Sequence record: OR670491.1
Length of the DNA: 64,000 bases
Strand: one strand, 5' to 3'
The notes under the pieces are model-generated. The model saw nothing but the letters and a program-made list of their open reading frames with translations, was not told where the DNA came from and did no database searches. Below are positions 1 to 64,000 of the stretch, in pieces. How positions within the stretch are numbered: position 1 is the first letter of the stretch; each line of letters starts with the position of its first letter. Made by a program: the position numbers and the translations under genes.

Positions 1-1
1 C

Positions 2-3000
2 TTTATCCCCATTAGCTAATGAATTATCTACTAACTTCATTTGACTTTGAGTTTGCACTGATTTCACTTGATAGAAGTATTTTTCATCATACTTATCTGT
101 TGTTGCACTAATATCGTTAGATACTTTTGCGTATGAAGGAATACTAATAATTGCTTGTCCATAGTTGTAAGGATTGATTAGAACCATACCTTCAACATGT
201 AAGCGACTATTGTCACGTAGCTGAACTTGAGCAGCAGTATCAAAGCCATATCCATCAATCGTTACTCTGATTTGACCGATATCACGTTCCGCTGGGTTCA
301 CATCACGAATATCAATGATATAAGGATCAACCTCATCGTCTTGTACTGACCATTTCATGGTAGCTGTTTGTGATTCTAGTGCTAGGTTATCGAAAGAGTT
401 CATATCATTATAATATTTCGCACCTTCAATACCGTCTAGTATTTGTTTATAATCAGAATACATTGGATTGTTAACATCTTGCGGTAAATCATCCAAATTG
501 ATTTCAGCTAAACTTACAGCCTGACCAGTTGTGATGTAGATATCTTCGATGAAATCGTCAATACTTTGATTACGTGGAATACTAACAAACGTATCATTTA
601 CTTTAGCATATACATATTTTCTAGGAATCATAGTGAATGCATAGTTTTGTACAGAATTATTACTTAGTACTTCTTCGGCAATTTCATAATTATTGGAAGC
701 ATCCTTGTTAAACAAGTTACGCATACCAGTTAATACATGAACTGCGTCGGTGTAATATCTTCTTACTTCAATTACAACTTCTTCACCATCTTCATCTTGA
801 ATTGTTTGTTCTTCCATGAACTTATACATGTAAACGCCGTATTCAACTTCTAGCTCAATTCTAACTTCCTCGTCACTGAACGCAGGATTTGCAGTTTTAA
901 TCAAATCAACATATTTCTTATACAATTCACTGGATACTTCATAATAACCTAAGTTATAATCAGTACTGCTTGCGAAACCAAACGGTAGACGAGTGCTTGG
1001 GTTGTCAGTGAAGGTCACTCCACTAAAACCACATCCAACTTCATCATGAATAACTTCATTACTAGCACCAGTGTACAGCTTCAATCGGTTAGAAAGAGTG
1101 TTGTACTGAACATAATGTTTAACATCGTCAAACACTTCGTTATTTGTCGCTTCTGCATAAATGCGGTGAAGATTTTGGGTAAATTCTTCAGTTAGTGCTA
1201 AGTTATCAGAATTTTCTTTATACCAATCGTTAATTGCTTTAGCAGCACCCATTGTAATATTCATACTTGGATATAGAATTTGCATTTGGTATGCAACTTG
1301 TAAATCTAAAGTTTCTGAATTATTTTCAGGGAAGGTATAAATGAATCTTTGTAACTCAAAATCACTGACTACATCTTTTTCGTTACTTTGATACTTGTTG
1401 TTAACTGCATTTAGTACATCTAGGCTTGCCAAATCTTCATTTGGTTTACACTGAATGTTGTCATAATGCATAATCACATCAATTTCTTGGAAACGTCTAT
1501 TTGGTGTTACAAAATCGCTTGGCAATGAACCAATTTGTTCCCATCTCTGAGTAACATCACTAAACTGTGCGTATTCATAGTCCCAAATATCTTTTTCAGT
1601 TTTAACCCAAGAACCATCAACAAGAATATAGCCATTTGGATCGAGGTCGTTGCATAATCCTTTGATAACATCATCATCTGATGTTTTCTGTTCAATCTGA
1701 GAACGAATCTTAGTTCTGTACGGTTTAACTTCTTCAAAGTACTCGACAATTTGATTAATCAAGTTATCGTTTGAATAGTTCTGTACAAGAGATTGCTCTA
1801 GACCAATAATATAAATGTAAGATGTTTTGAATACCCAGTCCACAACACCCTGTTCAACGTGAACATACTTAACCATATCAAATACTATTGTACTTTGATG
1901 TAAATCGAAAGAGTTTTTCAATAAAGCTAGTGCTTTACGAACGTTAATCTCTCTATTACTCAATGAACCACTTTCAGTTCTCACAGTATAATCAGCATAC
2001 AACATATCGTTCAATTCAATTGTACTGTTTTCACGTCCAATTGCTTTCCAATATATAGATTCACGTGATTCTGCTTTAATGTAAAGAGTCCATATACCAT
2101 CACTATCAGTAACACGAATTACATCACCGATTTGGTAGTTTTTAGCATTTGCATCATCTAAACTGTCTTCTTGTGTATAAGAAGTTGTGCTACTGTATCC
2201 TTCATCATACCAGTCGGCAAGATTCCAGTACTGAGTCATGTCTAGAGACGTTCCCAATGATTCTTCAAAGTCAGCGTGCTTGATCATTTTGTGTTGACCT
2301 TCACCACGGTTCTCTAATGTGATGGTAACGATGCTACCAGCACTAGATGGGCTATTCATTAGATGAATATAACCGTTAGCGTCAATGTGAACAAAATAAA
2401 CAGAGCTTGTGGTAAGTGGGGTCGGTAATGAGCCGCTTGTACTAACCAGTACTGCATCGTTTTCTTTGAACTTATCACTTTCTGGTGCAATTACTAACTC
2501 ACTATTGTAAGAAAGAACACGGAAAGCAACTTCATTTGGGTTAACTTCAGTTGTTTTAACGTTAAACACTTCAGCCATCACAACTGTATTAGTTGTCATG
2601 TTTTGTGAACGGTAAAAATCATTTGCACTGTCTACAAAAGTACGGCGAGCTTCAATAACATCTTGGAACCATGTTTTATTGGAACCTAAACCATTATCAA
2701 CGGCTGGATATAGCAAATCAATCACACTACCAGACTCGGTTGTTTCTTGGCCTCTTAAAGAGTTCCACATTGAATCCCAAATTGCACTATTGAAGTTATA
2801 ACTGTCACCTTCTTTACATAGTTGATATTGGTCATGTTTGACAACTTCAGTGTTATCCATATAATATGAAATAGTTAGAACACTTGTGTCATCATTCACT
2901 TCAAATTGCATATTGCTTAGAATAAATGAGCTTTCATTGATTGGTGCGAACCAAGGAATGTTTAATTGTGCTGGTTCTTCAATGATTCTCGCAATATCAG

Positions 3001-6000
3001 TACAAGACTTAGTTCTGGTATGTAGTGGTGGTACATAAATGGTATCACGTACCCAGAAATAGTATTTTGTAACATAAGAATCAGTTGCACTATCATATTC
3101 CAAAAATGCACTGTAGTTATCTTCCAAAGCAGTACCGCTCGGTAGATACATAGTGTTATTTTTGTTTTTCTTAGCCATATCTTTGCAATATGTTTCCCAG
3201 TTGTATGGTTCAACAGGTGAACATACCCATTCTAGGACATCAATCTTGCTATGTGGTAACAATTTACCCCAGTTGTAGCGTTTGTATTCATTTGTTGCTT
3301 CAACATCCACAACACCGTCTGCATCAAAGATTGGACGAGTATAATCCAAGTAGTATGCAGTACTTGTGTTCCACCAAACCTGACCAACTTTATCAGCACC
3401 CCATGCTTGCAGCAATTCACCATTGCTATTGTACTGAGCAGGGTCAACTGGAGTTGTGTAGTTCACGTTTTGCATTGCCACACCAGGGATAACACCGTTA
3501 ATCGGGTCAAACACGTTAAGGTATAGTGCAGTTACGTTTGTACGGTCATCATAAGTTGTTGGGCGGTCAAACAAGGTACTTTCTGGTGCTTTATAGCTAT
3601 ATTTCTTATCCATATACGCCTGACGGTCTGCGTCAGTACTGAAACGACTCTTATAACGATATAGTTTAGGTTGAGTATCAACATCAGTAAATGTAATGTC
3701 GATTGATGTATCAAACGGAACTACCATCACTTTAGGATCTGTACCAGCAGTGTAATATTGGCTTTCAACAGTTAATGAATCAGGCATAAAGTTTGTTTCA
3801 TCAACGAAATAATAGTATTCACCATCTACCAGTGGAATGTTATCGCTCAAAGTTACTTTACAGAATTGTTCTGCATATGGGTCGTTATTTTCGATAGGTG
3901 TAATACTTAACATCTTAACTTCAGTATCAACTAAATCAAAAATATCCCATAAACCATCAACATCTTTATACATCCATACAGATTCTGGGATTTCACCAGT
4001 TTTGTTCATATATTGAATACGGTCATCGTATGCAGTACTGAATTCTTTAGTGATATATGAAATTTCATCTAAAGAAACTGGGCCAATGTCTGGTAATTGA
4101 ATATTCTCACTTCTTCCACTACGCATAGGGAATGAGAATTTACCATTTGGACGTGTAACCCAACGTGGGTCTGCACCTTGTTCACCAAAGTAAACGATGT
4201 TATTACCGTTTCCATTTGATGTTGCATGAATATCAAAAGAAACTAGTTGTGGTTGTTGTTTAAACTGATCATTGATTAGTTTAAATTGTAGGTTTTTCTT
4301 ACCATCTACGTTACCGTAAGTACCGATTTTAAACGCCCATTCTTGAAGTGCTTTATACTCTTCAGTATCGTAAGACTTAGATACGCGTAATACTTTCTCT
4401 AGTACTTGATTCGAACCTTTATCATGAATAAAACCTTTATAGAAATCTACACGGTTAGCATCGCTACCAATCATACGTTGTAGATAATCACGGGTTTGAT
4501 ATCCAATAAGGTGGTTCGATAGTTCTTGTAATTGAATATCACTAACAGGAGTTTCGCTGTTGTAATACAATTCAAAATCAGTAACTAATTTTTCAAAGGA
4601 AGGTAATGTACCAGCTTCTAGAATGATGAATCCAGGAGCTTGTAGTCTACCAGTCCATGAACCAGTAATGTAACCATACATTTTAATTAGTTCTTGTACG
4701 GAACCGAATGTTGGTTGATAGATATAATCACCGAAGATAGTCTGGTCATCGAAAATAACAGCATGTTCATATGAGCATAGACTCAAACGGATTAGTGCCA
4801 TACGTTTATCCGAATCATCAGTTGTTCTTACAGTGAAGACGTTACCAATGCGAGATGTTTCAATCTCATATTGACGAATACCTTGGTTTTGATCATCAAG
4901 TAGTGACCATACACCACCGCTATTCTGTGCAATTGATTGTACTGAACCAAAATCTGCACCAAATTTAGCATTTGCTGAACTTGGAGTACAAGAAATGTAT
5001 TCACCACTCACAAGAGTACTTTGACTCCATGTTACGAAATCTTTAGCAATAGTATTCCAGTCTTGTTGAGCACCAGAATCGTTTACATCTTCAAAAATCC
5101 AACCATGTTCTTTTAGATACTCACCATAACCACAAATGAAAGTATATACTTCCTGATAAGTGTTGAATACTTTACCATATTCAATTTCACTTTCATTTTT
5201 CCATTCATTGTAATGAGCAACATTACGGGTTCCAATTTTTAGTGATACTTTCTTGCCGTTCTTAACTGGTAATTTATATTTGAATTTAGCACCAACCAAA
5301 TCATAACCATCAATTTGGTATGCACTACCAGTCCATGTAATTTTCACTGCACTAATTACTTCGTCACGAATATTACTGGAACGAACTAGTCCGATAGTTT
5401 GGTTTTCTTGTGAAATCAGACCAAAAGATTTTGCTGTAAATGTTAGTTGGTCAGCTTTAGTGAAGCCACCAATTTTATGTCCCACGTTAACGTAAGAAGA
5501 ACGAACAACATCACCATATTTTGTAGTAATATTTTTATTTTGATAAGCCAAATAGTCACTAACAAACATTTGATAGCCAACGGTTCTGGTATTATTTTCA
5601 CCATGAACTACTGTAGCACTGTCAAAGTTAATTCGTTTACGGGTTTCACCATAAAGGAACTGTGGTTGACCAGTATATACAGAATTTAGACTGTTATTAC
5701 GGGTATCCCAGTAATAGTTTGCGAACTGTGCTGGTTTAGCTTTATACAATAGAAGCATTTGGTCGTAAGCGAACATAGCAGTGTTCATGTAAGTGAATTC
5801 CATGTCACCCATGTCACCATATGACCACGGTTCAGCACGATGATTCAATGAACCACTAACTAGACCTAGAACTTCAGGAGCGATGTACTCAATCTCACAA
5901 ATATCGATACCAGTGCTTGTCTTAGAGCCTGTTTTTGTAATTTTGAACGGTTGTACACCGAAACGTTTGTATTTGTCGTATTGACCTTTACGTGCACCAT

Positions 6001-8998
6001 ATAGGATTGTACCAGTACTGCTATCACCAATGGTTCCGTCAACTGACCATAGGCCACTTGGAACATAATCACCATTTTCGTTTAGTACTAGAGCTTCATA
6101 TACAGCAACTGTATCACTTTCACGTTCACCAACCTGTACATATGTTGGTTCATACTCTTGGTTCCACCATGATGGACGTTGAGAGAATCCTAGCATTTCC
6201 CACGGATGGGTTGCTGGACGATATGTACCGTACTGATCAGTGTAAATTGCACGCCATGAACCACGAGCAGGAATATCAGATACATGACCATCAACTACAT
6301 AATTGGTTCCAGTATAGTTCCATGTTTTCCAGTTACTTTGGACATATGCATTAGTACTGTTACTAATACCGTTGGTAGCAGTAAAGTTAATGTATCCACG
6401 CAATAGTAGAGTTTGTTTCTCTGCCATCGTATAATCAGTTGTCTGGAAATACGGGGTTGGGAATAAATCTTCACTACTTAGTACTGGTTGATAATCTACA
6501 TCTTTGAATACGTTATCAATACTATCAAAAATACGAGATTCCAATTCAAACACAACATCATCCATTTTATCAACACCGTTAATTGCACGATATGATTTGG
6601 AAATAATACCAGTGTGGCTGATATTATAGAAGCTTGATTTGCTACCTGGATTTAGGTATGTAGCTTTTTGTGGTGCATAAGCTTGTAGAATACCTAAGAA
6701 TTGTGGTGTTGGTGGAACAAATGTACGAATAAAACCAGAAGTGCTTGCTACGTTGTCATAATAGAATGGGAATGAACTATCACGTCCCATGTTAATAGCA
6801 CTAAAAATTGCATCTACAATATTAGAAGCACTATTAGCAACAAAGCCACTTGGATCTTCGTCATACATACGAATCATTTGTGTATTGAATTTGTTAATGA
6901 AGCGGAAGTATTCTGCTTGCATAAACATGATAGCTTCAAACAAATCGATATCTTCGTTTGCAGTGTGAGCCATCAATGGAAGCATTGAAGCTTCGTTTTG
7001 AATAATGTGAGTACCGACACCATTATCAACCAACCCAGCAGCTAGACGTTCTTCGTAATCGTTGAAGTCATCAGATGAACCACTTGTAATATTCTTTTGA
7101 ATAATATCCTTGAAATGTAGGGTGTACATTCCTTGGTTGATATAAATGATATTACCGTTGTATGGGTTATTTTGTAAGTTGATTGGAATTTCATATGCAC
7201 CAAGATTCTTATCAGGAGTAATAGTACTGCTATAAGTTCTGATTTGAATAACTGAATCTTCATCTAGTGCAACAGTACTATCGATTGTAATACTTTGAAC
7301 TTGATTTTTGGACACGGTTTTGCTGAAGCTGTTGGTAACTACACCATCAACTGTTAGCTCAATAATGTCATCAGAATTATCAAGTACTTTCTGTGCCAAT
7401 TCAAATGTATGATTGTATTTTACACTTTGAACACCGTCGCCAGTGATAACGTGCCAATCAAGATATGTTTCTTTTTCTGCTTTGTAATATTGGTAAGTGC
7501 GATCCACTTCGATTACATAAGCATACATTCCATCAACTGGTGAACGGAAACTTTCTAGATCGTAAACAGTACTGAATACACGATACATGTCAGTACGGGT
7601 AACTTCTAGAGTTTGTTTAACGAACTGTTTGGAATATTCAGCAGAACGAACCCAGTCAGTTTTTAGGTGCATAGAATTGTCTTCACCGATGACGTTAAAA
7701 TAATACAAACCGTCAATCTCAACTTCTTCACCTAAATGATCATATGTATAACGTTCGGACTGTAGAAAGTTCTCATATGTATAATAGTTGTAATCACCTA
7801 ATTCGATGTTATAACCATATACACCATCAGTTGGATAGTTGTAGTTGATTTTAAATCCAAATAGAGAAGAACCTTTGAAAGTACTGGATGGATAAACGGC
7901 ACTATCGTTTAGTTTATTACCATTGCGATCATATAATTGGAATTGTGGGAAAAAGTTAACTGTAGGTTTGGCTTGTGCTTGAACCCAATGTGCACCATCC
8001 CAATACATTGAACTATTACCATAGGTATTACCTTTAGTAATTAGAACCACGTCACCTTTAATTGGTTCACCACTTGGACGGTCTTCAGTTTCTTCTTCAG
8101 GATCTAATGCTAGACCATATACGCGTGTACCATCTTGTAATTTTTTAATGTATACTTTATAAATTCGGTTATTCTCACCACTGTTACCAATACTGGTGAA
8201 GAGAATGCGTTGACCATCTTGTGGGATAATCCCGTCAATACGAATACCGGAGTTCACATCTTTTTGAACCATATCTTCTGGTTTGATGGTATCAGAGTAC
8301 AAATCAACTGTACCACGGAATTTAGTACCGTAGTTTAGAAGTTCGATATCTTTATTGAACTCGATAATAGGTGCTTTAGCACGAACGAAACGCTCATCCT
8401 GCATTAGATCTTGGGTTAGTACTGTACCATCCCCTAATGTTTCACCTAGAGTGTACCAGAAGTTTTGTAGGGACCATGTGTTGCCGTTAGTAGCATTACG
8501 TTCCATTACAACATAGTCTGGAGTTTGAATATTGTATTCGTTTTGTGTATCCCAAAGATATGAACTGTAGTTGTTCATTTTGTTTGGGTTAATAGCAGGT
8601 GTCCATGCGTAAAACTTACCAGCAAATAGGCGACTTTCATTATCAGTTAGTGCACCGTAATGATTCATGTAGCCAACGAGGTCATCATAAAATTGAATTG
8701 AACGAATACTGCGGTCATCATTTCTTGAGACGTAAGCAGTGGATAACTGATACAGTTGACGTGCAACTGTTGATTCAGCTAGGAAGATGTTACCTTCAGC
8801 GGCGGGAGAACCCATATCACCAATATAGCCGTCAACCAATTCGTTTTCAGCCGGATTAAACCATTGTTGAATGACATCATCACTTACCTTCTGAATGTCT
8901 TCTAGACCTTGCATCCATTCAGGTAATCTTTTGATGAAAAGTTTTTTCTGTACTGCTTCAGCCGTTTGTGTAGGTTGAAACTTAAAATTATTAGTCAT
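2..8998 (-). CDS. Giant virion structural protein (>2999 aa, probable baseplate wedge/tail component); 3' end lies beyond the left edge
   Basis: ATG at 8998 (MTNNFKFQPTQ...) with GGAG RBS and an ATAAATA late promoter at 9035-9041. The frame was spot-checked open at about 4320 (LQEWAFKIG) and at positions 2-31. It is absent from the ORF track, probably because no stop codon falls in the window. Directly downstream of the gp6-like gene. Confidence 0.75.
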   Translation of the reverse strand, partial: MTNNFKFQPTQTAEAVQKKLFIKRLPEWMQGLEDIQKVSDDVIQQWFNPAENELVDGYIGDMGSPAAEGNIFLAESTVARQLYQLSTAYVSRNDDRSIRSIQFYDDLVGYMNHYGALTDNESRLFAGKFYAWTPAINPNKMNNYSSYLWDTQNEYNIQTPDYVVMERNATNGNTWSLQNFWYTLGETLGDGTVLTQDLMQDERFVRAKAPIIEFNKDIELLNYGTKFRGTVDLYSDTIKPEDMVQKDVNSGIRIDGIIPQDGQRILFTSIGNSGENNRIYKVYIKKLQDGTRVYGLALDPEEETEDRPSGEPIKGDVVLITKGNTYGNSSMYWDGAHWVQAQAKPTVNFFPQFQLYDRNGNKLNDSAVYPSSTFKGSSLFGFKINYNYPTDGVYGYNIELGDYNYYTYENFLQSERYTYDHLGEEVEIDGLYYFNVIGEDNSMHLKTDWVRSAEYSKQFVKQTLEVTRTDMYRVFSTVYDLESFRSPVDGMYAYVIEVDRTYQYYKAEKETYLDWHVITGDGVQSVKYNHTFELAQKVLDNSDDIIELTVDGVVTNSFSKTVSKNQVQSITIDSTVALDEDSVIQIRTYSSTITPDKNLGAYEIPINLQNNPYNGNIIYINQGMYTLHFKDIIQKNITSGSSDDFNDYEERLAAGLVDNGVGTHIIQNEASMLPLMAHTANEDIDLFEAIMFMQAEYFRFINKFNTQMIRMYDEDPSGFVANSASNIVDAIFSAINMGRDSSFPFYYDNVASTSGFIRTFVPPTPQFLGILQAYAPQKATYLNPGSKSSFYNISHTGIISKSYRAINGVDKMDDVVFELESRIFDSIDNVFKDVDYQPVLSSEDLFPTPYFQTTDYTMAEKQTLLLRGYINFTATNGISNSTNAYVQSNWKTWNYTGTNYVVDGHVSDIPARGSWRAIYTDQYGTYRPATHPWEMLGFSQRPSWWNQEYEPTYVQVGERESDTVAVYEALVLNENGDYVPSGLWSVDGTIGDSSTGTILYGARKGQYDKYKRFGVQPFKITKTGSKTSTGIDICEIEYIAPEVLGLVSGSLNHRAEPWSYGDMGDMEFTYMNTAMFAYDQMLLLYKAKPAQFANYYWDTRNNSLNSVYTGQPQFLYGETRKRINFDSATVVHGENNTRTVGYQMFVSDYLAYQNKNITTKYGDVVRSSYVNVGHKIGGFTKADQLTFTAKSFGLISQENQTIGLVRSSNIRDEVISAVKITWTGSAYQIDGYDLVGAKFKYKLPVKNGKKVSLKIGTRNVAHYNEWKNESEIEYGKVFNTYQEVYTFICGYGEYLKEHGWIFEDVNDSGAQQDWNTIAKDFVTWSQSTLVSGEYISCTPSSANAKFGADFGSVQSIAQNSGGVWSLLDDQNQGIRQYEIETSRIGNVFTVRTTDDSDKRMALIRLSLCSYEHAVIFDDQTIFGDYIYQPTFGSVQELIKMYGYITGSWTGRLQAPGFIILEAGTLPSFEKLVTDFELYYNSETPVSDIQLQELSNHLIGYQTRDYLQRMIGSDANRVDFYKGFIHDKGSNQVLEKVLRVSKSYDTEEYKALQEWAFKIGTYGNVDGKKNLQFKLINDQFKQQPQLVSFDIHATSNGNGNNIVYFGEQGADPRWVTRPNGKFSFPMRSGRSENIQLPDIGPVSLDEISYITKEFSTAYDDRIQYMNKTGEIPESVWMYKDVDGLWDIFDLVDTEVKMLSITPIENNDPYAEQFCKVTLSDNIPLVDGEYYYFVDETNFMPDSLTVESQYYTAGTDPKVMVVPFDTSIDITFTDVDTQPKLYRYKSRFSTDADRQAYMDKKYSYKAPESTLFDRPTTYDDRTNVTALYLNVFDPINGVIPGVAMQNVNYTTPVDPAQYNSNGELLQAWGADKVGQVWWNTSTAYYLDYTRPIFDADGVVDVEATNEYKRYNWGKLLPHSKIDVLEWVCSPVEPYNWETYCKDMAKKNKNNTMYLPSGTALEDNYSAFLEYDSATDSYVTKYYFWVRDTIYVPPLHTRTKSCTDIARIIEEPAQLNIPWFAPINESSFILSNMQFEVNDDTSVLTISYYMDNTEVVKHDQYQLCKEGDSYNFNSAIWDSMWNSLRGQETTESGSVIDLLYPAVDNGLGSNKTWFQDVIEARRTFVDSANDFYRSQNMTTNTVVMAEVFNVKTTEVNPNEVAFRVLSYNSELVIAPESDKFKENDAVLVSTSGSLPTPLTTSSVYFVHIDANGYIHLMNSPSSAGSIVTITLENRGEGQHKMIKHADFEESLGTSLDMTQYWNLADWYDEGYSSTTSYTQEDSLDDANAKNYQIGDVIRVTDSDGIWTLYIKAESRESIYWKAIGRENSTIELNDMLYADYTVRTESGSLSNREINVRKALALLKNSFDLHQSTIVFDMVKYVHVEQGVVDWVFKTSYIYIIGLEQSLVQNYSNDNLINQIVEYFEEVKPYRTKIRSQIEQKTSDDDVIKGLCNDLDPNGYILVDGSWVKTEKDIWDYEYAQFSDVTQRWEQIGSLPSDFVTPNRRFQEIDVIMHYDNIQCKPNEDLASLDVLNAVNNKYQSNEKDVVSDFELQRFIYTFPENNSETLDLQVAYQMQILYPSMNITMGAAKAINDWYKENSDNLALTEEFTQNLHRIYAEATNNEVFDDVKHYVQYNTLSNRLKLYTGASNEVIHDEVGCGFSGVTFTDNPSTRLPFGFASSTDYNLGYYEVSSELYKKYVDLIKTANPAFSDEEVRIELEVEYGVYMYKFMEEQTIQDEDGEEVVIEVRRYYTDAVHVLTGMRNLFNKDASNNYEIAEEVLSNNSVQNYAFTMIPRKYVYAKVNDTFVSIPRNQSIDDFIEDIYITTGQAVSLAEINLDDLPQDVNNPMYSDYKQILDGIEGAKYYNDMNSFDNLALESQTATMKWSVQDDEVDPYIIDIRDVNPAERDIGQIRVTIDGYGFDTAAQVQLRDNSRLHVEGMVLINPYNYGQAIISIPSYAKVSNDISATTDKYDEKYFYQVKSVQTQSQMKLVDNSLANGDK

Positions 8999-9046
8999 TG
9001 TTGGACTCCATATAATTCGTTCATTCATTTGATTTATTTATGATAT

Positions 9047-9072
9047 AAAAAAGACGTTCCGAAGAACGCCTT
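9047..9072 (-). terminator. Intrinsic terminator after gp6-like gene
   Basis: Minus strand AAGGCGTTC-TTCG-GAACGTCTT followed by a T-run; UUCG tetraloop. Confidence 0.7.
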
Positions 9073-9079
9073 AAATGTA

Positions 9080-12000
9080 TTAAGAACCGATATTAATATT
9101 ACTCTTCGCCAAAGAGTTAACAATTTGTACGTTATCAACGGATGCAGTACTTAGGAAGATTTGGTCAGACCTTGAAGGAATTTCAAAGAGTGAACCAAAT
9201 TTGGAGTTAGGGTTTTTAGCCACAATAACGATAGTACTGATATGTCGTCCCAATTGGGAGTGAATGTAAGTACATAAATCCGTATAATAGAAGCTTTCAC
9301 CGAAATCCCAGTTATCAACGTTAAAGTATTCATTAGTTAATGATATTACATTCTGACGTACTTCATCATCACTCATTGTACTGTTAGGTAATTTGACAAC
9401 TTTAAAGTCTGCTTGATAATCTTCAACAGCACTATTTCCGAATAGTGGTAGATACTCCGCACTATGCCAGATGATACTATCGCTGATTACAATCTTCTCT
9501 TCAACTTCTTTGAAGATATCCTTCAACTCAACAGAGGTTGGTGGCTTAGGTAGGCTACTGGTAGCTCCATTCTTCAACCATACATCAACTTCAGTTTTGT
9601 ATGAGTTGGTTAAAACATACATATCGATTAAGTTCGTTCTACTTGGGTCAATACGGTTATCATCTGGTGCATAGTGCTTCCAATGGAAGTCAACGCTAGT
9701 TCTTGCATCAGTTTTTACTGTGTATTGAGACGTTACATCTATATATCCATAGTAATCTAATTTTTGGTCATCATCAACCGCAGTTCCCATGTTATTTAAT
9801 GCACGATAAAACGCAACTTCAGGTGAAACAGCACTGGCATCATCGCTGGTTGTCATATTGGAAATTAATTGGTTCAAACGGTCGTTATTATTACCAACAG
9901 TTTGTTCAATAAAGTAATATTTACCATCTACTTTAAAAGCAACCAAGAATCCTGAACCTTTACTATACAAACCACTTAGTGTAGTTGAACGAATTTCATT
10001 GTTACGCTGGAATTCATGACGCTTATAAGAGTTAGTTTCTAGAAGTGCCTGATCTACTGTGTAAGCCCATGAAGTATCAAGTAAAGTGAAAGTATCATTT
10101 GGTAATGACAGTACTGAAATGGTAAAATCATCGTTTTCTTGGAAAACTAAGATACCACCGTATTTTAATGCATCTTCACCAGTCCATGTAGGTACGATTT
10201 CATTGAACTTATTGGGTTCCAATGGAATACCATTACTATCAACTGTTTTAGATGTAATTACAACACGAGAGCCATCCAAATACCCATTTTCTTGTTGAAT
10301 TGTATCATAGATTTGGAAATCAATGTTACTAGACAACCCAGCATTGCTGGAACTGGTTGTATTTGAAGAAAGAATCTCAATTTTATCACTTTGAACTGTA
10401 CCACTACTAATATCAGTGATTTTCTTAGATGAAACAAAGTAAAAACGAACCTTATCACCACCAACAAAGATATATTCAACGCCGTTAGCATTAAATTCCC
10501 ATGTTTCAGCAGTATATTTCACATTTACTACAACTTGTGTTGTTACACCATTGTATTGTACGGTTTCTTCATTAGTACTAATCTCGATTGGAACCCATGA
10601 AGTTGTTGCGTTATCATGGATTATAACAAAATCCGTTTTCTTGTCAAGCATTGATGCAATCGCCTGTACTTCTACACTGTTAAAACGTGTACGGTACGGA
10701 AGAATGTAAGATTGTGCTTGCATTGTAGATGAAATCGATGTACTTAGAACATAATAACCATTATCAAGTACGTTTACGATACTAGCCCATACAGTTATAC
10801 CAGTATTTGCAAACTTAATCAAGGTTCCCACTTCATAATTTCCATAAACTGTACCAGATGCACCCAAAATACGACCATATGTGTTGGTTGCGTAGTTGGA
10901 ATTGTATTCAGGTGACCATTTTTGTTGAACTTCGATACCAACAGTGTTAGCTGGATATGCCTGATAACGTTGAATCACAGCATTTTCACCAATTAGTGGC
11001 TGGATGTTATCAACTGCGATACTTGCATTGGTTTTTGTAGTCGGTAAAAGTAATGAAGTGTTGAAAGTATTGTTTTCTTTATACATTGAACCGTCATCAC
11101 TAAACACATCAGTGTTTTGGTACTTACCAGTTGGGTCATTAATGTCAATAAAGCGTGATTGACCACTGTAAATTCGGTTAATTGCTTTTGATTTTAGAAC
11201 AGTGTTACCTAAACTCAATGGAGCAATGTTATAGTCTTCGCCGTTAACGAAACGGTTTTGAGTATAGTACATTTGTGGTGCACGAGCTTTAATTTGTTCA
11301 ATAGTTTCTGCACTTTGTGCTCGGTCTGATTCGTACTGAAGTGTAAATCTAACATCGAGAGTACTGGATTCGTAATTGGATTGTGATTTAGTACGATAAT
11401 TATATTTTACACTCTTATTTTGAATTTCAGAGGTTTTGATATTATATGTTTCACCATTACTAACACGATACCAAACGCGGAATGTACCACGAGGAACTAC
11501 ACCACTACGAGAGTCAGGGAACTTAATAGTAATCTGATCATTATCACGAGTAGTTATTGCAAAGATAGTTTTAAGTTGACGGTCAACGCTGTTGTATGCA
11601 ATACTTTCCATTGAAGGAACTTTAGTCCATTTAGTACGGACAATACCATCTTCGTTAATTTCTTGAACCCAAACGTCAATTTCGTTAATGTTATCTACGT
11701 TAACGTCTTGAATTCGGTTTTCTTCTCTGACATTATACTGATAATCTTGATAAGTCAATGTACCTTGTACAAAATAAACAAAGAAACCAGTGTTTGGTGA
11801 ACTAAAACCATTACCATCGTTCTGATAAACAATGTATTTTTGTTCTTGTGGCTCTGGATGACGTTCTTCAACACCAACTGATGTAATATCAGGGTTAACA
11901 ACTTCAAACGTCATTGATTCACCGTTGACAGTTGCAGAGAATGGCATACTAGGAGCAGTCATTGGTAATGTGTTCATGCGATACAATTGGCGAGATACAC

Positions 12001-12541
12001 CATTGATATCAATACGCTTAACTGGGTTACCAAATTGGTTAGTACTGACGAATGAGCTATTCATTACAAGAATAAAGTTCTCATACCAGTTTGAGTCCAT
12101 TGGGTCATTCCAACGGATGATTTTATCTTTTAATGATTCGTTAAAACTGTTACGTACATCTTGGTTAGTTTTGATTTCAGTTAGTTTTGCTGTTGCACGA
12201 CCTGGATATGAACGGCGTGGAGAATAAGAAATCATTTTAGCAAGTTTTAGTACGGATGCACGACGAGTTGCAGTGTCTAGGAAGTTTTCACGTGTATTAA
12301 GATCCATACGAAACGCTAAGTTCTGCCCCAGCATAGATATTGTATCTAGAATAAAAATAAACTGGTCGTTCTCAATCCAGTCGTTGAAAGAATCTGGATA
12401 TGTAGTACGGAGATAGTCTATCATACTTTGACGAATGGTATCGTAATCAAATGCCGTGAGATTAATTTTATAGAAACTTTCATACACTTGAGTCCAATCC
12501 TCACCACTATATAAATTAGACTGTCTTTTTTGTTGTGACAT
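9080..12541 (-). CDS. gp6: Baseplate wedge subunit, T4 gp6-like (1153 aa)
   Basis: N-terminal DYDTIRQSMIDYLR...LAFRMDLNTRENFLDTATRRASVLKLAKMISYSPRR, and QNRFVNGEDY, are typical of gp6/baseplate J family; next to gp25 and gp5 homologues. Confidence 0.8.
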   Translation of the reverse strand: MSQQKRQSNLYSGEDWTQVYESFYKINLTAFDYDTIRQSMIDYLRTTYPDSFNDWIENDQFIFILDTISMLGQNLAFRMDLNTRENFLDTATRRASVLKLAKMISYSPRRSYPGRATAKLTEIKTNQDVRNSFNESLKDKIIRWNDPMDSNWYENFILVMNSSFVSTNQFGNPVKRIDINGVSRQLYRMNTLPMTAPSMPFSATVNGESMTFEVVNPDITSVGVEERHPEPQEQKYIVYQNDGNGFSSPNTGFFVYFVQGTLTYQDYQYNVREENRIQDVNVDNINEIDVWVQEINEDGIVRTKWTKVPSMESIAYNSVDRQLKTIFAITTRDNDQITIKFPDSRSGVVPRGTFRVWYRVSNGETYNIKTSEIQNKSVKYNYRTKSQSNYESSTLDVRFTLQYESDRAQSAETIEQIKARAPQMYYTQNRFVNGEDYNIAPLSLGNTVLKSKAINRIYSGQSRFIDINDPTGKYQNTDVFSDDGSMYKENNTFNTSLLLPTTKTNASIAVDNIQPLIGENAVIQRYQAYPANTVGIEVQQKWSPEYNSNYATNTYGRILGASGTVYGNYEVGTLIKFANTGITVWASIVNVLDNGYYVLSTSISSTMQAQSYILPYRTRFNSVEVQAIASMLDKKTDFVIIHDNATTSWVPIEISTNEETVQYNGVTTQVVVNVKYTAETWEFNANGVEYIFVGGDKVRFYFVSSKKITDISSGTVQSDKIEILSSNTTSSSNAGLSSNIDFQIYDTIQQENGYLDGSRVVITSKTVDSNGIPLEPNKFNEIVPTWTGEDALKYGGILVFQENDDFTISVLSLPNDTFTLLDTSWAYTVDQALLETNSYKRHEFQRNNEIRSTTLSGLYSKGSGFLVAFKVDGKYYFIEQTVGNNNDRLNQLISNMTTSDDASAVSPEVAFYRALNNMGTAVDDDQKLDYYGYIDVTSQYTVKTDARTSVDFHWKHYAPDDNRIDPSRTNLIDMYVLTNSYKTEVDVWLKNGATSSLPKPPTSVELKDIFKEVEEKIVISDSIIWHSAEYLPLFGNSAVEDYQADFKVVKLPNSTMSDDEVRQNVISLTNEYFNVDNWDFGESFYYTDLCTYIHSQLGRHISTIVIVAKNPNSKFGSLFEIPSRSDQIFLSTASVDNVQIVNSLAKSNINIGS

Positions 12542-12545
12542 TGTA

Positions 12546-13310
12546 TTAATCCTTTAATATTATGTTAAAATTATCATAAAAGTACCTTTTTAGTACTGAG
12601 ATATGATCCTCATTGTATTTTATACGAAGCAAGTTAATATCATGTTCAGTACAGTACGCGTTTTTAATTTTATCATTGTGTTGAGTTTGTTTTAGTGATT
12701 CATCTCCACCCCAATGTTCTGAACATTGAAAATGCTGTTCACCATCATATTCAATACACAAATTCAAATCTTCAATATAAAAATCAAATGGTAAAGTGAA
12801 TACGTTTCGACAATCAGAAAAACGCTTTTCTTTTACATACTTCATAAAAGATAACATTTTTTCTATATCTGTTACAGCTTTTGATTGAGTTGATTCCATC
12901 ATACACTGCTCACAACCATGCCTACTAGCCAAATGATTATCAGGTCTTTGTAAAAATGACCCATGTATGGGGCATATTATGGATATATGTGTTTTGTTGT
13001 TAATATACTCCGCAGTATTGTAATCAAATTTGTTTTTAAACTTCAAATTAGCTTTTTCACGAAAATTTATAAAGTTTTTTGGACTTTTTTGACGGTTTGC
13101 ATTATATTCTTTTGAACATTTCATGCAACCTTTACCACTAGTATGATCGTTTGGTCTTTGAAGAAAAAAACCATGCTTTTCACACCCAATCCATACCTTT
13201 GTTTTTGCATTATGGTATTTAACCATACTATAATCATATCTAATTCCATGAACTCGTATTGCATTGGTCACAAATTTGTCTTTCGTTGATCTTGTGGTTG
13301 CATATTTCAT
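12546..13310 (-). mobile_element. Free-standing homing endonuclease: two Cys/His DNA-binding repeats plus a C-terminal PD-(D/E)xK/Vsr-like nuclease
   Basis: Repeats CEKHGFFLQRPNDHTSGKGCMKC and CPIHGSFLQRPDNHLASRHGCEQC; C-terminal LPFDFYIEDLNLCIEYDGEQHF; very AT-rich; own ATAAATA promoter at 13337-13343; sits between gp25 and gp6. Confidence 0.8.
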
Positions 13311-13345
13311 ATATCACTCCATGAATTATATAGAAATATTTATCC

Positions 13346-13375
13346 AAAAAGAAAAGCACTCATGAGAGTGCTTTT
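13346..13375 (-). terminator. Intrinsic terminator after gp25-like gene
   Basis: AAAAGCACTC-ATGA-GAGTGCTTTT perfect hairpin with an A-run on its left (T-run on the minus strand). Confidence 0.65.
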
Positions 13376-13379
13376 GATA

Positions 13380-13775
13380 TTATACAGAAGATACTGAATA
13401 AGTAGCCATTCTATTATTACTTCTAGCATCAAACACAATAGTTAGTTCTTCCAATGTTTCCAGAACCACATAACCAAGTAAAATGCTCATCTGATATCCA
13501 TACTCAATTCTGGAAATTTGAAGTTCTTTTAATTCAAGACGTGGATCTAATCCAATTATTCTTCGGGCATCAGCTTCAAGAAGGTTGATTGTATTGTAAC
13601 CATCCAGTTCGAATAGTAAATCCCATGCAATAAACCCGTAGTCAGCATCAAATGCCCTTTCGCCTTTCTTTGTATTAAAATGATTAATAAGGTCTTGACG
13701 TACCAATTCACTATCGTATAATGTTTGTGTTTTCCCTACTACTGGAGTAGAGAATCCTTTAAAAACTATAGCCAT
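13380..13775 (-). CDS. gp25: Baseplate wedge subunit, gp25-like
   Basis: LVRQDLINHFNTKKGERAFDADYG...DPRL matches the gp25/GPW family pattern (KGER..P.YG). Confidence 0.85.
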   Translation of the reverse strand: MAIVFKGFSTPVVGKTQTLYDSELVRQDLINHFNTKKGERAFDADYGFIAWDLLFELDGYNTINLLEADARRIIGLDPRLELKELQISRIEYGYQMSILLGYVVLETLEELTIVFDARSNNRMATYSVSSV

Positions 13776-13788
13776 AGTGATTCCTTAA

Positions 13789-14277
13789 TTAGACGGACTC
13801 GACAATACGTGCCATTTGTTCCGCTCTGGATGTGGTTTGCTTATACCATGTACTATCACGCATTTCTTTACCAGCAGTTTTATAATCACCACGACCGAGA
13901 GCAGCCATAGCTTTTTTGAAGTTTAAAACTTTTGATTTGCCCATTTGGAAAACCATCAACCACAATACACGTTGTACTTTAACTGGTGCGGTCATACCGA
14001 ATTGGTCATAAATTGATTTAGCGTCATTGTACGCGGATTGAGCATCTTTAATTAATAGAGCATCAGCTTCTGCTTCGGTTAGACCAGATTTGAAATTTTC
14101 ACCAGGACGAACCAAGTGACCATAACCAATTGTATCTAAACCGAGGCTGTCTTTATACACCCAAAATTTGTCATTCTTAAAATAACCCAATTTCTTTTGA
14201 TAAGCAATTGTACCTTCAAATTCTTTAACTTCTTTGAAAAATTGCTCGTCTGTGTTTTTAATTTCCCATTTACTCAT
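13789..14277 (-). CDS. T4-type lysozyme (GH24-like), stand-alone paralogue of the gp5 C-terminal domain
   Basis: E-F-E-G ... YKDSLGLDTIGYGHL catalytic E/D/T arrangement; MVFQMG; STWYKQTTSRA as in T4 lysozyme; TATAAATA promoter at 14295-14302. Confidence 0.85.
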   Translation of the reverse strand: MSKWEIKNTDEQFFKEVKEFEGTIAYQKKLGYFKNDKFWVYKDSLGLDTIGYGHLVRPGENFKSGLTEAEADALLIKDAQSAYNDAKSIYDQFGMTAPVKVQRVLWLMVFQMGKSKVLNFKKAMAALGRGDYKTAGKEMRDSTWYKQTTSRAEQMARIVESV

Positions 14278-14315
14278 AAAGATTTCCTCTTAATTATTTA
14301 TAGAAGTAAAAATAT

Positions 14316-16979
14316 TTATTGGCAAGCCTCAATTCGACGTGCCATTAATTCTGCACGACGTGTGGTTTGTCTGTACCAAGCAGAGTTACGGATTTGTGCA
14401 GCAGCTTGCTTGTAATCACCTTTAGCTAGACAACTAAGCATAGTTTTAAATTTAAGAACACCACCTTTACCCATCTGGAATACCATTTGACATAGAACTT
14501 GCTGTGCCATATATGGCGTTTTCATGTTATAAGATGCATAAATTGATTTAGCATCATTAATCGCTTTAGTACTGTCCCTTACAAGCATATCGTTTGCTTC
14601 TTGTTCAGTAATGCCGCCGCTGAAATTTTCACCGCTGATAATCAAGTGTCCATAACCTATAGTTGGGAATCCACGACTATCTATATATCTCCAGAATTTA
14701 CCATTACGGAAATATCCTTTCGCTGCTTGATATTGTTGAGTACCTTCATATTCTTTCAATTCAGATGTAAATTGAGCATCACCAGGTACAACTTTCCAAT
14801 CAATTGCCGTTTTATCAACGGTTCCAACATTATATGATTCTTGCTGTGATGCAGCAGGAGCAGAAGTAGTTCGTTGTGTTCTTCTACGTCTAGGAACATG
14901 ACGAGAACCACGTTGTGAATAACCCGTACCGATAGTTTTGATTTTAGTTGATACAACCAATTCATCACTATCAACTGAAGGTTGAACTACTGCTTTTGGT
15001 GCGGCTTGGTTTGTTGCCTGACCTGCAATTAAGGTTTTATTTGCTGCATCAGAACCAGTACCAGTTTGTGAAGCATAGAATAACCCTGGGTCAACAGAAC
15101 CACTGAAACCGTACACACTTGATGATGTAACACGAATCTCAAACATAATGACACCATTTGCTGTACCGATTTTTTGTCCTTTTTGTACAACATCTTTATT
15201 CATCAAATCAGATTTGATATTAAAGAATACAGATTTGTATCCAGACTTATGCTGAATCAACAGTCCACCATTGGTTGCTGCGACAACACCGCCATCAGGG
15301 GCAACAATATCACCTCTGCATTGGATTTCCCAACCACTACTATCAACTTTACCACCACCTGCGACTGGTACGTTTTTACCCCAGTAACCATTCTGACGAA
15401 TAGTACCGCTACATGGCATAAACATATGCAAACCTTCATATGTAATCGTATATCCGGTCATACCAGGATCAGAAGTCATTAAATCTTCGGATTGAACTGA
15501 TTCTGTTTCTTGTGTATAGTTAATAAATTGTACTGCTTCTGTATCTTGTGCTTCTGCTAGTTCAGGAGCTACGTCATTAGCTGGTTGTGGCTGTACTGGT
15601 GCAGTAGTTGATGATCTACCACCACCTTGATATGGAGGCTCAACAGTACTTCCATGATTTTCTGCATCAACCCAGTTAGAAATGTTATGAATATGGTCAT
15701 TTAATCCAGCAGAAGGTGTTTTAAAATCAGGAGCAGAGAACATTGCAGTACCAGTATTACCTGCACTATCAACAGTTAAGTTCTGACCACCACCACTGAT
15801 GTTTACAGATGAACCACCTATTACGTTTGCACTGCTTGAACCTTTAATAGATGCAGATGAGCCAGCAGTGATATCAGTACTGCTACCACTTTGTAAACGT
15901 AGAGAAGCGGCTGTTACTAGACGTAAATCTGCACCAGAGTTCAATACAATTTGACCACCTACTTTTGCATCCAAATTACCAATTAAATCTAATTTAGTTT
16001 TACCACCAATTCGGGCATTTAGGTCTTGTCCACTCTCTATATTATAAGAACGTCCTGCAACCATGTTAATATCTTGACCAGCACGAATGTTAATGTTCTT
16101 ATCACAGTGCATGTCAATATCACCGTCACCTGAGAATCTAATACGTGCAGTACCGTCACGGTTAATCAATAGAACGTCTCCAGTGGCTTCAGAAAGCAAC
16201 AATTGAGCACCACTGCGTGTCTTTATGACTACACCTTCATTCTTACGAGAACCAACTCTGGTGTCGTTTACGGGGTTATTAAATTGTGTATCCTGGTAAC
16301 CATCTGGATCATCATCCCAAGATGGAGCAGTTAATTCTTCTTCAGTGTATCCATCATCAATAATAAAACTATTCCCGCGTGGTGATGACATACCATAGAC
16401 AGTACTGGTAGTTTGTCGAGTACTGCTGCGGTTTGCTACGCCTGCTTCTTCATCATATAGCAAGTTTTGCTTTTTAAGACCTGCGATGATAGGCACGTTT
16501 GCATATTTTTCTTGTGTAGTTGATGAAAGTGTGTTACGGTCATAGTCAGTTACTGGTAATGGCATATCAGTACCACCATAGTTACTTACTTCGGTAGCCA
16601 TACCAGGAACCATAGTGTTCATTCGTTGATCATAAACACACCCAATCCAGTATGCTTGGAATGTACGAGCCTGTGCAAATATAACAACCACAGTACAACC
16701 AACATCTGGAGGTACAGCCCAAAAACCATACCCTTTAGGGAACTGACCATAAGCTTCCGCACTTGGAATGCCTGGTGTTTTCCCTGCGAATGGAGACATG
16801 TAAGATGCTTCAATCCATGACTCCTTCGAGTTCTTGTCACTTTGTGAACCCTGAATCCATACTTTCAGTTTTCCTGATTTGGTAGGGTCACGGTTATCCA
16901 TTACTGTTGCCAGTTGTGGATAAGAAGGGTCGAAACGACCCAACTGTTGTTGTGCATACTTCTTACTAGTATCTGCCAT
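14316..16979 (-). CDS. gp5: Baseplate hub/tail spike with C-terminal lysozyme, gp5/VgrG-like
   Basis: N-terminal OB fold (DPTKSGKLKVWIQG...GFWAVPPDVG), beta-helix-like Gly/Ser/Thr repeats, a degenerate M23-like segment and a C-terminal lysozyme (YIDSRGFPTIGYGHL). Confidence 0.85.
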   Translation of the reverse strand: MADTSKKYAQQQLGRFDPSYPQLATVMDNRDPTKSGKLKVWIQGSQSDKNSKESWIEASYMSPFAGKTPGIPSAEAYGQFPKGYGFWAVPPDVGCTVVVIFAQARTFQAYWIGCVYDQRMNTMVPGMATEVSNYGGTDMPLPVTDYDRNTLSSTTQEKYANVPIIAGLKKQNLLYDEEAGVANRSSTRQTTSTVYGMSSPRGNSFIIDDGYTEEELTAPSWDDDPDGYQDTQFNNPVNDTRVGSRKNEGVVIKTRSGAQLLLSEATGDVLLINRDGTARIRFSGDGDIDMHCDKNINIRAGQDINMVAGRSYNIESGQDLNARIGGKTKLDLIGNLDAKVGGQIVLNSGADLRLVTAASLRLQSGSSTDITAGSSASIKGSSSANVIGGSSVNISGGGQNLTVDSAGNTGTAMFSAPDFKTPSAGLNDHIHNISNWVDAENHGSTVEPPYQGGGRSSTTAPVQPQPANDVAPELAEAQDTEAVQFINYTQETESVQSEDLMTSDPGMTGYTITYEGLHMFMPCSGTIRQNGYWGKNVPVAGGGKVDSSGWEIQCRGDIVAPDGGVVAATNGGLLIQHKSGYKSVFFNIKSDLMNKDVVQKGQKIGTANGVIMFEIRVTSSSVYGFSGSVDPGLFYASQTGTGSDAANKTLIAGQATNQAAPKAVVQPSVDSDELVVSTKIKTIGTGYSQRGSRHVPRRRRTQRTTSAPAASQQESYNVGTVDKTAIDWKVVPGDAQFTSELKEYEGTQQYQAAKGYFRNGKFWRYIDSRGFPTIGYGHLIISGENFSGGITEQEANDMLVRDSTKAINDAKSIYASYNMKTPYMAQQVLCQMVFQMGKGGVLKFKTMLSCLAKGDYKQAAAQIRNSAWYRQTTRRAELMARRIEACQ

Positions 16980-16990
16980 TTTAAATTTCC

Positions 16991-19129
16991 TTATTCGATT
17001 ATACTATCATGTCGCTTCAATGCACGAATAACGATAGCGGCTTGTATTTGTTGTGTGAAAGAGCCACCTGCACCAAAATCATGAACAATCTTATTAATTC
17101 GATAGATAGTTTGGTTAAATGTAGTTGGAGTTGTGATATCCAATACACCAGTATTATCATTGATAGATACAACTGGTTGCAATTTCAATAAAAGATAAGC
17201 TTCGGATGTTATATAGTTTGCAACGTGGTAATCTTCTGGATTTATTTCCATATCTTCACCATTGATAACTTGTTCAAGATATTGGAGATAAGAATAGTCA
17301 CTCCAGCCAATCCAGAATGGGTCACCAACAACTTTCATATCTAATTTACACAAGAATGGTCTATTATAATAGTTGTCACGTATTTTACGTCTATCCATTT
17401 CATATGTGCTACTGTTATCGTTAAGAGATGCAGATAGTGTTGTTTCATTATTCGTTGCTTCGGTTGGCATAGTGAATATTTCACCATTTCTGTGACCAAT
17501 ACCATCAGTACCGGAGTCACTTGAATCATATGTAGTTACATAGTCTTCAATATAATCAGGTAATACGTTAACTTGATAGTTATTAAGTCTGTCTTGTTCA
17601 TCAGATGCACCAACTTGCATGATATTCTTAGCTGCGTTCTCAACTTTATCCAATAATTCCTGCTGTGCTTGTGTAATCATACCACCAACACTCTTAGTTG
17701 CACGAATATCCTTTGTTGCAGCCCATGCTTCGGGTATACTATTGTACTGAACACCTTGAATATTCAATTCTTGTGATGCGTGAGTGCCCTGATGGTTCGC
17801 TACATCTTGGATTGGGCCTGGGTTGCGAGTAGTTGCAACAAAAAATTGCTGATCGAACTTCAAGTCCAAATCCAATACTTCTGTGTTTAAACCAGAGAAT
17901 TGATAATTATAAGTTTTCATGTTTATTTTTGGTTTATTGTCATTTGGGTCAACATATTTCTCTGCGTTCTCAAAAAAGTACTCAAATGTGAAGTTTTCTG
18001 GTTGCAAATCGTTCTCATGAACGACATCACCAATTTTAAATCTCACAATATAGAAAACGACCTTATAAACTGATGTGTTACGATAATTATCGAACCCTAC
18101 ATATTGTTTAACCGGAATAATGTTAACAAATTGACGTACACTGGTACTTTCATCAGCCCTTACTGTGCATGTATCAATAACATCATCGATAATACGAGAT
18201 ATTGGTGTACTTGGGTTCCATGAGAAGTTTTTAGAACCCTGACTTCCACTCTTTGTCGCACCAGTTTCTGCCATTTGCTTTGAATCATAGTTAATTATCA
18301 AATCTTGTAGGTCTGGTGCGACTTTAAACTCAAAGAACTTACCTTCAGATAGTTCACTGAATTTATAACGCAAGTAACCGTATTGCTGATCAGCCATTTG
18401 ATTCAATTTGTCTTCAATATCAAAACAAAAATCACCAAAGTTCTCTGCTACACAGGTGAATGGTTCTTTTAAAGTCCATTCCACGTTATCTACAAGGGCC
18501 GCACGGTTGTGTACTAACGATAATGTGTACAGCATAGTACTTCCACTCTCAGATGCACTTGCTGCAACACTGTTAATCTTAACAGACCATTTACGGGTAG
18601 TGTCTGGAATTACTTCTGGACGACCATCAGCATTAAAACCTATAAATTTCAATTCTAATATCAAAGGTAAGTCCATAAATTTATGGTAACGTAATTTATT
18701 ACTTAAAGAAATTAGTTCATCATACAAACTCATACTATTGTTTTCAGATATCTTCATTACTGCGGTGTTGAAGCAGTAGTTAGTAGTCATGCCAGGTGTT
18801 GATGGTCCTGCTTGCGTCATCTGAACACTTGTGATATTATACTTACCAGTTACACCACTTTCCGATATAACATGACGTTGAACTTCAGCATTTGGCAAGA
18901 GCCAGAAGTTTTTGAAGTCATCTTTATCAAGTGCAAACAAAGAAAAGTGCCATGTTGGGTTGTCATACTTAAGAAGCTTGTTCTCATAAGGTATAACGAA
19001 CTCCGACAAGTCCAAATCTTCATACACTTGGTCAACACTAGTGTTTTGTTTAGGAAGTGATTGCAAATTACTTACTTGTGCTTTATAATTGTTCTTAAGG
19101 TTTGATGCCATACCTTTAATGTCTGCCAT
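16991..19129 (-). CDS. Probable baseplate hub protein (gp27/gpD-like position)
   Basis: 712 aa directly upstream of gp5; C-terminal LDMKVVGDPFWIG...YRINKIVHDFGAGGSFTQ resembles hub-family C-termini; assignment largely by synteny. Confidence 0.5.
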   Translation of the reverse strand: MADIKGMASNLKNNYKAQVSNLQSLPKQNTSVDQVYEDLDLSEFVIPYENKLLKYDNPTWHFSLFALDKDDFKNFWLLPNAEVQRHVISESGVTGKYNITSVQMTQAGPSTPGMTTNYCFNTAVMKISENNSMSLYDELISLSNKLRYHKFMDLPLILELKFIGFNADGRPEVIPDTTRKWSVKINSVAASASESGSTMLYTLSLVHNRAALVDNVEWTLKEPFTCVAENFGDFCFDIEDKLNQMADQQYGYLRYKFSELSEGKFFEFKVAPDLQDLIINYDSKQMAETGATKSGSQGSKNFSWNPSTPISRIIDDVIDTCTVRADESTSVRQFVNIIPVKQYVGFDNYRNTSVYKVVFYIVRFKIGDVVHENDLQPENFTFEYFFENAEKYVDPNDNKPKINMKTYNYQFSGLNTEVLDLDLKFDQQFFVATTRNPGPIQDVANHQGTHASQELNIQGVQYNSIPEAWAATKDIRATKSVGGMITQAQQELLDKVENAAKNIMQVGASDEQDRLNNYQVNVLPDYIEDYVTTYDSSDSGTDGIGHRNGEIFTMPTEATNNETTLSASLNDNSSTYEMDRRKIRDNYYNRPFLCKLDMKVVGDPFWIGWSDYSYLQYLEQVINGEDMEINPEDYHVANYITSEAYLLLKLQPVVSINDNTGVLDITTPTTFNQTIYRINKIVHDFGAGGSFTQQIQAAIVIRALKRHDSIIE

Positions 19130-19140
19130 AATTTACTCCG

Positions 19141-19455
19141 TTAACCTACGTTACGTGTACCATTTAAGAATGTTTGTACACGCTGACTTGATGGGATGCG
19201 AATTGATACTCCACTTTTGAAGTTGTAGATTGGGTCAGAACCCAAAATGTTGGGATTCAAAAGGGCAAAAACATAGTACAGGCGTTCGTTACCATACATT
19301 TCATATGCTAAACGCCAAGGTTGAAATTCATACTTAGGGGGAATTTCATAGATATCATCGGTATCTGCTGGAACAATATCTCGTGGTAGATTGTACCCTA
19401 GATACCAGGTTTGTTTCACCTTAGCATAAGGTGAATATTGACTATATGTTGACAT
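19141..19455 (-). CDS. Small baseplate protein, gp53/LysM-like
   Basis: YEFQPWRLAYEMYGNERLYYVFALLNP...IRIPS fits the gp53/tail-X LysM-like pattern. Confidence 0.6.
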   Translation of the reverse strand: MSTYSQYSPYAKVKQTWYLGYNLPRDIVPADTDDIYEIPPKYEFQPWRLAYEMYGNERLYYVFALLNPNILGSDPIYNFKSGVSIRIPSSQRVQTFLNGTRNVG

Positions 19456-20186
19456 TAAATAAATCCTCCATTGCGTAATAGTTCACCACGTTTAAATGAA
19501 TTCAAGTTGAATTTCTTCGTCATGAAATCAGACGTGGGTTGTTCTTCCAACTGAATAACAACTGAAATCTTTTGAGGAACCCATACTTCATCTTGTGGAT
19601 TCATATAGCCAGTACTTCTAAGTTGGTTGAAGAACTCACGACTATCTTTATCAGCTAAGTTGAAAGTACTGTTACTACTATCTAGTGGTACTTGAATATA
19701 CGATACATCGTTTGGGTATGTAAAGTTATAAGATTTCATAATTACAGGAATATCATTATATGTATAACGACCATAACCACTTAAAAGTAAAATTGGTGGT
19801 GGAGCACCAGGTATCGCCAGTTCAGGGTTGTTGGCGGCAGCAGCCTGACGACCAAAATCCATCAACGATACTGAACGGATGAAGTGCATACATGCTAGTG
19901 TATAAAGTGCTTCAGCCGCAGTATTTGCATAGAATTCACCTTGGATAGTGAAGACTGTGTTTGTTGTGTTTTTGTAGTTGTTATAGTTACTGTTTGTGTG
20001 TATAGGCGACTGTGTTTCATATTGCACAGATCTTTGTTCGGAAATTGTAGGTGTTACAGTCCAGACAAGACCATTAGTTGGACGCAGAAACGACAGTAAT
20101 GTAGGTTCAGCACTATTGCCAAAATCACCATATACGTAATTAGCACCTGCGGTTTTAGGTCTTAATCGAATTCTACGATCAATCAT
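19455..20186 (-). CDS. Baseplate/tail-tube initiator-like protein
   Basis: GAPPPILLLSGYG...NDIPVIMKSYNFTYPNDVSY pattern of tube-initiator-like proteins; first gene of the baseplate operon, after TATAAATA at 20219-20226. Confidence 0.5.
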   Translation of the reverse strand: MIDRRIRLRPKTAGANYVYGDFGNSAEPTLLSFLRPTNGLVWTVTPTISEQRSVQYETQSPIHTNSNYNNYKNTTNTVFTIQGEFYANTAAEALYTLACMHFIRSVSLMDFGRQAAAANNPELAIPGAPPPILLLSGYGRYTYNDIPVIMKSYNFTYPNDVSYIQVPLDSSNSTFNLADKDSREFFNQLRSTGYMNPQDEVWVPQKISVVIQLEEQPTSDFMTKKFNLNSFKRGELLRNGGFI

Positions 20187-20218
20187 TTTGATTCTCCATT
20201 ATAAGGGAACATTTGATG

Positions 20219-20226
20219 TATTTATA
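20219..20226 (-). promoter_or_regulatory. Late promoter TATAAATA for the baseplate operon
   Basis: Exact T4 gp55 late consensus 32 nt upstream of the ATG at 20186. Confidence 0.7.
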
Positions 20227-20228
20227 CG

Positions 20229-20257
20229 TGGAACAAAGTTGATTTTGGTGCTATAAT
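20229..20257 (+). promoter_or_regulatory. Early/middle-type promoter TGGAAC-N14-TGCTATAAT
   Basis: Same geometry as seven other sites in the window; upstream of the gp55-47-46 operon. Confidence 0.7.
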
Positions 20258-20312
20258 AACATTGATGGTACAAGGATTGTGCCAATTGGTTTCAAAACAT
20301 GGAGAGTTAATA

Positions 20313-21152
20313 ATGTCAATTAAACCCAAGCGTAAAAAGTATCTCAACAATGCTGATTTGCTTAGAGAAATTCAGAAAAGTAAAATGTCATATTGCTGGT
20401 TGTTAGACAAAAGCTACAGTATGTACGATTACATTGTTTTTGATGAATCTGAAATTACAGCAGAAATGTTGGATAAAGCTAAAGCTGCTCGTATCAAACG
20501 TCTTAACAATGAGATGCTTGATGCAGTACGTGAAAAAGAGGGTATGAGTGCTAAGAAAGCGAAGGAATACGCAGAAGCAAACAATTTAGTACTCACTGAT
20601 GTAGCCATTGATGAAGTTGTTATTCGTGTCATCACTGATGAACATATCCAACCGGATACACGAGTGAATTTTGAACCTTTTAAACATTACATTGTTGATG
20701 AAGAAGGTATCCTGTATGAAGTTGCTCGCTCTCACTGGAAAGGTGATTTAGAAGAAGGTGAGTTCTGCTTGACACATGGCAAAATCACAAATGAACTAGG
20801 TAAGATGTTCATCAAACTAGCAGAAGAAATCTCTCACAAATCAAACTATCGTAACTATACGTATCTTGATGAAATGATGGGTGATGCTAGAATACAATTA
20901 GTTAAAAACGCACTACTCTTTAAAGAGAGTATTCTTTATAAGAAAGATAAACCAGCAGTACAGTTGAATCCTTTCTCATATTATACTTCGTTTGTCAACA
21001 ACAGTTTCAGGTCAATCCTGAACAGTGAGAAGAATGTACGTAACATCCGTGATGATCTTCTTGAGATGCATGGTTTTACACCTTCCCATACACGACAAAT
21101 TGAAATTGAAATGAATATGATTGAAAGGAAGAACGAAGATGGCTCTATTTGA
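20313..21152 (+). CDS. gp55: Late transcription sigma factor, gp55-like
   Basis: YLNNADLL..., NYRNYTYLDEMMGDA, NPFSYYTSFVNNSF are gp55 hallmarks. Start moved to MSIKPK (GGAG RBS). The cognate TATAAATA motif occurs throughout the window. Confidence 0.8.
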   Translation: MSIKPKRKKYLNNADLLREIQKSKMSYCWLLDKSYSMYDYIVFDESEITAEMLDKAKAARIKRLNNEMLDAVREKEGMSAKKAKEYAEANNLVLTDVAIDEVVIRVITDEHIQPDTRVNFEPFKHYIVDEEGILYEVARSHWKGDLEEGEFCLTHGKITNELGKMFIKLAEEISHKSNYRNYTYLDEMMGDARIQLVKNALLFKESILYKKDKPAVQLNPFSYYTSFVNNSFRSILNSEKNVRNIRDDLLEMHGFTPSHTRQIEIEMNMIERKNEDGSI

Positions 21153-22170
21153 TAAACTGATTACATTTACTGACATTCATCTAGGATTGAAGAATAACAG
21201 TAAGCAACACAATGAAGATTGTTTAAACTTTATCCGCTTCATGATAAAGATTGCCAAAGAAAAGGGCATTACTAAATGTGCCTTTCTTGGTGATTACTTC
21301 CATAACAGAAGTAACATTAACATTCAAACATTGAACTATGGTTTAGAAATTCTACAATTACTAAATGACAACTTTGAAAAAACATATTTCTTAGTTGGGA
21401 ACCACGATATGTATCATAAAAATAAACGTGACATTACGAGTATCAATATGGCACAGGTTTATGAGAACATCGAGTTCATTAATGAGATTACTACAATCGA
21501 TGATTGTACTTTCATTCCATTTATGATTGAAGATGAATACAAACTACTACCACAACTTAAAAGTAAGTATGTTTTCGGACACCTTGAGTTGCCTGGATAC
21601 ATGCTTAACAAGATGGTTGAAATGCCAGATCATGGCAAAGAGACAGAAGGTTCATTTAGTGGGTGTGAATATGTTTTTAGTGGACACTTTCATAAGCGTC
21701 AATCTAAAATCACCCCTAAAGGTACTCGCGTAATTTATACTGGTAACTGTTTTCCGCATAATTTCTCTGACACTTGGGATGATGCTAGAGGTGTGATGAT
21801 TTTAGAACACGGAATGGAACCAATTTTCCAAACGTGGTCTGAAGCACCTAAGTATAGAACATTTACTCTTTCAGAATTACTAACCGACCCTAGTTTCTAT
21901 CTTCAAGATAATACTATTTCAAAGATTCAGGTTGATATCCAAATCACTACTGATGAGATTAGTTTTATCCGTGATACTTTTACTAAACTGTATAACATTC
22001 GTGAGTTTAACGTTGTTACCAGTAAGCAAAGTATTAAGGAATTACTTGAAGAAGGTGAAAGTTTTGAAAGTACTGAATCAGTTGATGATATTGTTATGCA
22101 ACAAATCATGGAAATTGATTCACCTATGTTCGATAAAAATCTCCTAATTCAAATTTATAGATCATTATAA
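21139..22170 (+). CDS. gp47: Recombination endonuclease subunit, Mre11/SbcD-like
   Basis: Metallophosphoesterase motifs FTDIHLG, FLGDYFH, VGNHD, FSGHFH. Confidence 0.92.
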   Translation: MALFDKLITFTDIHLGLKNNSKQHNEDCLNFIRFMIKIAKEKGITKCAFLGDYFHNRSNINIQTLNYGLEILQLLNDNFEKTYFLVGNHDMYHKNKRDITSINMAQVYENIEFINEITTIDDCTFIPFMIEDEYKLLPQLKSKYVFGHLELPGYMLNKMVEMPDHGKETEGSFSGCEYVFSGHFHKRQSKITPKGTRVIYTGNCFPHNFSDTWDDARGVMILEHGMEPIFQTWSEAPKYRTFTLSELLTDPSFYLQDNTISKIQVDIQITTDEISFIRDTFTKLYNIREFNVVTSKQSIKELLEEGESFESTESVDDIVMQQIMEIDSPMFDKNLLIQIYRSL

Positions 22171-22179
22171 GGAAATTCT

Positions 22180-24327
22180 GTGCTAAACATTACAAGTATA
22201 TCGATGAGAAACTTCTTCTCCTTTGGGAATGCACCACAAGTTATTGAAATGAATGGTGCTGATATCTCCCTAGTGCTAGGACAAAACAACGATGCAGTTA
22301 TTGAAGGTGGCGACAGTTCTGGTCGCCGTAATGGTGTAGGTAAAAGTGCCATTATACAAGGTTTAGTATATGGTTTGTTTGGCAAAAGTATTGGTAATGA
22401 TATTAAAATTCCAAACTTAGTTAATAAAACTAATGCTAAGAACTGTGAAGTAATCGTTGAGTTCGAAAAGGATGGGGTAAATTATAGAGTTGAACGTGGT
22501 AGAAGTCCTACTTACTTTAACTTTATTACTGTAGGAACTGATAATACAGTTACAGACGAATCAAGGGGTGAAAAGAAAGATACCCAAGAAGATCTAAATG
22601 AGATTTTGGGTATTTCTCAACTCCTGTTCGAACATATTGTAGTACTGAATGCTAACGTAGAACCATTTTTGGCATTAGGTGCTCAACGTCAACGTGATAT
22701 GATCGAAGAACTCCTTGGGATTACACAATTGACTGAAAAAGCTGAACTACTTAAGGATATGAACAAAGAATCCAAGCGTTTAGCAGAACAAGAGAAGTTT
22801 AAGAACGAAACAGTTGCTGCTAGTAATGAACGTATACAGAAAAGTATCGAATCATTGCAGGAACAAGCAAATAACTTCGAAATCGAGAAGTCAAAACGTG
22901 TTGAAAGTCTGGAAAGTGAGATTAGTTTGTATAGTACTGTTAACTTTGAGGATTTGTACAAAGCTGCTGCTCTTAATGAAGAAGCAATTGCTCATAACCT
23001 TAATATTGACAATCTATCCATCCGAGTACAAGATCTGGCTTCTAAATTTGAGACATACAATGCCGATTTAGAACGTAACAAAAGTATTCTTGCTCAAAAT
23101 ATCGATAATCTAAAGAACATTGATATTAATGCGGAGTTAAAGAGTCATGAAGAACTGGAAATGTGGAAACAATTAGATACTATTCTAAAAGAGAACAATA
23201 ACCAAAAGCGTTTCAAAGAACAGAAGTTAAATTCATTGAAAGCTAACCTTCAAACTTATAAAACTTCGTTTAGTGCAGAAGATAACAAACGTATTGAGTT
23301 GGAAAAGAGTAAATGTCCAACGTGTTTGACTACACTTGAACATAATGAACACACAATGTCATTGAAAGCTAAAATTCAAGAGACTATTGATTCATTACAT
23401 CTGAAAATTGATGAATGTACTCGTGAAATTGAGCAAGTAGAAGGTGAAATTGGTGCTATTGAGATCTTCGATATGCCACCTAAACCTATTACTCATTACA
23501 ATACGTTGACTGAAGCACAAATGCATGAACATAAGCTTCAAGAGTTGCAGAAAAAGTATGATGAGGTTCCAATTAATATCTATCAAGAAGAGTTGATGAA
23601 CTCCTATGATACTTTGAACTCATTAGTTCGTAAAGAAGTATCCGAGTCATTGACTCAATCAGAAGTAAGAGAGATTGAATTGGCTTATAACTCATTAAAA
23701 CAACAACTGGAACGTGAATTAGCAACGACTAATACTTTTATTAGTCAAATTAACACGCTTACTCAAGATTCACTTGTTGCAATCGATTATTCCGATTATA
23801 ATAACTTAGATAAGTTGGCTAATCACCAAGATTTCTTAGTTAAGCTGCTTCTCAATAAAGATTCATATGTTCGTAAACGTATCATTGAACAAAATATCTC
23901 ATATCTGAACAACCGTCTTCAGTACTACATCGAAATGTGTGGTTCAGAGCATAGCGTTGTGTTCCTTAACGATCTAAGCGTTGAGATTGAGAAAAGTGGT
24001 CAATACTTTGACTATAAACAATTAAGTCGTGGGGAAAGAACAAGGGTTAACATTGCGTTATCTTGTGCATTCCGTGATACTTATGAGTCTCTATATCAAA
24101 GTATTAACATTCTGATTATCGATGAGATGATTGACCAAGGTCTAGATTCAAGTGGTGTTCTTCGTGTGTGGTCTATCTTCCAAGATATGTCTGCTGTACG
24201 TGGTAAAAACGTATATGCAATTTCACACAGAGAAGAGTTGCTTTCTAAGACTGAAAAAATCCTTAAAGTAGTAAAAGAATACGGTTTCAGTACTGTTGAA
24301 TATACTACTCTGGATGATGTATTCTAA
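22180..24327 (+). CDS. gp46: Recombination ATPase subunit, Rad50/SbcC-like
   Basis: Walker A NGVGKS, coiled coil, CPTC zinc hook, LSRGE signature, IIDE Walker B. Confidence 0.92.
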   Translation: MLNITSISMRNFFSFGNAPQVIEMNGADISLVLGQNNDAVIEGGDSSGRRNGVGKSAIIQGLVYGLFGKSIGNDIKIPNLVNKTNAKNCEVIVEFEKDGVNYRVERGRSPTYFNFITVGTDNTVTDESRGEKKDTQEDLNEILGISQLLFEHIVVLNANVEPFLALGAQRQRDMIEELLGITQLTEKAELLKDMNKESKRLAEQEKFKNETVAASNERIQKSIESLQEQANNFEIEKSKRVESLESEISLYSTVNFEDLYKAAALNEEAIAHNLNIDNLSIRVQDLASKFETYNADLERNKSILAQNIDNLKNIDINAELKSHEELEMWKQLDTILKENNNQKRFKEQKLNSLKANLQTYKTSFSAEDNKRIELEKSKCPTCLTTLEHNEHTMSLKAKIQETIDSLHLKIDECTREIEQVEGEIGAIEIFDMPPKPITHYNTLTEAQMHEHKLQELQKKYDEVPINIYQEELMNSYDTLNSLVRKEVSESLTQSEVREIELAYNSLKQQLERELATTNTFISQINTLTQDSLVAIDYSDYNNLDKLANHQDFLVKLLLNKDSYVRKRIIEQNISYLNNRLQYYIEMCGSEHSVVFLNDLSVEIEKSGQYFDYKQLSRGERTRVNIALSCAFRDTYESLYQSINILIIDEMIDQGLDSSGVLRVWSIFQDMSAVRGKNVYAISHREELLSKTEKILKVVKEYGFSTVEYTTLDDVF

Positions 24328-24333
24328 TAACAC

Positions 24334-24359
24334 AAAAGGGAGCCTTAGCTCCCTTTTTT
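24334..24359. terminator. Bidirectional terminator between convergent gp46 and endonuclease VII genes
   Basis: AAAAGGGAGC-CTTA-GCTCCCTTTTTT. Confidence 0.75.
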
Positions 24360-24836
24360 CACATGCAACATATTTAATTTACCTTCCTTGATAAGCTTCC
24401 TAGCTTGCTTTACACGAGCAGCATTGTTAGCACCAGGGATGATATCGTACTCTTCCAGAATAGCGTTCTGTTGGGCTGCTGGGAGCCTTTTAAACTTACC
24501 TACATCAACTGCTAAAGCAGTGTGGTGTATAATCTGTTCCTCTTCAGGGATGCTATTATTTTTCTCTAAATAGTCTGCAAGATTACGCAGTACTTCGTAT
24601 AGGGGTTTATCAGTTAAGTGCTTCATATAGCGATTAAAGCTGTTCTGAACCTTTCCTTCCCATGCGTTCACTTCATTCTGGAGTACTTCACGACAGTGTT
24701 GATTCTCGAAGTGATAGTGATCCAGTACTGGTTTAGTGATAGTTTCTTTGATGATAGGATCTATACCTTTTTGTTTTTTAAGTAATTCATTTCGATAGTT
24801 TGCAGCGTCTTTACTATCTTTCAATCTTCGTTTCAT
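24345..24836 (-). CDS. gp49: Recombination endonuclease VII-like Holliday junction resolvase (His-Me finger)
   Basis: QKGIDPII...PVLDHYH...CREVLQNEVNAWEGK matches endo VII (LDHDH...RGLLC..CN..EG), although the Zn-ligand cysteines are partly lost. Confidence 0.65.
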   Translation of the reverse strand: MKRRLKDSKDAANYRNELLKKQKGIDPIIKETITKPVLDHYHFENQHCREVLQNEVNAWEGKVQNSFNRYMKHLTDKPLYEVLRNLADYLEKNNSIPEEEQIIHHTALAVDVGKFKRLPAAQQNAILEEYDIIPGANNAARVKQARKLIKEGKLNMLHVKKGS

Positions 24837-24929
24837 AAATCCCCTCTTAACTAATTCCTATTGAAATATTTATGCGTTAGTTTTCAGTGCAGGAACTAAG
24901 TACTTTTTCATAAAAAAATCACATAATAC

Positions 24930-24958
24930 TGAGACACTTTTAAAAAATGTGCTATAAT
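24930..24958 (+). promoter_or_regulatory. Early/middle-type promoter TGAGAC-N14-TGCTATAAT pointing into the non-coding island
   Basis: Matches the recurrent promoter class; no credible ORF follows. Confidence 0.7.
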
Positions 24959-24960
24959 GT

Positions 24961-25414
24961 TTATTGTAGTAATGACAATCCTGTTGAATGCAGAAATGCA
25001 TATAAATTAGAACCTGATCCTATCGAAAACGTAGATGGCAGATGAGCAGTTCAACAGTGCGATGAGCAAAAGAAACCCGTCAGATGTGGGCATAGTTTGA
25101 ACCCCTCACGGCAATGCGGCTCAATAAAGAACTCCGATAAGATACAGAGAGTTCCTCGATAGACATATAAGGTAAATTCCTTACCAGATTATCTAAGGGA
25201 GTTTTTGATTTATTTCAAAAACAGCTTGAAGTTTGATTGTATAGACTTTCAAGTGAGTGTCAGGATGTTTAAGACTGACGACCGTTGCATATGACTGCGA
25301 TAGAGAGAAACAGAGCAACCCGCTTTCGTTCTTAATTAATTAAGAAATTCGCAATACAATAATTCCGATGCCATCAGCGTCAAGATTAAGAGACTTCATT
25401 GTCTCTTTTTTATT
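24961..25414 (+). ncRNA. Putative structured non-coding RNA of about 450 nt, family unknown
   Basis: Promoter immediately upstream; terminator-like hairpin with T-run at 25388-25414; many helices (see findings); no ORF with RBS. Confidence 0.55.
25388..25414 (+). terminator. Terminator-like hairpin closing the putative ncRNA
   Basis: AAGAGAC-TTCATT-GTCTCTT followed by TTTTATT. Confidence 0.55.
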
Positions 25415-25613
25415 ATCTTCATTCCCCTGCGGGGGGATGAAATATCCTCAACAAATCCCGTCAAGTATTAAATCATTTAAAGTTCTTTATAATTATATTA
25501 AAATGAATATGAGTTACGTCAGTAACGAATATTCTTCAGCTAACGAATGAAATGAGTTAGATGAGTTCAATATAATCCTTCTAGTATAATTCAAATCATC
25601 ATAATTTAGATAC

Positions 25614-25638
25614 AAAAAAAACCAGCAATAGATGCTGG
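25614..25638 (-). terminator. Terminator for the minus-strand baseplate hub genes
   Basis: CCAGCA-ATAGA-TGCTGG hairpin with an A-run on its left. Confidence 0.65.
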
Positions 25639-25650
25639 CTTAGTAGTGAG

Positions 25651-25863
25651 TTACTGCTTCCCGTTGAGTTTTTTAATTTTCTTATTAAATGACTTAACTA
25701 ATAAATTCCTGTCAATTACTGGCATATTAAGGAGTGTTCCGTAGTCAATATTTTCCATATTCACAGCACACTCCATAAGTGCTTCTTTGATCTCTTTTTT
25801 ATTCAGTTCTATTTCCTTCAAAAATTCTTGAATTTCTTCTGGAGTTGACTGGAGAAGCGTCAT
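25651..25863 (-). CDS. Small baseplate hub assembly protein (gp51-like position)
   Basis: 70 aa, overlaps the stop of the gp26-like gene; IDYGTLLNMPVIDRNLL resembles tail assembly chaperone C-termini. Confidence 0.45.
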   Translation of the reverse strand: MTLLQSTPEEIQEFLKEIELNKKEIKEALMECAVNMENIDYGTLLNMPVIDRNLLVKSFNKKIKKLNGKQ

Positions 25864-26696
25864 GCGAAAAAATGACTAGGGTCATACTTGAGTCCTTCAA
25901 TTTCCCATTGATGAGAACACTCACTGCATTCAACTTCCATAGTATGAGAAATACCTACTTCAAGTACTTCATCCATTTTTTCTTTGATTACTTTAATAAC
26001 TGCTTTGGATTGTTGTCCTAACCATTCTACAATGAATTCCTTTTCAGTTACTTCATCCCCGTCAGGAGTAATAATTTTGTTAATGACTCCAGCGATCATA
26101 TCGAAGTTCAACTGTGCCATCTTTTCAAAGATCTCACCAAATAGTTTAATTTTCTCTTCTTCTTCAATACCAGCACCTTCTAAGTACTTACTTTTCTGCT
26201 GTTCTGCGAACATACGTTCAGCAAAGTCAGAGTATTCCTTCCAAGTCAAAGGACGAAACTCCAAAGTAAGTCCGTTATCTAGGTTGACAGTCGGTACTTC
26301 TTCGAATACACTAGCAGTCTCAAGTAGGAAACTTAAGTCACGTTCAAAACGTCCTTCTTTGTGACATTCAGGACATTCAACGTTGACATCATAAGTAGTT
26401 TCTTTAGATGCTACTTTAATTGCGATAAGAAGTTGCTCAATGTCGTTGACATACAATCCATCTGCATCTATAATGTTTGGTACGCAGTTCTCGATAACAC
26501 GGGATACAGATTCACCACTCAAAAGCATGTCAGGGGTGTTAAGTGTCATCTCATCACGAGCACTACGAGCACAAATGCCACATTTTACGCTTTTACTACC
26601 GAGAACACCTTCACTGTAAGGGATCACGGCATTACTGATTAGTTTAGTACTAAGTTCTTCAATTTTAGTGTATTTTGCTAATGGGTTCATAGCCAT
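25860..26696 (-). CDS. gp26: Baseplate hub subunit, gp26-like
   Basis: MNPLAKY..., ARDEMTLNTPDMLLSG..VIENCVP, DIEQLLIAIKVAS, CPEC and CSEC Zn motifs; ATAAATA at 26735-26741. Confidence 0.75.
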   Translation of the reverse strand: MAMNPLAKYTKIEELSTKLISNAVIPYSEGVLGSKSVKCGICARSARDEMTLNTPDMLLSGESVSRVIENCVPNIIDADGLYVNDIEQLLIAIKVASKETTYDVNVECPECHKEGRFERDLSFLLETASVFEEVPTVNLDNGLTLEFRPLTWKEYSDFAERMFAEQQKSKYLEGAGIEEEEKIKLFGEIFEKMAQLNFDMIAGVINKIITPDGDEVTEKEFIVEWLGQQSKAVIKVIKEKMDEVLEVGISHTMEVECSECSHQWEIEGLKYDPSHFFA

Positions 26697-26771
26697 TTTA
26701 GTTTCTCCATGTAATTCAAAAAATGTGTTTATAGTATTTATCCTGATAAATTATCCAAAATGAGGTAAATT

Positions 26772-27308
26772 ATGTTAAAAGATTTTTATAAAAAATATTC
26801 CGAGCGTGTTAAAGCATTCTTTGGGATCTCATTCCTGTGCTTAGTGTTCGCAGCAGGGTTCTTTAGCTATGATTCATATAAAACTGATGAACCACCAGCT
26901 AACCATGCTCTTGAGAAGCTTAAAAGCAAACTACATGAACGTGAGTTGAGTGCGGGTACTCATATGCTACGTGGTAAAGCATACCGCTTTGATTACAGTA
27001 CTAATGAATTTGATAAGAAAGTTTGGGTAATCCTGAACGTGAAGTTCAAAGAAGACAAGGTGTACTTAGGAGACACTTACTCTATTGTACTGACATATAT
27101 CGGAACTGATGCAGATGGTCTTGACTATTATTACAAAGCTCATCATTACATCAAGGGTATCCCTGAATTACAAAAAGAAGGATATTACCTAGATTATCTG
27201 GTTATTCATGACCCAGCACGTAAGGCAGTATCAGTTAATACTACCCCAAGTGGGAACCAAACTGGTGTACCAGACACATTTATCGGAACGCTAGACCCAG
27301 TATTCTAA
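26772..27308 (+). CDS. Hypothetical protein with one N-terminal membrane anchor
   Basis: Hydrophobic AFFGISFLCLVFAAGFFSY after a basic N-terminus; GAGG RBS; own terminator. Confidence 0.7.
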   Translation: MLKDFYKKYSERVKAFFGISFLCLVFAAGFFSYDSYKTDEPPANHALEKLKSKLHERELSAGTHMLRGKAYRFDYSTNEFDKKVWVILNVKFKEDKVYLGDTYSIVLTYIGTDADGLDYYYKAHHYIKGIPELQKEGYYLDYLVIHDPARKAVSVNTTPSGNQTGVPDTFIGTLDPVF

Positions 27309-27329
27309 AATAATATAACTAAATCCACT

Positions 27330-27366
27330 AAGCCCAAGGGTATATTCTACTCTTGGGCTTTTTTTA
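27330..27366 (+). terminator. Intrinsic terminator
   Basis: AAGCCCAAG...CTTGGGCTT followed by a T-run. Confidence 0.7.
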
Positions 27367-27419
27367 TTCAAAAAATGTCATAAATATCTTTATACTACAA
27401 TTTATTAAAAGGGATTGTT

Positions 27420-29651
27420 ATGGCTATCAATACGAGTGATTACCTTCTTCAGCAGTTGGTTAATCAGAATAAAGATAATAACGATAGTTTAACTGCAATA
27501 AGAGAACTATTGGCTGACAACTTAAAACAGAATTCTAAGAAAAAGACAGGCTCCAGTAGTCCAGGTTCCCCAAGACCAGGTGGTTCCGGTGGACGTGGTG
27601 GTTCAGGAAGCGGTTCCGGTAACAAAAACACTTTCGGAAAAATGTTTAAATCACTATCATCTGAAGTTTCTAACGTAAGTAAAACAATGATGAACAGTAG
27701 TGCGAACGTAAGCACTGTAGTGAACTCATTAGGTATGAGTGCATCATCAGCAGCCGGAGCATTAACAATGATTCCTGGCCCGATTGGTGTAGCTGCAACT
27801 GCATTTAAAATGGTAGCTGACGTAGGAATGGCAGTATACAACGTCCTGAACGCACAATTAGAAGTCTACACTAAAATTAACAGTGCAGGTGTTGCATTGG
27901 CTGAAGGTTATGGTTCAGTACTGAAAGGTGCTGGTGCGTCAATGATGAGTGTTGACAACTTTGCTGCGGCATTACAAACACACAGTGCTGTTGTTGCACA
28001 GTTGGATGGGGTTTATGGGGATGGTGTATCATCATTTGGTAAATTATTGGGAAGTGTTCAATTGGCACAAAACCAATTAGGCTTATATGGTGTATCACAA
28101 CAAACTCTAACTGATTTAACTGCACGTAATATTAAATTCCAAAAACAATACGGTGGGGCTGAAATGATTCGTAATATGAATCAGGCTCAAAGTAGTGAAC
28201 AGTTTATTACTACATTAACTAAATTCAGTAAAAGTATAGGTGAATCAGTAGATTCATTATTGAATAAAACAAAGAACTTGGATAAATCTATTGATACTCG
28301 TTCTATGATCATTGCACTTAAAAACTATTCTCATTTACCAAAAGAAACTGCTGCTCTTACATCAAAAGCTTTTAACGAAGCTGCATCTTCAATGGGTGAT
28401 ATGGGCAGTGATTATTTGCGTTTGATTTCTCATAGACTATCAATTGGTGGTATTCCTGATGACCTATTTTCTCCAGTACTGAATGAGGTTGCGGATCTTG
28501 GTGAGTATATGGTTAAGTCTGGGATTACAGATGCTAATGTAATTCGCCAGAAACAAATCGAGTACGTTCGTGCTAACCGTGAAACAATTGAACAAGATAT
28601 TCTTTATCAACGTAGTATCGGTAATGAACAAGCTGCCCTATTTGAAAGTCAATTACTAGACCTAGAAGCAGCAGCGAATGACCCTAAAAATAGCCCAGCA
28701 GATAAACTAACACAATTCACAAACCGCTTTAATATGTGGATTAGTAAAACATTCTCTGAACCATTTAATAAACTCTATGCTGATACACAGAATTCAGTAG
28801 TTGATTACCTTTCTGGTATTGCAGATAGAACTGATGGTGCATGGGAATTCCTATGGGAATTTGCTAAGGATGGTTTCGGATTAATCCCAATTGCTAAAGA
28901 TGCAATAGAATATGTTGATGGCCTAGGTGCAGAATTCTCAACTTGGTTGGATAATTTGGGTTCCGATTTAATGGGTGGCTCATATGATAAGATTTCTAAT
29001 GCGTTTAACTCTTTCATTGATAACCTAGTTGATTTGCCTGGTAAACTTTGGGATTCAGTTTCTGGTTGGTTTGGTGGCGGTGAAAAAGAAAAACCTAAAA
29101 CACAAGAACCATCTGTGGATGTTACCAATAAGTCCCAGTATATAACCACCGAACAGACAACACTAAATAAGATTACAGATTCAGTTATGGGGTTGTTTGA
29201 TTCGATATATACACCATTCAAACAGTGGAATGACGCAAGAACATGGACACCACCTAAGCCAACAGATAAAGAAGCAATGTGGCGTATGGGTGATCTAATC
29301 TCTAGTAATAATGGTAAAAAACCAATATCTACTCCACGTATTGAGAAAACCGAAAACGTGGTTCCAGATGTAGTACTGGAAAGAAAAATGTTTGATAAAT
29401 CAGCTTGGAAGCCCGGTGAAGCACCTTATCAAGCCGAAAAGCCAATTGATTTTGAGTCATTTGTCAATGATCGCAAAGACCTAAATATAACAAACAGGGC
29501 AGACGTACCGCAACTACAAGCTATGGATGAACAGTCAGAGATTTTGAAACGCTTGGCTGATGCATCAGAAGCATCACTGTCAGCCATTCAACAAACAAAT
29601 AACTTCTTGAGAACTATCTCTGAGAACACTCAAGGTGAAAGAAACAGTTAA
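27420..29651 (+). CDS. Tape-measure-like/gp29-like protein
   Basis: 743 aa, Ala/Gly/Ser-rich helical composition, Trp/Phe-periodic segment; late promoter ATAAATA at 27380-27386; immediately upstream of portal. Confidence 0.55.
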   Translation: MAINTSDYLLQQLVNQNKDNNDSLTAIRELLADNLKQNSKKKTGSSSPGSPRPGGSGGRGGSGSGSGNKNTFGKMFKSLSSEVSNVSKTMMNSSANVSTVVNSLGMSASSAAGALTMIPGPIGVAATAFKMVADVGMAVYNVLNAQLEVYTKINSAGVALAEGYGSVLKGAGASMMSVDNFAAALQTHSAVVAQLDGVYGDGVSSFGKLLGSVQLAQNQLGLYGVSQQTLTDLTARNIKFQKQYGGAEMIRNMNQAQSSEQFITTLTKFSKSIGESVDSLLNKTKNLDKSIDTRSMIIALKNYSHLPKETAALTSKAFNEAASSMGDMGSDYLRLISHRLSIGGIPDDLFSPVLNEVADLGEYMVKSGITDANVIRQKQIEYVRANRETIEQDILYQRSIGNEQAALFESQLLDLEAAANDPKNSPADKLTQFTNRFNMWISKTFSEPFNKLYADTQNSVVDYLSGIADRTDGAWEFLWEFAKDGFGLIPIAKDAIEYVDGLGAEFSTWLDNLGSDLMGGSYDKISNAFNSFIDNLVDLPGKLWDSVSGWFGGGEKEKPKTQEPSVDVTNKSQYITTEQTTLNKITDSVMGLFDSIYTPFKQWNDARTWTPPKPTDKEAMWRMGDLISSNNGKKPISTPRIEKTENVVPDVVLERKMFDKSAWKPGEAPYQAEKPIDFESFVNDRKDLNITNRADVPQLQAMDEQSEILKRLADASEASLSAIQQTNNFLRTISENTQGERNS

Positions 29652-29661
29652 GGACATAATA

Positions 29662-31398
29662 ATGAGTTGGAAACGACATATGACAGTTGGGAGATCGAAA
29701 CTTTCGAAAACCCCAAATCAGTCCAGTAATAGCAATAAAACTACAGGTTCAAAGTCAAATTTCGCTTCGTACCTACCAATAGTTTATAATGGTCTGGCTA
29801 ACCGTACTGATCGTTATAGTCAGTACGACCAAATGGACCAAGATCCTGAAATTAGAACTGCTCTAAACATTATAGCAGACTTCTGTACACAAAGTACTGA
29901 GGATTTTGGTCTACCTTACAAAATTAAATATAAAGACGATATCGGTGATACCGAAGTCACTACCATTGAAGACCGTCTTGATGCTTGGACAGAACAAAAC
30001 GACTTCAAAACCAGAATGTATGAAATTGTTCGTGGCCTTTTAAAATACGGCGACCAATTCTTTATTCGTGACCCTGAAACATATGACTGGTACTGGGTAA
30101 GCCCACAAAACGTTGAACAAGTATTTGTCAACGAGGCAACAGGCAAAACCCCAGTTATCTATTATATTCGTGACGTATCATTGAATCTAAAAGATAAAGT
30201 CTTTAGTAACCTTCAAGTTGGTTTTGACAAAACAGCATATCCTGGTGGCATCCCATCTACTCTAGGTGGCGGCGGTGCAGTAGCAGCAGGTGGTGCTTCC
30301 GGCTTCACTAACCAAGGAAATACCTCCGACCCATTCAGTACTAACGGTCGTATGGATGTTATCCCAGTTGGTGCAGAACACGTCATTCACCTAACACTAA
30401 ATACAGGACAAGATGGCGTTTGGCCTTTTGGTTCTAGTATACTCGAAGATGTCTTTAAAGTATATAAACAAAAAGAGCTACTCGAAGATAGTATCATTAT
30501 CTATCGTGTTCAGCGTGCTCCAGAACGTCGCGTATTTAAAATTGACTGCGGTGATATGCAAACACACCAAGCTATGGCTTATGTAGAACGCTTCAAAAAT
30601 GAAATACACCAACGCCGTATACCTTCTAATAAAGGTGGCAGTACTTCACTAATGGATGCAGCATATAACCCACTAAGTATTCTAGAAGATTACTTTTTCC
30701 CACAAACTTCAGAAGGTCGTGGTTCAGATGTTCAAACCCTACCTGGTGGTGATAACTTAGGTCAGATTGATGACTTACGTTACTTTAATAATAAATTAGT
30801 TCGTGGCCTACAAATCCCAGCATCATACCTTCCACAAGGTCCAGATGATGGCGGTGTTTCAATGTTTGGTGACGGTGCAACACAAGCAATGGCAAGTGAA
30901 CTTCGTTTTAATAACCAATGTATGCGTTATCAACGTTTAGTACAAAAAGTATTTGATAGTGAATTTAAACGTTTTATGGTTAAAAATGGATACAACATTA
31001 GTACTTCTTCTTTTGAAGTAATTATGAATCCACCAATGAACCTAGCATCTTACCGTAAAGCAGAACTAGATGCAAAACTAATTAACACTTACATGCCATT
31101 GAATGATCTACCTTATATGTCTAAACAGACTATTCTTAAGAAAATGGGCTTCTCCCAAGCTGATATTGTTGAAAACGAACAATTGTGGCTACAAGAAAAC
31201 CCTCAAGACGGTAGTAATCAACCGACTTCAGAAGACGATGCAGCAGGTTTACAATCAGTTGGTATCGACGCTCCAAATGACCCAGGAATGGATTTAGGGT
31301 TGGATGACGAAGGAAACTTGGAAAGTGCTGATGCAGAATACCAAGAACAACAAGGAAGTGCCTCTTTTGACCCGAATAATTTAGGCGATTCTTTTTAA
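29662..31398 (+). CDS. gp20: Portal protein
   Basis: YKQKELLEDSIIIYRVQRAPERRVFKID, LEDYFFP...GRGSDVQTLPGG.NLG.IDD..YF are T4 gp20 hallmarks. Confidence 0.95.
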   Translation: MSWKRHMTVGRSKLSKTPNQSSNSNKTTGSKSNFASYLPIVYNGLANRTDRYSQYDQMDQDPEIRTALNIIADFCTQSTEDFGLPYKIKYKDDIGDTEVTTIEDRLDAWTEQNDFKTRMYEIVRGLLKYGDQFFIRDPETYDWYWVSPQNVEQVFVNEATGKTPVIYYIRDVSLNLKDKVFSNLQVGFDKTAYPGGIPSTLGGGGAVAAGGASGFTNQGNTSDPFSTNGRMDVIPVGAEHVIHLTLNTGQDGVWPFGSSILEDVFKVYKQKELLEDSIIIYRVQRAPERRVFKIDCGDMQTHQAMAYVERFKNEIHQRRIPSNKGGSTSLMDAAYNPLSILEDYFFPQTSEGRGSDVQTLPGGDNLGQIDDLRYFNNKLVRGLQIPASYLPQGPDDGGVSMFGDGATQAMASELRFNNQCMRYQRLVQKVFDSEFKRFMVKNGYNISTSSFEVIMNPPMNLASYRKAELDAKLINTYMPLNDLPYMSKQTILKKMGFSQADIVENEQLWLQENPQDGSNQPTSEDDAAGLQSVGIDAPNDPGMDLGLDDEGNLESADAEYQEQQGSASFDPNNLGDSF

Positions 31399-31472
31399 TA
31401 ATAAATAACAATGTATAAAAATGAGGGTGATTAATTCATCCTCATTATAATGCATTATTCAAAGGAGACGAA

Positions 31473-31700
31473 ATGTTAAAGGACATCTTTGAATCTAGCA
31501 GTGATTCTATGTACGACCCTGAAGATGATCAGAACGTTTATAAAATTACTGATTCTCGTAAACCAAAATTAACATTACAAGTACTGAACAATTTAAGAAA
31601 GTACCGTGAGTTTAAGGCACATGAAGAACAACGACGCAAAGCAGTTGTTGCAGTTGTTTATGCCCCAGCACCCGCTGGAGATGGTTCTGGATTAATGTAA
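31473..31700 (+). CDS. Small head-module protein
   Basis: 75 aa with GGAG RBS between portal and core genes; late promoter at 31401-31407. Confidence 0.7.
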   Translation: MLKDIFESSSDSMYDPEDDQNVYKITDSRKPKLTLQVLNNLRKYREFKAHEEQRRKAVVAVVYAPAPAGDGSGLM

Positions 31701-31800
31701 ACAAAAATCGCACTTTTTAAAGCGTTTAAAAATGGCGAAATTTTTCAGTACTAAATAATATCATACTTTATACGAATATAATATATCTATGGAGGATATA

Positions 31801-32643
31801 ATGGCGAATTTAAAACTACTACAAGAAGCAATTGAAGCTTTCGCAAACGGCGAGCAAGATGTTGCAGATAAAAAAATGCGTAAGTACTTTGTTGAGCAAG
31901 CTCAAGAAATTAACAAAGAACTAGAAGAAAGCATGGAAGACGAAGAAGAAATTGAAGTCAAGGATGAAGAAAAACTTGATGAAGATTTCGATGTACAACC
32001 TGATGCTGGCCTAAACTCTGAAATCGAATTCGCTCTAGGTGAAGAAGATGAAAGTGCCGAAGCTGAAGTCGAAGAATTTGGTTCTGAAGACGATGGCGAA
32101 GTTGAAGTTGGTGCTGAAGAAGAAGTTGAAGGTGATGCTGGTGTTCCTTCCGAAGATCAATGGGAATCCATTCAAGATGCTTTCCGTGGCCTACAAGACA
32201 TGTTTGATGAAATCGGTGGCGATGTAGACGTTGACCTAGACTCTGAAGAAGAAGTTGAAGGTGATGTTGAAGAATTTGGTGCTGATGGTGAAGAAGCAGA
32301 AGACGAATTTAGTGATGTTCAATTCGGTGATGAAAAAGTTGGTGAATCTTTCAAACTAAAACCAGTAGCTGGTGTTGATAAGAAAGAAAAAGCTGGTGCT
32401 AACACCAAGTCCCCAGTGGCTGGTCAAGCAAAATCTCCAGTAGCTGGCGTAGAACCAGTTAAATTCGCTAAAGCAACCGAAACTCAAGTTGATGACGATT
32501 TCGAAACCGCTGACACCCTATCTGCTAAGAAAGAAGATATGGCTAAAAATGCTCGTGGTGAAATGAAAGACGTTAAAGCACCTAAAGTTGCCGCTGCTGC
32601 GAAAAGTCGCTCAGTACTACCAAAATCTCAACCAAAAATCTAA
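31801..32643 (+). CDS. Highly acidic prohead core/scaffold-like protein
   Basis: Glu/Asp-rich middle and Lys-rich C-terminus; position between portal and protease; high-expression codon usage. Confidence 0.6.
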   Translation: MANLKLLQEAIEAFANGEQDVADKKMRKYFVEQAQEINKELEESMEDEEEIEVKDEEKLDEDFDVQPDAGLNSEIEFALGEEDESAEAEVEEFGSEDDGEVEVGAEEEVEGDAGVPSEDQWESIQDAFRGLQDMFDEIGGDVDVDLDSEEEVEGDVEEFGADGEEAEDEFSDVQFGDEKVGESFKLKPVAGVDKKEKAGANTKSPVAGQAKSPVAGVEPVKFAKATETQVDDDFETADTLSAKKEDMAKNARGEMKDVKAPKVAAAAKSRSVLPKSQPKI

Positions 32644-32674
32644 CAATAAATAAAAGAAAGAAGGAGATCATTAT

Positions 32675-33295
32675 ATGAGTATGATTCGTGAATGGTCTTC
32701 ATTCAATGATTCTAATATTGTTCTGGAACATCGTGATAACGGATTTGGCGGTCGTGATTGCTACCTACGTGGTATTGCAATTCAGGCCGACCAAAGAAAC
32801 TTGAACGAGAGAATTTACCCTTTATCTGAAATTACGAAGGCCGTAAATAATATGGGTCAACGTTTAGCTAAAGGGGAAAGCATTCTAGTAGAATGTGACC
32901 ATCCAGAAACATTAACCATTAACCTAGACCGTGTAGCTGCAATGATTACCAAAGTCTGGATGGAAGGTGCTAATGGTATGGCAGAAATCAAATTGCTTGA
33001 TACTGCTCATGGTCAAAATATTCGTAAAATGCTAGAGGCTGGCGTAAAACTTGGTGTCAGTTCACGCGGTTCCGGTAACGTAGATTATAATGGAATAGTT
33101 TCTGATTTTGAAATTATCACTATCGATATTGTTGCTCAACCTAGTGCTCCAGAGGCATACCCAACTGCGGTATTTGAATCTCTAATGAGCAAGTACGGAT
33201 CACCTTGTAATAGTCCTAAAAAAATCAATGAATCTAAAACAGTAAATAATGTAGATTCTGAAATTTACGATTTTTTCAAGAAATTAAAAGGTTAA
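32675..33295 (+). CDS. gp21: Prohead protease
   Basis: NLNERIYP, ECDHP, LGVSSRGSG, DIVAQPSAPEAY. Confidence 0.92.
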   Translation: MSMIREWSSFNDSNIVLEHRDNGFGGRDCYLRGIAIQADQRNLNERIYPLSEITKAVNNMGQRLAKGESILVECDHPETLTINLDRVAAMITKVWMEGANGMAEIKLLDTAHGQNIRKMLEAGVKLGVSSRGSGNVDYNGIVSDFEIITIDIVAQPSAPEAYPTAVFESLMSKYGSPCNSPKKINESKTVNNVDSEIYDFFKKLKG

Positions 33296-33306
33296 CATTT
33301 TAAAAA

Positions 33307-33314
33307 TATAAATA
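33307..33314 (+). promoter_or_regulatory. Late promoter TATAAATA (scaffold gene)
   Basis: Exact consensus upstream of 33363. Confidence 0.7.
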
Positions 33315-33362
33315 TCTGTATGTTGAAGTACAGATATTTCAGTACTTAAAGGAGAGAACAGG

Positions 33363-34478
33363 ATGTCTAAATTAGAAAAGCTTCTAAAAGAATCATCACT
33401 TTCTGATGAGGCAAAACAGCTAATTCAGGAAGCATGGAATGAAGAAAAGAATACACTTGCCGCAGAAATGCGTGAAGAAATGAAAGGTCGATACAAACAA
33501 GATTTGTCCGAGCTAACCGAAGGTCTAAATACTATGGTTACTCAAGTTATCGCTGAAGAAATGGGTGCAGTATATGATGAGAAAAAACGTCTTGTAGAAG
33601 ACCGTGTAACTCTTCGTAAAACCCTAGGTAATTTCTCTCAGTTCGCAAACTCTGTATTGGCTGAAGAAGTCAAACAACTACGTAAAGAACGTAAACATCT
33701 AAGAGAAAGTATGAGCAAATTTGTTAATTTCTCAAACGGTATCTTAGCTGAAGAACTAAAAGAATTCCACGTGGAAAAACGTCAACTAGTAGAAACTCGC
33801 GTTAAACTACTTGCTGAAGGTTCCCGTCAAATTGCTGAAGCACGTAACAACTTCATCAAACGTACCTCTGAAAGTGCTGCTAAATACATTGCAGAAACAA
33901 CTCAGAAGAACCTATACGCTTTGAAACAAGATCTTGTTGAAGCAAAACAAAATATGTTTGGTCGTAAAATTTTCGAAGCATTTGCTCAAGAATTCCATAT
34001 CAAACAATTTAACGAGAATTCACTTCTACGTTCCCTAACTGAATCAGTTAAGTCTAAAGAAGACGAAATTGCTCAAGTTAAATCTGAACTAAATGAATCT
34101 GTTGCTGCTGTTAAAGCTGCGAAAACCAAACTCCGTATTATGGAAGATACTCAAACCCGTAATGCAATTATGTCCGAGTTGGTGAAGCCACTAAATACTC
34201 AGCAAAAACAAATTATGGAATCCCTTCTAGCTACTTCTCCTACAGAAAAGCTTAAAGACGATTTCAGCAAGTACCATAAGTCAGTACTTAACGGTACTAA
34301 AGTAAATGAATCTGCTACCTCTCGTCAAGCAGTTCAGTCTTCAGCTAAGAAAACTCTTGCCGAAGGTAAAGTAATCACTGGCAACCGTCAGGCTATTGTT
34401 GAAAGCGAAGAAATGACCGCTGACGATATGGCATTCCTAAAAGAACTCGATGTTCTTTCTGGTATCAATAAAAAATAA
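33363..34478 (+). CDS. gp22: Prohead scaffolding protein
   Basis: Long coiled-coil protein between protease and MCP, with many L/V-x-E cleavage-like sites. Confidence 0.8.
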   Translation: MSKLEKLLKESSLSDEAKQLIQEAWNEEKNTLAAEMREEMKGRYKQDLSELTEGLNTMVTQVIAEEMGAVYDEKKRLVEDRVTLRKTLGNFSQFANSVLAEEVKQLRKERKHLRESMSKFVNFSNGILAEELKEFHVEKRQLVETRVKLLAEGSRQIAEARNNFIKRTSESAAKYIAETTQKNLYALKQDLVEAKQNMFGRKIFEAFAQEFHIKQFNENSLLRSLTESVKSKEDEIAQVKSELNESVAAVKAAKTKLRIMEDTQTRNAIMSELVKPLNTQQKQIMESLLATSPTEKLKDDFSKYHKSVLNGTKVNESATSRQAVQSSAKKTLAEGKVITGNRQAIVESEEMTADDMAFLKELDVLSGINKK

Positions 34479-34516
34479 ACATTTTAAAGCATTTTAATAA
34501 TCAATCTTTTCAGTTC

Positions 34517-34524
34517 TATAAATA
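34517..34524 (+). promoter_or_regulatory. Late promoter TATAAATA (major capsid gene)
   Basis: Exact consensus 46 nt upstream of the MCP ATG. Confidence 0.75.
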
Positions 34525-34569
34525 ATATCATACTGAAAAACGAATATAACATCTTTAAGGAGATATACA

Positions 34570-35745
34570 ATGTCACAACTACTAAATGAATCCAAATGGG
34601 TAGCAGTTAAAGAGAAACTAGTTGAAGGTCTACAAGGTACTCGTAAGTCCGTAATGGAAACCGTACTTGATAACCATCGTAAACTAATGCTTAACGAATC
34701 TGCTACTTCTGGTGCAACCACCGCTGGTAACATCGCTACTCTAAACAAAGTGATTCTACCAATTATGCGTCGTGTAATGCCTACCGTAATCGCTAACGAA
34801 ATCATCGGTGTTCAGCCAATGACTGGCCCAGTTGGTCAGATCCACACCCTACGTGTTCAATATGCTGACAACGCTCCTGGTGTTATCGCTGGTGAAGAAA
34901 TGCTTTCTCCATACAAAATCGCTAAAGCGTATTCTGGTGAACTAAACGCTGACAACAGCAACCCACAAGCTGCTCCTACTAGCCAACTAGAAGGTACTAT
35001 GGGTCGTCGCGTTAACATCCGTATCCTACGTGAAACTGTTGAAGCGAAATCTCGTCGTCTATCTGCACGTTGGACTGTTGAATCTGCACAAGATGCTCAA
35101 TCCCAACATGGTATCGATGTTGAAGCTGAACTAATGGCTGCTATCGCTCAAGAAGTTACCGTTGAAATCGACCAAGAGCTACTAAGCCGTCTACGTGCAC
35201 TACCTGGTGCTGCTGCTGTAACTTATGACCAATCTAAAGTTACTGGTGTTGCTACCTTCGTTGGTGACGAACACGCCGCTCTAGCTACTCTAATCAACCG
35301 TCAAGCGAACGAAGTTGCTCGTCGTACCAAACGTGGTGCTGCGAACTGGGCTGTTGTTTCTCCAACCGCTCTAACCATTCTACAGTCTGCAACTACTTCT
35401 AGTTTTGCACGTACTACTGAAGGTACTTTCGAAGCTCCAACTAACGTTAAATTTGTTGGTACTCTAAACAGTACTATGCGTATTTTTGTAGACACTTACG
35501 CCAGCGATGTCGAGGACATTTTGATTGGTTATAAAGGTAATGCAGAAACTGATGCTGGTGTATTCTACTGCCCATACATCCCACTAATGGCATCTGGTAC
35601 TGTAATGGACCCTAACACTGGAGAACTCGTTACGACCTTCTTGACACGTTATGGTTACGTTCAACTAACTGACTCAACCAGTTCTTTAGGTAATGCTGCG
35701 GATTACTACAGCAAAATCGCTATCAAAAACGTTACTTTCATGTAA
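34570..35745 (+). CDS. gp23: Major capsid protein
   Basis: GVQPMTGPVGQI, AKSRRLSARWTVESAQD, EIDQE, FYCPYIP, TRYG as in T4 gp23. Confidence 0.96.
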   Translation: MSQLLNESKWVAVKEKLVEGLQGTRKSVMETVLDNHRKLMLNESATSGATTAGNIATLNKVILPIMRRVMPTVIANEIIGVQPMTGPVGQIHTLRVQYADNAPGVIAGEEMLSPYKIAKAYSGELNADNSNPQAAPTSQLEGTMGRRVNIRILRETVEAKSRRLSARWTVESAQDAQSQHGIDVEAELMAAIAQEVTVEIDQELLSRLRALPGAAAVTYDQSKVTGVATFVGDEHAALATLINRQANEVARRTKRGAANWAVVSPTALTILQSATTSSFARTTEGTFEAPTNVKFVGTLNSTMRIFVDTYASDVEDILIGYKGNAETDAGVFYCPYIPLMASGTVMDPNTGELVTTFLTRYGYVQLTDSTSSLGNAADYYSKIAIKNVTFM

Positions 35746-35789
35746 TTGTAAACGATTTAAAAGATTTAATCAAGAATTTAAAAACAATA

Positions 35790-35815
35790 GGGACTCTTCG
35801 GAGTCCCTTTTCTTT
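35790..35815 (+). terminator. Strong intrinsic terminator after MCP
   Basis: GGGACTC-TTCG-GAGTCCC followed by TTTTCTTTT. Confidence 0.9.
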
Positions 35816-35889
35816 TGTAAATACACTTGCACTACATACGTAATCGTGATATTATATTTTTATGGTAAACACAAGGATTTTCTTAAATT

Positions 35890-36888
35890 ATGGCTAGTAA
35901 ATTTAATGAACAATATTATGTTGATAAAATTGAAGGTATCATCAAACGTAATAACTTGAACATGAAATTCATAAAAATCATAAACTTCAAAAATGCTAAA
36001 AGTAATTTTTGTTATACATGTTGGGATTGTAAGTCTTCAGTACTGGAAACTAATATAGATAATTTTTCAACCCGCAAAAAATGTCAACACTGTGGTATTA
36101 TGAAACAACAGCACGGTACTAGTGTTCCAAAAACTGAAAGTCAATATAGACATGAATGTTTAAAACGTATTAAGCAAGAGAAAAAACCGTGGGAATATAT
36201 TAAAACCATTAGCTATAATGACAAGAAAAACTCTAGAGTGGAATTCCACTGTAAAAAGCATGAGCGTAATTTCATTGTTACATTTGATGATTTCTTGGGT
36301 AACAAAAGTGGTTGCGTGGACTGTGGAATAGAACGCACTAGTGAGTCCAAAAGAAAAGACCTCAAAACAATGAAATCCCAGTTGATAGGAATTCATGGTG
36401 AAAAGTACACCTATGATGATTTTCAATATGATGAAAGTTATGATTATCACAGTACTGAATGTGTATTTGGATGTCCCATACACAAAGACGTGAAGATTTA
36501 TAAAACTGTACCAAACTTTAGAAAAACTGATAGAGAACATTGTCCTGTGTGCAACGAACGTGAAGGAACAATGCGTGAACCATCAACACTATACGTCCAA
36601 CGTATAACACACCCAAGTAAAGGTGTATTTTATAAGTTAGGTGTAACTAACGATATAAGCCGTAGGATTAGTCAACAAAAACATTATGCAAACACTGAAC
36701 ATGAAGTATTGTTGATTGAAGATTTTGAAACTCGTAGAGAAGCACAAGACTTAGAACAGAAAATAAAAGGTACTATAACTAACAAGGTAGTTGATAAAGA
36801 AGATTTCCCTGATGGATACACTGAAACTTTCAATGAATCTGATTTAGACTTAGTACTATCCATGATTAAAGAATGGAAAGCTATGTAA
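35890..36888 (+). mobile_element. Free-standing homing endonuclease: Cys/His repeats plus C-terminal GIY-YIG-like domain
   Basis: Repeats such as HCKKHERNF...SGCVDCG and CPIHKD...HCPVC; C-terminal STLYVQRI...FYKLGVTNDISRR...E; AT-rich with atypical codons; directly after the MCP terminator. Confidence 0.7.
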
Positions 36889-36951
36889 CTAAACTAAAAG
36901 GAGTTGACAAGGATGTTAACTGTATACTTATTTCGCAAAGAAGAGTACTTA

Positions 36952-37263
36952 ATGAGTCAGTACTCAAACATTGAGATTAATGTTCCATACGGCACGTATG
37001 TTGCTTATGATGAAGAAAGTGAAACATTGCATTACTATGATGACAAATTAGATTATAGTACTGAAAAGTTTATTGAAGATGTACTAACCTGTAGTACTGA
37101 AGAAATGGTGTATGAAATCTATCTCCAGAAGTACAGAGAACGTATGTCCAAGGTACATGCAGACGCACCAGTACTGAACATTAACCAGACTCCCTCCGAA
37201 TTCCAACCTTCCAACCCATTCCAGCGTTTAATAGATGCTGGGGTAAATTTCCGAATTAGTTAG
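36952..37263 (+). CDS. Hypothetical acidic protein
   Basis: ORF with probable start MSQYSNIE; no recognised motif. Confidence 0.55.
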   Translation: MSQYSNIEINVPYGTYVAYDEESETLHYYDDKLDYSTEKFIEDVLTCSTEEMVYEIYLQKYRERMSKVHADAPVLNINQTPSEFQPSNPFQRLIDAGVNFRIS

Positions 37264-37301
37264 ATGATAAATATCTTCATAATAAAATGGAGATATTTTC
37301 T

Positions 37302-37610
37302 ATGTCACAAATATGTTATGTAATAACTAATGCTGCTTGGCCTGAGTATGTAAAGATTGGATTTACATCCAAATCAGAGATGACAGAAAGATTACGAACA
37401 TACCAAACTGCGACCCCATTCCGTGATTTTGAAGTGTATCATGAGGTTAAGTTCCCTGATGCTAGGGTTGCAGAGAAAGAGATTCATAAAAGACTAAAGC
37501 AGATGAATGCGACACGTCAGCCTAATACTGAGTGGTTCAAGATGCCTAAGAAGCTGGCAGCTAATATAGTTGACTCTGTACTTGACGATATGGAGAACGA
37601 TTTACTTTAG
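37302..37610 (+). CDS. T5orf172/GIY-YIG-superfamily domain protein
   Basis: CYVITNAAWPEYVKIGFT...ERLRTYQT...E..IH..L...R...EWF; ATAAATA at 37267-37273. Confidence 0.75.
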   Translation: MSQICYVITNAAWPEYVKIGFTSKSEMTERLRTYQTATPFRDFEVYHEVKFPDARVAEKEIHKRLKQMNATRQPNTEWFKMPKKLAANIVDSVLDDMENDLL

Positions 37611-37650
37611 TAATAAATATAGTATATATTAATCATAAAGGGATTTATAC

Positions 37651-39324
37651 ATGAGCATAAGTTTTAATAACCCATTAGATACTATGACCAGTACTGGTGG
37701 TAACGGGTCATTGGAACTAATAGTGCTTGGTGGTACACCAACTAACCCAAGACCTATCCGTTTCAATTCATCATCAGTCATCATTCCAGTACAGACTTTA
37801 CCAGCGGGTGAAGCGGGTGCATTAGTATTTGACCGAGCGGAAGCAGTACTGAAATATCATAACGGTACTAGCTGGATTGCAGTATATGACACTGATACAA
37901 TTCTTGAACCAATTCGTTTATCTTTAGAAGAAGTAAACAGAAAATTAAATTTAAAAGTAGAAACTGTTTCTTATAGTAGTGGTTCTGTGCCGACTGCAAG
38001 TATCAGTGGTACTAACCTGAATATCGTATTCCCACTTCCTTCATCTTCTGGTGGTACTGGTCCAACTGGTCTATACACTTCAATGAAGCCTGGGGCAATT
38101 ACACAATATTCCTTGACTTCTGGACAATCTGTTAGTAGTATACGTGAACAGATGTCGGGTACTAGCGGTGGACAGAGTGGTAGAAACGGTACACAGAGTT
38201 CACCTTGGAAAACTTCCGATGGTTGGTGTTTTGCTGACGGAATGTGGTGGACATGGGCTGGTGATAGTGGTACAGTAACCAAACAAGTACCGAACCTTAA
38301 CCAGAACGCTTACTTGAAAGGTATGACCACAAGTGGTGTAACCAAAACTGATTCAACTATCAGTGGTAGTGGTTCTATCAGCAGTACTACATTGTCTATT
38401 GCACAGATACCTGCGATGCAATTTAGTTTTAGTGGAACAACTGGTGGTGGTGGTCGTCACAGTCATAGTCAAGCACTAAAAGGTATGGATAGAAGCGGTC
38501 TGAACGCATTGACATCAAGTAATGATAATGGTATACCTACAGTCATTAGTAACATTAACGAAGCTCCTGACCACGTTCACAGCTTCAGTGGTGTGACAAA
38601 CTGGCAAGGTGGTGGTCAAGGCCATACTCATGGACTTTCAGGTGTTGACGTAGACCACTTTAATGTGGCATACTTATACAACATTGCAGAATCCAACGTA
38701 GCATTAAGTGAAACAGTAGCTAACACTCGTTATGTACTGAAAACTGGTGATACAATGTCTGGTGCGTTGTCTATTGCGAACAGTGTTACAGTTCGTTCTA
38801 ATGATACATCATTAGTGTTCTATTTTAGAAATACTTCTGGTGGGGAACGTGCCGCAATTTATCATAGTTCTTCAAACAACACACTACGTTTAAGAAGTGC
38901 AGGTGGTACAGAAGTTTCTATCAACACAAGTGGTGGTTTATCTGCATCATCTCTATCAGCATCTTCTGCTACTATTAGTGGAACAGCAACAGCTAACGCA
39001 GTTTCATCTGCATCATTAACTGTATCTGGTCAATCTGCTGTAGTCGGTGGTAAAAACGTTGTTCGTTCAATCAACAACACGACTGCTGATAGTAATGGTA
39101 ACGTTACATTGACACTAGGTTCTGTGCAGGGTTTCCGTTTGGGTGCTAGAGTACAAAGTGGTAAACTATCAGCATCATCATGGAACTATGCACCAGATGG
39201 ATCAGTATTAGATGGTATATGGTTATCAGGTAATGGTAGTACTGGTACACACGTGGACAACTTTAGTTATCGCCAAATGGAAGTTCTCGTTAATGGAGTT
39301 TGGAAAATGGTAGATGTACTATAA
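37651..39324 (+). CDS. Tail fibre/receptor-binding protein with collar-like domain
   Basis: GWCFADG...VPNL collar-like motif, HSH/HVH/HTH metal-binding repeats, Ser/Gly-rich shaft, C-terminal FRLG...YRQMEVLVNGVWKMV tip of the kind found in enterobacterial phage fibres. Confidence 0.8.
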   Translation: MSISFNNPLDTMTSTGGNGSLELIVLGGTPTNPRPIRFNSSSVIIPVQTLPAGEAGALVFDRAEAVLKYHNGTSWIAVYDTDTILEPIRLSLEEVNRKLNLKVETVSYSSGSVPTASISGTNLNIVFPLPSSSGGTGPTGLYTSMKPGAITQYSLTSGQSVSSIREQMSGTSGGQSGRNGTQSSPWKTSDGWCFADGMWWTWAGDSGTVTKQVPNLNQNAYLKGMTTSGVTKTDSTISGSGSISSTTLSIAQIPAMQFSFSGTTGGGGRHSHSQALKGMDRSGLNALTSSNDNGIPTVISNINEAPDHVHSFSGVTNWQGGGQGHTHGLSGVDVDHFNVAYLYNIAESNVALSETVANTRYVLKTGDTMSGALSIANSVTVRSNDTSLVFYFRNTSGGERAAIYHSSSNNTLRLRSAGGTEVSINTSGGLSASSLSASSATISGTATANAVSSASLTVSGQSAVVGGKNVVRSINNTTADSNGNVTLTLGSVQGFRLGARVQSGKLSASSWNYAPDGSVLDGIWLSGNGSTGTHVDNFSYRQMEVLVNGVWKMVDVL

Positions 39325-39839
39325 TGATGAACTTAAAAAACTTTAAGAAGTATAAAAAGTACTCTGAGCCTGATGGGTTCTTATATTTGATATGTGATGA
39401 GGGCATCGATTGGTATGATGCCCGACCATTATTTCAGAAAGACAGTACTAAATTTATGTATGACTCGAAAACTGGTATTATTGTATCAGCGTCACGTGAC
39501 GTAAATGATATAACACCAATGAATTTCTGTGTTTCTGAAGTTGAATATAACGGTGACGTGAATAACTTGTATGGTATGGTTTTTGATGGAGTAAACATAT
39601 CTCCTTATATAGAAACTGAACAGGAACGTGTATCAAGAATAAAAAATGAGTTGACACATATCAAACGAAGTGTTATCATTGAAATGAATCATCTTAAAAT
39701 GACAATTGACTGTGGAGTTGCAACTGATGATGAAATTAAACAGTTTGAAAAATTTCAGAGTTATGTAGTCGAGTTGTCAAAAATCACTGATGATGAAATT
39801 TTGAATGAATCATTCGTGATTCCACATAAACCTGAATAA
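39324..39839 (+). CDS. Tail fibre assembly chaperone
   Basis: DEGIDWYDA...F...S.K..YD..G.I...S.D is typical of Tfa/Caudo_TAP-like proteins; start overlaps the fibre stop. Confidence 0.75.
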   Translation: MMNLKNFKKYKKYSEPDGFLYLICDEGIDWYDARPLFQKDSTKFMYDSKTGIIVSASRDVNDITPMNFCVSEVEYNGDVNNLYGMVFDGVNISPYIETEQERVSRIKNELTHIKRSVIIEMNHLKMTIDCGVATDDEIKQFEKFQSYVVELSKITDDEILNESFVIPHKPE

Positions 39840-39844
39840 AACTT

Positions 39845-39873
39845 TGGAACAAACCTCAAAGCAGTGATACAAT
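39845..39873 (+). promoter_or_regulatory. Early/middle-type promoter TGGAAC-N14-TGATACAAT
   Basis: Recurrent promoter geometry; upstream of the dsbA-like gene. Confidence 0.65.
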
Positions 39874-39937
39874 AAAGACAACCTCATAATAACGGGTTGT
39901 CTTATTTTTTCTAAAAACAAAATGGAGATATACACAA

Positions 39938-40237
39938 ATGGCTAAAGCAAATAAAGAAGTTAAAGTTGAAATCCGTGACCTAAACGACGAACAACGTAAA
40001 CGTCTAGGTGATGCACTGTCTAACGCAGTAGTTCAACTTACTTACATTGATGATCTACGTGCATCATTCACTGATTTCATCAAATCAACTTCTGATGAAC
40101 TAGGCATTGACGCAGCAGATATCAAACAAGCTGCACAACGTATCTATAAAGGCGACTACTTCGATAAGCAAAACAAGCTAGACAATATCGAAACTATTCT
40201 AAGTGTAACCAACAACCTACCACAAGCTGACGATTAA
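39938..40237 (+). CDS. dsbA: dsDNA-binding protein, T4 DsbA/GapR-like
   Basis: 99-aa helical protein with IKSTSDELGIDAADIKQAAQRIYK, resembling T4 DsbA (RAKDELGVDGKMFNRLLALYHK); high-expression codons. Confidence 0.6.
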   Translation: MAKANKEVKVEIRDLNDEQRKRLGDALSNAVVQLTYIDDLRASFTDFIKSTSDELGIDAADIKQAAQRIYKGDYFDKQNKLDNIETILSVTNNLPQADD

Positions 40238-40260
40238 TAAGTACTACAAACTATTCTTTT

Positions 40261-40286
40261 AGCCTCCAATGACGGAGGCTTTATTT
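40261..40286 (+). terminator. Intrinsic terminator after dsbA-like gene
   Basis: AGCCTCC-AATGAC-GGAGGCT followed by TTATTTT. Confidence 0.6.
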
Positions 40287-40318
40287 TTAACTTAATACAA
40301 TGTAAAGGAATACGAACG

Positions 40319-43300
40319 ATGTATATCGATGCTTATATGGAACGTAAACGTACTGGTGATATCTTACACGTAGCAGAGCGTAAGAAAGGCAAACGCATTC
40401 TGCGTGAGGTTGACCCAGTATATGAGTATTTTGTAGAGTCGCCACTAGGTACTCATAAAACCGTCTATGGTACAATGGCACAACAACTTGAGTTCAGTTC
40501 TCAATCGCAGATGAACAAGAGTGTTGAGCAGCATAAACTTGAAGGTCTACGTATCTTTGAGAGTGATTGTAACATTACGTTTAAAACCTTGGCTAAAGAG
40601 TACATGGGTAAAGAATCGCCAGAACTTAATATTATGTTCTTCGATATCGAGACGGATTTTCATAAGAAGTTTGGTTATGCACCTCCGTCTGACCCATTCA
40701 ACCGTGTAACTGCTATTTCTTTGTATCAATCATGGACTGGTAAGGATTATGTACTGACTCTACCACCTGCTGATATGGAATTAGTTGAAGCACAAGATAT
40801 TGTAACTCGTTTGAACCAAGAAACTGATGATCCAAACAGCATTGTAATTCTCTATACTGACGAGAAAGAAATGTTCATGGAATTCTTCAGTCTAATGGAT
40901 GATGCCGATGTAATCTCTGGCTGGAACAGTGAGTTCTTTGATATTCCATACATGATTAACCGTACTCGTAAAATCTTCAATGAAGCGATGACGGCTCGTT
41001 GGTGCTTGTGGAATAAGAAACCATCCCAGCGTGAAGCAGATAACTTTGGTAAAACTGTAATCACATATGATTTGGTTGGTCGTGTTCACCTTGACTATCT
41101 CGCACTGTACAAGAAACACGCAGGACAAGTTGAGCAATCTTACAAGCTAGATGATATTGCTGAAAAAGTAACTAAAGAGAAGAAAGTAGCATATGAAGGT
41201 TCATTGGATAAATTATATCGTGAAGACTACATTACTTTCTTACGTTATTCTAAACAGGATAGTATCTTACTTAAAAAGATTGATGCTAAACAGGACTATA
41301 TCAACCTTCATAACCGACTGGCCCACAAAGAGTGTGTACTGATTAGTACTACAATGGGTTCTGTAGCACTGATTGATACTGCTATTATCAACCTAGCACA
41401 CAGTCGTGGTGAAGTAGTTTTCAACAAAGCACCTAAAGAAGACTTTGAAGTAGATCCAGAAATGGAGTACTATGAAGATGAAGAAGACGAAGAAGGTGAT
41501 GAAAAGATTAGTGCAAAAGCTGCTGGTGCATGGGTACAAGATCCAGTACTGGGTATTGTGGATTGGTTAGGATGTACTGACTTTAACTCCCTATATCCAA
41601 CCGTATTGCGTACACTCGGCATGAGTACTGAATGTATTATCGGTCAGTTGCGTCAGGATTATACTGAAGCGTATTTGGCTGCTAAGGTACAAGAGCAGAA
41701 AGCAAAATCTAAATCTAAATCTTTTGAACCTGACTGGACGGCAGCATGGCATGGTCTATTTGCAGCAGTTGAGTTTACAATGGTGCATGAAAAATCCGAA
41801 GAAAACATTATTGTTGATTTGGAAGATGGTAGTTCGTTCAATGCTACTGGTAAAGAACTATATGACATTATCTTTGCAGAAGACAGTACTATTGTACTAA
41901 GTGCAAACGGAACACTATTTGATAAGACAAAGTATGGTGTAATTCCAGAAATTCTAACTCAATGGTATTCTGAACGTAAAGCACAGCAGAAAATGGTAAT
42001 CGATTATAAGCATATGTATACTGATGGTTGGGAACTTCCACAACCAGCGACAGTTGAAGAACTTCTAAAGAACTTCACTCCTGGAACTATGCATCGTACT
42101 AACCTACATGAAGATGATCCAATTTACCTATTACGTCTTGCAATTGTTGCGGAAGAATGGGATAATGTTGCGAAGCTTATTGTAGAGAATGGAATTGAAT
42201 TGAAAGATGGTCGTATCTTCTGTTCTAAAGGGGATAAATCATACTTCAAACAACAAAGTGCATTCTGGAAACAGAACCAGCAGATTCGTAAGATTCTTCT
42301 AAACAGTCTGTATGGTGCACTACTGAACAAAGGCTCACGTTTCTTTGATAAGCGTTTAGGTCAGTCTGTAACATTGACTGGTCGTTCCATGACTAAACAC
42401 ATGGCAAGCCGTATCAATGAAATCACAACTGGTGTTTACAATCACCAAGGTGGTGTGGTAATATATGGTGATACTGACTCCGTATATTTCAGTGTAGCTC
42501 ATTACTTCAAAGAACAAAACATTCCATTCGACTTGACTAAAGAAGAAGTCGTTGATATGTACGTTAAAATTGGTGATGAAGTTGGTGAATCATTCCCTGA
42601 GTTCATGGACGAGAAATTTAACACTGGTATTGAGAAAGGACGCATTGTTGGTGCAGACCTTGAGATGGTCGGTTCCCGTGGTCTATTCTTGAAGAAAAAG
42701 CGTTATGCTATTCTTAAGTACTGGGAAGATGGTTTCCGTAAAGACATTGATGGACAGCCTGGTGAGATTAAGGCGATGGGTCTTGAAATTAAACGTTCAG
42801 ACACACCAAAATACATCCAGAACTTCCTACAGGAGACGCTAATTGCGTTGCTGGTGGGTGAGGATGAAGTCCAGCTAAAACAGCGTGTACGTGACTTTAA
42901 GAGCGTATTTAAAGACATGCCAGTACACCTTAAGGGTTCACCGAGAACCGTTAAGAACTACACTAACCTAGAAGCAGAATATGCAACTACTGGTAAGTGT
43001 AAAGTTGGACACGTACTAGCGGGTATCCAATGGAACCGTCTACGTGATGCATTCGAAGACAAGTCTGTACCGGAAGTAACTGATGGTACGAAAGTTATCG
43101 TATGTAACTTGAAAGATAACCCAATGGGTATTAAAGCAGTTGGTTATCCAATCGATTGTGCTGAGTATCTTCCAGAATGGTTCTTAGAACTACCATTCGA
43201 TGAAGAGAAAATGGAAGAAATCGTTCTAACTAAAAAGTTAGATAACATTTTTGGCATTCTTGATATGGATATTGGTATTCACGAGAAGAGTACTGCTGCA

Positions 43301-43327
43301 TTGAACAACGGATTTTTCACATGGTAA
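40319..43327 (+). CDS. gp43: Family B DNA polymerase
   Basis: Exo motifs FDIETD, GWNSEFFD, YSKQD; polymerase motifs DFNSLYP, KILLNSLYG, YGDTDS, KKRY. Confidence 0.96.
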   Translation: MYIDAYMERKRTGDILHVAERKKGKRILREVDPVYEYFVESPLGTHKTVYGTMAQQLEFSSQSQMNKSVEQHKLEGLRIFESDCNITFKTLAKEYMGKESPELNIMFFDIETDFHKKFGYAPPSDPFNRVTAISLYQSWTGKDYVLTLPPADMELVEAQDIVTRLNQETDDPNSIVILYTDEKEMFMEFFSLMDDADVISGWNSEFFDIPYMINRTRKIFNEAMTARWCLWNKKPSQREADNFGKTVITYDLVGRVHLDYLALYKKHAGQVEQSYKLDDIAEKVTKEKKVAYEGSLDKLYREDYITFLRYSKQDSILLKKIDAKQDYINLHNRLAHKECVLISTTMGSVALIDTAIINLAHSRGEVVFNKAPKEDFEVDPEMEYYEDEEDEEGDEKISAKAAGAWVQDPVLGIVDWLGCTDFNSLYPTVLRTLGMSTECIIGQLRQDYTEAYLAAKVQEQKAKSKSKSFEPDWTAAWHGLFAAVEFTMVHEKSEENIIVDLEDGSSFNATGKELYDIIFAEDSTIVLSANGTLFDKTKYGVIPEILTQWYSERKAQQKMVIDYKHMYTDGWELPQPATVEELLKNFTPGTMHRTNLHEDDPIYLLRLAIVAEEWDNVAKLIVENGIELKDGRIFCSKGDKSYFKQQSAFWKQNQQIRKILLNSLYGALLNKGSRFFDKRLGQSVTLTGRSMTKHMASRINEITTGVYNHQGGVVIYGDTDSVYFSVAHYFKEQNIPFDLTKEEVVDMYVKIGDEVGESFPEFMDEKFNTGIEKGRIVGADLEMVGSRGLFLKKKRYAILKYWEDGFRKDIDGQPGEIKAMGLEIKRSDTPKYIQNFLQETLIALLVGEDEVQLKQRVRDFKSVFKDMPVHLKGSPRTVKNYTNLEAEYATTGKCKVGHVLAGIQWNRLRDAFEDKSVPEVTDGTKVIVCNLKDNPMGIKAVGYPIDCAEYLPEWFLELPFDEEKMEEIVLTKKLDNIFGILDMDIGIHEKSTAALNNGFFTW

Positions 43328-43339
43328 GGAGTTGTACAG

Positions 43340-43483
43340 ATGGTAAATCACGATATTGAAATGATCTTAGATGAAGTAAACGATACATTCTTCAATGTAA
43401 CTTTAGAGTTCACAGAAGAGGGTTTAGAAGACGCTTGGGCTGCTTATGTTGAATATGCAGCAACATATGGGGACAACCAATGA
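43340..43483 (+). CDS. Small acidic hypothetical protein (47 aa; below ORF-track cutoff)
   Basis: MVNHDIEMILDEVNDTFFNVTLEFTEEGLEDAWAAYVEYAATYGDNQ; AAGGAG RBS; ATGA overlap with the next gene. Confidence 0.65.
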   Translation: MVNHDIEMILDEVNDTFFNVTLEFTEEGLEDAWAAYVEYAATYGDNQ

Positions 43484-43785
43484 AAAACATTTACACACGT
43501 ATTGGTGAAGTACTGGATAACATTTCAGTTGATTCAGTACTGGCATACAACAATGACGAAGAAGAAGTTCTAAAAGGTGCGGGTTTTACCCGTACTGGTT
43601 CAGTTACAATCGATGATGAAATCGTTGATGTGTACAAACGTATTGAAAAACGTAATATTGTCGTTATTGATGATAAAGGCTGGACATTAAAAGACCTAGA
43701 AAACTTCCGAATTGAGCATCATATTGGTTTAGGTTCCGGTGATGATAACTTTGCTTATCTTGAAAAATGGAACACTAAATTCTAA
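43480..43785 (+). CDS. Hypothetical protein
   Basis: 101-aa ORF translationally coupled to the upstream small ORF. Confidence 0.65.
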   Translation: MKNIYTRIGEVLDNISVDSVLAYNNDEEEVLKGAGFTRTGSVTIDDEIVDVYKRIEKRNIVVIDDKGWTLKDLENFRIEHHIGLGSGDDNFAYLEKWNTKF

Positions 43786-43790
43786 AAAAA

Positions 43791-43819
43791 TGAGACAAGC
43801 ACCAACAACCTGATATAAT
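43791..43819 (+). promoter_or_regulatory. Early/middle-type promoter TGAGAC-N14-TGATATAAT
   Basis: Recurrent geometry; lies within an 11-bp inverted repeat. Confidence 0.7.
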
Positions 43820-43881
43820 GGTGCTTGTCGTTATCTGACACAGAAACAAATCTTTCAAAAACAAATAATGGAGAATATATA

Positions 43882-44613
43882 ATGGATCTACGCAATGTAC
43901 TACGTGACCTCGTAAACACTACTAGCGGCATCGACTTTACCTGTATCGCAATGAGTAGTGAAGACCGTGGTGATGGACAGCGTGTTTACATGGAATCATA
44001 CACTGAAGACCGTACCTTAGTTATGCGTGCATACACTAAAGAGAATGCTCCTGAAGTTCAAGGTCGTTTTGGTCTTGGTAACTTAGGTCTTCTACAGGGT
44101 CTAATGTCTCTAAAAACTTACAGTACTGAAAGCACCACTATCACACCTAATGTTAAAGACGGCGTTATCAAAAGTCTTGTATTTAAGTCTGATGATGCAA
44201 ACACTACCTTTATGGTACAAGCTGAAAAACTAATCCCAGCCCAGCCACGTTTCCATGAACAACCATATGACGTACAGGTTACACCTAGTGCAGCAAAGGT
44301 TCAGGAACTAAAAAGCTTCTCTGGTGTGTTTAAATCTTTCAGTTCACTAGTTACTCCTTACACTGAAGGTGATACACTTTACTTCCACGTTGGTGAGAAA
44401 AACAAAAGCAACCACGTTGGTGCTCTAGCATTCTCTAAAACTGACGGTGAGCTTGGTCTAGGGTTTGGTTATAGTATTGACCGTGTTCTACAAGCACTAG
44501 CCCGTGTTGCTAACTCCGAATCTGTATCTCTTGGTATTACCAAAACTGGTATGCTAAATGTACAAATTGACACTGGTATCGCAGTGTACAAATTCTACGT
44601 AAATGGTTGCTAA
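43882..44613 (+). CDS. Probable sliding clamp (gp45-like)
   Basis: About 243 aa with alternating beta/alpha pattern, FGLGNLGLL motif, C-terminal GMLNVQIDTGIAVYKFYV; close to polB. Confidence 0.55.
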   Translation: MDLRNVLRDLVNTTSGIDFTCIAMSSEDRGDGQRVYMESYTEDRTLVMRAYTKENAPEVQGRFGLGNLGLLQGLMSLKTYSTESTTITPNVKDGVIKSLVFKSDDANTTFMVQAEKLIPAQPRFHEQPYDVQVTPSAAKVQELKSFSGVFKSFSSLVTPYTEGDTLYFHVGEKNKSNHVGALAFSKTDGELGLGFGYSIDRVLQALARVANSESVSLGITKTGMLNVQIDTGIAVYKFYVNGC

Positions 44614-44621
44614 TATAAATA
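44614..44621 (+). promoter_or_regulatory. Late promoter TATAAATA
   Basis: Exact consensus upstream of the FmdB-like/groES genes. Confidence 0.6.
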
Positions 44622-44676
44622 ACGGGGAACATGGAGTTCCCCATAATTTTTTGAATAATAAGTAAAGGAAGACAAA

Positions 44677-44883
44677 ATGCCACTATATACATATCGTTGT
44701 GAAAAAGAAGAATGCAAACATAGCATGGAAAAAATTGTGAAAATTGCCAATCGTGAGACACCGCATGATTGTCCAAAATGTAGTGGTGAACAAACAATGA
44801 AACTTGAAGTCTTTACACCAGGTGATAAAGGTGCTAACTTATATTTCCGTGGTAAATGGTTTGCAAACACTGGAGGTTACTGA
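44677..44883 (+). CDS. FmdB-family zinc-ribbon protein
   Basis: MPLYTYRCEKEEC...CPKC...FRGKWF pattern. Confidence 0.8.
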   Translation: MPLYTYRCEKEECKHSMEKIVKIANRETPHDCPKCSGEQTMKLEVFTPGDKGANLYFRGKWFANTGGY

Positions 44884-44884
44884 T

Positions 44885-45184
44885 ATGAAAATTAAAATGC
44901 AGAATGATTATGTACTGGTTCGTCAGATTGAAGCACAGAACAAAAGTAATGGCGGTATTATCCTCGGTAACGTTGAACCACCTTGTGTTGGTATGGTAAT
45001 CTCCGTTGGGCCAGGTAAAGTACTACCAAATGGTCAAATTGCAGAACACAACATTAACGTTGGTGACATGATTGTTTTTGGTCGTTCATCTCTAAATACT
45101 CCGATCACCGAAGATTTAGGTGGTGGTGAAGATACGTATTACGTAATGAAAATTGAAGAGATTTTTGGTAAGAAACATGGCTAA
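44885..45184 (+). CDS. groES: Co-chaperonin GroES/gp31-like
   Basis: NDYVLVRQ...GGIIL...GMVISVGPGK...VGD.IVF. Confidence 0.85.
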   Translation: MKIKMQNDYVLVRQIEAQNKSNGGIILGNVEPPCVGMVISVGPGKVLPNGQIAEHNINVGDMIVFGRSSLNTPITEDLGGGEDTYYVMKIEEIFGKKHG

Positions 45185-45902
45185 AAAAAGATACTTGCCT
45201 TTCTGTCTAGTCCCTGCTCATTGGGGACTTTCAGGGAAAGCAAAAGAGATTGCAAAAGCATACTATTACAACGATGATTATGAAGCAGATATTATAGTTG
45301 CAGAACTTACATATCTTACTCCATATGAAGTTGAAAAGGCTCAATTAGATATCAAGAAGAAGTATGGAGTTATCTCCGATGAACTTGAGTATCTAATTGC
45401 ACTTGCTGATTTAGATTTAAAATACTCAAAGATTACTCGTGATGAATATAATGTAAAGATACTTGATGCAAAATTAAGTACTGAAGCAATCACTAAACAA
45501 GAGTATGATCTTGAGATTATAGAACTAATGCCCGATAGTGATGATAAGTTATTAAAAACTATTGAGTACGCATATAGTTATGGTGAAATTACTCAACAAG
45601 AGTATTCTAAGGAAATCTTTACTTTACGTAAAGAACCTTGGATTGATTTGGATGTAATTCTAAACGATTCAAATGAAGTAGAATTTATATTTGATTATAA
45701 TGAATACTTCGTTAAGAAACTAAAAGATGAAGGTCATCCAGGAAATGATGAAGAAGAACTAATTGATAACTTCATTCGTGACTTGGGTCGCAAATTAGCA
45801 ACTGACGAGTTTAGTGATAACTATGACGTAAAGCTAGTAGCCGAGAACGAGGGGATCGAGAACCTACCTGGTTTACCTGACGGCTTTAAAAGATACAAAT
45901 AA
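45177..45902 (+). CDS. Hypothetical protein
   Basis: Long ORF overlapping the groES end; internal Y..I...EY repeats. Confidence 0.7.
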   Translation: MAKKRYLPFCLVPAHWGLSGKAKEIAKAYYYNDDYEADIIVAELTYLTPYEVEKAQLDIKKKYGVISDELEYLIALADLDLKYSKITRDEYNVKILDAKLSTEAITKQEYDLEIIELMPDSDDKLLKTIEYAYSYGEITQQEYSKEIFTLRKEPWIDLDVILNDSNEVEFIFDYNEYFVKKLKDEGHPGNDEEELIDNFIRDLGRKLATDEFSDNYDVKLVAENEGIENLPGLPDGFKRYK

Positions 45903-45932
45903 AAAAAAGGAGAGCAAAAATGCTCTCCTTTT
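45901..45932. terminator. Bidirectional terminator
   Basis: AAAAAAAAGGAGAGC-AAAAAT-GCTCTCCTTTT between convergent genes. Confidence 0.75.
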
Positions 45933-45947
45933 CTTGTATATAAATTA

Positions 45948-46625
45948 TTAAACCATAGGTGGGATAAATTTGAATAGTTTGATACCGAAATCACCAGCAG
46001 CATCAGCAGCTTTGGAATTCAGAACAACTTCAGTTACGCCATCTTTAGCTAGTAGTGGAACCATAGTTAGATCGTCAATTAGTAGACGGCCTTCTTCGAT
46101 ATCAGTACTTGGAACGCCTTGGAAAGATTGAATATCTTTATCAAACACGTTAGCACGTTCAACTAGGAAAGTAACTACGGAAGCACTAGGAATTGAAACA
46201 GCACCAACATTCATCACACCATCAGCAGCGTTGGTAAAATCAGTAACTGCTAGGTCTGCACCGATTTGGGAAGTAGCAATGATTACAGCACGTTGTTGAA
46301 CAACATCAACGATACGTTTAACGTTGGTTTGTGCAGCATAAGAAGCATTATAATCAGCTTCTAGGGTTGCAACTTCAAATGGAGTACCATCGATACGGAT
46401 GATACCTTTTTCGTTTAGGTAAACAACGATATCTTCAGCGATATCAGAGTTTAGGAAACGTTGTAGCCCAGCGAAAGAAGCAACTGCACCAGTAACTAGT
46501 ACGTTAACATCACCTAGTTTACTAACAGCGATGGATGCTAGGGCGTTTTTACCACAGAAGTAACCTAGAACGCTTTCATAGGAAAAACCATTGATACGTT
46601 CAAAAGTAGTATTAGTATTAGACAT
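45948..46625 (-). CDS. Probable abundant virion protein (paralogue 2)
   Basis: MCP-like codon bias; shares motifs with 46641-47240; under late promoter 47287-47293. Confidence 0.65.
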   Translation of the reverse strand: MSNTNTTFERINGFSYESVLGYFCGKNALASIAVSKLGDVNVLVTGAVASFAGLQRFLNSDIAEDIVVYLNEKGIIRIDGTPFEVATLEADYNASYAAQTNVKRIVDVVQQRAVIIATSQIGADLAVTDFTNAADGVMNVGAVSIPSASVVTFLVERANVFDKDIQSFQGVPSTDIEEGRLLIDDLTMVPLLAKDGVTEVVLNSKAADAAGDFGIKLFKFIPPMV

Positions 46626-46640
46626 AGTAATGTTCTCCTA

Positions 46641-47240
46641 TTATAGTTGTACTGGAAGTGCAGCACGTACTTTAATAGCAACAGCAGTAGAAGCAGCCGC
46701 ATCACCAACACCATCAGTACCAACTGCTTGGTAAGTTTTGGTACGGAAGAATTTAGCTTGAGCAATAGACTTAGCTAGTTCTACGGTTGGGTCAACTGGA
46801 ACAGAGTAAGCAGCACCAGGACGAACTTCTTGCTTGTCAAATACGTCTTGACGTTCACAAATGAAGGTTAGAGCAACAGAGTTAGCACCACCAGTAACAT
46901 CAGCACCACTAGTACCGAATGCGATTACGTTACCACCAACGGTTTTGAAATCACTAGGAATAACAACTTCAGTATCTAGAGCTAGAACAGAAGTGGTAAC
47001 TAGAACAGCACGTTGTTGTAGTAGTTGGGTGATCATGAATTGGTTGTATTGAGCATTACTGATTGCAGTTTGTAGTGCTTCGTCTTGAACATCAGAACCA
47101 TCGGAAGTAACTTTAGTAGTACCAACTTCAACGTCAGTTGGAAGATTTACAACGATAGTTACGAAACCGTTGTTACCACCCCAGTACTCACGACCAGTAG
47201 CAGACATACCATAGTTACGGTTAAAAGAATTAAGACTCAT
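46641..47240 (-). CDS. Probable abundant virion protein (paralogue 1)
   Basis: GGAG RBS, ATAAATA promoter at 47287-47293, MCP-like codon bias. Confidence 0.65.
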   Translation of the reverse strand: MSLNSFNRNYGMSATGREYWGGNNGFVTIVVNLPTDVEVGTTKVTSDGSDVQDEALQTAISNAQYNQFMITQLLQQRAVLVTTSVLALDTEVVIPSDFKTVGGNVIAFGTSGADVTGGANSVALTFICERQDVFDKQEVRPGAAYSVPVDPTVELAKSIAQAKFFRTKTYQAVGTDGVGDAAASTAVAIKVRAALPVQL

Positions 47241-47465
47241 AAAAATCTCCTTGTCAAATTTTGTGCAGGATTCTCCTGCTTGATATTATTTATCAAAAAT
47301 TATCCAGTGGCATTTAAAAATAACTGAATTACCCTTGACTCTATGATATTATTTATCATTTCTGGGACAGCAGCTAAAGATGTGCTACAATTATTAACGA
47401 AATACAAAGAAAACGGAGATTTCATATGCATTACCATTAAACATAAATGGCGACCTGAATGGTAA

Positions 47466-53839
<6,374 letters not shown>

Positions 53840-53936
53840 GAAGTATGTGATTGTATGATTGCATAAGTCATGGAAGATAATCTAACAAAGAAGCTCAATA
53901 ACTTTTTGACAAAGAAACTATAAAGGAATATATAAT

Positions 53937-55004
53937 ATGCAAACTCTAGCTGAAATTCGTGCAAAACTAAAAGCGGAACAAGAAAAAGCAGAAGCTCAAA
54001 AGAATGGTACTTTTACTGGTGAACGTAAAGCCGATTCTTTCCTAGCTTTCTGGAACGTTCCTTATAACGAACCACTAAACCTACGTTTTCTTCCAGATGC
54101 AGATGAAAGCAACCCTTTCTTCTGGCGTGAACGTGATATGATTAACCTGACTTTCCAAGGTGTAGTAGGTCTTCACACTGATAAAGTTACCGTACAAGTA
54201 CCTTGTAACGAAATGTGGGTTCCTAAATCATGTCCAGTACTGAAAGAAGTTCGTCAATGGTTCCAAAGTGCGAATGAATCTGGTGATGAAGAACTGAAAG
54301 CTATGGCTGGTCGTTACTGGAAAAAGAAAACCTATCTAATGCAATGTTTCATCGCTCCTGATAGTGTTGCAGTAAAAGATGACATGGCTCCAGAAAACCC
54401 AATTCGTCGTATTCTAGCTAACAAAGATATTTTCGATAAAGTAAAATCTATTCTACTGAATCCTGGTATCAAAGAACTACCAACTCACTACACTCATGGT
54501 CGTGACTTCGGTATTGTTAAGACTAAGAACGGCGGCGGTTACAACAGCTACGATATGTCTCAATTCTCCATGTCCGAGCGTGAACTAAACGCAGACGAAA
54601 TGGCAGCTATTGAAAAATATGGTCTATACAATCTAAATGATTTTATGCCTAAACAACCAACTCCAGAAGAACTAACAGCAATCGCTGAAATGTTCGAAGC
54701 TTCTGTAAATGGTGAAGCATATGATCCAGCACGTTGGGCTTTCGCATACCGTCCAGCAGGTGTTCAAAAACCTGTAACTGGTGGTTCTGCTCCAGCAGCA
54801 CAACCTGCTCCACAAGCTCCAGCAACACCACAACCTGCTCCACAGGCAGCGGTACAGGAATCTACTCCTGTTACTCCAACTGCTCCTGTTACCCCAGCAG
54901 CACAACCTGCTCCAACTGCTCCAGCATCAACTGGTACTGAAGCACCAAAAGAACAACTATCTGCATCTGCTCTAGTTGCTCGTTTGAAGCAACAAAGCAA
55001 GTAA
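53937..55004 (+). CDS. gp32: Single-stranded DNA-binding protein, gp32-like
   Basis: LRFLPD, FFW.ER, CPVL..VRQWF, YWKKKTY, GRDF..KT..GGYNSYD.S.F. Confidence 0.88.
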   Translation: MQTLAEIRAKLKAEQEKAEAQKNGTFTGERKADSFLAFWNVPYNEPLNLRFLPDADESNPFFWRERDMINLTFQGVVGLHTDKVTVQVPCNEMWVPKSCPVLKEVRQWFQSANESGDEELKAMAGRYWKKKTYLMQCFIAPDSVAVKDDMAPENPIRRILANKDIFDKVKSILLNPGIKELPTHYTHGRDFGIVKTKNGGGYNSYDMSQFSMSERELNADEMAAIEKYGLYNLNDFMPKQPTPEELTAIAEMFEASVNGEAYDPARWAFAYRPAGVQKPVTGGSAPAAQPAPQAPATPQPAPQAAVQESTPVTPTAPVTPAAQPAPTAPASTGTEAPKEQLSASALVARLKQQSK

Positions 55005-55029
55005 TAATTTAGATACAAAAAAAGATATA

Positions 55030-55057
55030 GGGGCAACGGAGTTGCCCCATTTTATTT
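55030..55057 (+). terminator. Intrinsic terminator after gp32
   Basis: GGGGCAAC-GGA-GTTGCCCC followed by ATTTTATTT. Confidence 0.7.
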
Positions 55058-55079
55058 CATAAAATTCAAGGAGTGAATT

Positions 55080-56192
55080 ATGAAAATGACAAGTGGTTTT
55101 GCAAACATTCTAAAAAATAGTACTGGCAGCGTTAAGAAAAATACTGGTGTTAGCGTAGGTTTTCATGATCCTGATACTTGGATTAGTACTGGTAACTTTG
55201 CTTTGAACTACCGTATTAGTGGTTACTTTGACCGTGGTATTCCACTTGGTAAAGTAACAATGTTTGCTGGTGAATCCGGTTCTGGTAAATCCTTTATCGT
55301 GTCTGGTAACATTGCACGTGAAGCACAACAGCAAGGAATCTTTGTTGTGATGATTGACTCCGAGAACGCATTGGATTCAGATTGGTTGCAAGCTCTAGGT
55401 GTGGATACATCTGAAGAGAAACTACTTAAAGTTAACATGGGTATGATTGGTGACGTAGCTAAATTTACTTATGAGTTCATCGAAGGTTATCGTAAAGAAT
55501 ACGAAAACACCCCGAAAGAAGAACGTCAGAAAGTACTATTCATCATCGACTCAATTGGTATGCTTAATACTGAAGTTGCTAATGACCAGATGAAAGCTGG
55601 TAACCTAAAAGGTGACATGGGTCATAAACCTAAGCAACTTAAAGCGTACATTACTAACTGTGTAAACTCCATTGGTTCTTTGAACATTGGTATGGTTTGT
55701 GTAAACCACAGTTATGAATCTCAAGACATGTTCAACCCTGATCCTAAAGTATCTGGTGGTAGCGGTCTGATTTATGCATCATCTATGGTGATTGCAATGG
55801 GTAAACTAAAACTTAAAGAAGATGAAGATGGTAATAAAACATCTGATGTAAGTGGTATCCGTTCAAAATGTAAAGTGATGAAAACTCGTTACAACAAACC
55901 ATTTGAAGATGTAGAGATTAAAATTCCTTGGGATAAAGGTATGGACCCACGCAGTGGCCTACTTGATATGTTCGAGAAATATGAACTAATCACCAAATCT
56001 GGTAACCGTCTAATGTATGTTGACATTGATACTGGTGAACAAATTCTGAAATATCGTAAAGAATGGATGCGTAATGAAGATTCTTGCTTAGACTTAGTAA
56101 TGAATCAATTCAAACGTCACCCAATGATTGAAGATGTTAAAGAAGAAGAGAAAGGTGATGAATCATTTGGTACTGACATTAGTGAGGAATAA
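55080..56192 (+). CDS. uvsX: RecA-like recombinase
   Basis: AGESGSGKS Walker A, IDSENALD, IIDSIG, VSGG.G..YASS. Confidence 0.93.
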   Translation: MKMTSGFANILKNSTGSVKKNTGVSVGFHDPDTWISTGNFALNYRISGYFDRGIPLGKVTMFAGESGSGKSFIVSGNIAREAQQQGIFVVMIDSENALDSDWLQALGVDTSEEKLLKVNMGMIGDVAKFTYEFIEGYRKEYENTPKEERQKVLFIIDSIGMLNTEVANDQMKAGNLKGDMGHKPKQLKAYITNCVNSIGSLNIGMVCVNHSYESQDMFNPDPKVSGGSGLIYASSMVIAMGKLKLKEDEDGNKTSDVSGIRSKCKVMKTRYNKPFEDVEIKIPWDKGMDPRSGLLDMFEKYELITKSGNRLMYVDIDTGEQILKYRKEWMRNEDSCLDLVMNQFKRHPMIEDVKEEEKGDESFGTDISEE

Positions 56193-56653
56193 TGAAACCT
56201 TGGCATTGGATTATCAAAGATGACAAATCTAAACTTCTTGAAATGATTGAATTTTTCGATAAAGAAATCGAAGAAGCACGTAAAGAAGTTAAAAAGATAG
56301 GTATCATTGAAAAGATTGCTCAAGAGATTCCAGGCTGGCATGAGACACGTCTTAGCCAGCTTCAAGAACTCGAAGCAGTACTTGAGATGTTAGAAATAGA
56401 AATGCGTCAGCTTCAAGGTGAGAAGTTCCAGTACTACCTAGAAGCGTACCGTCGTGCGTTATCATCGTCTGACTGTAAAAAGTATGTAGAAGGTGATAAA
56501 GAGGTATGTGAATTATATGAACTTATTAATGAAGTATCATATATTCGAAATACATTTACAAGCATTGTTAAATCCTTAGAGATGAAAGCTTTTCAGTTAA
56601 ACAATATTGTAAGACTACGTGCTGCTGGTATTGAAGATGCTCGTTTAGAATAA
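56192..56653 (+). CDS. uvsY: Recombination mediator UvsY-like
   Basis: Helical, LSSSDCKKYVEGD...LEMKAFQLNNIVRLRAAG; between uvsX and uvsW. Confidence 0.8.
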   Translation: MKPWHWIIKDDKSKLLEMIEFFDKEIEEARKEVKKIGIIEKIAQEIPGWHETRLSQLQELEAVLEMLEIEMRQLQGEKFQYYLEAYRRALSSSDCKKYVEGDKEVCELYELINEVSYIRNTFTSIVKSLEMKAFQLNNIVRLRAAGIEDARLE

Positions 56654-56662
56654 ACTAATAAT

Positions 56663-56687
56663 AAGGACGCACTTCGCGTCCTTTTTC
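56663..56687 (+). terminator. Intrinsic terminator
   Basis: AAGGACGC-ACTTC-GCGTCCTT followed by TTT. Confidence 0.65.
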
Positions 56688-56700
56688 TATGTAGGTACAT

Positions 56701-57519
56701 ATGTCAAATAAATTAGATTTCGTTAAAAAGATTTCAGTACTGGATACTGAAACCACTGGTGTTGAAAGTGATGATGATATTATTGAATTTAGTATTTCAT
56801 TTCCATGTAAAGTAACAGAAGATATTGATGGAATTGATAACTACACTTTACGTTACAAACCATTAAAAGATATTCCACCTGAAGCATCGGCAGTGCACTT
56901 TATCAGTACTGAAGATGTAGCAAACTGCCTGAACTACAGCGATGATTTGGAGAATATTGATGCTCTAATGGGTTGTCGTGATTATTTCGTTGGTCATAAT
57001 GTTCAGTTTGACCGTCGAATGATGGTAGATAACGAATATAAATATCGTAACTCTGTATCACAGTATCTATTGGATGAAGAACGTTGGATTTGTACTCTAC
57101 GTTTTGCCAAGAAGATGTTTGCAGAAGATGTTGAATTCAAGAACTTGACACTGAGTTATTTGTGGTATAAATTTGGATGTTACCGTGAAGTACATCGTCA
57201 TGTAAATGCTCACGCAGCAAAAGATGATGTATTCATGTGTTATCAAGTACTAATGAAGTTGATTGATATTGCCATTGAGCGTGGACACATTGACGAGTCC
57301 GGTGATATTGGAGCACAAATCGTAGACTTCTGTAACAAACCTATGCTTTATTCTTGTATGCCATTTGGTAAACACAAAGGTATGAAGATGAGTGAAGTAC
57401 CACTTAACTACATTGAGTGGATGATTACGAATAGTGATATTCTGGATACAAGTAATCCAAACTGTGATAAAGATTTAGTATATACATTCGAGTACGAGTA
57501 TAGTAGTCGTACTAACTAA
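56701..57519 (+). CDS. DEDDh 3'-5' exonuclease (DnaQ/ExoX-like)
   Basis: VLDTETTG, VGHNVQFD, HAAKDDV, C-terminal MPFGKHKG. Confidence 0.88.
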   Translation: MSNKLDFVKKISVLDTETTGVESDDDIIEFSISFPCKVTEDIDGIDNYTLRYKPLKDIPPEASAVHFISTEDVANCLNYSDDLENIDALMGCRDYFVGHNVQFDRRMMVDNEYKYRNSVSQYLLDEERWICTLRFAKKMFAEDVEFKNLTLSYLWYKFGCYREVHRHVNAHAAKDDVFMCYQVLMKLIDIAIERGHIDESGDIGAQIVDFCNKPMLYSCMPFGKHKGMKMSEVPLNYIEWMITNSDILDTSNPNCDKDLVYTFEYEYSSRTN

Positions 57520-57536
57520 GAAAAAGGCATTCATGG

Positions 57537-59021
57537 ATGAAAACTTGTAAACTAACCTTACTGGACGAGGTTAACTGTAAATTTGAGGGTCTTGAACCCT
57601 CTATTCGTCAAAAGATGATTCGTGCAACTGAATATGTTTTACCATATGCAAAGTTCACACCAGCAGGTCGTATTGGTCGTTGGGATGGTAAAGTTCAGTT
57701 CATGAATCTTGGTGGCTCAACTTATTATCATATGTTGGATAAGTTGCTTCCTATTCTTGATGAAGCGAAAATTGATATTGAATTAGAAGATCACCGAGTA
57801 AATTATGGTTTCGATTTCGAACCAATTGATGAGAATATCTTTGCTGATGTAGTCTTTGGTGCAGGACACCACATGGAAGGTAAATCAATTAAACTCCGTG
57901 AGCATCAGGTAGAAGCTGTAAACGCGTGTCTGGCTAATCAACATGGTTTACTATTGGCAGCAACAGGTGCAGGTAAAACACTCATCACAGCAGCATTATC
58001 CAAGAAGGTAGAGCAGTATGGTCGCTCTGTTATCATCGTTCCTAGTACTGATTTAGTACAACAAACGTATGATGACTATGTGATGTGTGGTTTAGACACT
58101 GGTATGTTCTATGGTGCACAGAAAGACTTTGGTCATCAGCATACAATCACCACATGGCAATCCTTCAATTCTTTGTGGAAGAAAACAAAGAAAGGTGAAA
58201 TTGAACTAACTGAACAAGACGTTCATGACTTTATTGACGGTGTTGTTTGTGTTATAGTTGATGAGTGTCAAGGTGCTGGTGGTGATGCACTTGTACAAGT
58301 ACTATCTAAAGTAATGAACAACGTCCCGCTTCGTTGGGGTTTGACTGGTACTATTCCTAAAGATAAAGTGGTAGCAGCAAAGATTCGTTGTAACATTGGC
58401 GATGTGATATTCAAAATCACTGCTAAAGAATTACAAGATAAACAAATTCTAAGTACATGTAACGTGAACTGTATTAAACTTAAAAGTAATATGAAATTTG
58501 CATCATATGCTGAAGAGTTGAAGTACTTAGTTACTGACCGTGACCGAATGGCTTACATTGCGTCATTGATTGGTGCGTTGTCTGAATCGGGAAATACATT
58601 AGTACTGGTGGACCGACTGGAGGCAGGAGAACTTCTATGTGAGTATCTCGGTATTCCTAAGTCCGAATTTGTTCGTGGTGAAACTAAGAAGAAAGACCGT
58701 GAATCATCTTATGGTGAGATCCGTTGGGCTGATAACAAAATCTTGATTGCAACCTACGGTGTTGCGAGTACTGGTATCAGTATTTCACGTTTATACAATG
58801 TTGTTCTTCTTGAGCCAGGCAAAAGCTTTGTGCGTACAATTCAGTCCATTGGTCGTGGATTGCGTCGTGCCGAAGACAAAGACCACGTTGAAATCTATGA
58901 TATCAGTGGTTCAAACAAATACAGTGCAAAACACTTACGCGAGCGTATTGCATTCTATAAAGAAGCACAGTATCCACACAGTATCATTGATGTAAAAGAT
59001 TGGGAAAACACAGCGGGATAA
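57537..59021 (+). CDS. uvsW: Superfamily 2 helicase UvsW
   Basis: LREHQ, ATGAGKT, VDECQ, GLTGT, STGISI, QSIGRGLR. Confidence 0.92.
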   Translation: MKTCKLTLLDEVNCKFEGLEPSIRQKMIRATEYVLPYAKFTPAGRIGRWDGKVQFMNLGGSTYYHMLDKLLPILDEAKIDIELEDHRVNYGFDFEPIDENIFADVVFGAGHHMEGKSIKLREHQVEAVNACLANQHGLLLAATGAGKTLITAALSKKVEQYGRSVIIVPSTDLVQQTYDDYVMCGLDTGMFYGAQKDFGHQHTITTWQSFNSLWKKTKKGEIELTEQDVHDFIDGVVCVIVDECQGAGGDALVQVLSKVMNNVPLRWGLTGTIPKDKVVAAKIRCNIGDVIFKITAKELQDKQILSTCNVNCIKLKSNMKFASYAEELKYLVTDRDRMAYIASLIGALSESGNTLVLVDRLEAGELLCEYLGIPKSEFVRGETKKKDRESSYGEIRWADNKILIATYGVASTGISISRLYNVVLLEPGKSFVRTIQSIGRGLRRAEDKDHVEIYDISGSNKYSAKHLRERIAFYKEAQYPHSIIDVKDWENTAG

Positions 59022-59093
59022 CCCCGCTGTTCGTGATATAATGGGTTGTATGTGAATACAACGACAAAAATAATACAAGGAAGTATAATAAAA

Positions 59094-59534
59094 ATGGAAC
59101 TAAGATCTAGTATTGCATTTATCTGTGACCAAGAAACATTGGATATTATTGATGTGTTTTTGAATGATGATGGTATTATGGATGACATGGTATCTTCACT
59201 TGATTACATTGCCGAATTAGAAACTGATGATACTAATGTATGGCGTTGTAATATTGATAGTGATTCATGGATTAATATCTATGAACTTCAAACACGCATT
59301 GATGATAAGAAAATAGATAAAAAACTAACATATGATATTATCTATGCAAGTACTGATTCTAAAACATTCATTGATGTGGTTAGTCTAAGTGGTAATTTTG
59401 ATTCATATCTAGACACTGACGTTGATAAGATTCAAGAACTATGTGAAACCTACGGTCTTGAGTTCTATGGAACTAATGATGAAGATGATGATATTGATGA
59501 TGAAGATTACAACAACGAAGAATCATATTACTAA
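59094..59534 (+). CDS. Hypothetical acidic protein
   Basis: ORF downstream of TGATATAAT at 59034-59042; Asp-rich C-terminus. Confidence 0.65.
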   Translation: MELRSSIAFICDQETLDIIDVFLNDDGIMDDMVSSLDYIAELETDDTNVWRCNIDSDSWINIYELQTRIDDKKIDKKLTYDIIYASTDSKTFIDVVSLSGNFDSYLDTDVDKIQELCETYGLEFYGTNDEDDDIDDEDYNNEESYY

Positions 59535-59546
59535 AGGTGAAAAACA

Positions 59547-60044
59547 ATGAATGTATTAACCCCTGAAAACATCACATTTGACATGGACTTAGTTACTGAA
59601 CACATCCCTGAAGAGATGTATTGTGTTCTAGACTTAAGCCCAACTGGTGAATCCGATTTCTACTTCAGACATATTCTAAACACTGTATCCTTTAACAGTA
59701 TTAGTGCTGACCTTCAAATCGGTGAAAAGATCATTCAAGTCCCACTTGGATGGCAAATTATGCTTGGTGATGAAGAGACTGGTATGGTTGAGATGTGCAC
59801 TATCGAAAACATCTTGAATATGAAAGAACCAAAAGCTTTTGTTTACAATCCAATCCGTTCAATGTATCCTAAGTTTGAACCAGTAAAAGTACTGCGAGTA
59901 TTCGCATTAACTACTAAGTGGCAAATCCCAATGCTACCGAAGAAAAACTTATTGTGTGTTCCATTGGCAAATGGTGACAATCCACCATGTGTGTACTTTG
60001 CCGATGAGAATGAGAAAATCCAAGATCTGTACTTAGGAGTATAA
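59547..60044 (+). CDS. Conserved hypothetical protein
   Basis: 165-aa ORF with AAGGTG RBS and phage-typical codons. Confidence 0.7.
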   Translation: MNVLTPENITFDMDLVTEHIPEEMYCVLDLSPTGESDFYFRHILNTVSFNSISADLQIGEKIIQVPLGWQIMLGDEETGMVEMCTIENILNMKEPKAFVYNPIRSMYPKFEPVKVLRVFALTTKWQIPMLPKKNLLCVPLANGDNPPCVYFADENEKIQDLYLGV

Positions 60045-60046
60045 TA

Positions 60047-60892
60047 GTGTTTGATTTCAGTAATGTTAAAAATAAATCAGTTGAAGACGAAAGTAAACCA
60101 ACACAACATTCTTTTGGTATTACTGATATTCTTCAACAGATTGACCGAGCCAACTACAACTATTACAATGAAATGACTGAGAAAGAGCGTAAAGACTTTA
60201 CGCCTTATACTGTTCTACGCTGGGTAAGTTCCTTAGATGATTCTCTACAGGTAACTTATCCAAGTTCTAAAGTGGAAAGTGTATTTGGTAAATGGAAAAA
60301 TGGTGGCAAAGAAGCACTATCTGAACTCGTTGAAGAGATGAAGAAATCTGGTATCAATGTATCATCAGTTACAAAGTACTGTCATGGTGATTACGATTGG
60401 CGTATCAAATTCGCAGTTCAAGGTCAAGGTGATGCTGCAACTCTAATCAGCAACATGACTGAATTTAACATTACTGGATCACAAATCATTTCCTTAGTGG
60501 ACAGTGATGTGGTAAAATACCAACTAATCATGCTGAATGATATGGTGAACGATGGGTTTTGGGATATGAAAGACCACCCTGAGCTTGTATACCAATTGAT
60601 GTGTTCAGTGCATGATATGCTTGGTGGTAAAGAACTACAAAGAAACTGGTTGAACTTCTCTAAAAGTTTCAAACATTCTAATAACGAATTGTTTGCTTTA
60701 CTAAAGAGTACTCAACCAGATAGCATTTCAGCACAAATGAATGAAGACGAATACAAGATTGTTCTCATGCAGTATGATAAGAAATCTTTTGAGGTATTAC
60801 TAAACAGTATGGGATACCAAGACAAAGATGCTAAATCCATGATGAAACTATTCAAAGAAGAATGTAAAAAATATGGCAAAGAAATCAAGTAG
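60047..60892 (+). CDS. Hypothetical protein, weakly resembling clamp-loader small subunit gp62
   Basis: GTG start with AGGAG RBS; KDFTPYTVLRWVSS and MLNDMVN...HPELVYQL loosely recall gp62; low certainty. Confidence 0.4.
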   Translation: MFDFSNVKNKSVEDESKPTQHSFGITDILQQIDRANYNYYNEMTEKERKDFTPYTVLRWVSSLDDSLQVTYPSSKVESVFGKWKNGGKEALSELVEEMKKSGINVSSVTKYCHGDYDWRIKFAVQGQGDAATLISNMTEFNITGSQIISLVDSDVVKYQLIMLNDMVNDGFWDMKDHPELVYQLMCSVHDMLGGKELQRNWLNFSKSFKHSNNELFALLKSTQPDSISAQMNEDEYKIVLMQYDKKSFEVLLNSMGYQDKDAKSMMKLFKEECKKYGKEIK

Positions 60893-61583
60893 TCCAGTTT
60901 TTCAATGCAAATTTTGTGATCGTGAATTCAAACGTGAAGATACCGTAAACACTCATAAATGTGTTAAGCGTGATCGTTACGACGACAGAGAGAGCCGCCC
61001 GATGAGGGAGGCTTTTCGTCTTTATATGCAATTCATGGAAATCAATAAGTTTCCTTTCAAGAAAGGAGTGGAACCTTTCATTGGTTTCATTAAGTCAAAG
61101 TACTTTAATGATTTCTATGACTTCGCAACATACTATTTAAATAATCGTGATATTTTACGTATTGATGAATTCACAGAACATTTAATGCGTACTGGTACTC
61201 CAATTACAATGTGGAGTACATACAAAGAGAAAGACAGTTGGGTACTGAGTTGTATCCGTTCAGAACTGCCAAGAGATGGTGTAGTTCGAAGCATCAACGC
61301 ATTAGTTGAGTGGGGAGAAACCGTACACAAAGAATGGAATACTTTCTTCCAGAACGTGAGTTCAGCCCGTGCAATCTCGTGGATTGAGAGTGGTAAGATC
61401 TCACCTTGGATTCTATGGTTATCTCCAAGAGAAAGTGTTAACAATTTCATGTCAAACTTCTCACATTCAGAATTAGAATATATACTTAAATACATTGACT
61501 ATAGTTACTTTGAGATTAAAACAATCAAGTACCGTAGTGATTGTGATAATATACGAGCTATGCTCAAGGAAGCAGGATTATGA
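60873..61583 (+). CDS. Hypothetical protein with N-terminal zinc finger
   Basis: FQCKFCDREFKREDTVNTHKC (C2HC-type); overlaps neighbours. Confidence 0.7.
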   Translation: MAKKSSSPVFQCKFCDREFKREDTVNTHKCVKRDRYDDRESRPMREAFRLYMQFMEINKFPFKKGVEPFIGFIKSKYFNDFYDFATYYLNNRDILRIDEFTEHLMRTGTPITMWSTYKEKDSWVLSCIRSELPRDGVVRSINALVEWGETVHKEWNTFFQNVSSARAISWIESGKISPWILWLSPRESVNNFMSNFSHSELEYILKYIDYSYFEIKTIKYRSDCDNIRAMLKEAGL

Positions 61584-61909
61584 ATAATAAAAGTATATAC
61601 AATAAAATACCTGAAGGGTATGTGCCAACCCCAAAGGTTGACAAGAGTAGAGAGATTAGTTTATTAAGGCAGGGTTCTATTACTGAGATTACACTTGATG
61701 GGTCAACCTTTCAAGTATCTGATCCAGTACGAATTGAAAAGATAATTAAACTTGTTGAAAGACACGATGAACGATTGTATAATATGAATCAGGAATTATT
61801 ACAATACAAGCGTGCTTGTGCACAGTTGGAACAGAAAGTCAACAAACTTTCCATAACTGTGAATAAATTACAGGAGCAGATTAAGAATGCAGGACTCGAC
61901 AGGTTCTAA
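61580..61909 (+). CDS. Small coiled-coil protein
   Basis: Heptad pattern in the C-terminal half; ATGA coupling. Confidence 0.65.
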   Translation: MNNKSIYNKIPEGYVPTPKVDKSREISLLRQGSITEITLDGSTFQVSDPVRIEKIIKLVERHDERLYNMNQELLQYKRACAQLEQKVNKLSITVNKLQEQIKNAGLDRF

Positions 61910-62525
61910 TCATTACAGAAAAGCAAGGACTGATATTGACATTGACTTCAAAGATAGTAAGTCAGTGATTGCAATGTTACCTTGCATTAGAAGTACTGAA
62001 AAAATTACCGAAGATGGATTGATTGCACACAATAGTGGTGTTCATTTTGATAACATCCCAGTTGACCCAATCTCCGGTCTAGCAAGCATTCAATACAAAG
62101 AAGCCGAAAGATTGGGATACCAAAAGGTTGATATCCTGTCACAATCGGCTTATATGTACGTGCGTGACAGAAAACATCTAAAGGAACTTATGAATCGTGA
62201 ACCAGATTGGAGTCACTTATTAGTACCGGAAATTGTTGACAATCTATCACAAATTAAAAAACACATAACGTTACTTAACGTTTGGAAACCGCAAACTATC
62301 GACCAACTAGCTATGTTTATCGCTATGATTCGACCGGGTAAACGCGAATGCCAAAGTATGAACACATGGTCTGAAGTTGAGGCTGTTATTTGGGATTACA
62401 GCACTATCGGTACAGATCAGAGTGGGAACAAGCTACGTTACTTCAAAAAGCCACATGCTTATGCATATAGCTTAATGATTGTCGTGCAACTTAATGCACT
62501 GGTTGAACATCTTACTTCTTCTTAA
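61887..62525 (+). CDS. Miniature DNA polymerase III alpha (DnaE)-like protein
   Basis: Ordered C-family motifs TDIDIDF, HNSGVHF, GYQKVDILS, AMIRPG, FKKPHAYAY in only 212 aa. Confidence 0.75.
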   Translation: MQDSTGSNHYRKARTDIDIDFKDSKSVIAMLPCIRSTEKITEDGLIAHNSGVHFDNIPVDPISGLASIQYKEAERLGYQKVDILSQSAYMYVRDRKHLKELMNREPDWSHLLVPEIVDNLSQIKKHITLLNVWKPQTIDQLAMFIAMIRPGKRECQSMNTWSEVEAVIWDYSTIGTDQSGNKLRYFKKPHAYAYSLMIVVQLNALVEHLTSS

Positions 62526-62865
62526 GTGCCACGTTGCGACGTTTAATACGCTTCTGTGGCAAATCACTTAAAGACACAGTTGGGCCACATACGAAATTCA
62601 CCGCTGGGGTATCGAATCTCTGTGTGTAAGGCTCAAATTTTTCCATTTCTTCTTGAAAAAATAAACATACTGGGATGTTTCTGTTGCTTTGCCACCACCA
62701 GTCATGTGCTATGCTAAGTAATTCGTCTTGCATTGGCTCATTCATATCATCAAAGGAGTAAAGAGTAGTGTACTGTTTACTTTTGATTTTGATAATACCA
62801 ATGTAAGTTTTGCCATCACACTGCACAACAGTAATGAATGGTGGAATAGTATTATATTGATTCAT
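62512..62865 (-). CDS. Conserved hypothetical protein
   Basis: Probable start MNQYNT; WWWQSNRNIPVCLF motif. Confidence 0.65.
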   Translation of the reverse strand: MNQYNTIPPFITVVQCDGKTYIGIIKIKSKQYTTLYSFDDMNEPMQDELLSIAHDWWWQSNRNIPVCLFFQEEMEKFEPYTQRFDTPAVNFVCGPTVSLSDLPQKRIKRRNVALKKK

Positions 62866-62923
62866 ATGAGTTCCATAAATATTAGTATAAATGTTATACC
62901 TATTATTTATGGAAGGAAAAATC

Positions 62924-63901
62924 ATGGCTCATCACGGTGTCTTTATGTACCCTTATAATCAGGAAGTCTCGTTGGGCAATTTTAATATGCCATATAGCAA
63001 CGAGAAGCTTACTATATATCGAGGTGCAAATAATACTTTATCTTTTACAGTACATAATGCTGATGGAAAATATACTCTTTTAAAAGATAATGAATATCTT
63101 ACTTTTATGATATTCGATGCACGTAATAATACTAAACTAATTGATATAGTACTTGAAAAAGTTAAACCAAGTTGGCTATCAGAAAGTGGTCAAGCACGTC
63201 AAACACTTGGTAATAGTAAGAAAGTTTACTATGGATGTATAGTTCCAGCAGGTGTTATCCAAGATACAAGTCCTGGTTCTAAGTATCGCTGGAGTATTAC
63301 AAAAGTTACAATGGACGGTTCTCTAATTGAACCTACGCAGTACTTGTATACGGGTCATGACTATGAAGCATGTGGTGATTTGATTATATCTGATCAAGCT
63401 GCTCCTGTATTTGTACCAAGTGTTGAAGTGTCAAGAAATAAGAATCCAGCATGGACTTCTATTATGCGTTTGTATCATGAACCGATTGCAATGGGAATGA
63501 CTGGTGAATTTGATATTCTTGCTTCTTCCCCTCTACCTGCACAGATGCAGTACGGATTGGTAGATGGTTTGAGTACTCTCGCTATGTATTTTGATAACTT
63601 CATTGGACGTATCCAATTACAAGGGTGTTTATGTAACAACGTACCTACAGATAATGAAAACTATAAATGGTTTATCATTAAATTGGATGGTAAAGATTAT
63701 ATAGAAAATGGTATTGATGCTAATGGTTTTGCTAAACCACTAGACGACATACAAGCTTTTAACTTTAAAGGTAACTATATGTGGTTGCGTTTGGTTGTAT
63801 GTATACATCCAAAGGTTGAACCTGTCCCTTATGACTATGCAGCAGTTAGAAAGATCTACGATCCTCTATTAACTGTTCCAAAAATTTTGATTCGCAGATG
63901 A
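62924..63901 (+). CDS. Probable virion structural protein
   Basis: GGAAGG RBS, ATAAATA at 62875-62881, beta-rich composition. Confidence 0.6.
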   Translation: MAHHGVFMYPYNQEVSLGNFNMPYSNEKLTIYRGANNTLSFTVHNADGKYTLLKDNEYLTFMIFDARNNTKLIDIVLEKVKPSWLSESGQARQTLGNSKKVYYGCIVPAGVIQDTSPGSKYRWSITKVTMDGSLIEPTQYLYTGHDYEACGDLIISDQAAPVFVPSVEVSRNKNPAWTSIMRLYHEPIAMGMTGEFDILASSPLPAQMQYGLVDGLSTLAMYFDNFIGRIQLQGCLCNNVPTDNENYKWFIIKLDGKDYIENGIDANGFAKPLDDIQAFNFKGNYMWLRLVVCIHPKVEPVPYDYAAVRKIYDPLLTVPKILIRR

Positions 63902-63927
63902 GACAACACTGATGTTCGTGATATAAT
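63899..63927 (+). promoter_or_regulatory. Early/middle-type promoter TGAGAC-N14-TGATATAAT
   Basis: Recurrent geometry; upstream of the partial ORF at 63957. Confidence 0.7.
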
Positions 63928-63956
63928 CGTTTGTGAATAAGAATGAGGAATATATC

Positions 63957-64000
63957 ATGAACGCAGTACAAAACATAATGGCACAAATCATGAATGACCC
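63957..64000 (+). CDS. 5' end of a gene truncated by the window edge
   Basis: GAGG RBS then MNAVQNIMAQIMND. Confidence 0.55.
   Translation, partial: MNAVQNIMAQIMND

Follow-up and report, generated by a model that had tools for sequence, protein, structure and literature searches.

Covariation supports a new family of large pseudoknotted non-coding RNAs in RaK2/121Q-like jumbo phages and enterobacterial islands

Results

An RNA gene in the JNE01 genome

The DNA analysed here, a window of 64,000 nucleotides, comes from Escherichia phage vB_EcoM_JNE01 (OR670491.1, Asteriusvirus, 355,583 bp), and positions refer to this window (record position minus 124,000) unless stated otherwise. Between an endonuclease VII-like gene and two convergent minus-strand genes lies an 814-nt gap (24837–25650), which holds the RNA gene that we call copy C (Table 1). 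In agreement with the original prediction, made from this sequence alone, an ORF scan identifies the gap as the sole real ORF-free stretch of at least 300 nt within the window, the remaining ones lying beneath a giant ORF that leaves the window at its left end. The element was also expected to be richer in GC than its surroundings, and it is (39–42% versus 33–36% in the flanks). The terminator of the convergent genes forms the right-hand limit of the locus. An exact 20-nt repeat, found at 25601–25620 and again at 55004–55023, overlaps the A-run and the 5′ edge of this terminator and probably serves the phage as a recurring terminator module.

The promoter proposed to point into the gap is borne out: it is of the sigma-70 type and TG-extended, and the layout TGRRACA...TGnTATAAT/TATACT stands upstream of every paralogue, phage relative and island copy of the element described below. 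Transcription would start near 24964. The conserved unit of copy C runs on the plus strand from 24931 to about 25590, which corresponds to an RNA of approximately 500–650 nt. At the extreme 5′ end of the leader, directly past the -10 element, copy A of JNE01 (8101–8128 of the record) and copy A of phage 121Q carry a strong terminator-like hairpin followed by U8.

Table 1 Features of the copy C locus and of the proposed RNA fold (window coordinates).
Feature	Position	Strand	Remarks
Endonuclease VII-like gene	24345–24836	-	Left neighbour of the gap
GenBank CDS WOL22777.1, hypothetical protein	24870–25001	-	Overlaps promoter and leader
Promoter	24931–24957	+	-35-like GAGACA 24931–36, 16-nt spacer, TG-extended -10 TATAAT 24952–57 (TGTGCTATAAT 24947–57); 10 of 12 consensus matches
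5′ leader	24964–25011	+	PK5a CTGTTGAA 24981–88; variable hairpin ATGCAGAAATGCAT 24988–25001; conserved ATAAATTAGA
5′ domain	25012–25200	+	Helices 89–100% paired, most pairs covary
H1	25014–41	+	5′ domain
H2	25046–60	+	Loop TTCAACAG 25050–57 is PK5b
H3 (TGAGC/GCTCA)	25063–67/25119–23	+	Covariation
H4	25077–25111	+	5′ domain
H5 (GAACTC/GAGTTC)	25129–54	+	Covariation
H6	25168–83	+	5′ domain
Invariant AAGGGAG	25195–25201	+	
H7, hypervariable hairpin (TTTTGA/TCAAAA)	25201–25222	+	
3′ domain	25223–25360	+	Covariation; covariance model R1 scores copy C 123.5 bits
H8 (CTTGAAG/CTTTCAAG)	25223–54	+	Covariation
H9 (GTCAG/CTGAC)	25258–80	+	Covariation
Invariant GACCGT	25280–85	+	
H10	25296–300/25349–53	+	
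H11	25303–27	+	
H12, 18-nt palindrome hairpin	25329–46	+	Covariation
PK1	ATTGTA 25236–41 with TACAAT 25355–60	+	99.7% paired, 6 of 6 pairs covary
PK2	GTTGC 25284–88 with GCAAC 25315–19	+	100% paired
PK3	ATG 25114–16 with CAT 25164–66	+	G-C to A-U in 8 sequences
PK4	H5 loop AGAT 25140–43 with ATCT 25191–94	+	
PK5	Leader CTGTTGAA 24981–88 with H2 loop TTCAACAG 25050–57	+	84.5% paired, 7 of 8 pairs compensated
Strand X (GATG)	25367–70	+	Pairs with CGTC of seg1
seg1, direct-repeat segment (ATCAGCGTCAA / AUCAGCGUCAA)	25373–83	+	
Terminator-like hairpin GAGAC/GTCTC	25390–25412	+	Followed by TTTTTTA; consensus scan (hairpin and T-run 25388–25412)
H13 hairpin	25418–41	+	Nearly invariant 3′ strand GGGGGGAUG; 91% paired, many G-U
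GenBank CDS WOL22778.1, hypothetical protein	25437–25550	+	Overlaps H13, tail and extension
Conserved tail (AACAAATCCCGTCAAG / AACAAAUCCCGUCAAG)	25450–65	+	Holds seg2
seg2, direct repeat of seg1 (ATCCCGTCAA / AUCCCGUCAA)	25455–64	+	
3′ extension	25466–25590	+	AT-rich linker, GAATAT/ATATTC around hairpin GTTACGTCAGTAAC, then a further hairpin
Intrinsic terminator of the convergent genes (70-aa ORF, baseplate-hub-like gene)	25619–25641	-	Consensus scan
70-aa ORF, then baseplate-hub-like gene	25651–26696	-	Right neighbours of the gap

Covariation supports a pseudoknotted fold on the plus strand

The folding energy of the single sequence shows a modest gain over shuffled controls (z = −2.4 on the plus strand and −3.7 on the minus strand), which is weak taken alone and does not choose the strand. 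The element is conserved in relatives, in which covariation was examined. A first alignment of 14 sequences had compensatory changes in 42 of 73 pairs. For the alignment of 53 non-redundant sequences (A3), an all-against-all scan recovers the helices together with several crossing interactions, and a model of 106 pairs in 21 helices is 92.6% paired, as compared to 40–44% when the 3′ partner is slid by one to three columns. Compensatory changes occur in 71 of the 106 pairs, the covariation score is 0.437 versus 0.06–0.10 in the slid controls, and none of 500 shuffles reaches the observed values. Covariation between related sequences is thus the decisive support for a structured RNA, and it shows a predicted fold in which some 14 helices are linked through no fewer than five pseudoknots or long-range helices that covary.

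Many of the complementary segments singled out by eye in the original prediction reappear in this model. Helices H3, H5, H8 and H9 and the 18-nt palindrome, which forms hairpin H12, are all confirmed by covariation; the pairings CTGTTGAA/TTCAACAG and GTTGC/GCAAC are confirmed as well, as pseudoknots (PK5, which reaches into the H2 loop, and PK2). Within the 5′ domain, the G155-C221 pair is replaced by A-U in 8 of the 53 sequences. Two proposals have to be replaced: the ends of the RNA do not pair through TTATTGTA/TACAATAA, the TACAAT segment being engaged in PK1 instead, and the register proposed as GGTAA/TTACC is in fact a conserved TAAG/CTTA helix. The TTTTGA/TCAAAA pairing stands in part, since hairpin H7 is seen by eye in other copies, but its base is unsupported, with 12% paired in the column count.

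Insertions of 40–150 nt enlarge H7 in other copies, and a UACAAUAUAG..CGUC module recurs among them. Depending on the copy, some 20 nt composed of UACAAUAUAG and then UUGUAUC or AUCCGUC are inserted at one of two peripheral hairpin tips, either that of H7 (columns ~355–395) or that of H12 (~545–565). This insert behaves like a movable tertiary-contact module.

We assign the RNA to the plus strand because G-U pairs are frequent among the 53 sequences (for instance UG:42, GU:49 and GU:33) and would read as C-A on the other strand. No conserved open frame was found: stops occur in all three plus-strand frames, and of 870 indel runs just 185 have a length divisible by three, without bias towards such lengths. 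Because of the covariation and these non-periodic indels, the two hypothetical proteins that GenBank places at the locus, WOL22777.1 and WOL22778.1, are probably spurious annotations.

The 3′ boundary and the concerted direct repeats

The RNA had been expected to measure about 450 nt and to end at 25414, closed by a hairpin and T-run. Roughly half of the 53 representatives do have the terminator-like hairpin, with compensatory changes, but about half of the family, JNE01 copies A and D among them, lacks it, and conserved pairing continues 3′ of it, so that the fold needs sequence farther downstream. In the extension, of about 120 nt, UGAAUUGA...CGAAAAUUC enclose a hairpin that is followed by a second one, and the whole is conserved and compensated between phage and island copies. 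After the element, copies A and D have no terminator ahead of the next co-directional gene, and copies B and C have the internal one only.

Two direct repeats, seg1 and seg2, flank the terminator hairpin and H13 and change in concert. Columns 612:704 of A3 are U:U in 36 sequences and C:C in 17 with zero exceptions, the C:C state being scattered over several separate clades of the tree, and columns 621:712 are G:G in 25 and A:A in 24. In RaK2, C to G and G to U changes are each present in both segments. In a subfamily that we term variant 2, CGUCA has become CGAAG in both repeats and strand X has changed from GAUG to UUCG, and this joint change implies that X can pair with either repeat. Pairing with X accounts for only 4–5 of the concerted positions, and a search across the whole transcript found no consistent third partner for seg1 and seg2 beyond X. 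An alternative pairing of the tail, GAUGAG/CUCGUC, was rejected, as column 33 varies between A and U with no compensation. RNAalifold pairs the tail with GGG 25197–99 and TGA 25043–45; the putative closing helices LR1 and LR2 (UGA/UCA and GGG/CYC) are unproven because they are invariant or vary on one side only.

Four copies in JNE01 and distribution among jumbo phages

The original prediction saw a stand-alone single gene. A whole-genome search instead finds exactly four co-oriented copies in JNE01, each in an intergenic gap: copies A (8.1 kb of the record), B (64.0 kb) and D (267.0 kb), which are 69–71% identical to C, and copy C itself. BLAST against phage genomes detects homologues in 72 phage records of RaK2/121Q-like jumbo phages, most of them with the RNA in 4–5 places and the RaK2/K64-1-like ones with about two, as partial matches. 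Identity drops to ~69% in other genera (GAP32, CBB, BF, fHe-Yen9, 7t3/Munch and XbC2), RaK2/K64-1 being partial only. A degenerate 28-nt pattern of the most conserved block retrieves 62 metagenome, 36 IMG/VR and 8 bacterial-assembly loci, and nhmmer collects 96 full-length copies, 69 of them with distinct cores. An uncultured contig of ~349 kb also carries copies. The 5′ domain has diverged strongly in the GC-richer variant 2, found on metagenome contigs L045, L082, L063, L039, L065 and L072, which retains the 3′ domain along with H13, tail and extension.

Copy C is syntenic across genera and, like its orthologues in GAP32 and 7t3, aims into convergent genes and is bounded by a terminator. Despite this synteny, the four JNE01 paralogues cluster together in the tree of the 53-sequence alignment and not with their syntenic counterparts in other genera, which suggests concerted evolution or gene conversion between paralogues inside one genome. 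No partner protein consistently adjoins the RNA copies. Searching for related loci with the neighbouring hub-like protein as query returned 121Q only.

Copies in integrative islands of enterobacteria

The family also extends to bacteria. Full-length copies are present in the Serratia fonticola chromosome, Enterobacter chinensis, Silvania, Buttiauxella, Serratia sp. and an Enterobacteriaceae isolate, and two of 5,426 complete E. coli genomes contain the RNA; among 72,556 plasmids searched, none does. The bacterial copies sit in small (~12 kb) integrase-bearing integrative islands of the chromosome, have the same promoter type and 3′ extension as the phage copies, converge on a cI-like gene and group in the tree with the copies from the uncultured ~349 kb contig.

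In Buttiauxella, the ~12 kb island (L125 5930–17551, a MAG) lies between ytfL and msrA. It encodes, in order, a tyrosine integrase, the RNA gene on the same strand, a convergent cI-like S24 repressor and a Ner/Cro-like regulator, further on a 286-aa helical protein, an LprI-like protein and an invertase, and last a defence-type cargo (nSTAND3, AbiGi and DUF4238). The island of E. coli LR-29-1 (L127 2959–13303) adjoins ffs and carries DUF4326, DUF488 and a dual-OB protein as defence-type cargo; downstream of its RNA gene lies a protein distantly homologous to that of 286 aa (size range 257–286 aa). In related islands a large serine recombinase replaces the tyrosine integrase; the integrases are interchangeable, and the RNA is the only constant part found. 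No replication protein is recognisable in the RNA-carrying islands. The 286-aa protein has N-terminal hydrophobic helices that are probably membrane-spanning and no match in Pfam, NCBIfam or PDB; AlphaFold, given the single sequence, models it as all-helical at low confidence (pLDDT 65).

Comparison with known RNAs

As originally stated, the element shows no tRNA, tmRNA, RNase P or group I/II signature. Rfam 15 yields zero matches in the window at gathering thresholds (RNase P, tmRNA, group I/II introns, 6S, GOLLD, ROOL, OLE, HEARO, c4 and ribozymes included) and, at permissive E up to 10, chance-level matches only, outside the core; the island copies gave the same outcome, and ARAGORN reports no tRNA or tmRNA gene in the window. 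Three resemblances were considered and rejected: in a hammerhead-like CAGAUGAG...CGA and in RNase P CR-I/CR-V the key positions are variable or have other pairing partners, and variants of the tail no longer have the 11 nt that are complementary to E. coli tmRNA. The searchable literature, comprising genome papers on the phage group and large-scale screens for structured RNAs of phages, contains no description of the RNA and no expression data for the phage group. Anonymous short candidates in one screen may include fragments of it (PMC10690425).

Transcripts without ORFs have been reported in PA5oct, a relative of the 121Q/RaK2 group, where RNA-seq detected four such plus-strand RNAs of 236–619 nt, two of which make up 1–5% of phage reads in the sampled phases (PMC7318152). 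They lie at 8263–8498, 21951–22401, 103065–103368 and 246116–246734 of MK797984.1. Two of them, ncRNA001 and ncRNA002, were considered as homologues and discarded, as nhmmer and covariance model R1 find nothing there.

Taken together, covariation, G-U pairs, non-periodic indels and the lack of an Rfam match strongly support the original proposal of an undescribed, large structured phage RNA with its own promoter, and the comparative data firmly indicate a new family of large pseudoknotted non-coding RNA. Its nearest kind is the ornate RNAs ROOL and GOLLD (RF03087 and RF01998; cryo-EM in PMC12286853), a resemblance in kind only. Like these, the JNE01 RNA exceeds 400 nt, has many covarying pseudoknots and invariant junction nucleotides, is encoded by phages and integrated, prophage-like elements, and is independently transcribed, as predicted here from the promoter. 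It differs from them in having no sequence or structure homology, in its hosts (here Enterobacteriaceae jumbo myoviruses), in its 4–5 paralogues per genome, and in an optional internal terminator flanked by concerted direct repeats. The frequent adjacency to tRNA genes that marks ornate RNAs is found neither in the window nor in the JNE01 genome, whose tRNA cluster (246–254 kb) is distant from all four copies.

Discussion

The original prediction suggested a scaffold, sponge, decoy or structured replication primer as possible roles. Our best guess for the function, tentative and held at a little under an even chance, is a trans-acting, compactly folded “ornate” RNA. Host RNA polymerase would transcribe the gene early, and a leaky internal terminator would give rise to a short (~450 nt) and a long (~600–650 nt) isoform. 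By pairing with strand X, either repeat could close the fold in its 3′ part. Once folded, the RNA might act in trans as a stable particle, possibly multimeric by analogy with ROOL and GOLLD, that would bind or sequester a macromolecule of the host or the phage, and the four gene copies would supply dosage. The size of the RNA, the density of its pseudoknots and its invariant unpaired nucleotides recall trans-acting and ribozyme RNAs rather than leaders; bacterial RNAs known to exceed 400 nt are RNase P, tmRNA, OLE, ROOL and GOLLD. Copy C, the GAP32 and 7t3 copies and those of the islands are moreover discrete units that face convergent genes. On the other hand, copies A and D precede co-directional genes without a terminator, where a leader or processing of a polycistronic transcript would be possible, a consistently adjoining partner protein is missing, and X explains the concerted repeats only partly.

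Alternatively, the promoter and the folded RNA could give rise to a primer or R-loop where AT-rich DNA lies just 3′ of the tail, in the manner of ColE1 or T4. The phage would then have 4–5 dispersed, co-oriented origins, and islands, having copied the element, would depend on an infecting jumbo phage for replication and subsequent packaging. The four JNE01 copies are dispersed and co-oriented at 8, 64, 149 and 267 kb of 355 kb, the promoter belongs to the conserved unit, conserved hairpins come after the AT-rich linker past the tail, an RNase HI is annotated in the phage genome, and the islands have no recognisable replication protein. ColE1 RNA II and T4 oriF/oriG are likewise promoter-driven RNAs of ~500 nt whose folding could govern events at the 3′ end; T4 has several promoter-dependent origins, dispersed over its genome, and RNA II has a G-rich element that the invariant G-run here recalls, as a lead only. 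Nevertheless, we regard an origin transcript as unlikely. The JNE01 family is far more conserved and pseudoknotted than these RNAs, known origin transcripts being without five conserved pseudoknots and ~80 invariant positions, and it is absent from the plasmids searched; the internal terminator would abort a primer, and the 3′ extension itself has compensatory changes of the RNA type. There is also no inflection of GC skew at any copy, a weak argument as skew here follows transcription.

A third possibility, which we consider improbable, is a cis-acting leader, in which the nascent RNA would modify the polymerase by put-like antitermination, or act as a large attenuator, and so gate passage beyond the internal terminator into long downstream gene arrays. 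About half of the family carries an intrinsic terminator inside the conserved unit, copies A, B and D stand in front of long arrays of co-directional genes, no terminator following the element, and the ability of X to pair with either of two identical segments around the terminator follows a logic of alternative pairing. HK022 put, P4 CI and P1 C4 are phage or satellite RNAs that act around terminators, and in the P4 and P1 systems direct repeats pair with one common sequence. However, these RNAs measure 70–80 nt, and known RNA antiterminators (HK022 put, EAR) 70–120 nt, unlike the JNE01 family, which gives no Rfam c4 match and in which, as opposed to P4 and P1, most concerted repeat positions have no partner found. 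Copies A and D keep the whole fold without the terminator, copy C and the island copies face convergent genes, and seg2 cannot control the internal terminator because it is transcribed after it.

It is very improbable that the RNA is self-processing or serves as a template, with the repeats as equivalent substrates of the internal guide X for cleavage or ligation, or as homology for template switching. This would fit the way in which seg1 and seg2 covary in identity, at no fewer than four positions and in several lineages independently, the covariation of X in variant 2 and the many invariant unpaired nucleotides, but no reverse transcriptase or other polymerase lies nearby, no ribozyme family matches, and the length of the repeat-flanked segment varies widely. 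Finally, a degenerate or unannotated protein-coding region, in favour of which stand the two GenBank annotations, can be dismissed as a next to negligible prospect given the interrupted frames and non-periodic indels, the compensatory base-pair changes throughout the region and the lack of any annotation at the locus in most related records.

To our knowledge, few bacterial or phage RNAs above 400 nt are this dense in tertiary pairing (rRNA, RNase P, tmRNA, group I/II introns, OLE, GOLLD, ROOL and HEARO), and several of these turned out to be catalytic or architecturally unusual. It is conceivable, though we think it rather doubtful, that the present family is a new large ribozyme or RNA-only assembly, or a replication-origin RNA copied by defence-carrying islands for their amplification and spread by jumbo phages. 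If so, the concerted repeats would mark an undescribed mechanism, for example a two-substrate guide or template switching.

The present results remove several probably spurious “hypothetical protein” annotations and provide a new RNA family with an alignment and a predicted structure. In most genera of the RaK2/121Q group, each genome has 4–5 copies of it. E. coli phages that can be cultured (121Q, PBECO4, and Sharanji on MG1655) carry the RNA, which is thus accessible to genetics and cryo-EM. Being common to jumbo phages and to islands with anti-phage genes, it points to a function at the interface between phage, host and island.

Follow-up and report, generated by a model that had tools for sequence, protein, structure and literature searches.

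A split, minimal form of the alpha subunit of DNA polymerase III (Pol III alpha) has been described from sequence analysis in the group 2.2 jumbo phages by Iyer, Anantharaman, Krishnan, Burroughs and Aravind (Iyer et al. 2021; Viruses 13:63; PMC7824862). In that description the enzyme is divided over two genes lying far apart, of which one encodes an N-terminal protein that binds the NTP and the other a C-terminal protein that binds Mg2+ and the DNA template (PMC7824862). It was proposed that the split enzyme may act together with the family B enzyme, either in repair or in making one strand, and that it resembles an ancestral Pol III core (PMC7824862). The split enzyme is thus already known as a computational prediction. 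Our literature search found no biochemical, structural or expression study of it; the main text of the PA5oct multi-omics paper makes no gene-level statement on expression, and the passages found in a 2026 survey of bacterial polymerases do not treat the phage split forms.

The bacterial DnaE proteins (structures solved for Thermus aquaticus, E. coli and M. tuberculosis) resemble the split enzyme in their Pol-beta-like palm, in the DxD motif with a third Asp, and in the RP(G) and K-x-H...Y motifs of the fingers, but they are single chains of ~1160 aa, compared to two chains of 212 and 172 aa, and identity is ~15%. Unlike DnaE, the split enzyme has no PHP domain, a thumb reduced to a beta-hairpin and no clamp-binding, HhH, OB or tau-binding parts, and it is encoded by a phage that also carries a family B polymerase (PolB). 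PolC of Firmicutes (3f2b, 3f2c) likewise has a C-family palm and fingers, but differs in its inserted DnaQ-type exonuclease, PHP and OB domains and gives a weaker match than DnaE (E 1.2e-4, TMq 0.53, to the model of the fused protein P0196 described below). The full-length phage DnaE proteins (PHROG 405; the group 3.2 jumbo phages of Iyer et al., PMC7824862) are host-like, PHP-bearing replicases, whereas the split enzyme is minimal and accompanied by PolB; both of its halves match the same region of the 1190-position PHROG 405 profile.

The window analysed here is a stretch of 64,000 nucleotides (OR670491.1, 124001-188000) from the 355,583-bp genome of Escherichia jumbo phage vB_EcoM_JNE01 (Asteriusvirus), a Rak2/121Q-like jumbo myophage. 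The JNE01 pair corresponds to the system of Iyer et al., with a Rak2-like jumbo phage carrying both PolB and a two-protein minimal Pol III alpha, and nothing essential differs. The 212-aa protein under study (hereafter the C-half) is their C-terminal protein (PHROG 11778), and its partner (the N-half) belongs to PHROG 11127. The T4-like replication setting of the described system is found here as well, as PolB, gp32, UvsX, UvsY and UvsW are all encoded in the window (Table 1). A sequence-only reading of the window had reported a complete PolB beside the C-half, and both the exonuclease and the polymerase domain were indeed detected; PolB is presumably the main replicase of JNE01. Elsewhere in the window, the terminase gene contains a LAGLIDADG intein-type insertion.

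The C-half ORF opens with ATG and has its stop codon within its coordinates; it is a real gene with a good ribosome-binding site, the AGGAG sitting within the 3' end of the overlapping upstream ORF. It is labelled 'hypothetical' in the JNE01 record, 'membrane protein' in the records of some relatives and 'DNA polymerase III alpha' in those of some others. The convergent ORF at its other end probably starts at the ATG at 62865, because its homologues and the PHROG profile begin at residue 21.

Table 1. Features of the split enzyme and its surroundings in phage JNE01. Positions are those of the window unless the record is named.
Feature	Position	Strand	Evidence or remark
C-half gene: split minimal Pol III alpha-like enzyme, C-terminal (metal-binding and finger) half	61887..62525	+	ORF, PHROG 11778, profile, model, dN/dS
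Shine-Dalgarno-like AGGAG	61872..61876	+	10 nt 5' of the C-half ATG; read from the sequence
C2H2 zinc-finger protein, 236 aa, PHROG 11058	60873..61583	+	PHROG; weak zf-C2H2 match
Coiled-coil ORF, 109 aa, PHROG 14909 'virion structural protein'	61580..61909	+	Directly upstream; overlaps the C-half start by 23 nt
Convergent small ORF, PHROG 11637 (unknown function), basic C-terminal tail	62512..62925	-	Shares 14 nt with the C-half gene at its 3' end
Family B DNA polymerase (PolB), 1002 aa, exonuclease and polymerase domains	40319..43327	+	PF03104 E 1.7e-22, PF00136 E 1.3e-21
RNase H/FEN-type 5'-3' exonuclease	47475-48485		Pfam, PHROGs
Replication/recombination block upstream of the C-half	53937..59021	+	Pfam, PHROGs
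gp32-like SSB	53937-55004	+	Pfam, PHROGs
UvsX/RecA	55080-56192	+	Pfam, PHROGs
UvsY	56192-56653	+	Pfam, PHROGs
DEDDh RNase T-type exonuclease	56701-57519	+	Pfam, PHROGs
UvsW-type helicase	57537-59021	+	Pfam, PHROGs
N-half, WOL22858.1, 172 aa, annotated 'hypothetical protein'	OR670491.1 217635-218153		PF07733, PHROG 11127

The kinship of the C-half with DnaE was visible only with profiles and structure. As a single sequence it matched nothing in Pfam or among the PDB sequences, and it lies below every Pfam threshold, that of PF07733 (Pol III alpha NTPase domain) included. PHROG 11778, labelled 'DNA polymerase', matches it over its full length (E 2e-102). When a profile of 25 C-half homologues was compared with all PDB sequences, the seven best matches were all DnaE, headed by M. 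tuberculosis DnaE1 (5lew, E 0.005), to which it aligned in four collinear stretches corresponding to the DxD, K-x-D, RP(G) and K-x-H...Y motifs. For the Pol III finger domain (PF17657), of which just a remnant is left, 14 of the 25 family members matched weakly (best E 0.0078). Against P0404, a bona fide bacterial DnaE fragment (PHP and PF07733) that stops before the third Asp, hhalign aligned the DxD stretch of the C-half profile alone, at a probability of 1.8%, an uninformative result given where the fragment ends.

Structure prediction agreed with the profiles. The AlphaFold2 model of the C-half, built on 114 homologues down to 26% identity, reached a pLDDT of 95.6 and a pTM of 0.85, and its top 12 Foldseek matches in the PDB were DnaE chains (Thermus, Mycobacterium, E. 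coli), the best eight with probability 0.97-1.00, E from 3e-3 and TMq 0.38-0.50. The matches below these chains were unrelated (probability <=0.10), leaving DnaE as the only credible structural match of the C-half; for the fused model, PolC was matched as well. Among the viral models of BFVD, the best named matches were phage DnaE. We conclude that the C-half is homologous to the palm and fingers of DnaE and that the likeness is beyond chance, as the sequence-only reading had proposed from five DnaE-like motifs, all of which are present in the ORF in the order it gave: DIDIDF (residues 16-21), HNSGV (48-52), GYQKVDILS (77-85), AMIRPG (146-151) and FKKPHAYAY (186-194).

The conservation pattern singles out the same residues. 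D16, D18, K80, D82 and P150 are invariant in the 114-sequence alignment, among them the three Asp that had been picked as catalytic, and D20, H48, G51, P58, W108, P135, A142, A146, I148, R149, K152, K187 and H190 are conserved in at least 90% of the sequences; Y194, which completes the K-x-H...Y motif with K187 and H190, is also conserved. In the model, the carboxylate triad consists of D16 and D18 (strand 17-21) and D82 (strand 80-85). Profile alignments place D16 and D18 on residues 401 and 403 of E. coli alpha, which are two of its three catalytic aspartates, and K80 and D82 on K579 and D581 of 5lew, and the RP(G) and K-x-H...Y motifs align with the DnaE fingers. At its N-terminus the protein starts only ~15 residues ahead of the DxD strand and is without the Gly-Ser nucleotide-binding element of the Pol-beta-like fold. 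At its other end it stops at residue 212, one helix and ~20 residues past K-x-H...Y, where DnaE runs on for ~400 residues. An absence of PHP and OB/HhH domains had been read from the sequence, and the PHP domain (PF02811) was matched by neither half nor by the fused forms, whereas two bona fide DnaE fragments (P0403 and P0404) do match it.

The Gly-Ser element is encoded in another part of the genome. The N-half gene was located by tblastn with the N-terminal 189 residues of P0196 (JNE01 match 217647-218174) and lies 31.1 kb downstream of the C-half gene, 29.6 kb past the window end. Its product matches PF07733 above the cut-off (35.8 bits, cut-off 23.9; E 9e-9) over positions 16-95 of the 260-position profile, and PHROG 11127 'DNA polymerase' (E 2.5e-82), plus Thermus and Mycobacterium DnaE. 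GRGS occupies residues 139-142, RGS is invariant in all 24 aligned sequences, and the protein ends six residues past an invariant Glu-Phe. A six-frame ORF search of the 64-kb window with the N-terminal parts of the fused proteins found no N-half-like ORF (best E 0.8). With the partner gene beyond the window, a reading limited to the window was bound to miss that the C-half is half of an enzyme.

The two proteins occur naturally as one chain. Four fused forms of 336-376 aa were found in metagenomes (P0196, P0390, P0391 and P0231), two of which, P0196 and P0231, emerged as the two longer ones among 267 representatives in an exhaustive HMMER search. The C-half match covers residues 190-372 of P0196 (375 aa) and 108-281 of P0231 (336 aa), and the N-terminal parts of both carry a GRGS or RGSG motif. 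PF07733 scores 59.6 in P0196 and 35.4 in P0231, and both matches cross the junction; in P0196 (residues 97-207) the match extends into the DxD strand. P0390 and P0391 have precomputed PF07733 matches. In P0231, PHROG 11127 (residues 8-108) and PHROG 11778 (108-321) adjoin. The fused-gene contigs (L001 and L004) are short.

Further comparisons connect the fused forms to DnaE across the junction. A profile of the fused and N-half sequences aligned to the DnaE fragment P0404 from GRGS into DxD (hhalign probability 95.5%, E 1.3e-8), and phmmer ties P0196 to bona fide DnaE fragments (E 6e-6 and 8.6e-4). The AlphaFold2 prediction for P0196 (pLDDT 84.7) had 16 PDB matches in Foldseek at E <=1.2e-3 (TMq 0.45-0.58, best E 4e-8), all of them DnaE, PolC or 9qrn, an entry titled only 'DNA polymerase'; the next match had an E of 4. 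This model was built from an alignment containing only five C-halves (A6), in which the N-halves were aligned correctly, and three alignments of fused forms and N-halves with many C-halves (A3, A5 and A7) were left out, as they misplaced the N-halves onto the C-terminal region. The junction falls in a lower-confidence loop of the model between the Gly-Ser helices and the DxD strand. When aligned to P0196, the N-halves span residue 1 to ~181 and the C-halves begin no more than ~10 residues later. Because natural fused proteins join both end to end, the sequences show that the N-half and the C-half are halves of one catalytic module.

Together, we consider that the gene probably encodes the C-terminal subunit of a minimal nucleotidyltransferase of the C family (Pol III alpha-like), which is made of two subunits and belongs to the Rak2-like (group 2.2) jumbo phages. 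The C-half would contribute the beta-sheet in which one strand holds D16 and D18 and a neighbouring strand D82, the carboxylate triad for the two metals, and also the helical remains of the DnaE fingers (R149-P150-x-K152; K187-x-x-H190...Y194). The N-half would supply helices and the GRGS loop, which in DnaE bind the triphosphate of the incoming nucleotide, and the break lies in the loop that joins the Gly-Ser helix to the DxD strand. Since this break lies inside the core Pol-beta-like fold, neither half alone should be able to form the active site. We infer that the two assemble into one complex, a heterodimer of 384 residues, and that the association is non-covalent because there is no room for split-intein halves. 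The C-half is not a self-contained polymerase. The sequence-only reading had suggested a minimal nucleotidyltransferase: its DnaE relationship stands, but its stand-alone character does not, since the Gly-Ser element sits in the separate 172-aa protein. The observation was thus correct and its interpretation partly right, and the finding itself was already known (Iyer et al. 2021).

The gene neighbourhoods of both halves bear on what such a complex might do. In JNE01 the C-half closes the replication/recombination block of the window, with five small genes after UvsW. Pseudomonas phage PAC2 (PA5oct-like) has UvsY, UvsW, several small genes, the C2H2 zinc-finger gene, the C-half and the convergent small ORF in this order, with a primase and a primase/helicase further on. 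In Agrobacterium phage Atu_ph07 the C-half is preceded, two genes upstream, by the zinc-finger gene and followed by the convergent ORF, and a primase/helicase is encoded farther downstream; the upstream genes of this phage carry the annotation 'hypothetical'. The zinc-finger proteins adjoining the C-half are homologous to that of JNE01 (E 2e-31 in PAC2, 1e-22 in Atu_ph07), as are the ORFs in the same convergent position (E 9e-23 and 2e-22, respectively), and gene order makes the zinc-finger protein a possible partner of the C-half. The sequence-only reading had suggested that the C-half may work with the unknown proteins encoded upstream and with the DEDDh exonuclease; of these, the zinc-finger neighbour is the one that gene order favours. 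In JNE01, Pseudomonas phage Paride and Atu_ph07, the clamp-loader large subunit is encoded two or three genes downstream of the N-half, and a GroES/gp31-like gene stands between the two. Both halves thus occur in conserved replication neighbourhoods in three distant phage genera, infecting Escherichia, Pseudomonas and Agrobacterium, which is circumstantial support for a role in DNA synthesis.

In such a role, the complex would make DNA on a primer-template as an auxiliary polymerase beside PolB, possibly in recombination-dependent replication, gap filling or repair. Its processivity should be low, as the thumb, clamp-binding, OB and PHP parts are missing, and with these and HhH absent, templated, processive synthesis is not assured. 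That the 44-kDa two-chain enzyme actually makes DNA as directed by a template, which would make it the smallest known polymerase of the C family, and shares the fork or recombination-dependent replication with PolB, is a possibility that we consider less likely than not. An improbable alternative is that the two subunits form a nucleotidyltransferase other than a templated polymerase, one that adds nucleotides to the ends of DNA or RNA, synthesizes primers or nucleotide signals, or counters host defence. Such an activity would suit the extreme reduction of the enzyme, which ends so soon after K-x-H...Y and lacks the thumb, clamp-binding region and OB/HhH, and a full PolB replicase is present. 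However, the retained finger motifs are specifically common to C-family polymerases, and Foldseek returned C-family polymerases and no other Pol-beta-fold transferase. Minimal NTases, cGAS-like, CCA-adding and poly(A) enzymes were all absent from the Pfam, PDB-sequence and Foldseek matches of the C-half and the fused forms. The settings beside UvsW and primase/helicase genes (C-half) and the clamp loader (N-half) likewise argue against it, as does the fused P0231 gene, which lies directly 3' of, and overlaps by 4 nt, a gene whose 552-aa product has an HTH and a PF03090 replicase domain.

The two-subunit reading is also supported by the distribution of the halves. The C-half and the N-half were each detected in 96 phage records, and a fused query matched 193 places in 101 records, such that nearly every record has two places. 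The hosts of these phages include Escherichia, Klebsiella, Salmonella, Erwinia, Yersinia, Pseudomonas, Xanthomonas, Vibrio, Agrobacterium, Sinorhizobium and others. In isolated phages the two genes are always separate, at distances from ~4 kb to ~220 kb (~4 kb in Ralstonia phage RsoM2USA, ~15 kb in Stenotrophomonas phage CM1, 31 kb in JNE01, ~44 kb in PA5oct and ~182 kb in Atu_ph07), and because the distance varies so widely, co-regulation of the halves is not obvious. We consider it very unlikely that the 212-aa protein is a self-sufficient miniature nucleotidyltransferase, acting alone or with its immediate neighbours. Its triad and finger motifs are invariant, its model is compact and confident, and the flanking zinc-finger and convergent genes are conserved, all of which speaks for an independent enzyme. 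Yet it begins too close to the DxD strand to include the Gly-Ser element, which resides in a separate protein of equal record count; the fused forms show a single module, and the window holds no second, N-half-like ORF. The idea of a self-contained miniature polymerase is accordingly one we do not retain.

The C-half is under strong purifying selection. Compared with phage 121Q, the gene shows 79.7% DNA and 88.2% protein identity, with dN 0.076, dS ~2.25 and dN/dS 0.034. The family comprises 371 homologues of about 190-220 aa, and relatives carry a gene of the same length, roughly 190-216 aa, in the same place; no full-length dnaE was found at this locus in them. These observations bear out the earlier view that the gene is not a decaying remnant. 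Its length, about one-fifth of DnaE, and its labels ('hypothetical' in the JNE01 record, 'membrane protein' in those of some relatives) might raise the suspicion of a pseudogene fragment, or of a captured dnaE reduced to a catalytically dead remnant that serves in structure or regulation, but this is highly improbable given the low dN/dS, the constant length and position, and a triad that stays invariant in 114 sequences down to 26% identity. Lastly, post-translational joining by a split intein, for which the split dnaE genes of cyanobacteria, joined by trans-splicing, are a precedent and which the intein-type insertion in the terminase gene might bring to mind, was rejected as scarcely credible on the alignment of the halves to the fused forms, in which N-halves stop at about residue 181 of P0196 and C-halves start within ~10 residues, leaving no space for intein halves, and neither half has a Pfam intein match.

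Relative to the published prediction, the additions of the present analysis are modest: natural fused forms, the exact break point, confident models, purifying selection and the conserved neighbourhoods of both halves. For annotation, we suggest 'Pol III alpha-like polymerase, C-terminal (metal-binding) subunit' for the gene; stand-alone polymerase, hypothetical protein and membrane protein are all unsuited labels. The location of the N-half beside the clamp loader and of the C-half beside UvsW and primase/helicase genes hints at a division of labour with PolB. Were the pair to form an active polymerase, it would set the minimal catalytic core for the family of bacterial replicative polymerases, and the phage would be running family B and family C polymerases side by side, an idea already present in Iyer et al. 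2021. Should the enzyme prove to be a template-directed polymerase, this would support the published idea of its likeness to the ancestral Pol III core.

The gene for the C-half, the 212-aa metal-binding subunit of the split minimal Pol III alpha, lies between two small neighbours whose placement recurs in distant phages. Downstream, a convergent ORF overlaps it 3'-3' by 14-17 nt, an overlap kept in phages of Escherichia, Pseudomonas and Agrobacterium; since the homologues of this ORF begin at its residue 21, its annotated start is probably too early. Upstream, a C2H2 zinc-finger gene holds its position relative to the C-half across three distant genera, and we regard its product as a candidate accessory factor.

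Features discussed, with their coordinates
Feature	Location	Strand	Remarks
Terminase large subunit, 886 aa	window 49670-52330	+	Terminase_6N at residues 430-566
DEDDh (RNase T/epsilon-like) exonuclease	window 56701-57519	+	PHROG 192, labelled 'DNA polymerase exonuclease subunit'
C2H2 zinc-finger protein	window 60873-61583	+	PHROG 11058; upstream of C-half gene
Convergent small ORF	window 62512-62925	-	PHROG 11637; basic tail at C-terminus
GroES/gp31-like co-chaperonin and clamp-loader large subunit	L003 (OR670491.1 segment around the N-half gene): 4915-5241 and 5597-6550 (OR670491.1 218561-220196)		
P0231 and upstream PF03090 gene	L002: 1516-4181		JGI metagenome contig, 7992 bp

Two further proteins encoded in the window carry additional segments. 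The DEDDh exonuclease has a short match to PF12843 (QSregVF_b) at its C-terminal residues 218-242, and the terminase large subunit contains a LAGLIDADG/Hom_end homing-endonuclease segment (residues ~280-366) that looks like an intein-type insertion in this packaging ATPase.

The gene for the N-half, the nucleotide-binding partner, is separated from the clamp-loader large subunit gene in OR670491.1 by the co-chaperonin gene, and Agrobacterium phage Atu_ph07 has the same arrangement of N-half, co-chaperonin and clamp loader, with the annotation 'head morphogenesis'. Whereas the N-half query found one full-length place in other Asteriusviruses, it gave two matches with only 81% coverage in Escherichia phage CMSTMSU (MH494197.1, ~229549-229962), which may reflect an interruption of the gene or an assembly error there. 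Among isolated phages, the shortest distance seen between the two halves was ~4 kb, in Ralstonia phage RsoM2USA (MG752970.1, 133321-138381), which carries both on the same strand.

In the natural fused form P0231 (336 aa), the two halves are joined in a single protein whose gene is translationally coupled to that of a 552-aa PF03090 replicase/HTH protein upstream. The same short contig also carries a PG-binding (endolysin-like) gene, and this setting suggests that the fused mini Pol III alpha serves a small replicon.
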